NCBI GenBank assembly: GCA_963740085.1
Contig: CAVUCU010000003.1
Coordinates: forward strand, 128,001 to 192,000
Direction of reading: 5' to 3'
Origin: Nitrospirota bacterium
GTDB lineage: Bacteria > Nitrospirota > UBA9217
Length of the DNA: 64,000 bases
Positions 1-64,000 of this stretch are shown here, piece by piece; positions within the stretch are counted from its first letter, which is position 1, and the number at the start of each line of letters is the position of its first letter. Under the pieces are notes generated by a model. The model searched no databases, was not told the DNA's origin, and saw only the letters and a list, made by a program, of their open reading frames with translations. A program made the translations under genes and the position numbers.

Positions 1-845
1 ACCACGCACTGATCGAGATAATGGTAGTTATCAAGGAACTGGAGCGTCGCCGCGGTCACCTCGATAAGCGTCTGGTGCCCGGGCTTTTTTATCCTGGTTC
101 TCCTTACGTTTAAATACCCTGTCAGACCGAAAACGCCCAGCGAGATGCCGGCCGCGATCATCAACCAGTATACGGGCGTCATCGCGCCGGCAGCATGAGT
201 TCGCATCAGTACGTCTGACAACGCGATAAGACCCAGCCCCCATCTGAGGATGGCAAGTTCGGTGCGGCCCTTTGCCAGGTCATTGCGGTAGCAGGCCAGC
301 CGCGTTCTCCAGTGAGCCATGGTGTTTCGCCAGAAGGCGAGGCCGGTCCTCTCCGTCCCGATCAGCAATCCGGGTTTTGCGTGCAGGTAGTCCTGTATGA
401 ACCACTGGAGGTCCTCTTCAAGCGCCACCCAGAACTCATACTGTTCGGCCTTGATGGCTTTTCTGACCTCGTCATACACACGCTGATCCTGCGGATCATG
501 CGCTGCGATAATGACGGTTTTCCCGTCATGAATGATCGGGAACCACAGACTGAGGGACAGCCATTCGCCGTCGAGTCCTGTGAGACATTCGGGGGGTATG
601 GGCATCCTCTCGTCATATTCCACGAAGGGGCACTTGCAGTATTCGGACAAAGCGGCCAGAAGCGTGCTCTTTGGTACGCCGTACTCGCGAATGAGAATCC
701 CCTCGATGTCGATCCCCCGGGCAACGGCAGCCTGTTCGGCTTGACGCAGCTCATCGTTCGTCAGCACTCCCCAATCCATCAGAATGAGAAACCGCCCGGA
801 CTGCCGTCCTGATTTCACATCGTTTTGAGTTGTTTTAGAGGTCAT
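1..845 (-). CDS. GspE-N/MshEN-like domain + DUF202-repeat membrane protein, paralog of 835..2481; runs off the left window edge
   Basis: Not in the ORF track because no stop lies in the window. Manual translation from ATG 845: MTSKTTQNDVKSGRQSGRFLILMDWGVLTNDELRQAE...LLAALSEYCKCPFVEYDE...GTERTGLAFWRNTMAHWRTRLACYRNDLAKGRTELAILRWGLGLIAL. Aligns by eye with the upstream gene, which it overlaps by 11 nt. Confidence 0.85.
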   Translation of the reverse strand, partial: MTSKTTQNDVKSGRQSGRFLILMDWGVLTNDELRQAEQAAVARGIDIEGILIREYGVPKSTLLAALSEYCKCPFVEYDERMPIPPECLTGLDGEWLSLSLWFPIIHDGKTVIIAAHDPQDQRVYDEVRKAIKAEQYEFWVALEEDLQWFIQDYLHAKPGLLIGTERTGLAFWRNTMAHWRTRLACYRNDLAKGRTELAILRWGLGLIALSDVLMRTHAAGAMTPVYWLMIAAGISLGVFGLTGYLNVRRTRIKKPGHQTLIEVTAATLQFLDNYHYLDQCV

Positions 846-2481
846 CGTGACTGAATACCGCTTTTTTCCAGGAACTGGACAGCGTCCCGTAATCGGGAAG
901 CGTGATCTCCATTTCCCCGTAACAATACGGAAATTGTTTCCTTGTTTTTTCAGCGGGGAGATGCCAGTAAAGCCCGTCGGCAATAAACAGCAGTCCTGAT
1001 AGGATCAGCACGACGTCGAATATGGTCCACCAGACATTTCCTGCGCCGAAATAAACCAGCAGTCCCAGGCCCACCGCGGAGATGCTCATTCCCGTTCTGA
1101 TGAACGCCATTCCGGTCCGGGACCGGGCCATGACGGTGCGGAGCCGTGCCATCACGTTCCTCCGCTCCGCAAGGAGGGTCCGTTCCAGGGCAAGACCCGT
1201 CGTGGCCCAGATCCCCGGAGAGCGGAACCCCTTCACCGGGGGAAGAGGCGTGCGAATGGTCTCAAACTTTTCGTGTTTAAACACAGGAGGAAAAACCGCA
1301 TCCCAAATACTCGGTTTATCCTCCGAGCTTTTTACGACTTGCGAACTTTTTGCGCCGGCGTGACGACCGGGCAGGTACCAATAGAATCCCTCTGCCACCA
1401 TGACCATCCCCAGGATGATAAGCACACCGTCAAGTGCAACCCAGAGACCGTCATGATATTGTCTGAACAATGCAATGCCGATCCCGATAAAGGCGATCCC
1501 GGTGCGCGTGAAGGAAAGCCCCGTACGCGCCCGCGCCATGAGCGTACGATAGCATGCAAGGACCGTCCGTTCTTCGGCAAGGTCCGTCCTGTCGCTCGCC
1601 AGAAACCTCCGGCGCATGACCGGAGAGAGTTTGTTCCATCCGCTCCGGAGCTTTTCGGCCTGAGATGCCTCACCGCTGCGGCTGAAAACCGGGTCATCCC
1701 CGGGGTTGGAAACTTGAAGCACGGTCGATCCGCCCGTCGGCTCCGTCGATGAGCAGTCCAGGTGCTTTTTCCCGACAATACGGGCAGGGAGATACCATTT
1801 CACGCCGTCTGCCGTCATGAACACACCCGCGACAAAGAGCAGCACCTCGACGACCATGAGATAGCCCACGCCGAAGATTCGGAAGAGTACCAGGGCGATC
1901 GTGATAAAAGAGAGACCGGTCCGCAGGAAGGCAAGCCCCGTTCTCCCCTTCGCCAACGCCGTCCGAAAATAGGAAAGCATCGAACGACGGTCGGCGAGAA
2001 AGGTCCTCACCTTGGCAAGCGGGGTCCTGCCCGCAGAGGGGGGGAAGCCGGGGTTCAAATCCTGATTGTGCTCTATGATCCTGATAAGGTCTGCGGCAAG
2101 GGCAACCCGGAACTCAATGTTCTTGACCTGAAGCGTATGCCTGATATCGTCGATCACCTTCGGGTCGTCGGGATAAGAGGCGATGACCTCGGCCGAATCC
2201 TGCTGGACCGACAAGGGCAGCCACAGAACGTGTTTCAGCCTCTCCATATCCATACGCCGCACGACCTGCTGAGAGACGATGACACCCTCGTCGTATTCTA
2301 CAAAAGGCGCGTTATAATATTCCGAGAGACAAAGGAGTATCTCGTGTTTGGGAATATCCGCGGCTCTCAACAGCTCTTCGAGCGAAGTCCGTGAGAGTTC
2401 CGCTTCCCGTATGAGCCGGTCCAGCTCCTCACCGGAGAGAACGCCCCTTTTTATTAACCGTTTAAATTTTTTGCGTTCCAT
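835..2481 (-). CDS. GspE-N/MshEN-like N-terminal domain fused to three DUF202 (YidH/Vtc1-like) membrane repeats
   Basis: 548 aa. N-terminus resembles PilB/GspE N-domains (GVLSGEEL...LSEYYNAPFVEYDE...WLPL...YPDDP). Three LAxERTxLA...RTGxxF repeats, each followed by two hydrophobic helices. No ATPase motifs. Confidence 0.75.
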   Translation of the reverse strand: MERKKFKRLIKRGVLSGEELDRLIREAELSRTSLEELLRAADIPKHEILLCLSEYYNAPFVEYDEGVIVSQQVVRRMDMERLKHVLWLPLSVQQDSAEVIASYPDDPKVIDDIRHTLQVKNIEFRVALAADLIRIIEHNQDLNPGFPPSAGRTPLAKVRTFLADRRSMLSYFRTALAKGRTGLAFLRTGLSFITIALVLFRIFGVGYLMVVEVLLFVAGVFMTADGVKWYLPARIVGKKHLDCSSTEPTGGSTVLQVSNPGDDPVFSRSGEASQAEKLRSGWNKLSPVMRRRFLASDRTDLAEERTVLACYRTLMARARTGLSFTRTGIAFIGIGIALFRQYHDGLWVALDGVLIILGMVMVAEGFYWYLPGRHAGAKSSQVVKSSEDKPSIWDAVFPPVFKHEKFETIRTPLPPVKGFRSPGIWATTGLALERTLLAERRNVMARLRTVMARSRTGMAFIRTGMSISAVGLGLLVYFGAGNVWWTIFDVVLILSGLLFIADGLYWHLPAEKTRKQFPYCYGEMEITLPDYGTLSSSWKKAVFSHDDL

Positions 2482-2550
2482 AAGGTTATTATACCATTCG
2501 GCGGGGAAACAGCCTAACAGAAATGACTTTTCATGACGGAGTTCAAGGTC

Positions 2551-2583
2551 AAAAAGAGATGGAGGCGTTTTTGCGCCTCCATC
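2551..2583 (-). terminator. Rho-independent terminator downstream of tatA
   Basis: GATGGAGGCG / CGCCTCCATC stem, followed by a T-rich tract on the minus strand. Confidence 0.7.
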
Positions 2584-2712
2584 ACAAGTGGGATATATGA
2601 GCCCTGTTTCAACAATAGTGCGACGACTTATACTTCAGTTTTTCCTCGTGATGGACCTTCATCATTCCAGCTGCAATTTCCCTTCCGCCGCTGTTCCAGA
2701 TAATCGTGCCCA

Positions 2713-2895
2713 TCAAGCCTTCATTTTTCCCTTCTGATCCTGCTCGACACCTTCGGTTCTGTCCCGCAAACCCTCTTTAAAACCCCTGATCGCCTTGCCA
2801 AGACCCTCGCCAAGCGCGGGAAGCCTGTTCGGCCCGAAGATCACCAGGGCAATGACCAGAATGACCACCATTTCAGGAAATCCAAGGTCTCCCAT
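2713..2895 (-). CDS. tatA: Twin-arginine translocase TatA/TatE subunit
   Basis: MGDLGFPEMVVILVIALVIFGPNRLPALGEGLGKAIRGFK matches the TatA signature. Start moved to ATG 2895, with SD AAAGGAG upstream. Confidence 0.92.
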   Translation of the reverse strand: MGDLGFPEMVVILVIALVIFGPNRLPALGEGLGKAIRGFKEGLRDRTEGVEQDQKGKMKA

Positions 2896-2954
2896 ATGTT
2901 CTCCTTTACCATACCGAAATGAACAATAGTACGAATATTCCGCTTCAAGCCTTT

Positions 2955-3377
2955 TTATACGCTCACGACGTACACCGGACACGGCGCCAGGTTGATGACC
3001 TTTTCCACAATATGATCGCCGAACAGCCGGCTCAGGATGCCCTTCTTCTTTTTCGATCCCATGATGATGAGGTCGCACTGCTCTTCTTCCGCGACTTCAA
3101 CGATCCTCTGCGGGACATCGCCATGTTCAAGTCTCGTCTTGATCAGCGCCCCTTCGGTCTTCGCCATCTCGTGAATCTCCGAAACGGCCTTTGCACCGCC
3201 GTCGTCCAGCACGTCATTCAGGTTCTTGATCCCGGTCAGATCAAGATCGCCGTCGAACGGACGGAGCACCTTCACGACCGTGATCCAGGTCTTTTCATCC
3301 TTGGCCATTTTGATCCCTTGTTCCAGGACCTCTTTATGTCCATTCAAAGCAATAAGTACTTTTCTGTACCCTTTCAT
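2955..3377 (-). CDS. Universal stress protein (single USP domain)
   Basis: YRKVLIAL...GDVPQRIVEVAEEEQCDLIIMGS...FGDHIVEKVINLAPCPVYVV. Start moved to MKGYRK. Confidence 0.9.
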   Translation of the reverse strand: MKGYRKVLIALNGHKEVLEQGIKMAKDEKTWITVVKVLRPFDGDLDLTGIKNLNDVLDDGGAKAVSEIHEMAKTEGALIKTRLEHGDVPQRIVEVAEEEQCDLIIMGSKKKKGILSRLFGDHIVEKVINLAPCPVYVVSV

Positions 3378-3382
3378 TTTAC

Positions 3383-4246
3383 TCACCTCACTATCAGTAT
3401 CGGACGGGCGGCATGGGCAATGATCCGTTCCGCAGTACTTCCCATGATCGCCTTGTTCATGCCGCTCCAACCGTGGGTCCCCATGACGATCAGATCGTTC
3501 TTGAACTTGTCGGCGAGTTCAACGATCTTGTCGCTCGCATGGCCTTCCTGAACCACTGCCTTGATCTGTACTCCGAGTCCGGCTGCGATCTTCTTTGCGC
3601 CTTCGAGTATTTTCTCAGCCTCCTGGAAAAGGCTTTTCGTGATGGACTCGGTCTTATAAAAATTCACCATCTCTTCATAGCGGGGGATTACATAGAGGAC
3701 CGTGATCTCTCCACCATCGAGCTTGGACAGTTCGCAGGCACGGTCCAGCGCCTTTTTGCTGGACTCGGAGCCATCAAAGGGGACCAGCAGGGAGCTGTAT
3801 ATCCCGGTGCATCTGGTGCATTCCCTGGTCACCACCAGCACATCGCAGGGTGCGTTCATGATGACCTGTGACGCCACACTGCCCATCAGCAGCCGTTTGA
3901 GCCCCTTCCGTCCGTAGGTGCCGAGGGCGATAAGGTCGGCCTTCTTCCCGTTGGCCATGTCAACGATAACCTCGGGCGGCTCGCCCTCGCAGATCATCGA
4001 CTCAACATTGCCGTTCAGACCGAACTCATCGTGAATGTTATTTTTTGCGGCGAGACAGACGGATGTGCCGAACTCGAACCGTTTCTCCATCTGTGAGGGC
4101 AGAATGGAGAACTCTTCCTGGTCGAAATAGACCGCATGGATAAGGAAGAGCTTCCCCCCGTGCACCTTTACCCATCGGGAGGCCTCTTTCAGCGCGGCCT
4201 TGCTCGATAGCGACTCGTCATAGCCTACAACAATGGAGTTATACAT
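3383..4246 (-). CDS. Universal stress protein (tandem USP domains)
   Basis: Two repeats ending GTYGRKGLKRLLMGSVASQV and GTHGWSGMNKAIMGSTAERI. Confidence 0.93.
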   Translation of the reverse strand: MYNSIVVGYDESLSSKAALKEASRWVKVHGGKLFLIHAVYFDQEEFSILPSQMEKRFEFGTSVCLAAKNNIHDEFGLNGNVESMICEGEPPEVIVDMANGKKADLIALGTYGRKGLKRLLMGSVASQVIMNAPCDVLVVTRECTRCTGIYSSLLVPFDGSESSKKALDRACELSKLDGGEITVLYVIPRYEEMVNFYKTESITKSLFQEAEKILEGAKKIAAGLGVQIKAVVQEGHASDKIVELADKFKNDLIVMGTHGWSGMNKAIMGSTAERIIAHAARPILIVR

Positions 4247-5082
4247 CAGTGAGAACCTCCACCTTTCTTGAACACCATGCTTACGCCTACGCCTGCGCCA
4301 AGCGCGACGCCGATGGCAAGAAATCCGTAGATCGCCGGGCTGTTCTTCGCCATGGTTGATAACGTCTTGACCATGCCGACCTGCTCTACGTTGACCTTTG
4401 ACTGGGCCTGTTCTACGACTTTATTGTCCTTCACGGCATAGACCGAGACAAGGTAATCGCCGGGCTGGGCCTGGTAGGGCCAATCGGTGAGGATATAGTA
4501 TTCCTGCTTTCCGTCCGAGTTCATGGTTGTCTCGATTTTTCCGGACGACGTCGTATACACTTTGGACTCTTCCTTGAACTTGACGAACTCATCGAACCAT
4601 TTTGCCTTCTCTTCCTCGTTCGCGACCGGGGTTATATCCACATGTTTTGCAAGCGCGGGATAGCCGATTACATATTTTTCCCTTTCTTCGCGGCTCAGGA
4701 TGTCTTCAACCTTCTTCGTGCTGAAGACCTCGTAGAAGTTGGGGGTCTGATCGAACTTCAGTTTGCCCACGTTCATCCACAACACCCCCGCGACCTTGCC
4801 CTTCTGCTTCAATACCTGATGCCCTTCGGGAGAGGCTATCTTGATGACCAGGTCCACGCCCGGCTCCGATATGCCCCGCACGCTCACCGTGCTGCCATGA
4901 TAGAAGAAGTCGATGGTAATGTGGTCATGGTTTGCCCTGGCCGTAAGCATGGCCGACGCCGGTTTTGCACCGGCAAGCTGGAACAGGGAAAACACGAGCA
5001 TGAGAAGTAACGTGCCCAGGAATCTTGTACTGCCGATGAATCTGGCAAAGTGCATTATGAATGAATGGAGTTGAATATGCAT
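4246..5082 (-). CDS. TIGR02186-like exported protein with C-terminal membrane anchor, TauE partner
   Basis: Signal peptide ending ASA, ITIDFFYHG, KGKVAGVLWMN, C-terminal TM YGFLAIGVALGAGVGV. Directly follows a TauE gene. Confidence 0.7.
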   Translation of the reverse strand: MHIQLHSFIMHFARFIGSTRFLGTLLLMLVFSLFQLAGAKPASAMLTARANHDHITIDFFYHGSTVSVRGISEPGVDLVIKIASPEGHQVLKQKGKVAGVLWMNVGKLKFDQTPNFYEVFSTKKVEDILSREEREKYVIGYPALAKHVDITPVANEEEKAKWFDEFVKFKEESKVYTTSSGKIETTMNSDGKQEYYILTDWPYQAQPGDYLVSVYAVKDNKVVEQAQSKVNVEQVGMVKTLSTMAKNSPAIYGFLAIGVALGAGVGVSMVFKKGGGSH

Positions 5083-5083
5083 T

Positions 5084-6010
5084 TTAATGTCCTCCTACTT
5101 GAGAGAGAAGTAACGACGGGGTCAATGTAACCTCGAAGACGATCTTGACCGTCACCACGAGCACGATCACCGCGAGGAGGATCTTGAGCTGTTCGGCCTT
5201 GAGCTTCCTGCCGAACACGGTGCCGATCTGCGCCCCTACGGTCGAACCCAGGAGCAGGAGCACGGCGAGCAGGAAGTCCACGCTGTGATTGGTGTATGCC
5301 TGGAGGAACGTGACCTCGATGCACGTGAACAGGATCTGGAACAGGCTCGTACCGACCACCACGTGCATCGGCATCCTGAGCAGGTACACCATGATCGGCA
5401 CCATCAGGAACCCGCCGCCCACGCCCATGATCGCGGCAAGAATGCCGACAAACCCGCCCAGCACGATCGGAACGAACACGGAATGAGTGATGCCCGACTT
5501 CTCGAAGTGTGTCTGAAGCGGCAGGGATTTCAGGAACCTGCCCATCGCGGATTCTTTTTCTTTCTTCACTTCTTCTCCGGCCACATCCTTTTTCTTCCTC
5601 ATGCTCTGGAGGCTCTCGATGAACATGTAGACGCCGACGATGCCGAGCATAAGGATATAGGTAATCTTGATCACGAAATCGGCATTGCCCATGGCATGGA
5701 GGAGTTTGATGACCTGAACGCCGACGATGCCGCCGATAAATCCGCCGACAAGCAGATACAGCCCCATCTTAAAGTCCACGTTCCCCACCCTCCAGTGCGC
5801 ATAGGTGCCGGACGTGGATGCCGCCACGATCTGGTTGGAATCAGTTGCCGCGGCAACCGTCGATGGTATGCCGAACATGATGAGAAGCGGCGTCAAGAGA
5901 AATCCGCCGCCTACGCCGAAGAGACCGGAAAGCAGTCCCACGGCCAGCCCGAGCCCAACGGGGATCAGGATATTGATGCTGGTCAATGCTACAGGTAGAT
6001 ACAGGTACAT
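5084..6010 (-). CDS. TauE/SafE (TSUP) family membrane transporter 1
   Basis: Duplicated GLFGVGGGFLLTP / AIMGVGGGFLMVP motifs; about 8 TM helices. Confidence 0.92.
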   Translation of the reverse strand: MYLYLPVALTSINILIPVGLGLAVGLLSGLFGVGGGFLLTPLLIMFGIPSTVAAATDSNQIVAASTSGTYAHWRVGNVDFKMGLYLLVGGFIGGIVGVQVIKLLHAMGNADFVIKITYILMLGIVGVYMFIESLQSMRKKKDVAGEEVKKEKESAMGRFLKSLPLQTHFEKSGITHSVFVPIVLGGFVGILAAIMGVGGGFLMVPIMVYLLRMPMHVVVGTSLFQILFTCIEVTFLQAYTNHSVDFLLAVLLLLGSTVGAQIGTVFGRKLKAEQLKILLAVIVLVVTVKIVFEVTLTPSLLLSQVGGH

Positions 6011-6145
6011 CTCGATAGCTCCTTTTCTTTATTTAAAATTTTTACTGCAAAAACCCGCAGAGCCTCTGATTCGGCATGGAGCAGAGCGCATGAACTCCTG
6101 TGCTTTGCTCTCTGCCCTCTGCTTTCTACTCTTTGTCCTTCGCTC

Positions 6146-6637
6146 CTACGCCACCGCGCAGGCCTGCCTGGTCATGGTCACGATCGGCCGCGACGCTGTC
6201 CGCACAAGCCGGCTCAGATCCTTTGAAGTGACGTTCCCTGCCTCGGTAATTGCGGGGCTCAACACGACCTTATCGATACCCGCATGTTCCTTGATAAATT
6301 TTCTTATGCCTGATATCGCATCCAGACTTGTGGCATGGACATTCGCCTGAATTCCTTCGTTAAGGCATTTTTTCACAACAGTGTCTACCTCTTTTTCGTA
6401 GATGCCCTTCACGACCTGGGAAGTCATGATCTGTTGCGCCGTATCGTGCTCGCCGGCCTCGGCAAAGCTCACGGCTGTCATCATGTTTCCCAACTTATCC
6501 ATGAGTGAGCTTTGCTTCTGGACGAAAAGGAGCGTGATGTCCTCATACATAGCCTTTGCAAGCTCGATAGCGTACGAAACCCCTTCTTCCAAATTTTCAT
6601 CCCGGAAGGTGACGAACAACAACTGCCTCTTTCCCAT
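6146..6637 (-). CDS. Hypothetical USP-like protein with internal FAEAGE motif
   Basis: 163 aa, SD AGGAGG. USP-like start (LLFVT...GVSYAIELAK) and MMTAVSFAEAGEHDTAQQIM. Confidence 0.8.
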   Translation of the reverse strand: MGKRQLLFVTFRDENLEEGVSYAIELAKAMYEDITLLFVQKQSSLMDKLGNMMTAVSFAEAGEHDTAQQIMTSQVVKGIYEKEVDTVVKKCLNEGIQANVHATSLDAISGIRKFIKEHAGIDKVVLSPAITEAGNVTSKDLSRLVRTASRPIVTMTRQACAVA

Positions 6638-6681
6638 TTCTCTGCCTCCTTATGAGTAATTGGTTTCTTGCCCTGTACTAT

Positions 6682-6697
6682 TGCAGTATGAGTGCCA
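6682..6697 (-). promoter_or_regulatory. Sigma-54 (-24/-12) promoter of TauE operon 1
   Basis: Minus strand TGGCAC-TCATA-CTGCA, 45 nt upstream of the 6637 start. IHF-like AATCAGCATGTTA lies just upstream. Confidence 0.8.
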
Positions 6698-7007
6698 AGT
6701 CATAACATGCTGATTATGCTTAGTATTTTATACTGGCATGATTTTCTGTTGTTTCATATTTGAACGCAGATGAACGTTATCCGAGAGGAGAGAACGATTC
6801 CGGCAGAAGAAATGGCAAAAAACCCTTTATTAACAGACTTTCCATCCAATGGAATGAAGTTTAGCCGTCAAGAATAGCGGGGTCAAGAAAAGGCGTGGTG
6901 TTTAATTGTGAAACATGGTCTGGCTCACACAACCCGATGAGCACTTCCCTTTCGGGAAATTTGTTTGGCAGGGCAAGAAGGGGCGATATTACGCTAGAAC
7001 AATGGTC

Positions 7008-8348
<1,341 letters not shown>

Positions 8349-8488
8349 AATAGGTCCTTTTTTAACTGCTCAGGTTGGCCGCAAAAGAACACAAAGAGCT
8401 CAAAGAAAAAGCCAGAAAGCATGAAGTTCAGTCTTATTTCTCCCTGCGTTCCTTGCGTTCTTTCGCGGCAAAAAGTGAATTCGACTCG

Positions 8489-10076
8489 TTACTCTAAGTT
8501 ATCCTGCTGCACCGGCAAAACGATCACGAACCTCGTGCCCTTGCCTGGCTCGCTTTCGGCTGCGATATCGCCGCCGTGCTTCTTGATGATATTATACACA
8601 ATAGCCAGCCCAAGACCCGTACCCTTGTCCTTGGTCGTAAAGAACGGCTCAAAGATCTTGTCCAGTGACTCCCGGGGGATCCCCCTCCCCGTATCAGCGA
8701 TCCTGACGATGACCGCTTCATCCGCCTTCTTGAGCGAAACAGAAATGTCTCCCCTCCCCTGCATGGCATCCACGGCATTCGCAAACAGGTTTCCGAAAAC
8801 CTGCTCCATCTGCCCTCCGTCCGCGGACACGACTATCTGCAGCGGGTCCGGATCAAATGAAAAACGGATGTTTCCGAGATCACGGGTGCTCCCAAGGTGC
8901 CGATAGGAGTCAGTGATCAACCCCACCAGATCCACGTCCTTGAACTGCGGATCCCTTCCCCGCGCAAACTCGAGGAGCTCTCCCACGATCCGCTTTACCC
9001 GTTCCGTCTGACCGAGGATGTCACTCACCGACTCTTTGATCTCGGTCGAACAATGCTCACCCCCTTCCTTCGCGAGCACCTGTGCCGAAAGATAGATATT
9101 GTTCAGGGGATTGTTCAACTCATGGGCCACGCCGGCGGCGAGGGTACCGATGGCGGCGAGCTTTTTGGTCTGCATCAGCTCTTTGTTCTTCCGTTCGATC
9201 TCCGACCGCCCGTTCAGCAAGCTGGTCCCCCATGGTATTGAACCGGTCTATCAGCACCCCCACCTCGTCATGGGCATTTCCCCCGGAAGAAGGGATGGAT
9301 AGGTGCGGGTAGGAACCTTTACCCGTCTTTTCCACCACATTGATCAGAAGCATCAGCCTTTTTACAACGTTCGTACTGATGAAGAAGAGTGTCCCGATTC
9401 CCACGGCAAAGAAGAGCGGGAAGAATATCAGGATCGCGATCTGCGAAACCCGGATCACGGTCTCCACTTTTTCCCGCGCCACCCTGTCGAGGTCCTTGGA
9501 AATGACCATGATATCCTCGCCGGTCTTTCTAAGTGCGGTGATCTCCGTGCCGAGTTCGCGAAGGCCCTGTACGAGCGGATGGCCAGGGGGCAGGAGAAAT
9601 ACTTTTTCGAGAAAATCCGCGGATTGGAAGGGCTGCTCGATAAATGTGGATTCAACAAGCGAGAGATATTTTGCAGTTCCTTTGAATGAAGCTTTTGTCC
9701 GGTCGAAGAGCCCCGTCACCAAGGTCGCATCTCTCCGCATCACGCTGAAGCGGCGTTCATAGTCTTTAATACTGCTCCGCAAAGACAGTTTATCAGTCTG
9801 GTCGATATCCGGGTTCTGAGCAAGGAGGGTTTTCAGTTCAGCTAGATATGCAGTGACCGCCGCGGATTCTTCGTCAGCCTTTTGAGGACTGTAGAGAAAG
9901 AAATTCTTTTCGTGCCTCCGAAGCTGGAGCGACTTGCGGCTGATCGTGTCCGTGATCTCGAGATACCGGATTTCCTTTTTGATCTCGACAAAGCTCAGAT
10001 ATTCAAATGCGGCGAGGATGGCGATGATAGCCGCGCTGATAAGAAAGCTGAGCGCTATTTTTTTCTTCAGCGACAT
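8489..10076 (-). pseudogene. Membrane sensor histidine kinase split by a frameshift near 9208 (possible sequencing indel)
   Basis: ORF 9120..10076 has TM-periplasmic (RRHEKNFFLY)-TM-HAMP. ORF 8489..9220 has AHELNNPL, the N box and FFTTK..GTGLGL. The two frames overlap. Confidence 0.85.
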
Positions 10077-10246
10077 AGTTCACAGTATCACAGGTAAACC
10101 GTCTCGTGCAACCATAAAAAGGGGTAACTACTCAGGTCAAAATCTAAGCCGCGAAAGAACGCAAGGAACGCAGAATAAATTTAAAGCTGAAATTATGATT
10201 TTTGGCTTTTTCTTTGAGTTCTTTCGCGGTAAGCCTGAACAGTTAC

Positions 10247-10283
10247 AAAAAAAGGCTGAAGGAACGTTCTCCTTCAGCCTTTT
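10247..10283 (-). terminator. Rho-independent terminator after USP gene
   Basis: AAAAGGCTGAAGGA-loop-TCCTTCAGCCTTTT. Confidence 0.8.
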
Positions 10284-10300
10284 GGAAACATTCTCTGCTG

Positions 10301-11155
10301 TTACGCCTTGACCACAAGCACCGGGCAGGGCGCATAGCCGATGACCCTTTCCGCCACACTTCCCATAAGAAGCCTGCGGAGGCCGGTCCTGCCGTGCGAG
10401 CCGATGACGATCATGTCGGCGGTCTGTTCCTTCGCAAGATTGGTGATCGCCTCGTCGGCCTCGGCCTCTCCAACAAAGGTTTCAGACCGAACCCCTGCCG
10501 CTTCGGCCTGTTTTTTCACCTCAGCAACGTAACCCTTTGCTTTTTTGACCAGGTCGTCCACAGCCTGAGGCGCCTCGGCATAAAATTCGGAAGGAACGTT
10601 CACAACCGAGATGACCCTGAGTTCCCCTCCATAGGACTTCGCGAAGGAGATCGCCCGTTCCATCGCTTTGACGCTGTACTTCGATCCGTCGGTCGCAAGC
10701 ACGATCTTTTTCCATCCAACAACAGTCCCGTTAGGGACGACGAGCACATCGCGCTGGGTGTGGCCGATGACCCTCGCCGTGACGCTGCCGATGAGCGCAC
10801 GCTCAATGCGGTGGAGCCCGCTCCTCCCCATAACGATCACGTCGCAGTTCTCAGCGTCGGCCAGATCCACAATGCGTTCGTGAACCTCGCCTTCTTCGCA
10901 GACCGTCTTGACGAGCATCCGCTCGGTCTTTGCGATCTTTTCAACTTCCGCGAGGGCCTCGTCGCACGGTTTCCGGAGCGCTGCCCTGATGTCTTTGATG
11001 CCAAGGAGCTCGATCTCGCCGTCATACGAGGGGACCACGGAGGTGACCGTTATCCAGCACTTTTCCTCGTTGGCCAGCTTGAACGCCTGATGGAGCGCGT
11101 TCCTGCCGGATTCAGAATTGTCAACAGCAACGAGTATCTTCCTATATCTTCCCAT
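10301..11155 (-). CDS. Universal stress protein (tandem USP domains)
   Basis: YRKILVAVD...GSVTARVIG and KIVLATDGS...GSHGRTGLRRLLMGSVAERVIG. Confidence 0.93.
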   Translation of the reverse strand: MGRYRKILVAVDNSESGRNALHQAFKLANEEKCWITVTSVVPSYDGEIELLGIKDIRAALRKPCDEALAEVEKIAKTERMLVKTVCEEGEVHERIVDLADAENCDVIVMGRSGLHRIERALIGSVTARVIGHTQRDVLVVPNGTVVGWKKIVLATDGSKYSVKAMERAISFAKSYGGELRVISVVNVPSEFYAEAPQAVDDLVKKAKGYVAEVKKQAEAAGVRSETFVGEAEADEAITNLAKEQTADMIVIGSHGRTGLRRLLMGSVAERVIGYAPCPVLVVKA

Positions 11156-12233
11156 GCTCCAGGGCTCCCGATGCCTGCTGCAGTTTCTCTGCCTGACGAC
11201 CTTGCCAGATCGCTTTCAGAATAATGAATGCGCCGATAAAGAGCGCTGCGATCATTATACCAAAACTCGAGGTTTTTAGGAAGCTCGCGGTACCTTCGTT
11301 CAAGGTGCTGATCAGACCGAGCTTTGAAAGATATACCGGGATCATGAGCCCCCTGCTGACCAGGACGATGACCATGATCGTGCCCATGACGAACTTGATC
11401 ATGAAAGGTTTCACATAGGTGGTGCCCATGGCGCCAAGCTGAATGCCAAAGAGCGAGCCTCCCAGGATGAGCATGGCAAGCCGGATATCAACCAGACCGT
11501 GCATGGCGAACTTGAACGATCCGCCCATGCCCATCACAAAGGCAACCACAAGCTCTGTGGCCGAGGCCATCAGGCTCGGGACCCCGAGGGCGTAGATCAT
11601 GGCGGGGACGCCGATGAATCCGCCAACCGCGATCGTCGCCGCCAGCAATCCGGTCGCGATTCCGAGGGGGATGGTGAAGAGGACCGAGATCCGGGCATCC
11701 AAGCTCTTGAAATACATCATAGTATAGGGGATATTGATCGACTGCACCCACTTCGCGAGCTTGCCGACCGTTTCCTTCTCATCGGTCTTGCCCGAGCGGT
11801 AGGTCTTGATGGCATCGCGCAGCACGAAACCGCCGACAACCGCGAGGATCACGACAAATGCGGCGCTGACATACAGGTTGGAACCGGCATCGCCGAAGGC
11901 CTTCTTGATCGATTCCTGTATATGCGCGCCGTACAAGACGCCCGCCTCAGCCGAAATACCGAAGATCAGGCCGAGTTTCACGTCCACCTGGCCATACTTG
12001 AACCGCTTGATGGACCCGACAAGCGCCTTGGGAAACTTATGCGCCATGTTGCTCGCCACCGCGACAAGACCGGGTACGCCAAGGCTCATCATGGCCGGCG
12101 TAAGAACGAAAGCGCCTCCGGAACCGATAAATCCGCTCACGAGACCACCGACAAAACCCACCCCGAGCAGATAAATCACCGTAAACAGGTCAAGGTGAAT
12201 GAACTGCGCCGCATTTCCTATAAGATCAGGCAT
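11142..12233 (-). CDS. TauE/SafE (TSUP) family membrane transporter 2
   Basis: GFIGSGGAFVLTP and TIAVGGFIGVP repeats; multiple TM helices. Confidence 0.88.
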   Translation of the reverse strand: MPDLIGNAAQFIHLDLFTVIYLLGVGFVGGLVSGFIGSGGAFVLTPAMMSLGVPGLVAVASNMAHKFPKALVGSIKRFKYGQVDVKLGLIFGISAEAGVLYGAHIQESIKKAFGDAGSNLYVSAAFVVILAVVGGFVLRDAIKTYRSGKTDEKETVGKLAKWVQSINIPYTMMYFKSLDARISVLFTIPLGIATGLLAATIAVGGFIGVPAMIYALGVPSLMASATELVVAFVMGMGGSFKFAMHGLVDIRLAMLILGGSLFGIQLGAMGTTYVKPFMIKFVMGTIMVIVLVSRGLMIPVYLSKLGLISTLNEGTASFLKTSSFGIMIAALFIGAFIILKAIWQGRQAEKLQQASGALEHGKI

Positions 12234-12234
12234 C

Positions 12235-12486
12235 TTACTTTACCTCCTTTTTCTTTTTGGCCGCTTCAATTCCGAGAACCGTCCAGAAATGTCCGGTAAA
12301 AGAACCGTGTACTAGTGAAAAAAGAAGTGCGGTACCGATCGGTAAAAATGCGTACCAGCCCCCGCGGGTGAATGCGCTGCTGACCAGGTCCTGATTCGAG
12401 AACAGGGCGGTAAACAGCAGGATCGAAAAAAAACCTGAGATGAGCAATTTTCCTACCGGCTTCTTCCTTGCGATACTTTGTGCCAT
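12235..12486 (-). CDS. Small two-helix membrane protein, TauE partner
   Basis: 83 aa, SD AGGAGG, two TM segments, FSLVHGSFTGHFWTVLGI; 1-nt gap to TauE. Confidence 0.8.
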   Translation of the reverse strand: MAQSIARKKPVGKLLISGFFSILLFTALFSNQDLVSSAFTRGGWYAFLPIGTALLFSLVHGSFTGHFWTVLGIEAAKKKKEVK

Positions 12487-12572
12487 GATAATTCCTCCTT
12501 GCGTAGAATAGATTATTTTTTTGCGGTGTTATGCGGTGTGATGTTGACTCCTGACTCCTGACTCCTGACTCC

Positions 12573-13076
12573 TCACGCCTTCGCCCCGTCCATAACCACG
12601 ACCAGCGGGCATTTCAGCTTCTGCCAGAGCTCCGAAAGCGTCTTGTCCCGCTTGTTGCAGTCCATGTCAAGACTTTGCGGAGACTCAATAACCGCGAAGA
12701 GAATCTCCTTTTCACTGTTCGTATAGTCGATAATCTGCTGTTTGAGACATCCGGTTCGCGGGATCATGCGGTAGGCGATGCCTTCCGCCTCGAGTTCTGA
12801 CCTGAAGTTAGAAAACAAAGGGTCGATGGTGAACTCGTCGTTGCCCGCGCCGGTAACATAGAGAATATCGAGGTCAGCACCGATCCTCTTGGAAGTATTC
12901 AATGCATACTTCAGGGTCCCGGCGTCGATCCGGCCCTCTTTGAGCGCAAGCAGGACCCTTCGCCCTTCCTTCATGATCGATCTGGCCGTCGCAGCCTGAC
13001 CTTCCTCCGCGAACGTTGCCGCCGCCAGCGCATTCTCGACGTTCTTCATTATTTTTTTTAACTTTGTCGCTTCCAT
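12573..13076 (-). CDS. Hypothetical protein: N-terminal FAEAGE-type motif + degenerate USP domain
   Basis: ALAAATFAEEGQAATARSIM, then RRVLLAL...LKYALNTSKRIGADLDILYV...LKCPLVVV. Confidence 0.8.
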   Translation of the reverse strand: MEATKLKKIMKNVENALAAATFAEEGQAATARSIMKEGRRVLLALKEGRIDAGTLKYALNTSKRIGADLDILYVTGAGNDEFTIDPLFSNFRSELEAEGIAYRMIPRTGCLKQQIIDYTNSEKEILFAVIESPQSLDMDCNKRDKTLSELWQKLKCPLVVVMDGAKA

Positions 13077-13108
13077 AGCAAACCTCGTGGGATCAGTCTC
13101 CCCGGTTC

Positions 13109-13279
13109 TTAGTCGGCGCGCAGTTCTTTTCTCGCGGCTGGTCTCTTGTAATCGTACTGAGACGGCCGGTCGTTCTTCCTGTCTTCATTTATGATCTGGC
13201 GCGCGGTCTCAAATTCCCCTGCTTCCGCGAATGAAGCGGCGACCATCACTGTCTCGAATTTCTTCATTAAGGTCTTCAT
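13109..13279 (-). CDS. 56-aa small protein consisting largely of the FAEAGE motif (not in ORF track)
   Basis: MKTLMKKFETVMVAASFAEAGEFETARQIINEDRKNDRPSQYDYKRPAARKELRAD*. Strong SD AAGGAGG; first gene after a sigma-54 promoter. Confidence 0.85.
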   Translation of the reverse strand: MKTLMKKFETVMVAASFAEAGEFETARQIINEDRKNDRPSQYDYKRPAARKELRAD

Positions 13280-13326
13280 CGTTGTTCCCTCCTTTTCCTT
13301 TTATTTGTTTCTTTGCTATTCTCTAT

Positions 13327-13342
13327 TTCAACTCCTGTGCCA
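13327..13342 (-). promoter_or_regulatory. Sigma-54 promoter of TauE operon 2
   Basis: Minus strand TGGCAC-AGGAG-TTGAA (-12 variant), 48 nt upstream of ATG 13279. IHF-like TGTCAAGGTGTTA just upstream. Confidence 0.7.
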
Positions 13343-13545
13343 AAACAGAACAGCGTGCTAACACCTTGACAATATGCTCTTATTGAAAGGCGGCGTCCGA
13401 TCAGTCCTCATCCACGACTGTTTTATTATGCAATGGCCTTTGGTTGAATACTCACACCATGTTGATTTTTATGATTAATTTTGTCTGTTGCATCAAAACT
13501 AAAAACGTTGTAAAATGCAACCATCTCAAAATCTCAAGGTGTTGC

Positions 13546-15555
13546 ATGAAATTCTTTAATAAATCGGAAGACAATCATCAACTATTCGTTATTGAAGAAC
13601 TTCGCCGGAAGATCTCAGAGGCTGTGCTGCCACAACCGGTACAGAAGATCGCTGAACAGGAACTCGATCTGCTGAACAGGATCAGTTCCGCGTCGGCCGA
13701 GCACACGATCGGCATTACTTACATCGACTACCTCGCTTCCCTTCCCTGGAACAAAAAGACCGAGGACAACCTTGACATGGTCCGTGCTGAGCGGATCCTG
13801 AACGAGAACCACTTCGGGTTGAACAAGATCAAGGAAAGGATCATGGAGCACCTTGCCATCAAGGTGCTTATCATGAACAGGAAGGCACGGGTCCTGATCG
13901 TCGACGACGAGGAGATCGCAAGAAAAAATCTGGCGCATATCCTGATGAAGGAAAATTACGATGTAGTCGCTGTTGCTGACGCCGAAACGGCAATCCGGGA
14001 GTTGGAGTCTTCTGAAATTGATGTAGTGCTTACCGACCTGCGCATGGGCAAGATCGACGGCATGGACCTGCTGGACCGGGTCCGGATAAAACACGCCGAC
14101 ACGAAGGTCGTTATGGTAACGGGCTATGCCACGGTCCCTTCGGCAATCGAGGCCATGCGGAAGGGCGCATTCCATTACCTGGCCAAGCCCTACAAACTCG
14201 ATGAGGTGCGCGAGACCGTAAAGCGGGCAATGGAGCAGCGGGCGCTCAAACCGAGCACCAAGGGCACCGTGCTCTGTTTCACCGGCCCTCCGGGAACCGG
14301 CAAGACCTCGCTCGGGAAATCCATCGCCCGCGCCCTTGGGAAAAAATTTACGCGGATCTCCCTCGGCGGTCTCAAGGATGAGGCCGACATTCGCGGACAC
14401 CGGCGCACCTATGTGGGCGCCAAGCCCGGCAGAGTGATCGAAGAGCTTCGCCGGGTGGAATCGGCCAATCCCGTCATCATGCTTGACGAGCTCGACAAGA
14501 TCGGTCATGACTTCAAGGGAGATCCCGCTTCGGCCCTGCTTGAAGTGCTCGACCCGGAGCAGAACCGCTCATTCACGGACCACTACCTCGATGTTCCCTT
14601 CGACCTTTCGAGCGTCATGTTCATCCTGACCGCGAACGTCCTCGACTCCATCCCCGCCCCGCTCCGCGACCGCATGGAGGTCATCAAGTTTACCGGCTAC
14701 ACGCGGGAAGAGAAGACCCATATTGCTCGGCAATTCCTCTGCGTCAAACAAATTCGGGAAAAAGGCCTCTCCCAAAACCAGGTCGTCTTCACGGATGAGG
14801 CCGTGGACAGGATCATCCAGGAATACACGCGCGAGGCCGGCATCCGGAACCTCGAACGAAGGATCGCCACGATCTGCCGGAAGATCGCCCGGGAATCGCT
14901 CCAAACCGCGGGCAGCGCGGAGATCGTGACCATAACCCCCGGGTCAGTCCAACGCTACCTCGGAAGGAGAAAGTTCCAGTTCGAAGTGATCGAAGAGCAG
15001 GACCGCGTCGGCGTGGCCACCGGACTCGTGCGCACCGAGACCGGCGGCGAGATCATCTTCGTCGAAGCCGCCCAGATGAAGGGAAACAAGGAACTCATCA
15101 TCACCGGATCCCTCGGTGACGTGATGCGCGAATCCGCCCAGGCCGCGCTCAGCTATATCCGGAGCAACGCCGGGTCCTTCGGCATTGCTGAAGACTTTTT
15201 TGAGCGCCAGGACATCCACATCCACGTACCGTCCGGCGCGATCCAGAAGGATGGCCCTTCTGCCGGCGTCACCATTCTCGCGGCGCTCCTGTCGCTGTTG
15301 ACCAAACGGCCTGCGCGCAGGGACGTGGCCATGACCGGAGAGATAACGCTGACCGGACGGATCCTCCCCGTCAGCGGCATCCGGGACAAGGTACTCGCGG
15401 CCAGGCGTGCCAGGGTCAAGATCGTGCTCGTGCCCGCGCGAAACCGGGTCGAGGTGGAAGAACTGTCCGAAGATATACGAAAGGACGTCGACATCCGGCT
15501 TGTCGACACCGTCGCTGAAGTGGTGGATTCTGTGCTTGCCGGTCATCAGAGATGA
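13546..15555 (+). CDS. lon: Lon (endopeptidase La) variant lacking the N-terminal substrate-binding domain, with a receiver domain inserted before Walker A
   Basis: [10 protein letters not shown]...[11 protein letters not shown], then REC (IVDDEE, LTDLRM, VTGY, LAKP), then [32 protein letters not shown] (catalytic Ser) and RDKVLAA (catalytic Lys). Start taken at ATG 13546. Confidence 0.92.
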
Positions 15556-17079
15556 ATTACACTCCGAGCATCAGACAGAAGATAACACTCGGCTATTACG
15601 CCATCGTCGCCATGATCATCGGATTGTCCGTGTTCACCTTTCTGGAACTGCGGTACATCGAGAAGAAGATCATGTTCGGCGAGGCCATCTCGGAATTTTT
15701 CGATGCCACACTTGAGATCCGGCGCTTCGAAAAAAATTATTTCCTCTACGAGCAGCATTCGGACTACGACGAGAATATCCAATACGTGTCCCGGGCCCAG
15801 GACCTCATCGACAGCAACATCGCCGGGTTCACCTCGATAGCATCTGCTGAGCAGATGGCAAACGTACAGGAAAGTCTTAAAAAGTATAAGAACTTGATGG
15901 ACCAATACGCGAAGATCGGCAGAGCAATACACGGTACGAAAGAACCTGTTTGCCGCAGGGATCCGGACCACCGGGAAAAACATAATCACCATAGCAGAGA
16001 ATATCTCCAAGACCGAGCGGAAGAACCTTCAGCAGATCCTGAGCAGTTCCCGAAACATCCTTCTCGTCTCGATCGTGCTTCTCTCTCTGGCGGCTATCGC
16101 CATAGGCCAGATACTTTCGCGAATGGTGGTCAAACCGCTGAAATCGCTTGAGAAGAGCATGGGGGTTATAGCCGGGGGTACGTTCGAGCGAATTGCCATA
16201 AAATCCAAAGACCGTGAGATCGTCTCGCTCATGAACGCGTTCAACAAAATGTTGAAAGAGCTCGAACTGCATGAGCGGCATCTGATCCAGTCCGAGAAGC
16301 TCGCGTCCCTCGGCACCCTTCTCTCCGGCGTTGCGCATGAATTGAATAATCCCCTGTCGAACATCTCATCGTCGAACCAGATACTGATGGAGGAATTCAA
16401 GGAAGCCCTCGAGAAGCAGTCTTCGCTGCCCTGGCCGCTGGACCCCGGCTTCACCAAGGAACTGCTCTCCCAGATCAACGATCAGACGGACCGGGCCCGG
16501 AATATCGTCCGTTCACTTCTCGACTTCTCGCGGGACAGGGCGTTCAAAAAAGAATCGCTGTCGCTCAAGAACCTTTTTAACGAGACCATCCAGTTCGTGA
16601 AGGGACAGGTGCCGACGAACATAGTAATCTCCCTTTCCATACCCGAGGACATCGCGATCTTTGCGGACAAACAGCGGATGCAGCAGGCATTTTTAAATTT
16701 GATCAAGAACGCCATTGATGCGATCTCATCCGAGGAAGGGACGGTCGCCATCACGGCCGTGAAGCGCCGGGCGATGGACGACATTGAAAATGAAAAGACC
16801 GGAATCTACAACTATCTCAAGTACCGCGGAAAGTGCACGCTGGACCAGGACACGGTCGACATCGAAATACGGGACAGCGGATCCGGGATACCGCTCGATA
16901 TCATTTCGAAGATCTTCGACCCTTTTTTCACGACCAAGGATGTCGGCAAAGGCTCCGGGCTCGGCCTGTTCATTGTCCACGAGATCATCAAGGAGCATGA
17001 CGGCTGCATTGCGGTGGACAGCCATCCTGACAAAGGCACAAGGTTCCTGATACGGCTGCCGATCGGGCAAGAAGCCTGA
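15552..17079 (+). pseudogene. Membrane sensor histidine kinase split by a frameshift near 15925 (possible sequencing indel)
   Basis: 15552..16151 has TM + RRFEKNYFLY. The alternative frame is open from about 15930 into ORF 16075..17079 (TM-HAMP-AHELNNPL-FFTTK..GSGLGL). ATGA overlap with lon. Confidence 0.85.
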
Positions 17080-17243
17080 ACCACGGATGACGAAGAATTC
17101 AATTTGGACACGAAAGGCGCGAATGAGCCAATCTCACGAATAACAACCTTGTTGTTTCGTGTAATTCGACTCTTTTTGCGTCGTTCGTGGCAACACATTT
17201 GATAAAGTCGCTTTTCTACCGATTTCTCTGGAGTGAGACAACC

Positions 17244-18605
17244 ATGCAAGATCAGGCAAGACTACTCATCATCGATGACGAACGGATCGCGCTCAGAAAC
17301 CTCGAGCATGTTATGAAGAAGGAAGGCTACGACGTGACAAGCACGCAGAGCGGGCCGAATGCGCTCAAGCTGCTCGATGAGCAGCAGTTCGACGTGGTGC
17401 TCACGGACCTGCGCATGGAAAAGGTGGACGGCATGCAGATCCTGAAAAGGACCCGCGAGTTCTACCCGGACACGGAAGTGATCATGATCACCGGTTATGC
17501 CACGCTCGACTCGGCAGTCGAGACCATGAAGCACGGCGCGTTCTACTACATCGCCAAGCCGTTCAGGCTTGAGGAAGTGCGCAAGGTCGTACAAGAGGCG
17601 GTGAACAAGGTCCGGCTTAAAACCGAGAACCGCCATCTCCGGGAACAGCTTGAGACCTACCAGGGCAAGGTCAAGATCGTCACCCAGGACCCGACCATGC
17701 TGAAACTGCTCGACACCGCGCACCAGATCGCGCCCACGGACTGCAACGTGCTCATCACGGGCGAGAGCGGGACGGGTAAGGAACTCTTTGCGCGGTTCAT
17801 CCACCTGAACAGCGGCCGCGCCGGAGGGCCGTTCTTCGCCGTCAACTGCGGCGCCTTTAACGAGGAGCTTTTATCGAACGAGCTCTTCGGCCACGAAAAA
17901 GGCGCCTTCACCGGCGCGAACAACGCGAAAAAAGGGATCATCGAAATGGCCTCGGCAGGCACGCTCTTTCTCGATGAGATCACCGAGATGCCGCCATCGA
18001 TGCAGGTGAAACTCCTTCGTGTCATTCAGGAAAAGGAGGTCCTGCGCGTCGGCGGCACCGAATCGCTCAAAGTGGACGTGCGGTTCATTGCCGCGACGAA
18101 CCGGGATATCCATGATTCCATGAAGACCGGCGCCTTCCGCCAGGACCTCTACTTCAGGCTGAACGTGATCTCGATCCGGATCCCGCCTCTCGCAGAACGC
18201 AAAGACGACATCCCCCTGCTCTGCTACTATTTTTTAAAGAAATACGATGTGCTGATGAAAAAAACCGTGGCCGAGATCAGCGAGGAAGTGCTCGCACTGC
18301 TCATGAACTATGACTTCCCCGGGAATGTGCGGGAACTTGAGAACATCATCGAACGCGGAGTGGCGCTCACGAATGGCGGCGCTATCGAGACCGGCCATCT
18401 GCCCGAGGACCTGCGGGAACTCAGCATCAAGACCTTCCGGAAGAAGGAGGGCAGGATACCGTCGCTCGATGAGCAGGAACAGACATATATCCAGTGGGTG
18501 CTCGGCGAGGTCGGCGGAAACAGGACCCTTGCGGCCCAGATACTCGGCATCGACCGGGTCTCGCTCTGGAGAAAGCTGAAGAAGTACGGGCTGGACGCGG
18601 AATGA
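17244..18605 (+). CDS. Sigma-54-dependent NtrC/AtoC-family response regulator
   Basis: REC, GESGTGKE, ELFGHEKGAFTGA, GNVRELEN, HTH. Start at MQDQAR, with SD GGAG. Confidence 0.95.
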   Translation: MQDQARLLIIDDERIALRNLEHVMKKEGYDVTSTQSGPNALKLLDEQQFDVVLTDLRMEKVDGMQILKRTREFYPDTEVIMITGYATLDSAVETMKHGAFYYIAKPFRLEEVRKVVQEAVNKVRLKTENRHLREQLETYQGKVKIVTQDPTMLKLLDTAHQIAPTDCNVLITGESGTGKELFARFIHLNSGRAGGPFFAVNCGAFNEELLSNELFGHEKGAFTGANNAKKGIIEMASAGTLFLDEITEMPPSMQVKLLRVIQEKEVLRVGGTESLKVDVRFIAATNRDIHDSMKTGAFRQDLYFRLNVISIRIPPLAERKDDIPLLCYYFLKKYDVLMKKTVAEISEEVLALLMNYDFPGNVRELENIIERGVALTNGGAIETGHLPEDLRELSIKTFRKKEGRIPSLDEQEQTYIQWVLGEVGGNRTLAAQILGIDRVSLWRKLKKYGLDAE

Positions 18606-19022
18606 CCCGTTTTTCGGCGGGCCCGGCCAATTCCTTTCTCTCTTTTTTCCTCACGCTGCAACGGTCCCGCCTTTGCGGCAAACACTATCAAGGATTTTGT
18701 CGAAATACGGGAATTTGCACCTTTTCATTCTGCTTGTGAAATAATTGACCATCCGGAAATCGCGCGGGCTGGCGACCTATTGGATGGAACGATCTCAATA
18801 AAAATTAGCCTGCCCAGTGCCAGAAGCCGTTGCCGGTTTCTCCCTCTTCAATGAAGAACTTATCATCAAGGGGAACAACGCATTTATGACAAATTCGCAA
18901 AAGAGTATCTTTTAGCCACAGAAGTCTCAAAGGGCTCAGAGAAATGCTTTGGGTTTTTAAGATCTTCCTTTGTGTTTTCCGTGCATTTTGTGGCAAATCT
19001 TGACTTATTACGATTCCATCAT

Positions 19023-20024
19023 TTATGGATTACTCAAATTCAGCGGAATCGATGTTCCGTTGGACAGGAGATAATTTCCGGTTGCCCCCAGGATCTTGAC
19101 ACTGCCGTTACAAACGGATTTGAAAGAGAACGCCGCCGTTGCAAGAATCGTTTGCGAGGAAGTCGACGACACTTCATTGAGCACGGCCAGGCCTGAGACC
19201 GGATTGAGGACGCACTCCGGTCCCATCACCACCTTGGCCATCCCAAGTTGCAGGACGGACACCGAACCGGAGCTTACATCGACATACTGGCCTCCTCCGC
19301 TAATACTGTACGTGTCGTCTGAAAAAACACCGGGAGTGCCGCCATCATCCACGTTGATGATCCAGGCATCCATTTTGAGATTTACGGAAGGATCGGTCGA
19401 GGGCGTGACCGTAAGCAAGCCTAACGTGGCTTGTTTTTGCTGAGACGTCAAGGTTGCAGGATCAGCGGCCCCGGTCGAAACATCGACATCCACATTCGCA
19501 TAGACGATTTCCAAAAGGCCGGACGAGGTCCTGGTGACCGGAAACGCGGCGATATAGTGAACGGGATACAGGCCGCTCCCCGCAACCATGTTGGTGAAAG
19601 AGACGGTGAGGATCGCCGTATCTGATGAATCCCATAACCCGGTGACAATGATATTCCCATAAGACACAAATTGCAGTGGCAATGTGGAGCTGTCCACGGC
19701 AATCGTCACCACGGAGACACAGGGATATGACAAGCAGGTATTCGTTGCCGACGCGTTAGCCGGCGGTGTACCATTGACGGTCGCCATGGCAACAGAAGCG
19801 GCATAGGCCAGGGGAAGCGTCGTTCTTACCACAGCCTTCATCGGTTCTCCGCTGGGATCTTTGAAATTGCTCTTATAGTCGGAAACGCTGTCACCTTTGC
19901 TGCATCCGCCAAGCGCCAGCATGAATCCGAACACAATGCCTGATATAATCATGACTGTCCGCAAGCGATGCCTTTCCTGCCGTTGAGGGCGCCAAAAAAT
20001 AACTTTGCCAGCGAAGAGAAGCAT
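19023..20024 (-). CDS. Hypothetical lipoprotein, Ser/Thr/Val-rich, probably beta-rich
   Basis: 333 aa, SD GGAGG, hydrophobic stretch ending in lipobox LGGC. Confidence 0.7.
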   Translation of the reverse strand: MLLFAGKVIFWRPQRQERHRLRTVMIISGIVFGFMLALGGCSKGDSVSDYKSNFKDPSGEPMKAVVRTTLPLAYAASVAMATVNGTPPANASATNTCLSYPCVSVVTIAVDSSTLPLQFVSYGNIIVTGLWDSSDTAILTVSFTNMVAGSGLYPVHYIAAFPVTRTSSGLLEIVYANVDVDVSTGAADPATLTSQQKQATLGLLTVTPSTDPSVNLKMDAWIINVDDGGTPGVFSDDTYSISGGGQYVDVSSGSVSVLQLGMAKVVMGPECVLNPVSGLAVLNEVSSTSSQTILATAAFSFKSVCNGSVKILGATGNYLLSNGTSIPLNLSNP

Positions 20025-20116
20025 TTCCCGCCTCCATGTGAATGTTTGCTTAATGAGCAGTAGAGTAATTTTATTGCGTACTTTCTCTCACGATAGAACG
20101 CCGGCCAAATAACCGG

Positions 20117-20713
20117 TCAATGGGAAGGGAAGTACTTATTCACGGCTTCTCGTACCTCCTGCAGCCATTCGTCCCTCCGTTGGGGCGTGCTGGTGACAAT
20201 GACTCCGAACGTTTTCCGATGAACATCCGTGACGCCGCAGAGACCGAAGATGCAATTCTTCCAGATCGTCTCGAGCGGATCTCCAAAAAACTGTATTTCT
20301 CGCTCGGCTTGCGTATTGGATGTATTAAAAACGAGAGCCGCCGTTGCCTTCAATAAGCCCCTTGGCACGCCTTCGCCGGCGTCCCCTTCCATGAATTCAT
20401 ATGCCACGCCCGGCCGGATGACCCGGTCGATCCATCCTTTCAAAATAGCCGGCGGCTGGCCCCACCAGTTCGGATGGATGATTATGATTCCATCGGCAGC
20501 GGCAAGCTCATCGCAATAGCGTTGTATCGCGGCGTCGAGGGGAGCCTCCTTGGGAAGTTCCGCGGCGGAAAGCGCTGGATCGAACCGTTCCGTATAGAGG
20601 TCGTGGAAGAGGGCCCGGTGTCCGTTCTCCCGAAGGGTCGCGATAACGTTGGCTGCAATGGCATGATTGAAACTCTCTTTGTTAGGATGTGCGAGAATGA
20701 CCGGGATGTTCAT
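20117..20713 (-). CDS. NAD(P)H-dependent quinone oxidoreductase, flavodoxin-like fold (KefF/MdaB family)
   Basis: ILAHPNKESFNHA, DLY...FDP, HPNWWGQPPAILKGWIDRV. Confidence 0.9.
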   Translation of the reverse strand: MNIPVILAHPNKESFNHAIAANVIATLRENGHRALFHDLYTERFDPALSAAELPKEAPLDAAIQRYCDELAAADGIIIIHPNWWGQPPAILKGWIDRVIRPGVAYEFMEGDAGEGVPRGLLKATAALVFNTSNTQAEREIQFFGDPLETIWKNCIFGLCGVTDVHRKTFGVIVTSTPQRRDEWLQEVREAVNKYFPSH

Positions 20714-20832
20714 CGTTACGTCCTGTCCATGCCATCGAAAAATAACGGGGGTCATCGTTACAAAGACTCCCTGTCAAGTGAAATAACCCACCAAAGGTCA
20801 AGATTGATGCCTTGCGTAACTCACCGGTGCCC

Positions 20833-21912
20833 CTATGACGACGCTTCCTGATGCTGTTCGAAGATCTCCTCAAATGCCGGTGCGGTCTCCTTGAACGCCT
20901 TGAGCACAGCGGGGTCGAAGTGTCCGGGCAGGGTCCTTCCGTCGCCCTCGGTGATGATCTTGTACGCCTTCTCGTGGTCAAAATCCGGTTTATAGGGTCG
21001 TCGGCTCCGCAGGGCGTCATACTGGTCGACGAGCATGACGATCCTCCCCTCAAGGGGGGTCTCCTCTCCCTTGAGCCCCCGCGGATAGCCGCCTCCGTCC
21101 CACCGTTCGTGATGGTTCAATGTGATGGCGGCAGCCATCTGGATGTTGGGGTAGGCTGATTTGGACAGTATCCTTTCGCCGATGGTCGTGTGTGACTTCA
21201 TCGTTTCAAATTCTTCACGCGTCAAAGGCCCCGGTTTCAGCAGGATGCTGTCGGCGATCCCGATCTTCCCGATGTCATGCACCTGGCTGGCAAAGGTTAT
21301 TGCCTCGACAAAATCCACGTCCAGGTCCATGCCTTCGGCGAGCCTGCTTGAATAGAACCCTATCCGCGCGATATGGGCGCCCGTGTCCGTATCCCTCAAT
21401 TCTGCGGCTGCCGTCAACTTCTGCACGATTTCGTTGCTCATGTTTTTGAGTTCCCTGAAAGCCTCATCGAGCTCCAGCGTCCTTCTCCTGACCTCCTCTT
21501 CCAGGTTCTCGTTGTGCCTGAGCAAAAAGTCCTGTGATGCCTTGATTTCCAGGAGGTTCTTCACGCGCAGTGTCAGCTCCGACCGGTCAATGGGCTTGGA
21601 AAGGAAATCGTTCGCGCCGGCCTCAAGGCCCTTGAGCTTCGATTCCCGGTCATGCAAGGCCGTGACCATGATGATCGGAGTGTTCGCCGTTTCAAGGTTG
21701 GCCTTCATGCGCCTGCACGCCTCGTACCCGTCCATGACCGGCATCATGATGTCGAGAATAACGAGATCGGGCCGGTACTCACTGCTCTTCTGAACCGCTT
21801 CCGCGCCGTTGGAAGCCGTTTCAATAACGTACCCCATGGAAACAAGCCAGTTGACAAGCAGTTTGACATTCGGTTCCTCATCATCCACGATCAGGATCTT
21901 TTCATTGCTCAT
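20833..21912 (-). CDS. Response regulator with HD-GYP c-di-GMP phosphodiesterase domain (RpfG-like)
   Basis: REC + [29 protein letters not shown]. Confidence 0.93.
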
Positions 21913-24900
21913 CTATCCAGCACCTCCCTCACCTTTCTCAAAAGCTCTTTAGGGGCAAAGGGTTTGCGCATCACTTCCATCCCCGCCTCGATCTCCATTC
22001 TGCTGATCATGTCCATGGTGTAGCCGCTCAGAAAGAACGCCCTGACCCCGGGACTTATCGCCTTGATCTCCTCATACGCCTCTTTCCCGCTCTTCTTCGG
22101 CATAACCAGATCGAGAATGACAAGCTGGATGCGGTCTTTGTTCTCCCGGTATTTCGTCACCGCTTCATCCCCGTCCTCGGCGATGATGACATTATAACCA
22201 AAGGACTCCAGGATGAGTCTTGTCAGTGTCCTCAATGAGGGATCGTCCTCGGCCACAAAGATGGTCTCCGTGCCTCCTTTTACGCCGTCGGGGGCCTCGA
22301 TCTGTGCGCCGGATGCGCCCTTGTCTTCGATGAGCGGCAGATAGATCTTAAACGCGGTGCCTTTTCCTGTTTCGCTGTAGCACCGTATGTAGCCGTTGTG
22401 CTTTTTTACGATCTCATAGGTGATGGCAAGTCCGAGTCCCGTCCCCTCGCCGATCCCTTTCGTGGTAAAAAAGGGCTCGAAGATCTTCTTCTGTGTTTCG
22501 GCATCGATCCCTTTGCCGGTGTCGGCAATGACAATCAACGCATACGCGCCGACTTTGCCGTATCCGTAGGCGGCTATGTAGTCATCATCCATGTGCGCGG
22601 TTTCGGTCGTGATCATAAGGTGTCCGCCTTTGGGCATGGCGTCACGCGCGTTCGTTGCCAGGTTCATAAGCACCTGTTCGATCTGCGAACTGTCGGCCAT
22701 GACCGTCAGGGGCCTGTCGACAAGGTCAACGCGCAGATCGATATCCTCGCCTATGACCCGACTGAGCATCTTTTTGATGCCGGAGATGATCCCATTCACC
22801 TCAACCGGCTTCACCTCCGCAACCTGTTTTCGGCTGAAGAGCAGCAGCTGCTTGGTAAGCACTGCGGCCCGCTCGGCAGCGGCGAGCACCTCATGCATCT
22901 GTTCGCGTGAAGGGCTCCCGGGCGAGAGGTCTTCCATTATCATGCCCCCGTACCCGATGATCACGTTCAGGATGTTGTTGAAATCATGTGCCACGCCACC
23001 CGCAAGCTGGCCGATGGCTTCCATCTTTTGCGCGTGCCGAAGCTGATCTTCAAGTTTGCGGTGCTCTACTTCCTTCTGTTTACGAGCGGTGATGTCCTCA
23101 TAGATGCCCAGTATGCCGATGACCCTTCCAGCGTCATTGTGCATCGGCACCTTGAAGGTGCGCAGCCAGATGGTTTGCCCGTCGGGCGTAGTTTGCGGCT
23201 CTTCGAATCCAATCTTCTGTTTGTCGGAATCCATCACCTGCTTGTCGTCGGCACGGTATAGTTCGGCCTGTTTACTCCAGGCCATCTGAAAGTCATCCTT
23301 GCCGATCAAATCCTCCGGGCGCGATAATCCCGCATCGCGCGCAAATGCCGTATTACAGCCAAGATAGCGCAATTCGGCATCCTTCCAGAACACACGCAGA
23401 GGGGCGTTTTCCACGATTGAGCTGAGTATGTTCCGCGACTCAATGATCGACATCTCCGTCCGCTTTCGTTCGGTAATGTTGTCGAAAACCGCGACAAAAT
23501 ACTCCTTTTCCGTGCTATATACGGAGATCGCGAGCCAGCCGCCGAAAGACTCTGAAAATGTTTCGAACTGCTCCGCTTTGCCGGTCAAAGCGACCCTGCC
23601 GTAGATTACGAACAGCTCCGGCAGAGACTCTTGTATACCCGGGATCACTTCCGAAACTTTTTTCCCGATGACGTCCTTCAAGCCGGTCAATTTTTCGAAT
23701 GCGTCATTTACCTCGAGATAAATAAAGTCCCGGGGGACATCATTTTCGAACAGCATCCTGCAATACGCAAATCCTTCGAGCATGTTCTCGAACAGCAGAC
23801 GAAAGCGTTTTTCGCTCTTCCGCAGCGCGGTTTCCGCTTCATCTTGCGCCGTCCTGAGCCGGATCGCGTCAATCCCATAGGATAGATCTGCAGCCAGGTC
23901 GGAAAGCAATCTCACTTCACTCTCGGAGAACGGGTCCTGTTCCCGGGAGTATATATTCAAAGCGCCGAAGGCCTTCCCGTCTTTAAGCAGAGGAATGGCG
24001 ATCACGGAGGCATATCCGCGTTTGAGAGCTTGTTCCCGCCACGGCGCGAATATGGGATCGGCTAATATATTGCGGGACAATAACGGCTTGCCCGTCCTGA
24101 TCGCCGTGCCGGTCGGTCCCCTGCCCCGTTCGGTATCCGCCCACGTTATCTTCGCGGATTCAAGGTAGCCCTCTTCAAAACCGGCGTAGGCGACCGGTCT
24201 GACCGTTTTCCCCTCATCGTTTTGAGCATAACCGATCCAGACCAGGGCATAACCGCAATCCTCAACGATGACCCGGCAAGCCTCGTTCAGATACCCGCGT
24301 TCATCACTGGCGGTCATCATGGCCTTGCTGCTTCTGCTCTTCGCCTTCAATATCCTGTTCAGACCCCTGAGTTCCTCCTCGGCCTCCTTACGTTCCGTGA
24401 TATCCGTCCATACGCCTACGGCCTGTATCGGTCTGCCGGTCGCATCGCGCACTACGCGGCTGTTATCTTCGATCCAGTGGTACGCGCCATCCTTGCCGCG
24501 GATCCGGTATTCCGTTGAGTAACCTGGACCCTTCATTCCCTCGCTAACCACTGCCAGGATGCGGTCGCGGTCTTCCGGGTGCAGGACTTCCAACCACCAA
24601 TCATATCGACAGACATCGGGCGCGTTGTAGCCCAACAACCGTTGAATATTATCGCTGACGAACACGGGGGTCAGGCTCTGCCCGTCGATCTTGAGGCTGT
24701 AGATCACCGCCGGAGTGTGCTCCAGCAAATGGAGCAACTTATCATGCGTCTCACGTAATTGCGGCTCAACCTGATAGTGATCGCTTCTCTCATCGGCTTC
24801 CTTCAGCGCCCTGCGCACCGCAGGCGCAAGACGGAACAGTTTGGACTTGATCACATAATCCGTTGCGCCTTTTTTCACGGCTTCGATGACAACGTCTTCA

Positions 24901-25166
24901 CCGATGGTCCCGGAGATGAAGATAAAAGGCACGTCCGGACATTTTTCCAGTGAAACAGCGAGCGCCGACATGCCATCGAACGAAGGCAGGGTATAATCGG
25001 CCAGGACGAGATCGACGCCGCCCCGGTCAAGGGCCGCGATGAAGTCCGCTCTGTTGTCAACGCGGTGGATTTCGCAGTCAACACCCTCCTCGTTCAGCCT
25101 TTCCCGAATGAGCTCTGTGTCATTCGGGCTGTCTTCGAGAATGAGAATATTAAGCTTCTCGTTCAT
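21909..25166 (-). CDS. Cytoplasmic hybrid histidine kinase (REC-PAS-GAF-PAS-PAS-HisKA-HATPase-REC)
   Basis: N-terminal REC, PAS ends (DITERK), GAF (RGRGPTG), [21 protein letters not shown]-terminal REC. Confidence 0.93.
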
Positions 25167-25177
25167 GCCTGCTCTCC

Positions 25178-25623
25178 CTACTTGATGATCTCAGGCGGTG
25201 CTTCGTTAAAAACCGCCCAGAATGCGCCGAACGTTTTCATCGCATCGATGAATTCATGGAAATCCACAGGCTTGACCGCGAGCGTTCGCGCCGTTGCGGT
25301 AACCCTGCTCCAGGTCCCGCTCTTCCCGCGAGGACGTCAGGATCACACGGGAATGAACTTCAGTTTGTCGTCGGCCCTGACCCGTCTCAGCACTTCATGG
25401 CCGTCCACTTTCGGGAGCTTCAGGTCGAGAAGGATCACACCGGATTGCCGGGGGCACGGGAGGCGAATTTTCCCCGCCGGTAGAGGTAATCGAGGGCCTC
25501 TTCCCCGTCGCGGGCAACTTCGACGCCGTTCGCGAGATTATGCGCCGCAAGCGCTTCAAGCGTTAGTTCCAGATCATTCGGGTTGTCTTCCGCCAGCAGT
25601 ATTCTCTTCAAGTTAGTGGTCAT
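25178..25623 (-). pseudogene. Rcp1-like single-domain response regulator, frameshifted
   Basis: [14 protein letters not shown]...; shifted frames give [13 protein letters not shown] and VKPVDFHEF...FWAVFNEAPP. Confidence 0.8.
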
Positions 25624-27550
25624 ATGCTTTCCTCCTTGTTTTGGGGAGCGAGAACCGGATGGTAGCGCCTTCGTTTACGACACCTTCAGCCCACGTTCTC
25701 CCCGTGTCTATGGATAACCCGCCGTACATTGGCAAGGCCCACACCGGTCCCTTCGAAATCCTCGGGCTGGTGCAGACGCTGAAAAATATTAAAAAGCTTA
25801 TCCACATATTTCATATCGAATCCCACTCCGTTGTCCCTGACATATACTACCATTTCCCCATCCGTGTCAGAGGATTCGCATCCCACTTCGATCGTGGCCT
25901 TCGGGCGCGAACGAGTGAACTTGAGAGAATTTGAAAGAAGGTTCACGAACACGAGCTTCAGCATTGCAGGATCGCCCTCCACTTCCGGCAGTTCCCTGAT
26001 GTCCCAATCGATGGTTCTCCCCTTGCTGTCCTCTTTCAAATCGTGCAACGCATCATCTACAACGGTCCTTAGTTTCACCCGCGTTGCCATCATCTCGGTC
26101 CGTCCCATGCGCGAAAAGGTCAGCAGATCGTCCACAAGCCTTCCCATGTGCCTGGCCGCTGTCGATATTACCTCCAGATAATGACGGCTCTTTTCATCGA
26201 GCGTCATGGTGCGCTTATTCAGCAGATCGACAAAGCCGGTCATGTGCCGAAGCGGGGCACGGAGGTCGTGAGAGACCGAATAGCTGAAGGCCTCCAGTTC
26301 CTTATTAGCGACTTCCAGCTGGGCGGTTCGATCGTGAACGCGCTGTTCAAGCTCTTCATTCAGCTTATTGATTTTTTCCTCTGTTTGTTTGCGTTCGGTG
26401 ATGTCGCGCGTTACTTTTGAGAACCCGCGCAACCGTCCACCCCGATCTCTTAAAGCCGTTATGATCACGTTCGCCCAGAACCGGGACCGATCCTTCCGCA
26501 GCCGCCAGCCCTCGTCCTCGAAACGCCCGGCAGTAATCGCTTCTTGTAAATCCTGTTGTGGTTTGCCAAGTGCAATGTCTTCCCGAGAGTAAAAGTAATT
26601 AAAATTCTTGCCGATGATTTCATTTTCGCGATACCCCTTGATGATCTCGGCCCCCGAATTCCAGCTCACTACGTTCCGTCCGGGTCAAGCATGAATATTG
26701 CGTAATCGCTTACCCCTTCTATCAACAGGCGGAAACGGTCCTCACTCTCACGAAGCGCCTTCTCCGCCCGGACACGCTCTGTGATTTCCTTTTGCATATT
26801 ATCTATTGAAGTGTATGATTTCTTCAACCTCGCGGCCATTTCATTGCTCGCACGGGCGAGCTCCGAAAGTTCATCGTCCCCCTCTACTTCGATCCGATGA
26901 TCAAGGTTGCCGGACCGAGAATTCCGGCCTTCGCTCAGCGCAGTAATTCGTTTCGTAAAGATACTGTACACTGCATTGGAATTCGCGACAACGATTACAA
27001 CGACGCCGATAAAAAAGAAAACGATAAAAGCGTTTTCACGATCTCTCGCCCGTATGGCATTTTTCTGTTCTGCCTCGCGCATTCGCTTTATTGTGTCAGT
27101 CAATGCAGAGGCGTTTTGAAATACATGACTGAGCAACCTTGTCTCGGCCTCAGCAGAAAGAAGTTCCGCTCCCCCCTGGCGCTCATTTTTTTCGCGACTG
27201 TCAATGATCTTGTTGAACACGAGGACGGTTTGCACAAATTCTTCCCGCGCTTCTTCCAGCAACGCCTTCTCTCCCCTGTTCGTTAATAGCGTATCCGCCA
27301 GATCGATCAATTTTTCAAAATCTCCCGACTTGGCGATCCACTGGATCTGCGCTCGCGCCTCCTGATGCTGCAGATACTCATCCCTTAATATCGTCCTTTC
27401 AAAATGCATGGTCCGCATCTTTTCTACAAGACCTGTTTTTTTGTCCGCCTGGAGCACTTCCAAGTACGACCAAAGAAGAGAAAGCAATGCGATGAAAAGC
27501 ACGCCGAGGGAGATGTAGGAGTTAACTCTTAGCCTTGTCCTGATTTTCAT
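25613..27550 (-). pseudogene. Membrane HAMP-PAS histidine kinase (YSVSHDLRAP type) with several frameshifts
   Basis: Pieces 26669..27550, 25686..26669 and 25613..25807 join into TM-HAMP-PAS-HisKA (FSYSVSHDLRAPL)-HATPase (FQRLH, GTGVGL). Confidence 0.85.
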
Positions 27551-27563
27551 ACGTCATTATCCC

Positions 27564-28570
27564 CTACCGGATTATTCTGACCGCATCTGGTTTGACCGTC
27601 TGGAGGCCCTCAACATATATGAAGTCGAGGTAATTCGGAATGGTCCGGGCCGGGATCAGCCTGTTCTTTACCGCCCACCGCGACTGTTCCTCAAAGTTGA
27701 GAAGAAGGGCCTGGTCCAGTGTGACTCTAAGATTAAAGATATCCCATATCTCATCGAGGACAGGCTTGTCCGTTTTAATGAAATTTGCAACAAGCCGACG
27801 CGCCTCATCAGGCTTCTGCTTCGCGAATGTCTCGGCCTTGATAAGGGCGCGCAGGACTTTATTTACAGCTTCGGGATGCTTTTGAATATATTCTCGACTT
27901 CCTGCGAGGCAAAAGGTCTCGGTGTAAAACTCTCCACCATAAAAGGTTATCCTTGTTTCCGAGATCCCTGCCAAGTTGTCTCAAGGTGGGGTTCCATGTC
28001 GAGACGCGTCCACCTCCGTGTCGAGGGCCTCAGACATCTCATCCGGCTTCATGTCGATAAATCTGACCTGATCTCTTGACACCATGGACAAGAAGGAAGG
28101 AATCGGCAAAGAAATCCCCGTTGTGCGAACGTTACCCGATCTTTTTCCTTCAGATCAACGGGCTTCAAAATCCACCGGTCCTGCCTCGCAACAATGGCTT
28201 CATTCCTGCTGGCCCTCTGGATCACCGCGATCGTTGAGAGCATCTTCCGGCCATTATAGATAACAGAGAGGGGTATCTCCCACGGTCGCCAGGTCTGCCT
28301 TGCCCTCGATAACCGCATTGAGCGCTAATTTTCCGAAGAGATAGGACTGCGGCGTTGCAGCAGGCCTTCTTCTTTAAAATACTCATTTGCAAAGGCGATA
28401 TATACGAGGATGGCGTTCGATGCGGTCGAATAGGCAATGGTTATCTTTTCAGGCGGGCCAGACTGCCTTTGTGATGGTTTGCAGGCGCTGCTGAGGCAAA
28501 GGACCGTGACAACGGTCAAGATGGCGAGAGTCCTATAGAATAACTGTCTATTCCATCTGAATATTGACAT
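27564..28570 (-). pseudogene. NrtA/SsuA/NMT1-type substrate-binding lipoprotein, fragmented by multiple indels
   Basis: Lipobox LSSAC, KITIAYS, YIAFANEYFKEEGL; C-terminal LDQALLLNFEEQSRWA...PNYLDFI. Intervening frames are broken. Confidence 0.75.
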
Positions 28571-28624
28571 TAGCCTCTCTCCTTTTGAATATTCGGACGT
28601 GTTGCGGGCTTCATTGTCCCTTTA

Positions 28625-29243
28625 TCAGTTTATCCAGTCCTCATAGGCCTTTTTCTCGCACGCGGGGCACAACCCATGCGAAAATTCAACCTCGGCATGC
28701 TCACTGATATAGCTCTCGATCTGGCTCCAGTATCCGTTGTCGCCCCTGATCTTCTTGCAGCTCGCGCAGATCGGGAGCAGTCGCGAATGCCTTTACCCGG
28801 GAAAGCGCTTCCCGGAGCTCCACGATGAGCCGTTCCCGTTCCTCTTCGGCTTTTTTGCGATCTTCCTTCTCTTTTACCTCAGCCAGGGCCCGTGTCACCG
28901 CCGGCGCAAGACGCGACAATTTGTCCTTCAAGACATAGTCCGTTGCACCGCTTTTCAGGGATCGATCGCCCGGTCTTCACCACTGGCCTGAGACGAACAG
29001 GAAGGGGATATCCGGACATTTCTCTTTGCAGATAGCGAGGGCTGACAGACCATCGAAGGAAGGGAGTTTATAATCGGCGAGGACCAGATCGAATGCTCCG
29101 CGTTCGACGGCGGAGGTAAAATCATCACGGGTTTCGACTCGCACGATCTCGCAGACAACTCCCTCGTCGCCGAGCTTTTCCCGGATAAGCTCGGCGTCGT
29201 TATTGCTGTCTTCCAGATGAATGATCCGTATCAATGAGCTCAA
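28625..29243 (-). pseudogene. Response regulator with C-terminal Cys-rich tail (LPICxxCKKIR...SHGLCPxC), frameshifted
   Basis: REC N-terminus IIHLEDSNNDAELI, then coiled coil; shifted frame reads LLPICASCKKIRGDNGYWSQIESYISEHAEVEFSHGLCPACEK. Confidence 0.75.
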
Positions 29244-29598
29244 GTAAGCTCCGCGAGTATAACGTCAGAAGCGTGTCATCAGCCGGACGTCCTGTTGGAA
29301 TACTGAAGAAACCAGCCTTGCTCGAATATTTTTTTTACACTGCGATTGTTTTGGTTCTTTGAGGGTTGATGAGGTGAGAATGTTCACAACAGGTGTGCGT
29401 TACCGGCCAGGGGGGTGTATACTTTGTTACATGCCCGCATTCATATGACAATGTCCTTTATCCCAATCGATCACCGTTTTTACTTGAGAATAATTAAATA
29501 TATCATAGGAGGCTGTTTTTATCAAGCCGCATCTTCATCCGTGTCTTCATCCGCCTGATCCGTCGCGAATAATCCGCCCGATCCTTCCGTAAGTCTCG

Positions 29599-30630
29599 TC
29601 ATTTCGTGAACAGGAACTCCCCCACGTACAGGAGCAGCAGAATGAACCATCCGCCGAGGATGACGAACTCAATGGTCGCCCGGTAGGACACGCTGAAGTT
29701 CTCCGTGGCCATGGTGTAAACGTCCTCAAGGGTGTCGAGCTTTTCCTTGATCTCCGCCTTCCAGCTGTCCAGGTGGAATTTCTTTGAGATAAGCGTGTAG
29801 AGTTTCGCGGAATACCAGTCCCCTATCAGCTTGATGTTCCGCTCCACGGCCTCTGATTCCAGAATGGACTGGGTCCGGATCTCGATGATCTCCCTCACCA
29901 CCCTCCTCACCTCTGCGGAACGGATGACCGGTAGCTTCTTGGGAGCTTGTACGAGGCGAAGGGTCTTTTCGAGTCGCTCATCCAGATCGTAGTCAAGTAT
30001 CCGCGATTTCAGGAGTTGAAGGTTCGCGATCTCGAACAGCTCGATATTGCTGTCAAAATCACCGGAAGAGTCGAAGATGAAGGCACCGTCCCAGTCCACG
30101 ATCGTAATGTCGTCCTTGCCGTATTTCAGGTAGGCCGACAGCGTGGCATTCACCACTTCCTCGTCAAGCGCAATGCGTTCATTCTTGAGGAACGCAGCGA
30201 TCGTGTCCCCATATTGGTCCAGATACGCCTCGGGATCGCCGCTGTAGGCCGAGATGCAGTACACGCTGTACTCTTCGTCGAACTTCGGGTCGCAGCCAAA
30301 CTGTCCCAGGATCTTCCGGCATTCGTTGATGAGCCTTCGTTTGAGCTCCAGCGTGGTATCAGACAGAATACTGTCCATATCGAGCGTCGCTTCGACAACG
30401 ACCACATCGGGCAGATATGCCTTAACGATGAAATCGACCGTGAGTCCGCCGACCGGGCGTCTTTCCACTTTGATGATCTTCTGCCGGGGGATGACGTCAG
30501 GGTAGCTCGGGCCGCTCTTCATCGTCTTGCTCTCGACCACCTCAGAGGCCTCAAGGTTCATCGCGGTCTCACCAAAGAGGAAGACCACGAGTTCCCCGGG
30601 AACAGGTTGTATTTCTACTTTTGTTTCCAA
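29599..30630 (-). CDS. Conserved hypothetical protein with C-terminal TM helix (possibly RMD1/DUF155-like)
   Basis: 343-aa ORF with typical coding composition, SD GGAG, helical C-terminal half ending in one TM. Family call is tentative. Confidence 0.6.
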   Translation of the reverse strand: METKVEIQPVPGELVVFLFGETAMNLEASEVVESKTMKSGPSYPDVIPRQKIIKVERRPVGGLTVDFIVKAYLPDVVVVEATLDMDSILSDTTLELKRRLINECRKILGQFGCDPKFDEEYSVYCISAYSGDPEAYLDQYGDTIAAFLKNERIALDEEVVNATLSAYLKYGKDDITIVDWDGAFIFDSSGDFDSNIELFEIANLQLLKSRILDYDLDERLEKTLRLVQAPKKLPVIRSAEVRRVVREIIEIRTQSILESEAVERNIKLIGDWYSAKLYTLISKKFHLDSWKAEIKEKLDTLEDVYTMATENFSVSYRATIEFVILGGWFILLLLYVGEFLFTK

Positions 30631-30712
30631 TGGATTCTCCCAAAGTAACTTTAACTGATCGACCTTCTTATCAACCCAGACTCTTTCCCTGCCTTCTCGC
30701 CAGCCTACCTTC

Positions 30713-31243
30713 TCATCTTCTCAATTTCCTATCCCCGTCGCCATCCTCCGGCACTTCGGGCGAATAATCAAATTGTTTCGACATGAATGCCTGATATCCG
30801 AACACGGTCAGCGAAACAAGACCCCATGCCAGTCCCACGACCACGCTGCCATCAATGATCCCCCGCCAGGGCTGGGACAGAAGCCGTACCAGTATAATGA
30901 GGACGATGATCCCCGCGGTGACCGAGATGGACACGATCTGCCGTCTTTTCTTCGCATGAAAATACGCCATGCAGAAAAGTGGAGCGAATATGACATGAAG
31001 CGCGACAGGATGGTCCCGGAGATACCGCGCACGCGCGGCCACCCGGGGAGAAAACCCCTGCTGGAACGCCCGGTACCCCTCGGCATAAGCCATGAAAAAT
31101 AACATGAGCGCAAAGGACAGCCAATGATACCAGGACCAGTCATATGAAAAAGCACTGATCGCCAGCGGAGTCAGCCGGGCTATTGCGCTGCCGAGCAGCA
31201 GTGCGACCCCCGCAAGCCCCCAAAATGCCCCGAAAACACCCAT
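30713..31243 (-). CDS. Hypothetical membrane protein
   Basis: 176 aa, 4-5 hydrophobic segments, MAYAEGYRAFQQGFSPRV. Confidence 0.75.
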   Translation of the reverse strand: MGVFGAFWGLAGVALLLGSAIARLTPLAISAFSYDWSWYHWLSFALMLFFMAYAEGYRAFQQGFSPRVAARARYLRDHPVALHVIFAPLFCMAYFHAKKRRQIVSISVTAGIIVLIILVRLLSQPWRGIIDGSVVVGLAWGLVSLTVFGYQAFMSKQFDYSPEVPEDGDGDRKLRR

Positions 31244-31380
31244 CAGACCATCCCTTCCCGGATATTAACTCTAATCCAAACAACAAGAATATTTTGCCAA
31301 ATAAGACACAGAGAAGAGCTTGAAAGTAGTTTTAACCTGACTAGATACGAAATCTCTACCAAAATGCCTCCGAGGAACCC

Positions 31381-32187
31381 TCATGGTCCGAAGATATTCT
31401 GATCGAGGAACCGGTCCCACAGTTTTTTCCACGTGGACCAGTCATGCCCGCCGTCGATGGCGATGACCTGGTCCGGCGGCAGCAGCGATGCAAGGAGATC
31501 CTGGGCATAGGCGAAACGGTCGTTCGTGCCGTATCCCAGATATATCTTCGGAACGCACCCCTGCCTCTTCAGGCAATCCTTCTCCCCTGCCCTGAGTTGT
31601 CCCTGCTGGCTGCGCTCTTTCAGCCAGATCCAGATATGTTTTTCAGCATCTTCCCTGGTCTTCAAGGGGACCTCGCCAGGCTCCCATCTCAGCAGACCGC
31701 CGGAACTCCTGATCTCCTCAATGAGCTTCCGTTCTCCCAGGAACGGGCCTAACAGAACAACGCCTGATATATCGTCCGGGTGCTGCCATATATAGGATAA
31801 TGAGCCAAAACCTCCCAGCGAATTTCCGATCAACCATATGTGCTCATACCCTTTGGCCCTGGCGGGCCCGATCACATCCTCCCTGAGCCGCGTCACGATC
31901 GTTGCGTTCATATAATAGCCGATATGGGCATCCACCGATATCATGTCAACGGGAAGTCCGTGCCTTCGAACAGACTCGACAAAACCCTCTTTATCAAAAA
32001 CCGAGTTCCGGTCGCCGTTGCCGTGCAGAAACACAAAAAGCAGGCGCGGTCCTTTGACATCTCCGGCGCTATAACTGATCGTATCGATGGGGACCTTTGT
32101 CGCCGGATAGCAGCCGTAGATCAGCGTTGCCAGCAGCAGCGCAGTGAACATGTGATGGATAATGTGCGATCGGGAAGTATTCTTCAC
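31381..32187 (-). CDS. Alpha/beta-hydrolase (esterase) lipoprotein
   Basis: FLHGNG, nucleophile elbow GNSLG, C-terminal GGHDW, lipobox-like IYGC. GTG start after SD AGGAGG. Confidence 0.8.
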   Translation of the reverse strand: MKNTSRSHIIHHMFTALLLATLIYGCYPATKVPIDTISYSAGDVKGPRLLFVFLHGNGDRNSVFDKEGFVESVRRHGLPVDMISVDAHIGYYMNATIVTRLREDVIGPARAKGYEHIWLIGNSLGGFGSLSYIWQHPDDISGVVLLGPFLGERKLIEEIRSSGGLLRWEPGEVPLKTREDAEKHIWIWLKERSQQGQLRAGEKDCLKRQGCVPKIYLGYGTNDRFAYAQDLLASLLPPDQVIAIDGGHDWSTWKKLWDRFLDQNIFGP

Positions 32188-32384
32188 TGTCGCCTCCTGT
32201 TGAAACGGGTCGCATCGATCATCTGCCGTGACCCCTCCCATGTCCCTCGCTGAATCCACGCCCGGCTTGTTCTTCTCTTTTTTTGTTGCCGCGTTTTCCG
32301 TGTTTCCTCAAGACCATCACAAGTGCATCATAATTGTATCACAGGGAGCAGGGTTTTTCTGAAAATGGCAGGGTTATGCAGTTT

Positions 32385-32921
32385 CTACGTTTTTTTTGTG
32401 CGCGACGACGAGCCGTCTCCGAGCGCCTTGAGAATTCCCTGAAGCAGTGCCGTGGGCGTCGGAGGACAGCCGGGGATGCAGGCGTCCACGGGGATGACCT
32501 TGTCTATGCTTCCCAAAGACGCGTAACTCTCGCCGAATATTCCGCCGGTGCATCCGCAGTCGCCGACGGCAACCACGATCTTCGGCGTCGGCGTGGCGTC
32601 GTACGTTCTCCTGAGGGCGATCTCCATGTTGATCGAGACCGGCCCGGTGACCAGGAGCATGTCCGCGAATCGCGGCGAGGCGGTAAAATGAATGCCGAAG
32701 CGCTCGCAATCGTAGATGGGATTGTTGATGGCATGGATCTCGAGTTCGCACCCGTTGCATGATCCGGCATCCACCTGGCGGATCGCCAGACTTCCCCGGA
32801 AGCGCTGTTTGACGACCTCCTCGAGCTGAACACCGATCTTTTCGATCTCCGGATCGGTGATGGGAGGGACCGGCTCGGTGACGATGCCGGTGCGGAATAC
32901 CTGTTTAAGGATACGGATCAT
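32385..32921 (-). CDS. hyfI: Ehr/Hyf cluster B small subunit (NuoB/HyfI-like, 4Fe-4S)
   Basis: DAGSCNGCELE, SPRFAD, GDC, IPGCPP. Confidence 0.9.
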   Translation of the reverse strand: MIRILKQVFRTGIVTEPVPPITDPEIEKIGVQLEEVVKQRFRGSLAIRQVDAGSCNGCELEIHAINNPIYDCERFGIHFTASPRFADMLLVTGPVSINMEIALRRTYDATPTPKIVVAVGDCGCTGGIFGESYASLGSIDKVIPVDACIPGCPPTPTALLQGILKALGDGSSSRTKKT

Positions 32922-33140
32922 GGTGCTCCAAACAGAATAAAATTTAACCACAGAGACACGGAGACACTGAGAAAAGATAACTATTTATTGACGAGAGATT
33001 CTTCAGTCGCTCACGCTCCTTCAGAATCACAAAATGACGGATTCAATAATCTTTTTTCTCCCTTTCCCCCTCTTCTCCCTTTCTCCTTTATTATTTTAAT
33101 ATTTTCTCTGAGTCTCTGCGTCTCCGCGGTAAAGGCGACC

Positions 33141-34712
33141 TTACAGATCATTTCCCGAATACGACTGATTAAAGCTCTTGTTGCATACCGGGAAATCGGG
33201 GACGATGTTCCCGTGGATGCACTGCTCCAGTCCGAGCCAGTTCAGGCTCGAGGGGTCCCTGACCATGCAGCGATTGATCTCCCCCTTCGGCCCCGACTGG
33301 ACCCAGTAAATGATCTCCCCCCGCCATCCCTCGACTGCGGCGAATCCGGACCTGTCCGGGGCCGGTGCGTTGACGGGAACGCTGACCTTTCCGGTCGGCA
33401 GGGTCTTCAGGAGCTCGCGGATGATGCGGACCGAATCACGGACCTCTTCCACCCTGACCCATGCCCGCGAATGGACATCACCTGAAACGAGCACCGGTAT
33501 GGTCACCCTGATGCGGTCATAGGGAGAAAAGGGATTATGGATACGGCAGTCGAGGTTCAAACCGCTGGCCCGCGCCACAAAACCCGTCATGCCAAGGTCC
33601 CGCGCCTTTTCGGACGAGAGAATGCCGGTGTCCCTCACCCGGTCTTCGACCGAAGAGTTCTCATCGTAGATGATCACGAGCCGCTCGAATTCCTTTGCAA
33701 GCCAGTCCATTTCCGAAAGGATCGTCGCAACACCTCCTGCATCGATATCGACGTCTACCCCTCCGGGAACGATCTTATCCATCATGAACCGGTGTCCGAA
33801 AAGAGTCAGGTTCGTGCGAAGCAGGATCTCTTTGAGCCGATGAAATTGATACAGGAGGAACGCAAAGGCCACGTCATTGCATATGGCGCCAAGATCGCCA
33901 ATATGGTTGGCGATGCGTTCGCGTTCGAGAAACAACGCGCGAAGCCACAGCGCACGGTCCGGAGGGATACAGTCCGTCATGGCCTCCACTGCGCGGGAAT
34001 AGGTCAGGCAGTGCGCCGCGGTCGTATCTCCGGAAACCCGGCCGGCCAGGCGAAATGCCTCTTGCCATGTCAGGGACTCGAACCGCTTTTCTATCCCTTT
34101 GTGCACGTAACCGAGTCTTGCTTCAAGGTTGAGGATATCCTCACCCATGGCCTGAAAACGGAAATGGCCGGGCTCGATGATCCCCGCGTGCACCGGGCCC
34201 ACCGGTATCTCATAGACGCCCTCTCCTTCTGCGCGTATCCAGCGGTATTCGCCGTAAACCCGCGCCAGCCGCTGCGAAGCGTCAAAGGACTTTCTGAGCG
34301 GCCAGGCGTCCTCAGGCCAGTCCTCGTGCTTTATCCAGGGACGTGGGTCCGGGTGCCCGATGGGGATCACACCCATGAGACTCCTCATCTGGCGCTCGAA
34401 CCGGTACGCAGGAACGAACTTTTTCGTCAGGCTCGGGAATGTCGGGTCGTCAGCAGGCGCACTGGTTTTTATGACAAGGTATTCCGACTCCTTCCGATAG
34501 CAGGCGTATATCCCGAACCCCCTGTTGAACAGGGTCTCGTCCGATGCCCACTCGGCCGCGAGCAGGGCGTAGTCTTTCTTGAGCGCCTTTGCCGCTACGG
34601 CGAACTTTTCCCGGGGAACCATGAGAGATGTCACTGATGCGGGATGCAGAGATCCATCCTGCGTCGCGTCGGTTCCGAGGGCCGCTATGACTAACTCCTG
34701 CAATCTGCTCAT
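33141..34712 (-). CDS. hyfG: Ehr/Hyf cluster B large subunit (NuoC+NuoD/HyfG-like) without Ni-Fe cysteines
   Basis: Starts MSRLQELV (ATGA overlap). FERQM...GHPDPR, GPVHAGIIEPGHFRF, YVHKG; L1 site RVSGDT, L2 site CNKSFNQSYSGNDL. Confidence 0.88.
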   Translation of the reverse strand: MSRLQELVIAALGTDATQDGSLHPASVTSLMVPREKFAVAAKALKKDYALLAAEWASDETLFNRGFGIYACYRKESEYLVIKTSAPADDPTFPSLTKKFVPAYRFERQMRSLMGVIPIGHPDPRPWIKHEDWPEDAWPLRKSFDASQRLARVYGEYRWIRAEGEGVYEIPVGPVHAGIIEPGHFRFQAMGEDILNLEARLGYVHKGIEKRFESLTWQEAFRLAGRVSGDTTAAHCLTYSRAVEAMTDCIPPDRALWLRALFLERERIANHIGDLGAICNDVAFAFLLYQFHRLKEILLRTNLTLFGHRFMMDKIVPGGVDVDIDAGGVATILSEMDWLAKEFERLVIIYDENSSVEDRVRDTGILSSEKARDLGMTGFVARASGLNLDCRIHNPFSPYDRIRVTIPVLVSGDVHSRAWVRVEEVRDSVRIIRELLKTLPTGKVSVPVNAPAPDRSGFAAVEGWRGEIIYWVQSGPKGEINRCMVRDPSSLNWLGLEQCIHGNIVPDFPVCNKSFNQSYSGNDL

Positions 34713-36158
34713 TTCAACAACCCCACTGCCGTAGTGAACCAGCCGGCAAGAAATTTCGGTATGTACAGGCCGAGAACAAGGACCACCAGCATGTGCAGGA
34801 TCACCGGGATATGCGCCGCCTTGATCATATGCTGATAGGCGGGCATCTCTCCCGCGACCATGGGCTGGACCTTTCGGAAAAGGGCCGCAAAGGACACCCC
34901 AAGCCCCAGAAGGAGGAACGGGCGCAAACAACGGCGCATCCTTGATCGTTGCCGTAAGGATCAGGAACTCGCTCGTAAACACCCCGAAGGGCGGCATGCC
35001 GACTATTGCCATCACCCCGATCGCCATCCCCCACCCCACGAGAGGATTGCCCCTGATGAGGCCTTTGATCGAGTCCATGTCCTGCGTTCTGTGCATTTGA
35101 GACGCATGTCCCACCGTGAAGAAGATGGAAGACTTTGTCAGACTGTGGACCAGCATGTGAAGCAAGGCCCCGAAGGTCGCTACCGGCCCGCCCAGACCGA
35201 AGGCGAACGTGGCGATGCCCATATGCTCAATGGAAGAATAGGCAAACAACCGCTTGATGTCCTTTTGACGAAGAAGGGAAAAAGATGCAACGATGATCGA
35301 GAGGATGCCGAAGCCCATCATGATGTCCCCTGAATGGTGGGTGCCCGTGGACCCGTCCACGAGGACCTTGCACCGGACCAGCGCGTACAGCGCGATATTC
35401 AGCAGGAGCCCCGAGAGCACCGCCGAGATGGGTGTGGGCCCTTCGCTGTGGGCATCGGGAAGCCAGTTATGGATCGGCACAAGCCCCACCTTGGTGCCGT
35501 ACCCGACCATCAGGAACACAAAGGCCAGGGACAAAATCGTCGGCTCGAGCTGATCGCTCACCTTGCTCAGGTTCGTCCAGTGGAGGGCCGCGCCGCCGGC
35601 GCCGAGCACCTTTTCCGCGGCAAAGTACAAGAGCACGGTCCCGAACAGTGCAAGGGCGATTCCCACGCCGCAGAGGATAAAATATTTCCAGGCAGCCTCG
35701 ATTGCCGCGGGTGTACGGTAGAGAGACACGAGCAGGACCGTGGAGAGCGTGGCCAGTTCCATGGCGATCCAGAGGATGCCGACGTTGTTCGTCAGGAGGC
35801 ACAGCAGCATGGCAAAGATAAAGAGCTGGAACATGGCGTGATAGAAGCGAATCCGCTTGGAACCGATCGTGCCGTGTTCCCGTTCGCGGCGCATGTACCT
35901 TCTGCTGAAAATAGCGGTGGTCATGGAGACGAACGCGGTGAGCACGGTGAGGTAGACACTGAAGGCGTCAACGAAGAAGAAGTTGTCGCCGGCCAGTATC
36001 GGCCCCTGCTCGTAGACCTCGAGCGCCAGTACGAGGCTCGTCACGAACGTGGCGGCAGAGCCGAGGATGTTTATCTCGGGCGCGAACTTCCGGTCGCCGA
36101 TAAAGGCGAGCGCCAGGGCCGCGAACAGCGGAACGACCAAGAGGATGAGAAGGGTCAT
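34709..36158 (-). CDS. hyfF: Ehr/Hyf cluster B antiporter-like subunit (HyfF); +1 frameshift near 34921
   Basis: EAAWKY, GTKVGL, HNWLPDAH, KRLFAYSSIEH. The true hydrophobic C-terminus is ORF 34709..34939; one extra C creates the apparent 1005-aa fusion. Confidence 0.85.
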
Positions 36159-36277
36159 TTACACCTCAATATGGGTCAATAAAGTCTATAGAGTTGATAG
36201 AGTTTGTAGAGTCTGTCGAGCCATAAATAATTTTAACTCGATGAACTCCCTGCACTCTACGAACTCTATAATCTCTT

Positions 36278-36943
36278 TCAATCTTCTTCCTTCAACCTCG
36301 CCATCTGGTCCACATCCAGGCTGTCAAAGGTGGTGCTGATGTGAAAAAAGAACATCCCGAAGATGAACGCCGCGATCAACAGGTCCAGGGCCACTCCCAG
36401 CTCGACCACCAGGGGCATGCCGTAGGTTGCGCTCGTTGCGGCGAACAGGAGCCCGTTCTCCATGGCAAGGAACCCGATGATCTGGGTGACCGCGTGCTTG
36501 CGCGTGATCATCATCAGGAACCCGAGCATGACCGTGGCGAGGGCCACCGCGAGCGTGGACCGGGTCACGAGGGTCGAAAGTTCCCTGATGGGGGCCGTAA
36601 GATGGTACGAAAATATCACGAGGATGATCCCCATCAGCATCGTGGTAGGGATGTTCACAATTGTCTCCACTTCCTTATGTATCTTGAGCTTCACGATCAA
36701 CCTATGTAAAATATAAGGCAGCAGTACTACCTTCATGGAAAGCGTCAGCACTGACGAGATGTACAGGTCATGCACTCCTCCCACATACCCCACCGTGGCG
36801 GTGCTCACGGCAAGCAGAAAACCCTGAAGCGCAAACAAGTGCAAAAGGGCGTTCATCCTGCGCTGTACCAGGAGGCCGAAGGCCGTCAGGAGGATCAGGG
36901 CCGCCAGAAGACTGTTGATCTGCGCTGCAAGCTGCATGTTCAT
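36278..36943 (-). CDS. hyfE: Ehr/Hyf cluster B membrane subunit HyfE-like
   Basis: QIIGFLAMENG, GMPLVVELGVALD. Confidence 0.9.
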   Translation of the reverse strand: MNMQLAAQINSLLAALILLTAFGLLVQRRMNALLHLFALQGFLLAVSTATVGYVGGVHDLYISSVLTLSMKVVLLPYILHRLIVKLKIHKEVETIVNIPTTMLMGIILVIFSYHLTAPIRELSTLVTRSTLAVALATVMLGFLMMITRKHAVTQIIGFLAMENGLLFAATSATYGMPLVVELGVALDLLIAAFIFGMFFFHISTTFDSLDVDQMARLKEED

Positions 36944-37106
36944 ATCGTTCCTCACACAGACAAATGCTCTTTACCGCCAAGGCGCAAAGGACGCAAAGGA
37001 AACCTTGAAATTTGACCTCAACCCTTCGCGCTCTTCGCGCCTTCGCGGTTCAAAGCCTTTGATTTGGCTTTCTTCATGTCTCCGCGACTCCGTGGAAAAA
37101 AACAAA

Positions 37107-38051
37107 CTACTCCAGCATGAAATACGAAAGCATCCCGAGCGTGGCGAATAGGAACGCGCTCCCCAGGAATTCGGTAATGCGGAAGATCCTCATCTTCGCC
37201 ATGCCGGTTTCGATCAGCACCAGGGCCGCCCCCACGAACCCGAGTTTGAGCATCAGGATGGGAAACGCGGAGACGACCGATGCCAGGTCATCATTCAAGG
37301 CAATGCCCAGCGGGAAAAAGGACGCGATCCCCAGGACAACAAAGAGAAAGAGTTTCATCATGCTCGACCATTCGATGAGCGCCAGATGTCTGCCGGAATA
37401 CTCCAGGATCATGGCCTCGTGGATCATGGTGAGTTCGAGATGCGTGGCGGGATTGTCCACCGGCACCCTCCCCGTCTCGGCCAGCGCGATGAAGATGAAT
37501 GCCAAGAGGGCGAACACGAGTGACGGCCTCAGCAGGGAATGTCCCTGCGAAATGACCAGCACGATCTGGGACAACGATGTGGATTTGCCGACCAGCGAGA
37601 CGGCAAAAACAGCCATGAGCATGGCGGGCTCTGCCAGAGAGGCGATGGTCATCTCCCGGCTCGAACCCATGCCGCCGAAGGCGGTGCCTATGTCCATGCC
37701 CGCCAGCGCGAGAAAGAACCGTGCTATCGCAAAGAGCGCCACGAGGGCGATCACGTCCGCGGTAGCTGAAAAAAGCAGATCCGTTGACAGCATGGGGATG
37801 ATGCCGCCCGCCATGACCGAGACGCCGAATACCAGATACGGCGTAAAGCGGAATATCCACGAGGCATTCTCCGCCAGGACAACGTCCTTTGACAGAAGTT
37901 TCCTGATGTCCCGGTAAGGCTGGAGCAGGCTCGGGGCCGTGCGACCCTGGAGCCAGCACTTCACCATCTTCACCCAGCCCGTGAACAGGGGCGCCATGGC
38001 CAGCAGAAGAATAATCTGCGCTATCTCCAGAATAAACGCGTTGATCAGCAA
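37107..38051 (-). CDS. hyfC: Ehr/Hyf cluster B NuoH/HyfC-like subunit
   Basis: QGRTAPSLLQPYRD, FGGMGSSRE, ETGRVPVD..HLELTMIHE, EYSG. Confidence 0.9.
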   Translation of the reverse strand: MLINAFILEIAQIILLLAMAPLFTGWVKMVKCWLQGRTAPSLLQPYRDIRKLLSKDVVLAENASWIFRFTPYLVFGVSVMAGGIIPMLSTDLLFSATADVIALVALFAIARFFLALAGMDIGTAFGGMGSSREMTIASLAEPAMLMAVFAVSLVGKSTSLSQIVLVISQGHSLLRPSLVFALLAFIFIALAETGRVPVDNPATHLELTMIHEAMILEYSGRHLALIEWSSMMKLFLFVVLGIASFFPLGIALNDDLASVVSAFPILMLKLGFVGAALVLIETGMAKMRIFRITEFLGSAFLFATLGMLSYFMLE

Positions 38052-38138
38052 TGGAAAGCTCCTAACCCCGAGAAGCCGACGTCCTCACGCCGCAGTCTCG
38101 GGAAATCCTCTGCAAGATAATAAACATGCATTGACGGC

Positions 38139-40184
38139 TCACCTCAGAAATATCAGCAGTACGACGATCGTCACGAACGAATAAATGAGATAGACCTGGA
38201 TATGGCCATGCTGCATCCTTCCGATCCGTCTCGAAATCCAAAAGCTTGCGACAACGACAGGCTGGTACAACCAGACCCAGAAGCGGTCCCTCACCTTGAG
38301 ATGGTAATGCAGCCGCTCGGGGAAGGCCGGATGGGTCGCCGGCGGGAGCTGACGCACGCGCTCCTTGATGTTGAAGAGATACCCGAAGATCCTCCGAAGA
38401 GGCATGGCAAACGAGGTGGCCGTGTACTGCATCCGGTTGGTGACCTTTTCGAATCCGCAGTCCCAAAGCGGCATGCGGCGAATGGTTCCGGGGCGTGTAT
38501 GGAGCAACAGATAGGTCGCCACCACGACCGACAGGATGCCCAGGAAAGCGATGGGCGCCGAATAGGAGGCGCGCGCAGCGGCAATCGGCGTGAGCCACAT
38601 CCAGCCGAAACCCGATGCTGACGCGGCGATCGTGCCGCCCACCAGCTCCTCGGCAATAGGGTCCATCCACCTGATCATGAATGTGGGCAGGATACCGAGG
38701 CCAAGACAGGTGAGAGCCCCAAGCAGCATGCCGATGCGCATGGACCAGTCCACTTCATGGACACGGACAGGATGATGTCCACGCTGGTGTCCCAGAAAGG
38801 TTACGCCGAATGCCTTTACGAAACAGGCTGCCGCCAGCGCGCTCGTCAGTGCCAGGAGCGCGGCCCCCAGCGGGATAAGCAGGTTCAGGAGCGGACTGGG
38901 AAGCGCGGGTGACAGCAGGAACGCCTGATAGGTCAGCCATTCCGATACGAACCCGTTAAATGGCGGCAGTGCCGATATCGAAATGCACCCGATCAGAAAG
39001 AAAACAGCGGTCCAGGGCATGAAGCGAATGAGGCCGCCCATCTCCTCCATATTCCGCTCATGCGTGGCATGAAGCACGGCGCCCGCTCCCATGAAGAGCA
39101 GCCCTTTGAACATGGCATGGTTAACGGTGTGATAGAGACCGGCGATGAGCGCGAGGGCGGCCAGCAGGGACATGTCGAAGGAGGTGAAGATCATCGCAAG
39201 CCCGATGCCGATGAGGATGATGCCGATGTTCTCCACGGAATGATATGCAAGGAGCCTCTTCAGATCATGCTGCATCAGCGCATACAGAACACCCATGACC
39301 GCGGACACCAGCCCGAACACCAGAACGAGGGCGCCCCACCACCAGGGGAAAACGCCGATCAGGTCGAAGACGACGCGCACGATGCCGTAGATGGCCGTCT
39401 TAAGCATTACGCCGCTCATAAGAGCGGAGACGTTCGAAGGCGCGACCGGATGGGCCTCGGGCAGCCAGACATGAAGCGGTATCACACCGGCCTTGGCGGA
39501 GAACCCGAAGAAGGCGAGCAGAAACGCGATTGAAGCCCAGCCAGCGGGGAGGTCTGCTTCACGCATGGCGTCGAATGTGTAACCTTCAAATCCCTTGAAC
39601 CCGGTTGCCAGGCCGGCCATGATCCCGAAGGAGAGGAGGATCGCGATCGCCCCCACGTGCGCGACGACCAGATAGAGGAAGGCGGCCCTTCTGTTCTCAA
39701 TTCGCTCATCTTCAAAAAGCACCAGGAAGTACGAGGCAGCCGCCATCATCTCCCAGGCGATCAGGAAGAAGAACGCATCGTCGGCCAGGACCACGAGGAA
39801 CATCCCCGCGAGAAAGAGCGAATAAAATACGACAAGACTGGTCACCGACCGGTGCCCCAGGTAACCCTTGACATATCCGAGAGAGTAGATGGATACAAAA
39901 AAAGCGAGCAGTCCGACGATCACGAGAAAGAAACCGGACAAGAGATCGAGCCGAAGATGAAACGGCAGGTCGGGCAGGCCCAGAGGCACGATGACCTGGT
40001 AAGGAGTGCCGCTCGATACCGCCCAGATACCGGCGACCGTCGCCAGCAGGGAAGCGATCGTGGTGAAGGAAAAACCGAGTGTGATGAGAAGTCTCTGGTT
40101 CCGACGGAGAAACGGCGTCAGCGCAAGCGAAAACAGAAGCACCGCAAACGATGAGGATATCAAGCTGATGGGTGAAAGATCCAC
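38139..40184 (-). CDS. hyfB: Ehr/Hyf cluster B large antiporter-like subunit HyfB
   Basis: WEMM, KAGVIPLHVWLPEAHPVAPS, KRLLAYHSVEN, WDCG, RMQYT. Confidence 0.9.
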   Translation of the reverse strand: MDLSPISLISSSFAVLLFSLALTPFLRRNQRLLITLGFSFTTIASLLATVAGIWAVSSGTPYQVIVPLGLPDLPFHLRLDLLSGFFLVIVGLLAFFVSIYSLGYVKGYLGHRSVTSLVVFYSLFLAGMFLVVLADDAFFFLIAWEMMAAASYFLVLFEDERIENRRAAFLYLVVAHVGAIAILLSFGIMAGLATGFKGFEGYTFDAMREADLPAGWASIAFLLAFFGFSAKAGVIPLHVWLPEAHPVAPSNVSALMSGVMLKTAIYGIVRVVFDLIGVFPWWWGALVLVFGLVSAVMGVLYALMQHDLKRLLAYHSVENIGIILIGIGLAMIFTSFDMSLLAALALIAGLYHTVNHAMFKGLLFMGAGAVLHATHERNMEEMGGLIRFMPWTAVFFLIGCISISALPPFNGFVSEWLTYQAFLLSPALPSPLLNLLIPLGAALLALTSALAAACFVKAFGVTFLGHQRGHHPVRVHEVDWSMRIGMLLGALTCLGLGILPTFMIRWMDPIAEELVGGTIAASASGFGWMWLTPIAAARASYSAPIAFLGILSVVVATYLLLHTRPGTIRRMPLWDCGFEKVTNRMQYTATSFAMPLRRIFGYLFNIKERVRQLPPATHPAFPERLHYHLKVRDRFWVWLYQPVVVASFWISRRIGRMQHGHIQVYLIYSFVTIVVLLIFLR

Positions 40185-40238
40185 GTCCCTGCCTCCACAA
40201 CTATCCGTGCATCTGTGAGCGAAAGCCGATCTAAATTT

Positions 40239-40768
40239 TCAGGTTCTTTTCGTGCAGGAATCTATCAGCTGGGAAAGCCCCAGCAGGATGGCCGTGGGAG
40301 TCGGCGGACACCCGGGGATATAACTGTCAACAGGGATTACGTTCGCCGCGCCGTTCGTAACGGCGTAACTTCCCTTATATATTCCTCCGTCCTTTGCGCA
40401 GTCGCCGCAGGCGACCACCAGCCTTGGCTCCGGCGTCGCGATATACGTTCTTTTGAGCGCCAGTTCCATCTGTCGCGACACCGGACCGGTCACGAACAAC
40501 ACATCGGCATGTCGCGGTGATGCGACAAAATCGATGCCGAACCGCTGAATATCGTAGACGGGATTAGTGAGCGCCGTGCATTCCCATTCACAAGCGTTGC
40601 AGGAACCTGCATCTATGTGCCTGATCCGGAGCGACCTGTTAAAGATTTTATCAATGTTTTTCTGAAAGTCAACAATCTTCGCCGCCTGCTCGGGAGTAAC
40701 AGTGAATCCCTCGGGAAACGGGATGACTTTCTTTTCTTGATTATATTTTTAATGATCTCTTTAAACAT
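40239..40768 (-). CDS. hyfI: Ehr/Hyf cluster A small subunit (NuoB/HyfI-like); frameshift in A-tract near 40735
   Basis: The frame of ORF 40239..40502 continues upstream as SLRIRHIDAGSCNACEWEC...SPRHAD. ATG 40768 (MFKEIIKNI) is out of frame by one base. Confidence 0.85.
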
Positions 40769-40787
40769 AATTTACACCCTGCGTTAT

Positions 40788-40809
40788 GCAGACTGAAGCC
40801 TGCGGCTAC
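40788..40809 (-). repeat. GTAG-type REP-like palindrome
   Basis: Minus strand GTAGCC-GCAGGCT-TC-AGTCTGC. Confidence 0.55.
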
Positions 40810-40890
40810 CCGCGAGTCATTTATCTTTTCCTGACCTCTGATTTCCCGACTCCGAACTTCGAACTCCTAACTCCGAACTTCTCCCATCTC

Positions 40891-42459
40891 TCACATGTCC
40901 GTCCCTGAATACGACAAATTAAAGCTCTTGTTGCAGAGCGGGAAATCGGGCACGATGTTCCCATGCACCGCAAAAGGCACCGCGGGCCAGTTGCAGTACG
41001 ACGGCGAACGGAGCTTCACCCGGAGCGGTTTCCCGTCCTTATCCGCCATGACCCAGTAGAAGAGCGATCCGCGCGGCGATTCGACATATCCCAGCGAAGA
41101 GGCATACGGTGCAGCCTGTTTCGCCGGAACGGCCAGACCACCTTTATAACCGCTTTCGATGAGCTCGTGGATCATGGATATGGAACATTCTATTTCTTCA
41201 GACCTGATCATCATGCGTGCAAACACGTCTCCCTTTTCCAGGGTATGCGATTCAAAGATCAGGCGGTCGTAGAGCAGATGGGGATGGGCCTTTCTCATAT
41301 CGTCGGTCAGGCCCGATGCACGGGCGGCCACGCCCGTGACGCCGAACTTCCGCGCGAGGTCCTTCGACAGCCGTCCGGTGTTCTGCATCCGCTCGATGTG
41401 CGATACCGAGCCCAGCAGCAATTTCATCAGCTCTTTGTATTCCCGGGTGACGATATCGAGGGTCTTGAGAACATCATCGGCCAGGGCAAAGACATCTTTT
41501 GTGACGCCGCCGATCACGTTCACGCCGCGCAGATACCTGCTGCCCGTGAGCCGTTCATTGAGCTGCATGAGCCGTTCCTTGATGACCGCGCCGTTCATAT
41601 ACCCGAGCGCGAATGCCGTTCCGGCGCACATGTTCCCGATATCGCCGATATGGTTGTAGAGCCGTTCGAGCTCGAGAACAAGGGTCCTGACCGCAGCCGC
41701 CTTTTCAGTGATCCCGACGCCCGTCATTCGTTCAACAGCCATGCAGTACGCCGTCCCGTGCGCAAAGGACGAGGTGCCCGACACGCGTTCAGCGAGCTTC
41801 ACTCCTTCGACAAACCCGAGTTTTTCGAAATGCTTCTCTGTGCCCTTGTGCGTGTAGGACAATCTCGGTTCGAGGAAGAAGATCGTCTCTCCCACGGCAC
41901 TGAACCTGAAGTGCCCGGGTTCAATGATGCCCGCATGCACCGGCCCGACGGGGATCTCGACGATGCCCTCGCCGGCAACTTCCATGAACGGATGAGGGAC
42001 CTTTTGCAGTGTCCCCTCACCCCACTCTTTGAGATCTGATCCGGAAAGAGACCAGTCCTTGCGAAGCGGATGAGAATCCGCGGGGAACGCCTCATGAAAA
42101 ACAAGTCTGCGCTGGTCCGGATGCCCTTGCGGGTTGAGGCCGAACATATCCATGATCTCGCGCTCGTACCAGTGGGCGGCGGGGATATGCGGCGTCAGCG
42201 ACGGGAACCGGGGATCGGATTCCTTCACCGGCAGGACAATGAGGAAGAACCGGTCTACACCGGGCACGGTGAATACGGTATGGACCCTGAACACCCCGTC
42301 CCGCTCACGCTCGTCCGTCGCGAACATCAGGCGCAGCAGGGCGTGCTTCTCCGCGGACAGATAAAGGCAGACGTCCCTGAAATCGTCGCGCTTGACCTCG
42401 ATTGAGGACTCGTTCAAATAGTCTACGGTCCTGACCGCCTTATGAAACACCTTGTCCAT
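40891..42459 (-). CDS. hyfG: Ehr/Hyf cluster A large subunit (NuoC+NuoD/HyfG-like) without Ni-Fe cysteines
   Basis: WYEREIMDMFG, GHPDQRR, GPVHAGIIEPGHFRF, YTHKG; L1 site RVSGTS, L2 site CNKSFNLSYSGTDM. Confidence 0.9.
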   Translation of the reverse strand: MDKVFHKAVRTVDYLNESSIEVKRDDFRDVCLYLSAEKHALLRLMFATDERERDGVFRVHTVFTVPGVDRFFLIVLPVKESDPRFPSLTPHIPAAHWYEREIMDMFGLNPQGHPDQRRLVFHEAFPADSHPLRKDWSLSGSDLKEWGEGTLQKVPHPFMEVAGEGIVEIPVGPVHAGIIEPGHFRFSAVGETIFFLEPRLSYTHKGTEKHFEKLGFVEGVKLAERVSGTSSFAHGTAYCMAVERMTGVGITEKAAAVRTLVLELERLYNHIGDIGNMCAGTAFALGYMNGAVIKERLMQLNERLTGSRYLRGVNVIGGVTKDVFALADDVLKTLDIVTREYKELMKLLLGSVSHIERMQNTGRLSKDLARKFGVTGVAARASGLTDDMRKAHPHLLYDRLIFESHTLEKGDVFARMMIRSEEIECSISMIHELIESGYKGGLAVPAKQAAPYASSLGYVESPRGSLFYWVMADKDGKPLRVKLRSPSYCNWPAVPFAVHGNIVPDFPLCNKSFNLSYSGTDM

Positions 42460-43949
42460 CAATTCACTCCAAAGATCTGTACGCAGGACCTGATGGTATC
42501 GTCGATGAACCGGGGGACCCTGACGCCCATCACCACGATCGCAACTGCCATCACGATCATGACGATCGTGCCGAGCATATTCCCCGGGTTAAATCCTGCA
42601 GCGGGGTGATGGCCGGGATCAAGAGAACCGGATTCCCCGGGTTTCCCGAACAGCATCTTTCCGAAGCCGGAAAGCACCCCGTAAAACACGATGGCGACGA
42701 AGAACAGGAAAAAGGCAACCACGAACCACAGGCCCCTGTCCACGCCGGCCTTCAGGACAGTGAACTCGCTCACAAATATATTGAACGGCGGTGTGCCGGA
42801 GAGCGACAACATGCCGATGAATGTCAGCGTTCCCAGGAGCGGCATGGACGTGAGCACTCCGCTCACGTTGGCGATGTTCGTAGATCCGAAACGTGACTGG
42901 ATCTTTCCCGAGGCGAAGAACATGAGCGGTTTTGCGAGGGCATGGTTCAGGACATGCAGGAGCGCGCCGTAGATACCGACCGGCCCGCCGATGCCGATAC
43001 CGAGCGAAATGATGCCCATGTGCTCGATACTGCTGTAGGCAAGGAGCCGTTTGTAATTGTCCTGTACCAGGATGAAGATCGCTGAGATGCCCAGGGAGAT
43101 AAGGCCGAAGATGATCAGGAGGTTGCCGGTAAAGGCGCCGCCCGTCGACGGTTCGACGATCATGACAAAGCGCATGATCCCGTAGAACGCCGTATTGAGC
43201 AGTATCCCCGAAAGCAGGGCGCTGATCGGGCTCGGCGCCTGGCTATGGGCGTCGGGCAGCCAGTTGTGCACCGGTGCAAGGCCGGCCTTGGTGCCGTAAC
43301 CGACAAGCACGAAGATAAAGGCGAGTTTCATGGTCTCGGGATTAAGCTTGCTTGCAACACCGCGAAGCACGGTCCAGTTGAGCGCGCCCTCGGTCCCCAT
43401 GACGGACGTGGAGGCATAGTAGGTAATGAACGTGCCGAGCAGGGCAAAGGTGATGCCGACCGTGCACAGGATGATGTACTTCCACGCGGCCTCGACCGCC
43501 AGCGGCCGCTTGTGGAACCCGAGGCCGATGAGAAGAGCGGACACGATGGTCGTTGCCTCGATCCCGATCCACATGACGGCAAGGTTGTTCGCCATGCACA
43601 CAAGCAGCATCGTGAAGACAAAGAGATGGAACAGACCGTAGTAGGTCCTCACTCCGCGGAGATTCATCAGCCCCGTTTCGTACTCATGTTCAAGATAGCT
43701 GATGGAGTAGATGGCAGAGGCAAGGCTCAGGAATATCACCAGCGCCATGATATACCCCGAAAGGGCGTCCATGGAGAACATGCCGCTCAGATCCGAAACC
43801 GATGCAGTGAGGGACGCGGCAATAAAAGAAAATGCGTACCAGGCGAGCGCAACCGCGCCTGCAAGGCTCAGGTAGCCTACGACGCGCGGATTTCGCACGT
43901 TATAGCAGATGATCGCGGTAATAATCGGTATGACGAGTATCCCTATCAC
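42459..43949 (-). CDS. hyfF: Ehr/Hyf cluster A antiporter-like subunit HyfF
   Basis: EAAWKY, GTKAGLAPVHNWLPDAH, KRLLAYSSIEH. Confidence 0.9.
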   Translation of the reverse strand: MIGILVIPIITAIICYNVRNPRVVGYLSLAGAVALAWYAFSFIAASLTASVSDLSGMFSMDALSGYIMALVIFLSLASAIYSISYLEHEYETGLMNLRGVRTYYGLFHLFVFTMLLVCMANNLAVMWIGIEATTIVSALLIGLGFHKRPLAVEAAWKYIILCTVGITFALLGTFITYYASTSVMGTEGALNWTVLRGVASKLNPETMKLAFIFVLVGYGTKAGLAPVHNWLPDAHSQAPSPISALLSGILLNTAFYGIMRFVMIVEPSTGGAFTGNLLIIFGLISLGISAIFILVQDNYKRLLAYSSIEHMGIISLGIGIGGPVGIYGALLHVLNHALAKPLMFFASGKIQSRFGSTNIANVSGVLTSMPLLGTLTFIGMLSLSGTPPFNIFVSEFTVLKAGVDRGLWFVVAFFLFFVAIVFYGVLSGFGKMLFGKPGESGSLDPGHHPAAGFNPGNMLGTIVMIVMAVAIVVMGVRVPRFIDDTIRSCVQIFGVN

Positions 43950-44055
43950 TTGTCGCTTCGCTCCGTTGAAAATTGGATATTTAAAATTTGAGATTTCAAA
44001 TTGCTTTGCTTAATTTCAAATCTCGAATCTGCAATTCGGCGCGCCTTCCGCGCCG
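43950..44055. repeat. Intergenic 7-mer inverted-repeat element with GC-rich termini
   Basis: AAATTGG/AAATTTG/AGATTTC units facing AAATCTC/GAATCTG/CAATTC. Related pieces at 44716-44790 and 45810-45867. Confidence 0.7.
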
Positions 44056-44715
44056 CTATCCCTTAAGAACCGTCAGCTTGTCCAGGTCCGCTGAAGCAAA
44101 GGCCCGTTTGATCTGGATGGCGAAGATCCCCATGATGATCACCCCCATGAGCATGTCGAACAGTACCCCGAGCTCGATCATCGTGGGCATTCCGAAGGTC
44201 AGCGAAAAACCGGCCAGAAAGAGGCCGTTTTCCATGAACAGCAGTCCCAGCACCTGTGTCAGCGCCTTTTTCCTCGTGATCATGATGAAGAGACTGATGA
44301 GGATCACGGCTATGGATATCTGGAGAACATTCCTCGAAAAACCGGTCACAAAGATGCCGTCTTTCAGTGAAGCGTACACCACGGCCACCAGAATGCCCGA
44401 TATGGCAAGAGAAAGGGTATTGCTGATATATGGCTGAACCTCGTGGGTCACCCGCATCTGGCGGACTATCCTCCGCAGGAAAAGCGGGATAAGGATACCC
44501 TTCGTAGCAAGGGTCAGGAACGCCGCAACATACAGATGCGTTTCTCCCGCGAGGACCGCTACCACGGCGATCAATCCGGCCAGCAGCCAGGAATTGATCG
44601 TGTACGCCTTCACGTATGACTCGATGCTCTTGAAGGCGTTCAGGGTCACTGCGGTCAGGAGAATGCCGACGGAGATATAATCGATTATGGAAAAAGCTTC
44701 AAGCCAGGATTTCAT
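44056..44715 (-). CDS. hyfE: Ehr/Hyf cluster A membrane subunit HyfE-like
   Basis: QVLGLLFMENG, GMPTMIELGVLFD. Confidence 0.9.
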   Translation of the reverse strand: MKSWLEAFSIIDYISVGILLTAVTLNAFKSIESYVKAYTINSWLLAGLIAVVAVLAGETHLYVAAFLTLATKGILIPLFLRRIVRQMRVTHEVQPYISNTLSLAISGILVAVVYASLKDGIFVTGFSRNVLQISIAVILISLFIMITRKKALTQVLGLLFMENGLFLAGFSLTFGMPTMIELGVLFDMLMGVIIMGIFAIQIKRAFASADLDKLTVLKG

Positions 44716-44879
44716 GTCGCTGCGCTCCGGGGGTCGCTATGCTCCATTGGAAATTGAAGATTGGAGATTGGAAATTTTAAATTTAAACCGTCTACTTTTT
44801 CTTCTTCGCAGTAATAACAGACTTTGCAATAAAAGCTTCATCGTGAGTTTGAATATGCCCGCACCATGCCCGCATGTCG

Positions 44880-45797
44880 CTATTTCCCCATCATAATGTT
44901 CGTTACGAGCGAAAGGAACGCAAGAACAAAGGCGCCGCCAAGGATCGACGGAAGCTGGAAGAACCTCACCTTCGCGCGTGTGGACTCCACCGCAGCCATC
45001 AGCACGGACATGCCGAGCATTTTGATCGCATATATACCGGTAGCTGCAACCATGCCCGGGCCGCCCGCGGCATGCGCCATCCCGAAAGGGATAAAAACAT
45101 CCACTGCCAGTGTGAAAAGGACCATCTGCTTCATGGAGTGCGCCCATTCCATGAGGGCCAGATACCTGCCGGAATATTCCAGGATCATGCCTTCGTGGAT
45201 CATCGTAAGCTCAAGATGCGTGTCCGGGTTGTCAACCGGCACCCTGCCGGTTTCCGCGATGATCGCCACAATGAACGCAGCCGAAGCAAGCAGGTGCGAC
45301 GGTGAATAGGCAATGCCCTGCGCACCGGCGATACGTGCAATGTTCGTGGATCCTGCCGCTATGGCGGCAGTGAAGAGAGCGAGCATCATCATGGGCTCCA
45401 CCAGGATCGCAACGGTCATTTCCCTGCTGCTTCCCTCGCCGCCAAAGGCCGTCCCGGCATCAAGGCCGGCGAGCGCCATGAAAAACCGGGCCAGGGCAAA
45501 GAGCGCGATAAGGGCGATGAGATCTCCCATCACATCAAAGGCTGATGCTGTGGTTATCACCGGAACGATCATTGCCGCAGCCACCATTGACGCAAACACA
45601 ATATACGGCGCGCTCTTGAATATCCATGACGTGACCGTGGAGATCACCATATCCTTTTTAAAAAGGCGCAGGAGATCATAGTAGGACTGGAGCACGCGGG
45701 GCCCCTTTCTGCCCTGCATCTCCGCCTTGAATGTCTTGATCAACCCGTTCACCAGCGGTGAAAAGATGACGATTATGAGAAATTGATAATACCGCAT
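44880..45797 (-). CDS. hyfC: Ehr/Hyf cluster A NuoH/HyfC-like subunit
   Basis: QGRKGPRVLQSYYD, FGGEGSSRE, ETGRVPVD..HLELTMIHE. Confidence 0.9.
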   Translation of the reverse strand: MRYYQFLIIVIFSPLVNGLIKTFKAEMQGRKGPRVLQSYYDLLRLFKKDMVISTVTSWIFKSAPYIVFASMVAAAMIVPVITTASAFDVMGDLIALIALFALARFFMALAGLDAGTAFGGEGSSREMTVAILVEPMMMLALFTAAIAAGSTNIARIAGAQGIAYSPSHLLASAAFIVAIIAETGRVPVDNPDTHLELTMIHEGMILEYSGRYLALMEWAHSMKQMVLFTLAVDVFIPFGMAHAAGGPGMVAATGIYAIKMLGMSVLMAAVESTRAKVRFFQLPSILGGAFVLAFLSLVTNIMMGK

Positions 45798-45867
45798 GCC
45801 TTCACACTCAGATTTAAAATCTCAAATTTCCAATCTTCAACTTCCAATTCGGCGCGTCGCGCCGCTG

Positions 45868-47859
45868 CTATGTTCCAAAGATCAATAACACGATCAGCGT
45901 GATCAGAATGTATCCCAGATAGAGCTGAAGGCTGCCGGACTGCAGCAGCTTCACTTTACCGGCAACGATATTTATGAATCCGGCGACCGGCTCATACACA
46001 TATCGATCGAAGAACGGCGTGATCTCACCGCCATACCGTATTGACTTCACAAAAAAAGGCTTGATGAGATAGGACACCTTCAGGTCTCTGCTCGGAAGGT
46101 AGATGCGCTTATAGATGATCCTGAGCGGTTTGGTAAATGCCGTGGCCGTATACTGCATCCGCGAGGTAAGCCCCCGGATACCGCAGTCCCATGAATCGGC
46201 ATACACGATCTTTCTTTGCCCCCCGACGATCCTGATGAAGAGCATTGCGGCGACCAGCATAACGACCATGGTGACCATTATCGCAACCGGTGACAGGGTC
46301 GCCGATGTCTGCGGTATGCCAAGAACGCCATGCTGAAAGACAAGGGTCGATGCGCCGGTGACGCTATAGACGGCGGAAACCAGAAGAGACATCGCGGCAG
46401 CAGGAAAAATACCGAAAATGAGGCATGGAACGGCAAGGAACGCCATTCCCAGTATCATCGTAGTTGACGTCTCCTTTGCTTCCCGGGCCTGAGCGCTCCT
46501 CGGCATGCCGAGAAATGATATGCCAAAGGCCTTCACAAAGCCCGCGGCGGCAAGGGCGCCGGTGAGCGCGAGCGCCGCCCCACCGAGCGGCGACACGATC
46601 TTCGCCGTCACCGAGGGGGCTTGAAATCCGAGAAGCAGCGACTGATAGGTAAGCCATTCGCTCACAAACCCGTTCAGCGGGGGAAGCGCGCAGATCGAGA
46701 GTGAACCGATCAGAAAAAAGAGACCGGTGTACGGCATTCGTTTCAAAAGACCGCCCATCGTTTCCATATTACCGCTGCCCGTGCTGGCGATCACCGATCC
46801 CGCGCCCAGGAAAAGCACGCTTTTGAACAAGGCATGGTTCAGCGCGTGATAGAGGGCCGCCGTAAGCGCCAGCGACGACAGTGCATAGAGTCCGTTGCTC
46901 TTGAACATCATGGCTGCGCCGACGCCCAACAGGATGATCCCGATATTCTCTACGCTGGAGTAGGCCAGGAACAGCTTCACCTCGTTCTCGATCAGGCTGT
47001 AGAGGATGCCGAGGATCGCCGATACCGCGCCCACGCAGATGAGCGAGATCCCCCACCACTCGGGCCCCTGCCCCATCACATCCATGCAGATCCTGATCAA
47101 TCCGTAGATGCCCATCTTTACCATGAGGCCGGACATGAGGGCGGCGATATTCGACGGCACCACCGCGTATGCCCGGGGGATCCAGGTATGGAGTGGGATG
47201 ATCCCCGACTTTGCGCCGAAACCAATGACTGAAAAAATAAAGATGATCGACTTTACGCCTTGTGGCATACCGGAAAGCCCCGCCTTCATCCCTTCGAAGT
47301 CCATCCTGTTCGTATAACGATAGAGAATAAAGAAAAGTGCGATGAGGAACGCGGTGCCGATGTGGGTCATCACCGCGTAGAAAAGGCCTGCGCGCGCGGC
47401 CTTCTCGCTCCGTTCGAAGATCACGAGAAAATAGGACGCGATCGCCATCGTCTCCCAGGAGATCAGAAAGGTAAAGATATTTGCCGACAGGACGACGGCG
47501 TAGAGGCTCAGAATGAGGAGATTATAAAAGAACCCCATGAAACCCGCGTGCGGTAAGCCGCGCGTAAATCCGATGGAGTAGACCGACACGGCGAAGGTGA
47601 CCAGTGATATCGTGATCATGAAGAAGCCGGTCAGCGCATCACCGCGGAAGGAAAACTCGAAGACGGATGACGCGGACAGGGCCTGGTAGGTTACCGGAGC
47701 CGCAATAGTGAGATAGATCCCGATCGCAAGAAAACTGAGGGCTCCAAAGAGAGAACAGAGGTAGGATATGATTCTGCTTTTTCCGGCTGGTACGAGTGCG
47801 CTTACCGCACCCACTGCAAAAAAAATGATCCCCGAAAGAAGAAAATGTTCCGTTTCCAT
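45868..47859 (-). CDS. hyfB: Ehr/Hyf cluster A large antiporter-like subunit HyfB
   Basis: WETM, KSGIIPLHTWIPRAY, LAYSSVEN, WDCG, RMQYT. Start taken at METEHF. Confidence 0.88.
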   Translation of the reverse strand: METEHFLLSGIIFFAVGAVSALVPAGKSRIISYLCSLFGALSFLAIGIYLTIAAPVTYQALSASSVFEFSFRGDALTGFFMITISLVTFAVSVYSIGFTRGLPHAGFMGFFYNLLILSLYAVVLSANIFTFLISWETMAIASYFLVIFERSEKAARAGLFYAVMTHIGTAFLIALFFILYRYTNRMDFEGMKAGLSGMPQGVKSIIFIFSVIGFGAKSGIIPLHTWIPRAYAVVPSNIAALMSGLMVKMGIYGLIRICMDVMGQGPEWWGISLICVGAVSAILGILYSLIENEVKLFLAYSSVENIGIILLGVGAAMMFKSNGLYALSSLALTAALYHALNHALFKSVLFLGAGSVIASTGSGNMETMGGLLKRMPYTGLFFLIGSLSICALPPLNGFVSEWLTYQSLLLGFQAPSVTAKIVSPLGGAALALTGALAAAGFVKAFGISFLGMPRSAQAREAKETSTTMILGMAFLAVPCLIFGIFPAAAMSLLVSAVYSVTGASTLVFQHGVLGIPQTSATLSPVAIMVTMVVMLVAAMLFIRIVGGQRKIVYADSWDCGIRGLTSRMQYTATAFTKPLRIIYKRIYLPSRDLKVSYLIKPFFVKSIRYGGEITPFFDRYVYEPVAGFINIVAGKVKLLQSGSLQLYLGYILITLIVLLIFGT

Positions 47860-47919
47860 CAAAATAAATTCCCGCTCTGTCAAAAATCAGTCGTCCAAAA
47901 TGCCGTGTTACGATGTTGC

Positions 47920-47947
47920 AGTATATTCCAATAGGCCGTTTTGTCAA
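47920..47947 (-). promoter_or_regulatory. Sigma-70-type promoter for the Ehr operon(s)
   Basis: Minus strand TTGACA-N16-TATACT. Confidence 0.6.
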
Positions 47948-48100
47948 GATAAAATTCAAATACCCCTGGGTTCAAGCGGCGTTTTGTCTTCAACAACTTC
48001 GCCCATCACGGCGGTCAGCCCCGCAATTGCAGCTCAGCATGGCCCCCCATCTTTACGGCGCCCTGGTGGACCGGATCGATGAAAGCGACGCGTGTCAAAC

Positions 48101-48128
48101 AAAAAAGGGCGGCTTTTTCAGCCGCCCT
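48101..48128 (-). terminator. Rho-independent terminator after the TauE-DUF1634 pair
   Basis: GGGCGGCT / AGCCGCCC stem with T6 on the minus strand. Confidence 0.8.
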
Positions 48129-48161
48129 GCAGTTATCTTAGTCAGATACCGTTCTGATCGA

Positions 48162-48581
48162 TCAATGGCCGCCGACTTTCAAGAGTCCGCTCGCTGCAAG
48201 AGACAGCACCAGTATCTCGACGATCGCGAGAATGACGTAGGCGGTATCCTTTTTCCTGAACAGGATCGGCAGGATAACCAGGTAGCAGAGGATCGTGAGT
48301 CCCGACAGCATTGCAATGCCGACGAAGTTCAGGTAATCGCCCTTTCCTACCAGTGCGGCCCAGTGCCAGCCCGTGGGCGCGTTGAGAGCAACGTTGTAGT
48401 CATGCACCCGCATGGTCCAGTACTTCGGCAGATCGTCGATCGGCACAAAGGTCGGGAGCACCCCCGAGATGTAAATAAAGAAAGTGATCACCAGAACGGC
48501 GAGCCCCAGCCACATCCCGACGTTCAGAACACCCGCATATGACATCTGCTCTTCCGATGCCTTGGTTTTTTCGTTCGTCAT
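48162..48581 (-). CDS. DUF1634-like small membrane protein, TauE partner
   Basis: 139 aa, EQMSYAGVL, PTGWHW, GDYLNFVGIA; directly downstream of TauE. Confidence 0.7.
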   Translation of the reverse strand: MTNEKTKASEEQMSYAGVLNVGMWLGLAVLVITFFIYISGVLPTFVPIDDLPKYWTMRVHDYNVALNAPTGWHWAALVGKGDYLNFVGIAMLSGLTILCYLVILPILFRKKDTAYVILAIVEILVLSLAASGLLKVGGH

Positions 48582-48593
48582 TTTAAGTTCCCC

Positions 48594-49637
48594 CTATTTC
48601 CAGATTGCAAGTCCCTTGAGCAAAGACCTGAGTCCCGCGAAGAGCAGGAGACCTATCACCATCCACTTGATGGCCTTCGGCTTTGATTTGGCGAGGATCT
48701 TCACACCGATGATCGAACCGAGCATGATGCCCACGAGGGACGGCACCACGATCATCGGCAGGACCGCGCCCTGGTTCAGGTAAACCCATGCCGCCGAGGT
48801 GTCGGTGATCGAAAGCAGGAACTTGCTTGTGGCCACCGAGATCTTGAGCGGCGCGCCCATCAGCAGGTTCAGCACCGGGACATTCGCCCAGCCCGCGCCG
48901 AGACCGAACATGCCTGCCATGATGCCGATCACGACGAACAGTGCCAGGCCCATCGGTGTCTTATGGACGGTCCATTCCACGTCCTTGCCGAGCGACTCTT
49001 CCCGGTAGATGCCCATGATCCCGAGGCTCTGTGCAAGGTTGTCCGGCTTGGGCACATGGGGAAAATCTGACTTTTTTGCAGTTGCCATAATGACCACGAT
49101 GAACAGGATCGTCGCGCCGAGGAGGGTGTTCACTACGTTCGGCTTCAGTGCAAGGCCGATCATCGCTCCGCCGATCGCGGCCGCAGACGCGATCACCGCC
49201 ACGGGAATCGCCAGCCGGAGGCTCGCGAGATTCCTCTTCAGCAGACCCGGACCCGCAGCAAGCGCGCCTGCGAGGGCAACGAGTAGTCCTGCGCCTCTCA
49301 CGAAGTCAATGTTGAACGGGAAGAACCCGCCCACGATCGGCACGAACAACACTCCGCCTCCGACACCGCCGAGTACCGCCAGGATGCCGAGAATAAAGGT
49401 AGTGACGAACAACGCCAGCGGCCATATCCACCATGGTGTGGCCGACCCAGGCACTGCGGAAACCGGGGTTGCCTCTGCCGCATGGGCATAGTCGTGTCCA
49501 ACTGCCTCAGCAGCAGGCGCGGCTGGAGCCGGGTCGTTTGATGCAAATACGGTTCCGGCTGCGGACAACATGGCAAAAACGGTCAGCAGCATGACGGAAA
49601 CCTTTAACCAACGCTGTACCATTTCTTTTCCTTTCAT
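48594..49637 (-). CDS. TauE/SafE (TSUP) family membrane transporter 3, with N-terminal signal/linker
   Basis: LGGVGGGVLFVP and GMFGLGAGWANVP repeats, ATSKF. Confidence 0.88.
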   Translation of the reverse strand: MKGKEMVQRWLKVSVMLLTVFAMLSAAGTVFASNDPAPAAPAAEAVGHDYAHAAEATPVSAVPGSATPWWIWPLALFVTTFILGILAVLGGVGGGVLFVPIVGGFFPFNIDFVRGAGLLVALAGALAAGPGLLKRNLASLRLAIPVAVIASAAAIGGAMIGLALKPNVVNTLLGATILFIVVIMATAKKSDFPHVPKPDNLAQSLGIMGIYREESLGKDVEWTVHKTPMGLALFVVIGIMAGMFGLGAGWANVPVLNLLMGAPLKISVATSKFLLSITDTSAAWVYLNQGAVLPMIVVPSLVGIMLGSIIGVKILAKSKPKAIKWMVIGLLLFAGLRSLLKGLAIWK

Positions 49638-49828
49638 TCCGATAAATCCAATAGGGTATTTTATTCAAACCAATGCATTGCGTTATGCAATTGTATGGTT
49701 TCAATTTGCACGGGTTGTCATGTTATTATAATATTGGAGAAGTTGTCAAGAAAAATGTTAGGCATTCAGCACTGGATTTCCATAAATTCGTGCGATAAAG
49801 CGATAAGAAACACTTATGGTTAAAAACG

Positions 49829-49860
49829 AAAAAGGAGGAGGCGGGGCAGATGCCCCGCCT
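49829..49860 (-). terminator. Probable terminator hairpin
   Basis: AGGCGGGGCA / TGCCCCGCCT stem with downstream T-run on the minus strand. Confidence 0.55.
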
Positions 49861-49899
49861 TGGAGGAGGAGGTTCATGACCGAGTCATGAGAAGTTATG

Positions 49900-51108
49900 T
49901 TACTGGACTACGCCGCCGATGACCGCCGGCGCTACTGTAACCACAGGTTCCGTGCCGATCGCGGGCGCCGTCCATTCCGTGGCGAGATCCGGCAGAGGAT
50001 AGCTTGCTACCGACAACGCAGAGCAGTTGCTGGCATCAACTTTCTTCATTCTCTGCTCCAACTCTAGAGGTTTCACGAGATACTCGGTAGTATCTACCGT
50101 TACCTTGGTGAGTGATCCATCTGCCTGTACCGGCGGGATCACGAATGCCGGTACATATCTGATAGTACTGCTATTGGTACACTCCGCATCAAGACCGGTA
50201 TCCATATTCACACACTTGCCGGGAATACCATTGAGATTGCCGAATCCGCTGTATTCCATCATAAAGGTCGCGCCGGCATAGGGCGCCTTATTATGTACAT
50301 ACTTGACCGATAGCGGCGGTTCGAACTTCAGCATTGTCCCACTCCCATCTTTAAGCGCTGAGAACTGGTTCCAGCTGTCTGGTCCTGTTTCCCATGTGTA
50401 GAAGACATCAAGAGCGCTCCACGCTTTCCAGCCACAGACCTGGGCATTCGTTGCAGGATTATTATCCCCGTCCCAGTTGCAATCAAGCGCAGCCAAATTT
50501 GCGGTAGTCGGATCGAACAATGCGCCGCTCATGACACCGTAGGCATTAGTCGAACTCGCCTGGCTCATTATGACGCTCGAACCATTCAGTTGCAGAAGCA
50601 TGGAAGTCGGGTTAAATGTATAGTTGGTCGCCGTATTTGATGGACCGGACATCATCATGCTGATATAAGCCTGCCCGTTGCCATCGACTTGCGGACAATT
50701 ATCATAGCAGGCAAATGACGCGGGAATGGTATCTGTCGGGTACACAAGGTCTTCGGCAAAGAAAATAATGTTCGTATTATTTACAGGTGCGTCACAGGTG
50801 GTCGTGGGCGGCGACGGGATCGAACCTGTTGGGAATGTTTGCATGCAATTGACCAATGGTACTCGCACTTGGCCGCCAAGCGACTGAGAATAGAAATTCA
50901 GTTCACCCCACTGGAGCGTTGACAAATCAAACACCTCCGGAGAAGCCAAATTCTGCCACTGGCAGTTGCCGCTGCAGTTCGAAGGCATTGAGGCTGTTTT
51001 ATAAAACATTTGATCTGTGCCATCCCAAACGACCTGGTAGTTTGAACAGCCACTCTGATCGCATACTGAATAATTGAGCGGAATCCCCTTGATCTCTGCA
51101 AGGGTCAT
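49900..51108 (-). CDS. Cys/Asn/Thr-rich hypothetical protein, extracellular-like, possibly 5'-truncated
   Basis: 402-aa ORF, lower GC than neighbours, many Cys, no signal peptide or clear SD. Confidence 0.65.
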   Translation of the reverse strand: MTLAEIKGIPLNYSVCDQSGCSNYQVVWDGTDQMFYKTASMPSNCSGNCQWQNLASPEVFDLSTLQWGELNFYSQSLGGQVRVPLVNCMQTFPTGSIPSPPTTTCDAPVNNTNIIFFAEDLVYPTDTIPASFACYDNCPQVDGNGQAYISMMMSGPSNTATNYTFNPTSMLLQLNGSSVIMSQASSTNAYGVMSGALFDPTTANLAALDCNWDGDNNPATNAQVCGWKAWSALDVFYTWETGPDSWNQFSALKDGSGTMLKFEPPLSVKYVHNKAPYAGATFMMEYSGFGNLNGIPGKCVNMDTGLDAECTNSSTIRYVPAFVIPPVQADGSLTKVTVDTTEYLVKPLELEQRMKKVDASNCSALSVASYPLPDLATEWTAPAIGTEPVVTVAPAVIGGVVQ

Positions 51109-51171
51109 TGTTTTCTTGGAATGCTTCTTAAGCTTCCCGCCTGCGGTAAAGACTAGAAGGGATTCAAGCGA

Positions 51172-54100
51172 TCAAACATCGCTGAGCAGCTTATCGAATA
51201 AATGCCTCACCTGCCTGCTCATCAGGTTATAATCATCGAGAAGCTTCTGCCCGGCCGATACTCCCTCATCCGGGTATTCCATGCGGAGCGCAAGAGGGAG
51301 AAGCTTTGCCGGGTCCCTGCTCAGTTCACTTGTTGCCTGGTTCGAAACGATCCTCAACCTGTTTTCGAGCCGCCGCATGAACAGATAAGCCCGTACCAGG
51401 GTCGCGTATGCATCCTCGTCAAGGAGCCCCTCTCTTTTCAAGGCCCGCAGGGCATTATATGTTCCGGGGATCCGGACCCTTTGGTGCTGCTTCCCGCAGA
51501 GAAGCTGCAAATACTGGACAAGGAAGTCAATGTCCACAAGGCCGCCAGCACCCTGCTTGATATTGTAGGAAGCCTCGCTTTCCCTGCCGACCTCATTCTC
51601 CATCCTTTTTCGCATCGAGGTAATGTCCTTGGCCAAGGTTGCCCGGTCCACGTCCCGATAAATGAGTGCCTGGATCAGGCGACAGAATATCGCACCGAGT
51701 GCGCGGTCCCCTGCAACACACCTCGCCCGCAGCAGCGCCTGAAGCTCCCAGGTCTCCGCCTGGCTGGAATAGTAATTTTTGAAGGCATCGACACTCTGCA
51801 CCAGCGGCCCTTTAGAGCCCGTGGGTCGGAGCCGGGTGTCCACGCGGAAAACGAACCCCTCACGCGTGAGCGTGGAAAGATAGGAGATCGTCTTTTCCGC
51901 CACTTTGCTGAAATATTCGAACACCGTCAGACCTGCGGGCGGGGATGCGGCCCGGAGTTCCGTGAAGACAAAGAGGATATCGAGATCAGAACCGTAAGAA
52001 AGCTCCCTGCCGCCGAGTTTGCCGACACCGATTACGGCAAGGCCGGCCGTGGACCCCTGCATATTGTACCGCTTGCCGGTTTCATTTGCGGCAAGAGCAA
52101 GTGCTGCATCGAGACAAACCTCCGCGAGCTTCGACAGATCGCGGGAGACCGCAGCCAGCGGCATATTCGACAACAAGTCCGCCATGCCGATCCGGATCTC
52201 TTCCAGGTGTTTGAACCGCCGCAAGGCGTCAAGGTTCGCCGCAAGGTCCGGAGACCGCTCCAGGGCCTCGCCGAGTTCCTTCGCAAAGCTCGCGCTCGTG
52301 CCGGTGCCGGAGGATTTTCGGAACTCGATGAGGTTTTGGAGGAGTATCGGCCTGCTCACGAGCAATCGTGACAAATACTCGCTGTTGGCAAATATCGCGA
52401 TCAGGACCTTGCCGGCCGATGGACCTATCTTCATCAGCGCCTGAAAGGCTTCCCACGAGCCTTGCGCCGCGAGAAAGGACTCCAGCTGGTTCAGCGCCAT
52501 GTCGGGATCGGGTGAAGAGATGATCTCCTGAAAAAGCGCCGGAAAGATCTCGTTAAAAAGCTTGCGGCTTCGCGGCGTTTGATGAACGAAGGCTGTTCCC
52601 TCGCGAAGCAAAAGCAGGTCCCGGAACGCCTTGCCGGGGTCCTTGAATCCAAGCTTCCCCAACAGCGAGACCGCCTCCTGCTCTGGTGTCTCAGGGTCGA
52701 GTAGCGCTGAATAGTCCCTGGCTGATGATTTGACGGCCCCTTCTTCACCCGTAAAAGCGAACAGGTCGTCATAGATGCCCCTTACCTTTTTCGTATGATC
52801 GGCATAGTTGTGGAGCAACTCCTCCGCCTCTCCTCCATGGGGGTCGAAATAACCGGTACGCCGGGCAAGGGTGCGCAGTTCAGGTTCGTCGCCCGGAAGC
52901 GTCTGGGTCTGCAGATCATCGAGGATCTGGATCCGGTGCTCCACGGTCCGCAGGAAGATATAGGCCTTGGAAAGCACGTCGTGCTCCTGATCGGTGATAA
53001 GTCCCTTTTGCGCAAGGACATGGAGCGCCTTGAGCGCGTTCTTTTCGCGCAGCGTCCGGTCCCGGCCGGAGTAGATAAGCTGAAGCGCCTGGATCACGAA
53101 CTCGATCTCCCGGATGCCGCCGTAGCCGAGCTTTACGTCGCGGTGAGTCCTCCCCTTCTGCTCCACGTCCCTGTTGATCTTCTGCTTCATGTCGCGGATC
53201 TCGGCGATGGCGCTGTAATCCAGGTACTTCCGGTACACAAATGGGGCGATGCGGTCCATGAATTCCCTGCCCACGGCCTCGTCGCCGGCTACCGGTCTTG
53301 CCTTGAGCAACGCCGACCGTTCCCAGGTCTGGCCCCAGGACTCGTAGTAGATCTCATACCCGCCCAGGCTCTGGGCCAGTGGACCACGCTGCCCCTCGGG
53401 CCGGAGACGCATGTCCACGCGGAACACGAACCCGTCCTCGGTCTTCTCGTTGATGGCAGCGCTCAGCTTCTCCGCGAGTTTGATAAAATACTGGTGATTC
53501 GTTATCCGGTTCGTTCTGTGACCGTCTGAGGTGACTATCCCCTCCGTCTCGCCATCGGCGGTATAGACATACATAAGGTCAACATCGGAGCTGAAGTTCA
53601 GTTCCCTTCCCCCAAGTTTGCCCATGGCGATGACCGCGAATCCGGCGGGAGCCATTGTTCCGTCGGGGTTCTCCATGATCGGTCTGCCGTATCGTTTCGT
53701 GAGCCCGGCATCGGCCCATTCATAGGCCCTCTGCAAGCTCACTTCGGCAAGATGAGACAGGTCCTCCACGGTCTCCCTGAGATCGGCCCTGCCGAGCAGA
53801 TCGCGCAGCCCGATCCTGAGCATCTCTTTTTTACGGTTCAGACGAAGCAACCGGAAGAACTCGTGATCTTCAGGATGGTCGCCGACCAACGCCGCGAGCC
53901 GTTCGTCCAGTTGCCGTTTGTCGGTTGGATGGGAAAGAACGAGCGGATCGGACAAAAAAACCAGGCTTTCATCGGCGATCGTGACGAGGAAGGTGGAAAG
54001 AAACCGGCTTGCGCCGAATATCGTGATGAGCGCGCGAAGAATGTCATGCCTCCTCCGGCAAAGCGAGATGAAGGAGGGAATGTCCGTAAGCGCGCTCACG

Positions 54101-54303
54101 AACCGTTCGATATTGTTCAGCGCCATGTCAGGATCAGCGGCCTTGGACAGATCGGCAAGCAGCAGCGATGCGACCTCCGCAAAGTTCTCCGGGCCGAGCT
54201 TTGCGCCCAGGAGGTCGAGGTTTCCGAGCGCCTGCGCCGCGTCCTGTACGCCGAGATGCAATAATTGCTCTGGATTAGCCGTTATATGTTTGTCAAATGA
54301 CAT
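51172..54303 (-). CDS. glnE: Glutamine synthetase adenylyltransferase/adenylyl-removing enzyme
   Basis: Two NTase domains: MGKLGGRELNFSSDVDL..RVDMRLRP and GKLGGRELSYGSDLD..RVDTRLRP; KLGYGGIREIEF. Confidence 0.96.
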   Translation of the reverse strand: MSFDKHITANPEQLLHLGVQDAAQALGNLDLLGAKLGPENFAEVASLLLADLSKAADPDMALNNIERFVSALTDIPSFISLCRRRHDILRALITIFGASRFLSTFLVTIADESLVFLSDPLVLSHPTDKRQLDERLAALVGDHPEDHEFFRLLRLNRKKEMLRIGLRDLLGRADLRETVEDLSHLAEVSLQRAYEWADAGLTKRYGRPIMENPDGTMAPAGFAVIAMGKLGGRELNFSSDVDLMYVYTADGETEGIVTSDGHRTNRITNHQYFIKLAEKLSAAINEKTEDGFVFRVDMRLRPEGQRGPLAQSLGGYEIYYESWGQTWERSALLKARPVAGDEAVGREFMDRIAPFVYRKYLDYSAIAEIRDMKQKINRDVEQKGRTHRDVKLGYGGIREIEFVIQALQLIYSGRDRTLREKNALKALHVLAQKGLITDQEHDVLSKAYIFLRTVEHRIQILDDLQTQTLPGDEPELRTLARRTGYFDPHGGEAEELLHNYADHTKKVRGIYDDLFAFTGEEGAVKSSARDYSALLDPETPEQEAVSLLGKLGFKDPGKAFRDLLLLREGTAFVHQTPRSRKLFNEIFPALFQEIISSPDPDMALNQLESFLAAQGSWEAFQALMKIGPSAGKVLIAIFANSEYLSRLLVSRPILLQNLIEFRKSSGTGTSASFAKELGEALERSPDLAANLDALRRFKHLEEIRIGMADLLSNMPLAAVSRDLSKLAEVCLDAALALAANETGKRYNMQGSTAGLAVIGVGKLGGRELSYGSDLDILFVFTELRAASPPAGLTVFEYFSKVAEKTISYLSTLTREGFVFRVDTRLRPTGSKGPLVQSVDAFKNYYSSQAETWELQALLRARCVAGDRALGAIFCRLIQALIYRDVDRATLAKDITSMRKRMENEVGRESEASYNIKQGAGGLVDIDFLVQYLQLLCGKQHQRVRIPGTYNALRALKREGLLDEDAYATLVRAYLFMRRLENRLRIVSNQATSELSRDPAKLLPLALRMEYPDEGVSAGQKLLDDYNLMSRQVRHLFDKLLSDV

Positions 54304-54454
54304 TTTTTATATTATACTGACAAGTATCAGGAGATACAAGCGCAACAATGATACAGAGCGCAGAGGGCATAGCGCAAAGGGCAAAGGGGCAAACGCTATG
54401 CGCTATGCCCCATGCGTTCTACACCTTGCTCTCTGCTTCATGTGCGTCTCTATA

Positions 54455-54877
54455 ATGACCCAACTCCGAGACAATCGCAAATGCTACGTCTGCGGCAGGG
54501 ATAACCCCGCCGGCCTTGGCGTTGATTTTCATATCGACAGAGAACGGCGCTCCATCAGCGCGAAATTCACCCCTTCGGATATTTACCAGGGGTACGAAGG
54601 GATCGTCCACGGCGGCATCCTTTCGACTTTGCTCGATGAGGCCATGGCCAAGCTCACCGTCAGCCTCGGAATCCCCGCCGTGACCGCCGAAATGAAGGTC
54701 ACCTTCAAGGCCCCGGCTGCTCCGGGAGAGGAGCTGTATGTTTCCGGCAAGCTCACGCAGGAGACCAGGCGTCTGATCCAGGCCGAGGCGAAGATCGAGC
54801 GGGGGCCGGTCCTGATCGCGGAGGCCACGGGAAAGTTACTGAGAATCAGTTCGGAGTTCAGCGAGATCAGTTCATAG
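54455..54877 (+). CDS. PaaI-family (hotdog) thioesterase
   Basis: CYVCGRDNPAGL, YQGYEGIVHGGILSTLLDE. Start moved to MTQLRD. Confidence 0.88.
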   Translation: MTQLRDNRKCYVCGRDNPAGLGVDFHIDRERRSISAKFTPSDIYQGYEGIVHGGILSTLLDEAMAKLTVSLGIPAVTAEMKVTFKAPAAPGEELYVSGKLTQETRRLIQAEAKIERGPVLIAEATGKLLRISSEFSEISS

Positions 54878-54985
54878 TTCAGAGTTCATGGAGCATAGTA
54901 ATAGAAATAAGCTTCATAACTCTTGACTCTGAATTTTGAACTCCTGCACTCTGAGCTCTACCTTTGAACTCTGAACTGTGAACTA
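54846..54985. repeat. 7-mer inverted-repeat element between thioesterase and rnr
   Basis: (AGAGTTC)-like units facing (TGAACTC)-like units. Confidence 0.7.
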
Positions 54986-54991
54986 TTTATT

Positions 54992-57136
54992 ATGGAATAC
55001 ACCCACAAACAACTCATAGCTCTGATCAAGACCAGGACAGGGAAGCCCGTGATGGTGCGCGAGCTGATGCGTCTCCTAAAGCTCCAAACCTTCGACAGGC
55101 ATGAACTTAAACAGGCGCTTAACGAGCTCGTCCTGAGCGGTGAGATCGTCAAGACGCGCGGCAATCGCTACGGCCTGCCCGAGAAGATGGACCTCGAGAC
55201 CGGCATCTTCCAGGCCCATCCGCAGGGATACGGATTCGTGATACCGGAGACAAAGGGCAGGACCGACATCTACATCTCCGCGAAGGGAAAACTGGACGCC
55301 ATGAACGGCGACAAGATCGTGGCACGCGTATCGCCGCCGGTCGGAAGAAAGAAGATCGCGGGCAAGCGCGAGGGCGTGATCATCCGCATCCTCGAGCGTG
55401 CGCACACGCGGGTCGTCGGCTCGTACGAACTCCCTGATGTGAAAGCCGGAGGATACGGGTTTGTAACGTCGCGCGACCCCAAGATCACCCAGGACCTCGT
55501 CATCGGCAGGGAGAACGCAGGCAATGCAAAGAGCGGCGACATCGTGTCCGCCGAGATCATCGCTTATCCCATGCGCGGCAGACCGCCGGAAGGCAGGATC
55601 GTCAAGGTCATCGGCAAGCCCGGCGATCCCGGCATCGACTCTGAACTGATCATCGAGCAGTACGAGCTCCCGGTCCATTTTACGCCCGCCACGCTGCGGG
55701 AAGCTGACGACATCCCGCAGCAGATCAGCGTTGCTATGCTCAAGGGCAGGAAAGACCTCCGGGACCTGGTGACGGTCACCATCGACGGAGAAACAGCCCG
55801 CGACTTCGACGACGCGATCTCAATCGAAAAGATCAGGGCGGGGTACCGGCTCTGGGTGCACATCGCGGACGTTTCCAGCTATGTCAAGGAAGGCACATCG
55901 CTCGATGAAGAGGCGTACCAGCGCGCCACGAGCGTGTATCTTCCGGACCGCGCCATTCCCATGCTTCCCGAGGCGCTCTCGAACGGCATCTGCAGCCTGA
56001 ACCCGAACGTGGACCGGCTCACCTTCACCTGCGAGATGGACATCTCGCCGGAAGGAGCGATCCTGCGGTACGACATCTACGAGAGCGTCATCAACAGCAA
56101 CGAGCGCATGACCTACACCGCGGTTCGCGAGATCCTCGTGGACCGGGACGCGGCCCAACGGAAACGCTATGCCGCGCTTCTCACGGAGTTCGGGCTCATG
56201 GAAGAGCTCATGGCGATCCTGCGCGCGAAACGTGCGAAACGCGGCAGCATCGACTTCGATCTTCCCGAGCCCCAGATCGTACTCGACCTCCAGGGCCGCA
56301 TGACCGACATTCTGCGGGCCGAGCGGAACATGGCTCATCAGATCATCGAGGAGTTCATGCTTGCGGCGAACGAGACCACGGCGCACCACATCGAAAAGAA
56401 AAAAGCGCCGTTCATCTATCGCATTCATGAGGAACCGGCCGAGGAAAAACTGACGGACCTCATCGATTTCCTCGCCACCCTCGGCATAACCCTCCCCGCG
56501 GTGAAGAAGCTGAAACCCCTGCACCTGCAGAAGGCGCTTGCCAAGGCCAAGGGCACGCCGGAAGAGACGCTGATCAACACCGTCCTGCTCCGCACCATGA
56601 AACAGGCAAAGTATTCGGCGGAGAACGTCGGACATTTCGGACTCGCCGCAGAGACCTATACGCACTTCACCTCACCCATCCGTCGCTACCCGGACCTGAT
56701 CGTGCACCGCATCCTGAAGGCGGACTTAAATGGCAGGTTGAAGAACGAAACTTATGCGGAACAGCTTGCCGAAAAACTTCCCGGCCAGGCGGATCATTGC
56801 TCCAAACGCGAACGGGTCGCGATGGAGGCGGAGCGTGACGTGATCACCATGCTCAAACTCGAATTCATGAAGGACAAGGTCGGCGAGGTGTACGACGGCA
56901 TCATCACCGGTGTACTGCAGTTCGGCTTTTTCGTTCAGTTAAATGAGTTCTTCGTGGAGGGACTGGTCCACGTCTCATCGCTCTCCGATGACTACTATCA
57001 CTATATTGAGAAGATGCACAGCCTGCGGGGGGAACGGAAGAAGCGCTCGTACCGCATCGGCGATACGGTGCGGGTGCGCGTGGACCGCGTCGATCCCGTC
57101 AGGAAGCGGATCGACTTTACGTTATCTGCGGATTAA
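54992..57136 (+). CDS. rnr: Ribonuclease R
   Basis: HPQGYGFV, TIDGETARDFDDA, HIADV, HFTSPIRRYPDL, C-terminal S1 domain. Confidence 0.96.
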   Translation: MEYTHKQLIALIKTRTGKPVMVRELMRLLKLQTFDRHELKQALNELVLSGEIVKTRGNRYGLPEKMDLETGIFQAHPQGYGFVIPETKGRTDIYISAKGKLDAMNGDKIVARVSPPVGRKKIAGKREGVIIRILERAHTRVVGSYELPDVKAGGYGFVTSRDPKITQDLVIGRENAGNAKSGDIVSAEIIAYPMRGRPPEGRIVKVIGKPGDPGIDSELIIEQYELPVHFTPATLREADDIPQQISVAMLKGRKDLRDLVTVTIDGETARDFDDAISIEKIRAGYRLWVHIADVSSYVKEGTSLDEEAYQRATSVYLPDRAIPMLPEALSNGICSLNPNVDRLTFTCEMDISPEGAILRYDIYESVINSNERMTYTAVREILVDRDAAQRKRYAALLTEFGLMEELMAILRAKRAKRGSIDFDLPEPQIVLDLQGRMTDILRAERNMAHQIIEEFMLAANETTAHHIEKKKAPFIYRIHEEPAEEKLTDLIDFLATLGITLPAVKKLKPLHLQKALAKAKGTPEETLINTVLLRTMKQAKYSAENVGHFGLAAETYTHFTSPIRRYPDLIVHRILKADLNGRLKNETYAEQLAEKLPGQADHCSKRERVAMEAERDVITMLKLEFMKDKVGEVYDGIITGVLQFGFFVQLNEFFVEGLVHVSSLSDDYYHYIEKMHSLRGERKKRSYRIGDTVRVRVDRVDPVRKRIDFTLSAD

Positions 57137-57188
57137 AACGTTTTTCAGGACAGCCGACAGGTTGGGCTGTTCCCAGGATTGTAATAAA

Positions 57189-57728
57189 TCAGAGGTACTT
57201 GTTGCGAATACGCGCCAACACCTGGCTTACCCGTGTTTGCAGACTACCGCTGACCTCCAGCACGTCCACATCAAAACCGTATGAATTCCCCAAGGCTATC
57301 TCCTCGAGAATCTCATCCACGCGTTGTCTGTACATAGCGTCCTGCGACACGGGTAGAACTATCCGGTCGGGCTCTTCGATAGATAAAAATACCACTAGAT
57401 CAAGCTTTCTAACTGCCACTCGAATGCGAGGTAACCAGGCGTCGAGATCAAACGCTTCAAAGTCGGCATGCGAAAGAAGGTAGCCCAGGATGTCAACCGG
57501 ACAGCGGTCAAAAATCACATTCGGCGCGCTTTCGTCAAGATTCTCGATGGAGCGCTCCAGTTGCAGCTCGAAATCTTCGAGTGAGGGCAACTCAGCAAAC
57601 TCGTATCCCTCGTCTTGCAATTGGTGGTAGGGCTCCTCGACGGTTGTATACTGGGGCAGCGCTTCTGACAACGCGTCGACGAGCGATGACTTTCCCGAAA
57701 AGTGAGTGCCTGAAATTGCTATCCGCAT
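57189..57728 (-). CDS. P-loop NTPase / NMP-kinase-like protein (AAA_28-like)
   Basis: MRIAISGTHFSGKSSL, VIFDRCPVD. Confidence 0.8.
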   Translation of the reverse strand: MRIAISGTHFSGKSSLVDALSEALPQYTTVEEPYHQLQDEGYEFAELPSLEDFELQLERSIENLDESAPNVIFDRCPVDILGYLLSHADFEAFDLDAWLPRIRVAVRKLDLVVFLSIEEPDRIVLPVSQDAMYRQRVDEILEEIALGNSYGFDVDVLEVSGSLQTRVSQVLARIRNKYL

Positions 57729-57888
57729 ATTAGCTTTGAGAAAAAAGTCCCCTCACAATTGCAAATATATTCCCCGTGCCGATTAATTCATCGCGTTGCT
57801 CTTCTTTAACGGCGGCCGCTCTCCCTGGATATCGCGGCCTTCATTTCATCATAAGTGCGAGACGTAAGTAGGTCCCCATCCTGCGGTA

Positions 57889-58443
57889 TCATGCCGTTTT
57901 GAAAATCAAGTTCTTTAAAGGGGGCGATACGATCTCTGGTTCAAGGGCAATGCCGAGGCACTGAATATCCGTAATACAGCCATCATGGCGGTCGCGTCTC
58001 ACGACGAAATCAGTGCACGGAAATTTTCTGGGTTGTTCGAACACCTTAAGAACTTTATGAGGCCCCAAGGAAGCCAGATACCGGCCGTTCATGTAAAGCA
58101 CTGACCCATCATGCAATTCTATGAAATAATGCGGTCCCTCTTCATTGGCCCCCTCGACCTCGAAATATCGAGTTGCTCGATACGCCGTGGAGACAAGAAG
58201 ACCCTCCTGCTCGGACTGCTCATCTCGTTCGGGAGCTCTTGAAAGGCTCCAAAAATCGGTTCCCGGGGCATTGACGAGTTTGTTGGTAAAGAAAAGCGAA
58301 AGGGAGAAACCAATCAGAATTGCAATGCCCATCAACCACTCCGGTGCGTTTGCCGGAAGGAGGGCCATGAACGCGCCGGTTATTGCAAAAAGACCGATTA
58401 AGAACGATAGGGCGGCAATAAGCAGTCTCATTGATCCTCTCAA
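57889..58443 (-). CDS. Hypothetical protein with two N-terminal TM helices
   Basis: 184-aa ORF, probably starting at MRLLIAA; lower GC than core genes. Confidence 0.65.
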   Translation of the reverse strand: MRGSMRLLIAALSFLIGLFAITGAFMALLPANAPEWLMGIAILIGFSLSLFFTNKLVNAPGTDFWSLSRAPERDEQSEQEGLLVSTAYRATRYFEVEGANEEGPHYFIELHDGSVLYMNGRYLASLGPHKVLKVFEQPRKFPCTDFVVRRDRHDGCITDIQCLGIALEPEIVSPPLKNLIFKTA

Positions 58444-58538
58444 ATAGTAATCACACTGTGTTCCAACAAGGAAAGCAGTGAGGCGGTTATCGCGCGACGG
58501 GACGACCCCACCCTTGTTTTACAAAAGACCGGGTGCTC

Positions 58539-58614
58539 GGGTTTCTTTTCGTTCCCGCTGGCAGTGATGTGATATACGGCGCCGAGATATTCTATGCAGA
58601 GAGGAACAGGCCAT
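58539..58614 (-). pseudogene. N-terminal remnant of a REP-associated tyrosine (Y1/RAYT, IS200-like) transposase
   Basis: ATG GCC, then a +1 shift, then PLCIEYLGAVYHITASGNEKKP, which resembles the RAYT start MARPLRIEYPGAVYHITARGN. The remainder is missing. Confidence 0.7.
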
Positions 58615-58681
58615 GCGGTGAGATTATCAGAAGATTTGTTGAAAGTCAAAAATATAGACCTAATTCCAAGATGTTTTCCGC

Positions 58682-59968
58682 TCAGTAATATCCCAGTCTT
58701 CTCGTCACGGCGACCAGGACGACCGAGATCCCGATCGACCCCGCCATGAGGGTAAGCGAGATCGCAAGGCTGTTCAGCAGTGACGGATCCAGAAGCAGCA
58801 TGACGCTCAGTCCGAGCATCATCGTGCCCGAGACGAGCTTCAGAGCCCGTCCCTGCTGTTCCGTGAGCTTCTTTCTTCCAAGGGTGATCGTGAAGACCAG
58901 GACGATGGCGAAGAGCGGGAGCACGCGGATCACGTTATAGAGGACGAGATACAGGTAGGAGGAAAGGGCCGGAACGCGATCGAGCGTCAGGACCCGGGTG
59001 AAGACCATGGGAAAGCCGGCCGTGCAGAGGAGCTCGTAGAAGTTCGCCAGGATGGCGAGCACTGTGGTCCCGGCAAGGATCGACAGGAGTGACGCGGACC
59101 GGACGAGCTGCCGCATGCGGTCGAAGAGCTTGGGCTTGGCGCTCTCGGGGATAGACAGGGAGATGCCTTTCTTGAAGGCAAAGAAGTCCTTGACGTTGAC
59201 GGCGCCGATGAAAAGCGAAACGAGGCCCGCGGCGGTTGTTACCGACGAGACGTTCGCCATGACGAGGAAGAGGTTCAGCCATGCGGCCATGACGAGCAGG
59301 GAAATGAACCCGGAGAAGAAGACGAAGACGGTGCCCACGAGAAGCATCCTGTTCCGCGACCGGGCATGGACCAGGAGCCCCAGGAGCGACAGCAGCACGA
59401 AGAAGGCGCAGGGGTTGAAGCTGTCCATCCCGGCGATCACGATGGTCAGGACCGGCAGCGAGAGATTGCGGGCGTCCAGCGTGCCGAGGAGCGGGAGCTC
59501 GAATGAGATGCCGCGCTCCCCGGACTGTGCCGGCAAGAGACTGACGGCCGCGCCTCCCCTGCTCCGCAGCAGCGCAACGGGATCCCTGCAGGACGCGGCC
59601 CCGCATTCGTCCACCTCCTTCACGATCTGCTCCTGAATGTGTCTTGAGAATCCCACGAATACCCGCTCGCCCACGAAGGTGACGGGAACTCCGGGCGTCT
59701 CTTTTCCCTGCTGGTCCATCAGGTCCTGCAGGAGCTCCAGGTTCCGGCGGTCCTTCAGCACTTCGTGCTCAGTGATCCGGAGACGCGGATCGCTCCGGCC
59801 GAGCCCGGCGAGGAACGCCCGTTCCTCTTCGCAGTGCGCGCAGCCCTCACCCCAGAAGAGATGGACGGGCACGGTGACGCCGTCCTTCCGGCTTTGAACA
59901 TCGGCATGGGCGGCGCCGGCCGTCAGGGAGAGGAGGAGGCAGAGGATCGCGGTTGTCAGCCTGGTCAT
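58682..59968 (-). CDS. Exported thioredoxin/glutaredoxin-like domain fused to a CcdA/DsbD-like membrane domain
   Basis: Signal peptide, FWGEGCAHC, GVPVTFVG, DSFNPCAFFVL, ELLCTAGFP. Confidence 0.85.
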   Translation of the reverse strand: MTRLTTAILCLLLSLTAGAAHADVQSRKDGVTVPVHLFWGEGCAHCEEERAFLAGLGRSDPRLRITEHEVLKDRRNLELLQDLMDQQGKETPGVPVTFVGERVFVGFSRHIQEQIVKEVDECGAASCRDPVALLRSRGGAAVSLLPAQSGERGISFELPLLGTLDARNLSLPVLTIVIAGMDSFNPCAFFVLLSLLGLLVHARSRNRMLLVGTVFVFFSGFISLLVMAAWLNLFLVMANVSSVTTAAGLVSLFIGAVNVKDFFAFKKGISLSIPESAKPKLFDRMRQLVRSASLLSILAGTTVLAILANFYELLCTAGFPMVFTRVLTLDRVPALSSYLYLVLYNVIRVLPLFAIVLVFTITLGRKKLTEQQGRALKLVSGTMMLGLSVMLLLDPSLLNSLAISLTLMAGSIGISVVLVAVTRRLGYY

Positions 59969-60294
59969 TGGTCACGGACCTCGATGTGACTTGCTGAAAG
60001 TGGGGCGACTATTGCTGATCGTCGGTTTGTGCTTTTCCGTTCTTTCCCGGGGCGTCTTGCCGATCTCGAAGAGCGTGCCCATGAACGCGATTTTCAGCAT
60101 GTCGAGAGGTTCTGTCTCGTTTCTTCGTCCGGGCGGGAAGGAACGAGCACGTGATGGCGCGTCTTTCAGCGATCCTCTCGGCGAGAGTGTTAGATGTCCC
60201 GAATTGCGCGTCACTTCTCGCACCTTGATATATTTTATGCGTCCTTTTTGAACGACGTGCTGGGCGAGATACATCTTAACAATCTAAATACAGT

Positions 60295-60669
60295 TCATGT
60301 AAGCAGCCACTTGGTAGTATCATCAATAGTTCGAAATGCATGATACGTAATGGGTATTTCGTCATATTCTGCATATGCCTCATACATTCGAGATAATCCA
60401 AAATCTATATCAAATTTACCCACCAGCGCAGTTTTGCCGCCCGAACGTTTTTCAGTATGACTTTTCATTTCAGCAGATATTCTGTGGAAATCGTCAGCTG
60501 TAATTTTGCCTACCGAGCCTTTAAGAGCATTCCATAAAACGTATTTCGTGGGGTTCTCATTATAGTACTTCGATGAATAATTCAATATTTCATTTGCTGA
60601 TAAGTCACCTTCAACAGTGAATATTGTTAGATCAGCTTCCGCTACGATTTTTACCGTGATAATTGCCAT
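60295..60669 (-). CDS. Cassette gene, STAS/SpoIIAA-like small protein
   Basis: Low-GC ORF; KTALVG...FGLSRMYE...FRTIDDTTKWL. Starts just after an attC site. Confidence 0.7.
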   Translation of the reverse strand: MAIITVKIVAEADLTIFTVEGDLSANEILNYSSKYYNENPTKYVLWNALKGSVGKITADDFHRISAEMKSHTEKRSGGKTALVGKFDIDFGLSRMYEAYAEYDEIPITYHAFRTIDDTTKWLLT

Positions 60670-60682
60670 TTTGTGATGTCTC

Positions 60683-60739
60683 ACCTAACGCGGCGCTGAC
60701 GCGCCGCAAGGCGCGTCGCCGTCGAGCGCCAGGTTGGTC
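60683..60739 (-). mobile_element. Integron attC site (57 bp)
   Basis: Minus strand GACCAAC-CTGGC-GCTCGAC...hairpin...GTCAGC-GCCGC-GTTAGGT: R''/L''/L'/R' layout, directly after a stop codon and before the next start. Confidence 0.8.
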
Positions 60740-60747
60740 GTCTTCTT

Positions 60748-61095
60748 TCATTCAGGCAATGAAGGCATAAACGTACGAAGCAATATTGAGCCTAGCACAA
60801 GCAGCGCAATCATGCAGTACGTAGTTATTACGGGCCTACGAATACTTCTATCGATTATAGTCACTTTTAGGTATGCGAGGACAACGGTTGCTCCAGCTAG
60901 ATACATGACTTCAGAAATGTTGGATAAACTTTGAGCTCCGTAACCTGAAGCAGTCAGAATGATCCATATAGCTATCGCTGGAATAGAAGCAAATATTAGC
61001 CATTTTGATTCGGCGCCGCGTCGCTTGGATATTGAATAAGCAGGATAAGAAAGCGCGCAAATGATAAGCAGCAAGACTATGAAGAAGATAGTCAT
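60748..61095 (-). CDS. Cassette gene, small hydrophobic membrane protein
   Basis: 115 aa, about 4 TM helices, low GC; stop lies 8 nt before attC. Confidence 0.75.
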   Translation of the reverse strand: MTIFFIVLLLIICALSYPAYSISKRRGAESKWLIFASIPAIAIWIILTASGYGAQSLSNISEVMYLAGATVVLAYLKVTIIDRSIRRPVITTYCMIALLVLGSILLRTFMPSLPE

Positions 61096-61103
61096 ATTAG
61101 GGC

Positions 61104-61652
61104 CTACTTCGGTAAGACGCCTATTTGCGAATTGAGGTAAATTACGGCTCTAATCAACCAGTATGCTATTGTGCCAATACCAATCAGCGCAATTACATTC
61201 GCAGCAACGACAAAGGGTCTTGGCCAGACACGCTGAGGTGCGATATGAATCCACTTCCCTTGACCATCTTTCCATCGTACATTTTGTAATTGCGGCACGG
61301 TTTTGTAGCTAAGTAACTGAACCACAAACCACTCCTTCGGTCCAAGCGATGGGACATGAATAATATGTTCCCCAGTGGGGGACGAAGATTCTGTATATCC
61401 GATGGATGGCTGAATTTCGAAAAAGTCGGGGCGCGTTTTGTGAATTATTTCGATTCCCTCAGCTGGCTTTCGGCCCCAGTTTTGGACCGTCAATGAGTTT
61501 GTCTGAATCACGACATTTTCGTTCTTAAGATTAAATAAGAAATTATGTGGTGACCAGCATAGTAATTTAGATTTCGGTTCCAGAAACCGACTAAGATAAC
61601 CAACTATGAGACTGACAATAATAGTGGCAACGTAACTACCGAGAGTATCCAT
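61104..61652 (-). CDS. Cassette gene, hypothetical protein with N- and C-terminal TM helices
   Basis: 182 aa, low GC, SD GAGGAG, preceded by GTTAGTCG. Confidence 0.75.
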   Translation of the reverse strand: MDTLGSYVATIIVSLIVGYLSRFLEPKSKLLCWSPHNFLFNLKNENVVIQTNSLTVQNWGRKPAEGIEIIHKTRPDFFEIQPSIGYTESSSPTGEHIIHVPSLGPKEWFVVQLLSYKTVPQLQNVRWKDGQGKWIHIAPQRVWPRPFVVAANVIALIGIGTIAYWLIRAVIYLNSQIGVLPK

Positions 61653-62066
61653 TATTCAGCTCCTCTTGATTTATTCGACTAACAAGTTCTTATAGGGACG
61701 GGATACCGTAGCATAAAAAATGCGAACTGGTCAAGATAATTTGAAAAACCTTGATGTAACGGGCGGAATTCATTGCAATTCAGTTGCTGACTAATATGCA
61801 ATAAATGGAAATTTAAAATTAGTCGGACCAATATGCAAATTGCATATTCAACGGATGCTGATTCTCTTTAACCTGTGAACTCTGCGTAATCTGCGGATAA
61901 TACGACCGGAGAAGTTGACACATGTGGACGCAGAGTTAAATGAAATTTTTTAGTCTTGTTTTAACCTGGAACATATTTCTTAAGCTTTTCTCTGCGAACC
62001 CTGCGACTCTGCGAGAAAAGAAATGTCCTGTTGAAATTAATGAATAGCTATGATATGGTATTGTCC

Positions 62067-63515
62067 ATGAAAGAACTGCTCAAACAGCTTCCGTCAGTGG
62101 ATGATGTGTTGAAGGAAGACAGGACGAAACAGTGGATCGAATCGCATCCCCGCGTGCTCGTACTCGAAGCGATCAGGAGCGCGATCGACGCGAGACGGAC
62201 GGCAATTCTCCAGACCGCGGACAGCAAAACGACCCGAAAGATCGATGATGCGCTTTTTTCCATCGAAGGCGTCCTGAATCACGCAGAAATTATTCTCAAG
62301 GAGCTGTCCGAACCGAGCCTCAGGCCTGTCATCAACGCCACCGGGGTGATCGTTCATACCAACCTCGGCCGTTCCCTGCTGTCGGAGAAGGCCATCCAGC
62401 GGGTTGTCGAGGTCAGCAGGAGCTATTCGAATCTCGAGTACGATATTCCTGCAGGCGAGCGCGGCAAACGGCATGTTCACGTCGAGGGCATCCTGAAGCG
62501 GCTGACGGGCGTCGAGTCCGCCACGGCCGTGAACAACAACGCGGCTGCCGTACTCCTCTGCCTGAACACCCTTGCCCGCGGCAAAGAGGTCGTCGTCTCG
62601 CGCGGAGAGCTCGTCGAGATCGGCGGGTCCTTCCGCGTTCCGGACGTAATGGAGCGGAGCGGCGCTGTCCTTCGCGAGGTGGGGACCACGAACAAGACCC
62701 ATCTCAAGGATTACGAGAAGGCGATCAACGAAAAAACCGGCCTCCTGTTGAAAGTACACACGAGCAATTACAAAATTGTCGGGTTCACCAAAGAAGTCTT
62801 TCCCGAGGAGCTTGCGAAGCTCGGCAAGAAACGCAACGTGCCCGTGATGTGGGACCTGGGCAGCGGCAGCTTCGTGAACCTCAGTACGTACGGGGCAGGC
62901 GACGAACCCACGGTGCAGCAGGCTGTGAATTCCGGCGTGGACGTGCTCACCTTCAGCGGCGACAAGCTGTTGGGCGGGCCGCAGGCAGGCATGATCCTCG
63001 GCAAAAAGGCATACATCGAACCGATCCGCTCCAATCCCCTTGCCCGCGCGCTTCGACTCGATAAAATGACCCTTGCGGCGCTCGACGCCACGCTCAGCCA
63101 GTATCTTGACATGAACCGGGCCATTCGTGAGATCCCCACGCTCTGGATGTTGACCCAGCCGCTTTCCGAGATCAGCCGCAAGGCCGAACTGCTGGCATCG
63201 GGCCTCAGGCAGATCGACAATGCCGGTCTTGCCGTATCGATCCAGGACGACACTTCCCAGAGCGGCGGCGGCGCCCTGCCCACGGGCAATTTCCCCACCA
63301 GGACGGTGTGTGTTCGGCATCCCCGGATGAGCGCGAACCAGATCGAATCCCGCCTGCGCACGGGCAAACCGCACATCATCTCGCGCATCAAGGAAGGGAT
63401 GGTCATCTTCGACCCCCGAACGCTGAAGGATGAAGAGATCGGGAAGATCGTGGAAGCGGTGGGAGAAATAATGCTGGGGTCAGGGGTCAGTAGTCAGGAG
63501 AGCATTAGCCATTAG
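62067..63515 (+). CDS. selA: L-seryl-tRNA(Sec) selenium transferase
   Basis: VINATGVIVHTNLGR, VNNNAAA, SRGELVEIGGSFR, FSGDKLLGGPQAG. Confidence 0.96.
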   Translation: MKELLKQLPSVDDVLKEDRTKQWIESHPRVLVLEAIRSAIDARRTAILQTADSKTTRKIDDALFSIEGVLNHAEIILKELSEPSLRPVINATGVIVHTNLGRSLLSEKAIQRVVEVSRSYSNLEYDIPAGERGKRHVHVEGILKRLTGVESATAVNNNAAAVLLCLNTLARGKEVVVSRGELVEIGGSFRVPDVMERSGAVLREVGTTNKTHLKDYEKAINEKTGLLLKVHTSNYKIVGFTKEVFPEELAKLGKKRNVPVMWDLGSGSFVNLSTYGAGDEPTVQQAVNSGVDVLTFSGDKLLGGPQAGMILGKKAYIEPIRSNPLARALRLDKMTLAALDATLSQYLDMNRAIREIPTLWMLTQPLSEISRKAELLASGLRQIDNAGLAVSIQDDTSQSGGGALPTGNFPTRTVCVRHPRMSANQIESRLRTGKPHIISRIKEGMVIFDPRTLKDEEIGKIVEAVGEIMLGSGVSSQESISH

Positions 63516-63681
63516 CCTCTGCTCATGTTTTCTTCTATCTATCATTGTCGGCCATTCTACTATTGTAACAAAAACTAAAACACTCAATCGTGTCATTGCG
63601 GGCGACCAACGGGAGCGCAGTACTCGCTTCTCGAATCAGCCATACACAAAACGTGCTCAAAATCTACTGACCCCTGACCCC
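63476..63681. repeat. MITE-like element bounded by perfect 18-bp inverted repeats at the selA-selB junction
   Basis: GGGGTCAGGGGTCAGTAG (63476-63493) / CTACTGACCCCTGACCCC (63664-63681). Confidence 0.75.
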
Positions 63682-63696
63682 TGAACCCTGAACTCA

Positions 63697-64000
63697 ATGA
63701 AATACATCATCCTCGGCACTGCCGGACATATCGACCACGGGAAATCAAGCCTTGTCAAGGCCCTCACCGGCACGGACCCGGACCGCCTCAAGGAAGAGAA
63801 GGAACGCGGCATCACCCTTGACCTCGGGTTCGCGTCGCTGGACCTTCCGGGCGGCAACCGCCTCGGCATCGTGGACGTGCCCGGCCACGAAGGGCTCATC
63901 AAGAACATGCTCGCCGGCGTCGGCGGCATGGACATCGTGATGCTCGTGGTCGCCGCGGACGAAGGCATCATGCCCCAGACCCTCGAACATCTTGCCATCT
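63697..64000 (+). CDS. selB: Selenocysteine-specific elongation factor, 5' part (runs off the right edge)
   Basis: Manual translation: [46 protein letters not shown]...IVDVPGHE. Confidence 0.95.

Follow-up and report, generated by a model that had tools for sequence, protein, structure and literature searches.

AAA+ proteases are normally regulated through separate adaptors or degrons. For RssB and CpdR, the phosphorylation state of a receiver domain (REC) decides the targets of the AAA+ protease ClpXP, and in the NtrC family of activators receiver phosphorylation governs ring assembly. A third arrangement, in which the receiver is part of a Lon protease (REC-Lon), has already been noted in sulfate-reducing bacteria. 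In Rajeev et al. (2011), DVU3303 (REC-Lon), DVU3304 (kinase) and DVU3305 (sigma-54 activator) of Desulfovibrio vulgaris Hildenborough are described as a 'three-component system', for which a branched pathway with activation of DVU3303 was proposed. According to Trotter et al. (2023; PMC10102598), pairwise cofitness for DVU3303-3305 exceeds 0.9 and, in chlorate, cells benefit from losing the signalling genes and are harmed by losing the target transporter DVU3299. With such opposite effects the pathway has no simple net sign, and since lon is first in its operon the co-fitness could partly reflect polar effects; the word 'polar' does not occur in the text of PMC10102598. Kazakov (2015; PMC4641369) places a sigma-54 promoter at DVU3302-3298, an operon whose order we took from Table S5 of PMC3333781, and none at DVU3303-3305. 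In the literature searched, we found no REC-Lon study beyond these D. vulgaris papers, no biochemical or structural work, and no experiment in which a REC-Lon accepted a phosphoryl group from a kinase or was seen to be regulated. A first-pass annotation likewise mentioned annotated REC-Lon proteins in deltaproteobacteria and knew of no biochemical characterisation.

The window, by which we mean the whole 64-kb stretch of DNA that was analysed, encodes a further member of this family: a stop-free 669-residue translation reads as a LonA-type protease with a built-in REC (Table 1). The longest open reading frame of the gene begins at TTG 13444, and the ATG listed in Table 1 is preferred because relatives start MKFF.... 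A Pfam scan places Response_reg (PF00072) at residues 116-225 (E 1.6e-27; 96.3 bits against a cut-off of 30.2), AAA at 243-382, Lon_lid at 405-454 and Lon_C at 463-664 (E 9.4e-81). The NCBIfam model TIGR00763 ('lon') matches in two stretches with 735.7 bits (cut-off 608.05), and this score, the motor residues and the Ser-Lys dyad identify the protein, at the level of sequence, as a LonA. The LonB, LonC and sporulation Lon models were rejected (TIGR00764, 87 versus 516.6; TIGR02903, 85.7 versus 678.8; TIGR02902, 84.6 versus 723.3).

Table 1. Features of the REC-Lon locus, in window coordinates.
Feature	Position	Strand	Basis
REC-Lon gene, 669 aa plus stop	13546..15555	+	ORF, Pfam, NCBIfam, PDB alignment
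Residues 1-111, five Lon-homologous helices	13546..13878	+	3m6a alignment, structure model
Inserted receiver, residues 115-230; phospho-acceptor D164 at 14035-14037	13888..14235	+	Pfam, model, alignment
Linker 231-241, REC helix 5 to ATPase strand 1	14236..14268	+	Model, alignment
AAA+ ATPase core and lid, residues 242-460	14269..14925	+	Pfam, alignments
Lon S16 protease domain, residues 461-669; S572 at 15259-15261, K615 at 15388-15390	14926..15552	+	Pfam, alignment
Membrane histidine kinase, HAMP-HisKA-HATPase_c	15552..17079	+	ORFs, Pfam; two reading frames
REC-sigma54 activator-HTH_8 response regulator, 453 aa	17244..18605	+	ATG 17244; GAFTGA at residue 220
Five-gene divergent operon	10301..13279	-	ORFs, Pfam; order as DVU3302-3298
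56-aa protein	13109..13279	-	Divergent operon
167-aa Usp-like protein	12573..13076	-	Divergent operon
83-aa two-TM protein	12235..12486	-	Divergent operon
TauE/SafE permease	11142..12233	-	Divergent operon
Tandem-Usp protein	10301..11155	-	Divergent operon
Palindrome GTTGTAAAATGCAAC, one mismatch to GTTGC-N5-GCAAC	13507..13521		Match to published DVU3305-activator site
Sigma-54-type promoter candidate TGGCACAGGAGTTGA, towards divergent operon	13328..13342	-	Pattern match

Like the canonical LonA proteases of E. coli, B. subtilis and Meiothermus taiwanensis and human LONP1, the protein combines ATPase, lid and Ser-Lys protease; its PDB matches to LonA structures have E-values as low as 1e-167, its predicted model reaches a TM-score of up to 0.91 on a LonA target, and the whole-protein identity of REC-Lon to 34 canonical Lons is 47-54%. 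Unlike canonical LonA, REC-Lon has neither the N-terminal substrate-binding domain nor the long coiled coil, as the first-pass annotation had already observed of the N-domain: a scan of the whole protein gave no match to LON_substr_bdg (PF02190), and in the alignment with 7p6u the REC-Lon protein begins near position 248 of the full-length chain, with the N-domain of about 250 residues missing. N-domain-less LonA constructs crystallise as hexamers (title of 4ypl), so a REC-Lon ring lacking this domain is plausible.

The second difference from canonical LonA is the receiver itself, which is inserted just ahead of strand 1 of the ATPase. Residues 16-108 align with residues 10-102 of the chain in 3m6a (B. 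subtilis Lon; E 1.4e-18) and residues 234-668 with residues 102-534, and because the two alignments abut at chain residue 102, about 125 residues are inserted at one point of Lon. The REC is thus an insertion with Lon sequence on both sides and not an end fusion, a finding that is new here. Residues 1-111 match the last ~95 residues ahead of the canonical LonA ATPase core and are modelled as helices 6-25, 30-45, 51-65, 78-87 and 93-111, the last being the 'KERIxEHLA' helix, which in canonical LonA continues directly into strand 1. The model gives the REC a (beta-alpha)5 fold of five strand-helix units, from strand 1 at residue 115 to helix 5 ending at 230, and so reproduces almost exactly the span first proposed for it (13885-14238, residues 114-231). 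The N-side junction is predicted to be tight, REC strand 1 following helix 93-111 after only 3 residues, and the C-side linker, residues 231-241, to be flexible (pLDDT <50 at 235-239); this linker is both the least conserved stretch (mean identity 0.50 over 233-241) and the least confidently modelled. The earlier claim that the REC is spliced into the AAA+ module therefore stands as to insertion at a single point; 'inside the module' holds only if helix 93-111 is counted, as the Pfam AAA model begins after the insertion. By structural convention, the helix preceding strand 1 is usually counted as part of the AAA+ module.

REC-Lon resembles the NtrC-family activators NtrC1, DctD and NtrC in that a receiver, belonging to one subfamily with theirs, immediately precedes an AAA+ core. 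It differs from them in that its output is a protease instead of sigma-54 remodelling, its linker is predicted to be an 11-residue flexible stretch and not a coiled coil, and Lon sequence also lies ahead of the REC. A two-copy complex prediction of residues 88-241 (75-row alignment, run without controls) gave scores of 0.20 and 0.18, short of the 0.42 mark, and speaks neither in favour of REC dimerisation nor against it.

Read from the DNA, the REC contains D120 and D121 (acidic pair), D164 (phospho-acceptor; LTDLRM), T192, Y211 (aromatic switch residue) and K214; the AAA+ motif residues are Walker A GPPGTGKT at 247-254 (K253), Walker B D314/E315 and pore-loop Y289; and the protease dyad is S572 and K615. 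All of these are invariant in 76/76 aligned REC-Lon proteins, in keeping with the initial description of the acidic pair, Asp, Thr, Lys, Walker motifs, pore loop and dyad as intact. Across 100 REC-Lon and canonical Lon sequences, K253, D314/E315, Y289, N364, R376 and R434 are invariant, the last three being what we take to be the sensor/arginine residues.

The combination of REC, AAA and Lon_C recurs widely. PF00072 is present in 120/120 of the best clusters (90% identity) and PF05362 also in 117 of them, the other three being fragments of 411-475 aa; PF02190 is absent from the Pfam lists of all 120. Contiguous N-helices, REC and Walker A occur in this order at 22 of 78 genome loci examined, from Nitrospirota and Desulfobacterota, one of them in the complete genome of Maridesulfovibrio sp. 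FT414, and the Lon N-domain was not found in 8/8 locus proteins scanned, longest ORF included. The window, unlike D. vulgaris, belongs to a Nitrospirota-like lineage: among named relatives, proteins of Nitrospirota MAGs come closest, with 89% identity across residues 1-300. An assembly chimera of response-regulator and lon genes, a concern raised in the first-pass annotation, can be dismissed, because the same REC junctions recur in 117/120 clusters, at 22 loci in independent genomes and in the published DVU3303, and Lon-homologous sequence flanks the REC on both sides. In an ATPase-protease tree built by a quick method with the REC columns removed, 25 REC-Lon rows split from 38 canonical Lons (SH-aLRT 99), which indicates, from these sequences, a single origin of the ATPase-protease part as one clade. 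Separately, among long, higher-scoring matches from a representative search, P0121, P0124-P0130, P0132, P0134, P0138, P0140, P0142, P0144 and P0156 were considered as multi-REC forms and rejected, as they have 2-3 AAA modules and no REC; P0123 has one AAA, two Lon_C stretches and no REC. Only P0122 among the 17 proteins scanned has the REC-Lon architecture, and the other 16 are REC-less Lon proteins.

The window locus is the counterpart of DVU3303-3305, judged by gene order, context and sites, with loci L022, L036 and L042 of Desulfovibrio/Maridesulfovibrio and locus L013 of a Desulfovibrionaceae MAG standing in for DVU3303 at the sequence level. It shares with D. vulgaris the lon-kinase-activator gene order, a GTTGC-N5-GCAAC palindrome adjoining lon, and a five-gene divergent operon whose last genes encode a membrane/TauE protein and a Usp protein. 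Among ORFs of >=200 aa within ~3.5 kb around each of the 22 REC-Lon loci, a sigma-54 activator is found at 15, a HisKA kinase at 14, either of these at 18, TauE at 13 and Usp at 11. We also found four Lon-less clusters, new here, with the same TauE/Usp/kinase/activator genes, and their existence means that the protease is an accessory to the core circuit and not a requirement.

As the first-pass annotation had it, lon overlaps the histidine kinase gene by ATGA (ATG 15552-15554, TGA 15553-15555) and the REC-sigma54-HTH activator follows; what it overlooked is that the kinase, unlike that of D. vulgaris, is frame-broken, the frame changing between 15911 and 15937. Both frames are 60-64% identical to an intact relative, which points to a recent or artificial break; this copy of the circuit may have lost its activity, or an assembly indel may lie in the kinase gene. 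No Pfam match for the kinase sensor part was found at E up to 0.05. Two more sensor kinase genes within the window are also broken, with frame breaks at about 9215-9250 and about 26669. A decaying locus, with a kinase pseudogene and REC-Lon left as an orphan or constitutive protease in this organism, would fit the two-frame kinase and these other broken genes, but we think it a slim prospect, given that lon and the activator gene are intact with every key residue present, that the kinase keeps its similarity to the intact relative in both frames, and that errors in metagenome-type assemblies can produce a single-base frame change.

The best REC matches of REC-Lon are AtoC, FixJ, NtrC and NtrC1, and the RssB and CpdR families are also among the matches; unlike those separate trans adaptors of ClpXP, the receiver here lies within the protease chain. 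The Lon REC and the REC of the neighbouring activator share 51% identity (E 3e-44). A tree of receivers places 23 Lon RECs together with 16 RECs of partner activators and 7 of further activators in one clade (support 99/97), which leaves out 19 other RECs; the Lon RECs divide into two groups in this tree, which is neutral as to whether they arose once. By these comparisons, the closest relative of the Lon REC is the REC of its partner activator, which is also new here. This shared clade, the proposal of Rajeev et al. (2011) and the cofitness of Trotter et al. (2023) agree with the earlier idea of a branched pathway. The clade and the overlap of the lon and kinase genes are also indirect evidence for phosphotransfer from the kinase to the Lon REC. 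Lon-REC/activator-REC pairs from one genome resemble each other more closely than pairs across genomes do, both at helix 1 (0.629 versus 0.574; reached by 2/5000 permutations) and at strand 5-helix 5 (0.600 versus 0.544; 55/5000). The helix-1 signal is only suggestive, because the remaining receiver also has a small same-genome excess (0.467 versus 0.450; 95/5000) and the genomes are non-independent. Helix 1 and strand 5-helix 5 are presumably the kinase-contact regions, going by kinase-regulator structures.

Such close paralogy of the two receivers leads one to expect competition for the same kinase, and this bears on whether the Lon REC serves feedback, either as a phosphate sink or by docking the kinase or activator REC so that the protease degrades components of its own pathway. 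Alongside the common clade and the likeness in the presumed kinase-contact helix, the fact that Lon is dispensable for the core circuit, as the Lon-less clusters imply, is what would be expected of a modulator. We nonetheless regard feedback as rather improbable: removal of the activator or kinase by Lon predicts the opposite phenotype for lon mutants, yet cofitness in PMC10102598 is >0.9, and the full conservation of ATPase and protease residues says that proteolysis matters while naming no substrate.

The divergent TauE/Usp operon, which the first-pass annotation did not mention, is the putative transcriptional target of the activator. The whole window has 5 matches to GTTGC-N5-GCAAC of the one-mismatch kind seen in GTTGTAAAATGCAAC, against 2.32 expected, so it is the location of this site that counts. 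With <=1 mismatch allowed, 19/22 loci have at least one such site upstream of lon and 16/22 at least two, and paired sites are often 86-91 bp apart; unlike D. vulgaris, the window has one clear site plus degenerate half-sites, and the site lies nearer the start codon (-39). TGGCAC-N5-TTG is found once in the 64 kb, at the promoter candidate TGGCACAGGAGTTGA, against 0.51 expected, and a minus-strand TGGCAC-N5-TTG[A/T] occurs in 9/22 related loci as well as the window; the -12 element of the candidate is TTGA or TTGT instead of the consensus TTGC, with TTGA in the window. The candidate lies on the minus strand only, in agreement with the promoter strand given in PMC4641369. The strict pattern TGGY-N7-TTGCW gave 2 matches in the window (1.95 expected), none of them near lon, and no sequence ahead of lon resembled a promoter in a sigma-70 scan. 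Pfam gave nothing at E up to 0.05 for the proteins of 56, 83 and 167 aa or for the fused ~270-aa relatives. An N-terminal 'FAEAGE' motif is conserved in the Usp-like and small operon proteins; as carriers of a Lon-specific degron these proteins were rejected, because the motif is present in Lon-less clusters too and so is not tied to the protease.

We consider it probable that this LonA, with its NtrC-type REC, is the second response regulator of one kinase, the counterpart of DVU3303 in DVU3303-3305, and is controlled by phosphorylation; phosphotransfer to the Lon REC, phospho-control of proteolysis, its direction and the substrates are what we infer. The membrane kinase would phosphorylate both the activator REC and the Lon REC. 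The phosphorylated activator would then drive the sigma-54 promoter of the divergent operon, yielding three small proteins, a TauE-type anion permease and a Usp protein, and phosphorylation of D164 would alter the state of the Lon ring and hence ATPase and proteolysis, most likely by activation. One signal would in this way be coupled to both transcription and degradation.

Control could also run in the opposite direction, with unphosphorylated REC-Lon active and D164 phosphorylation inactivating it, for instance by perturbing its ring. The sequence gives no direction, the predicted tight N-side junction and flexible C-side linker are compatible with either sign, and the chlorate effects in D. 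vulgaris yield no simple net sign. Most receiver-controlled enzymes are activated by phosphorylation, a precedent that makes negative control unlikely in our view. Rajeev et al. (2011) likewise proposed activation; in PMC10102598 the lon, kinase and activator mutants are alike in phenotype, which fits Lon acting in the direction of the signal unless polarity explains it. If negative control were true, a stress signal would stabilise REC-Lon substrates while the activator induces the operon.

Activation by phosphorylation admits a more specific and quite speculative extension, unlikely when all its parts are taken jointly: that the REC replaces the N-domain at the entry face of the ring as a phospho-operated gate or assembly switch through which a membrane kinase turns the protease on without an adaptor, with products of the activator-induced operon, such as the Usp-like and small 'FAEAGE' proteins, as substrates. 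A single signal would in that case produce the regulators of a TauE anion exporter and also limit how long they last.

If the phospho-controlled reading is true, a kinase-addressable receiver within a protease would be the most direct known link between two-component signalling and degradation, and a natural model for an inserted switch domain controlling an AAA+ ring. The insertion point, the junctions, the kinship with the activator REC and the Lon-less sister clusters suggest constructs and mutants. Tractable orthologs include DVU3303, the T. yellowstonii protein, probably THEYE_A0745, and that of Maridesulfovibrio sp. FT414. Sulfate reducers and Nitrospirota widely carry REC-Lon proteins, some in cultured, tractable hosts, and D. 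vulgaris genetics links the family to chlorate and anion stress.

REC-Lon, a LonA-type protease of 669 residues, has a complete motor and protease, together with a complete receiver (REC) domain placed in the chain just before Walker A. The endopeptidase La equivalog model of NCBIfam gives 735.7 bits (cut-off 608), with the match falling in two stretches; a LonB or LonC identity was rejected, as the NCBIfam models for these score far under their cut-offs. Solved Lon structures also align in two pieces. With B. subtilis Lon (3m6a), residues 16–108 match chain positions 10–102 and residues 234–668 match positions 102–534. The split alignment therefore places an insertion of about 125 residues at a single point in a Lon that is otherwise collinear. 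The protein starts at about position 248 of full-length Lon when aligned to 7p6u, and a Pfam scan of the 669 residues finds no Lon N-terminal substrate-binding domain, in agreement with the first-pass annotation, which had described this domain as absent. That annotation had also called the key residues of both parts intact, and each was verified at its codon: D120/D121, D164, T192, Y211 and K214 in the receiver, and Walker A K253, Walker B D314/E315, pore-loop Y289, S572 and K615 in the Lon portion. The claimed ATGA overlap is present, as the lon stop and the ATG of the next gene share 15552–15555, and the histidine kinase and NtrC-type regulator genes said to follow carry the expected domains.

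Positions of REC-Lon, its domains and other features in the window
Feature	Position	Strand	Remark
REC-Lon gene	13546..15555	+	669 residues
Response_reg	residues 116-225		Pfam, E 1.6e-27
AAA	residues 243-382		Pfam
Lon_lid	residues 405-454		Pfam
Lon_C	residues 463-664		Pfam, E 9.4e-81
Membrane kinase	15552..17079	+	HAMP, HisKA, HATPase_c; downstream of REC-Lon gene
REC-sigma54 activator-HTH_8 regulator	ATG at 17244	+	453 aa, GAFTGA at residue 220; downstream
Predicted activator site	13507-13521		GTTGTAAAATGCAAC, -39 from lon ATG
TGGCAC-N5-TTG	13329-13342 (candidate sigma-54-type promoter 13328-13342)	-	toward divergent operon
Paralogous module (Lon-less)	2955..10076	-	directly beside REC-Lon locus
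Paralogous module kinase	10076..8489	-	frame-broken
Paralogous module REC-sigma54 activator	7008..8345	-	
Paralogous module TauE	5084..6007	-	
Paralogous module Alph_Pro_TM	4246..5079	-	
Paralogous module, further genes	within 2955..10076	-	162-aa protein, two Usp genes
FAEAGE motif sites	13109..13279; 12573..13076; 6146..6634	-	
HAMP-PAS kinase	27547..25686	-	
REC-HD(HD_5) regulator and hybrid kinase	20833..25166	-	adjoining genes
Two Mrp/Hyf-like gene sets	32385..47883	-	adjoining

The insertion point was located on an AlphaFold2 model built from 100 aligned sequences (mean pLDDT 84.1, pTM 0.73), whose closest structural matches are LonA chains (target TM-score up to 0.91, 7yuh). The modelled N-terminal part consists of five helices, the last of which (93–111) carries the conserved 'KERIxEHLA' and in canonical Lon runs directly into strand 1. 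Three residues past this helix the model instead begins receiver strand 1 (115–119); the receiver ends with helix 5 (218–230), and an 11-residue linker (231–241) leads to ATPase strand 1 (242–246) and Walker A. The linker falls below pLDDT 50 at 235–239 and has the lowest conservation in the family (mean identity 0.50). The predicted junctions are tight on the N-terminal side and flexible on the C-terminal side. By structural convention the large subdomain of the ATPase is taken to include the preceding helix, and so counted, the receiver lies inside the AAA+ module as originally proposed; by Pfam it does not, as the AAA model begins past the insertion.

REC-Lon is a real and widespread family. 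In the best 120 clusters from a search with residues 1–300, PF00072 is present in all 120 and Lon_C also in 117, the other three being fragments of 411–475 aa, while PF02190 is listed for none. Lengths concentrate at 664–676 aa, the clusters are named only 'endopeptidase La' or 'ATP-dependent Lon protease', and most come from Nitrospirota MAGs. Clustering at 50% leaves few representatives, the full-length P0122 and fragments. Long, higher-scoring hits were rejected as REC-Lon forms, being tandem-AAA Lons without a receiver. These database proteins (P0121, P0124–P0130, P0132, P0134, P0138, P0140, P0142, P0144 and P0156; 889–1675 aa) have two or three tandem AAA modules followed by one Lon_C, one with ankyrin repeats and one with a Lon N-domain, and are unrelated to the receiver insertion.

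A pattern scan of species-representative genomes gave at least 78 loci; the counts for related loci cover the matches listed, among which 22 of 78 hold the N-terminal helices, receiver and Walker A contiguously. These 22 belong to Nitrospirota (Thermodesulfovibrionales and others) and Desulfobacterota (Desulfomonilaceae, Syntrophobacteraceae, Desulfobulbales, Desulfonema and Desulfovibrionaceae), and include the complete genome of Maridesulfovibrio sp. FT414. The Lon N-domain is absent from all eight related-locus proteins scanned, even when each is read as its longest possible ORF, and the key receiver and Lon residues are invariant across 76 aligned REC-Lon proteins. The architecture noticed at first pass is confirmed, and a chimeric assembly at the receiver borders is excluded. 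In an ATPase–protease tree made by a quick method with receiver columns removed, one branch (SH-aLRT 99) parts 25 REC-Lon rows from 38 canonical Lons, which fits a single origin of the architecture.

The kinase and a sister regulator are co-encoded with REC-Lon, and a transcriptional target is conserved. Within about 3.5 kb (ORFs of at least 200 aa, several loci ending at contig edges), the 22 loci listed include an activator in 15, a HisKA kinase in 14, one or the other in 18, TauE in 13 and Usp in 11. Upstream of lon in the window, the divergent operon encodes proteins of 56 aa, 167 aa (Usp-like) and 83 aa (with two TM segments), followed by a TauE/SafE permease and a tandem-Usp protein; in Desulfobacterota, parts resembling the 167-aa and 83-aa proteins are fused in the first divergent gene (~255–305 aa). 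An N-terminal motif, A-x-x-F-A-E-A-G-E-[FH]-[ED]-T-A-[RQ], is shared by small and by Usp-like proteins from these clusters, Lon-less ones included (the window and loci L002, L006, L013, L019–L021 and L024), as a stand-alone protein of 56–70 aa, fused to larger proteins or, in L024, as a tandem repeat; it has no Pfam match.

Three sensor histidine kinase genes are broken. The partner kinase has one frame change between 15911 and 15937, the frame of 15552 covering residues 2–121 of intact relatives and that of 16075 their residues 131/137–501; the paralogous kinase changes frame once at about 9215–9250, and the HAMP-PAS kinase once at about 26669, cutting its PAS domain mid-way. Window ORFs of 669–1085 aa elsewhere are unbroken single frames. 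The breaks may be assembly indels or real pseudogenes. Another signalling pair lies near the locus, a REC-HD(HD_5) response regulator adjoining a hybrid kinase of 1084 aa that has PAS-GAF-PAS domains and two receiver stretches. Farther along, the Mrp/Hyf-like membrane complex genes (Proton_antipo_M, NADHdh, Complex1_30kDa/49kDa, Oxidored_q6) include an ORF of 1004 aa in which an antiporter-like subunit is joined to the 30-kDa and 49-kDa subunits.

The Lon receiver is 51% identical to that of the neighbouring activator (E 3e-44), and by sequence the two are of the same stock. In a 65-row receiver tree, a clade (99/97) holds 23 Lon, 16 partner-activator and seven other receivers, with the remaining 19 outside. 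Lon receivers form two groups, Nitrospirota and Desulfobacterota, a topology compatible with their single origin without forcing it. The seven others come from activators adjoining a kinase, four of them from full TauE/Usp/kinase/activator clusters (L019–L021 and L024) in which no Lon was matched at E up to 1e-8. Given these clusters and the Lon-less paralogous module of the window, REC-Lon is an addition to a two-component circuit that predates it. We also compared same-genome with cross-genome Lon/activator receiver pairs in 16 genomes (5000 permutations). Identity is higher within genomes in helix 1 (0.629 vs 0.574; 2/5000) and the strand 5–helix 5 region (0.600 vs 0.544; 55/5000), which we take to be the kinase contact regions; two other active-site loops show no excess (0.594 vs 0.619; 0.611 vs 0.613), and the remainder of the domain gives 0.467 vs 0.450 (95/5000). 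This hints that both receivers may be co-adapted to one kinase, although the effect is small and the genomes are not mutually independent.

The three-gene system has already been described in print for D. vulgaris (REC-Lon DVU3303, kinase DVU3304, activator DVU3305). Rajeev et al. report two targets for DVU3305, its own operon and the divergent DVU3302-3298, which encodes three hypothetical proteins, a membrane protein and a UspA protein; the bound site is GTTGCGATATGCAACA, and orthologs are noted in Thermodesulfovibrio yellowstonii, with ATTGCAAAATGCAACG at -28, and others. Kazakov et al. (2015, PMC4641369) give a sigma-54 promoter for DVU3302-3298 and none for DVU3303-3305. Trotter et al. 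(2023, PMC10102598) report pairwise cofitness above 0.9 for the three genes, which are detrimental in chlorate, and a requirement there for DVU3299, a target encoding a 'putative anion transporter'; the cofitness may in part reflect polar effects of first-gene insertions. The window resembles DVU3298-3305 in detail, with a palindrome near lon and a sigma-54-type element facing the divergent operon. One-mismatch palindrome matches number five in the 64-kb window against 2.32 expected, and therefore it is the location of the predicted site that counts. Among the 22 loci listed (raw counts), 19 have a palindrome at most 700 nt upstream of lon and 16 have at least two, often 86–91 bp apart. TGGCAC-N5-TTG has a single match in the 64 kb (0.51 expected), and minus-strand TGGCAC-N5-TTG[A/T] occurs in nine of these 22 loci (raw counts); in the window and these nine, the -12 element of the candidate promoter is TTGA/TTGT, with A or T replacing the consensus C.

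Our literature search, mainly at title and abstract level, found no biochemical or structural work on any REC-Lon, and the gene is a further member of a family known from publication yet biochemically uncharacterised. We hypothesize that the kinase phosphorylates the receivers of both Lon and the activator, and that the activator would induce transcription of the divergent TauE/Usp operon at the candidate sigma-54 promoter. Because N-domain-less LonA constructs are hexameric in crystals, according to the title of 4ypl, REC-Lon could plausibly form a ring despite lacking that domain. Phosphorylation of D164 could alter assembly, gating or nucleotide handling of the Lon ring by way of the short connection between helix 5 and strand 1, with activation the likelier direction. 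This interpretation, a branched pathway switched by phosphorylation, agrees with a published proposal for the D. vulgaris system.
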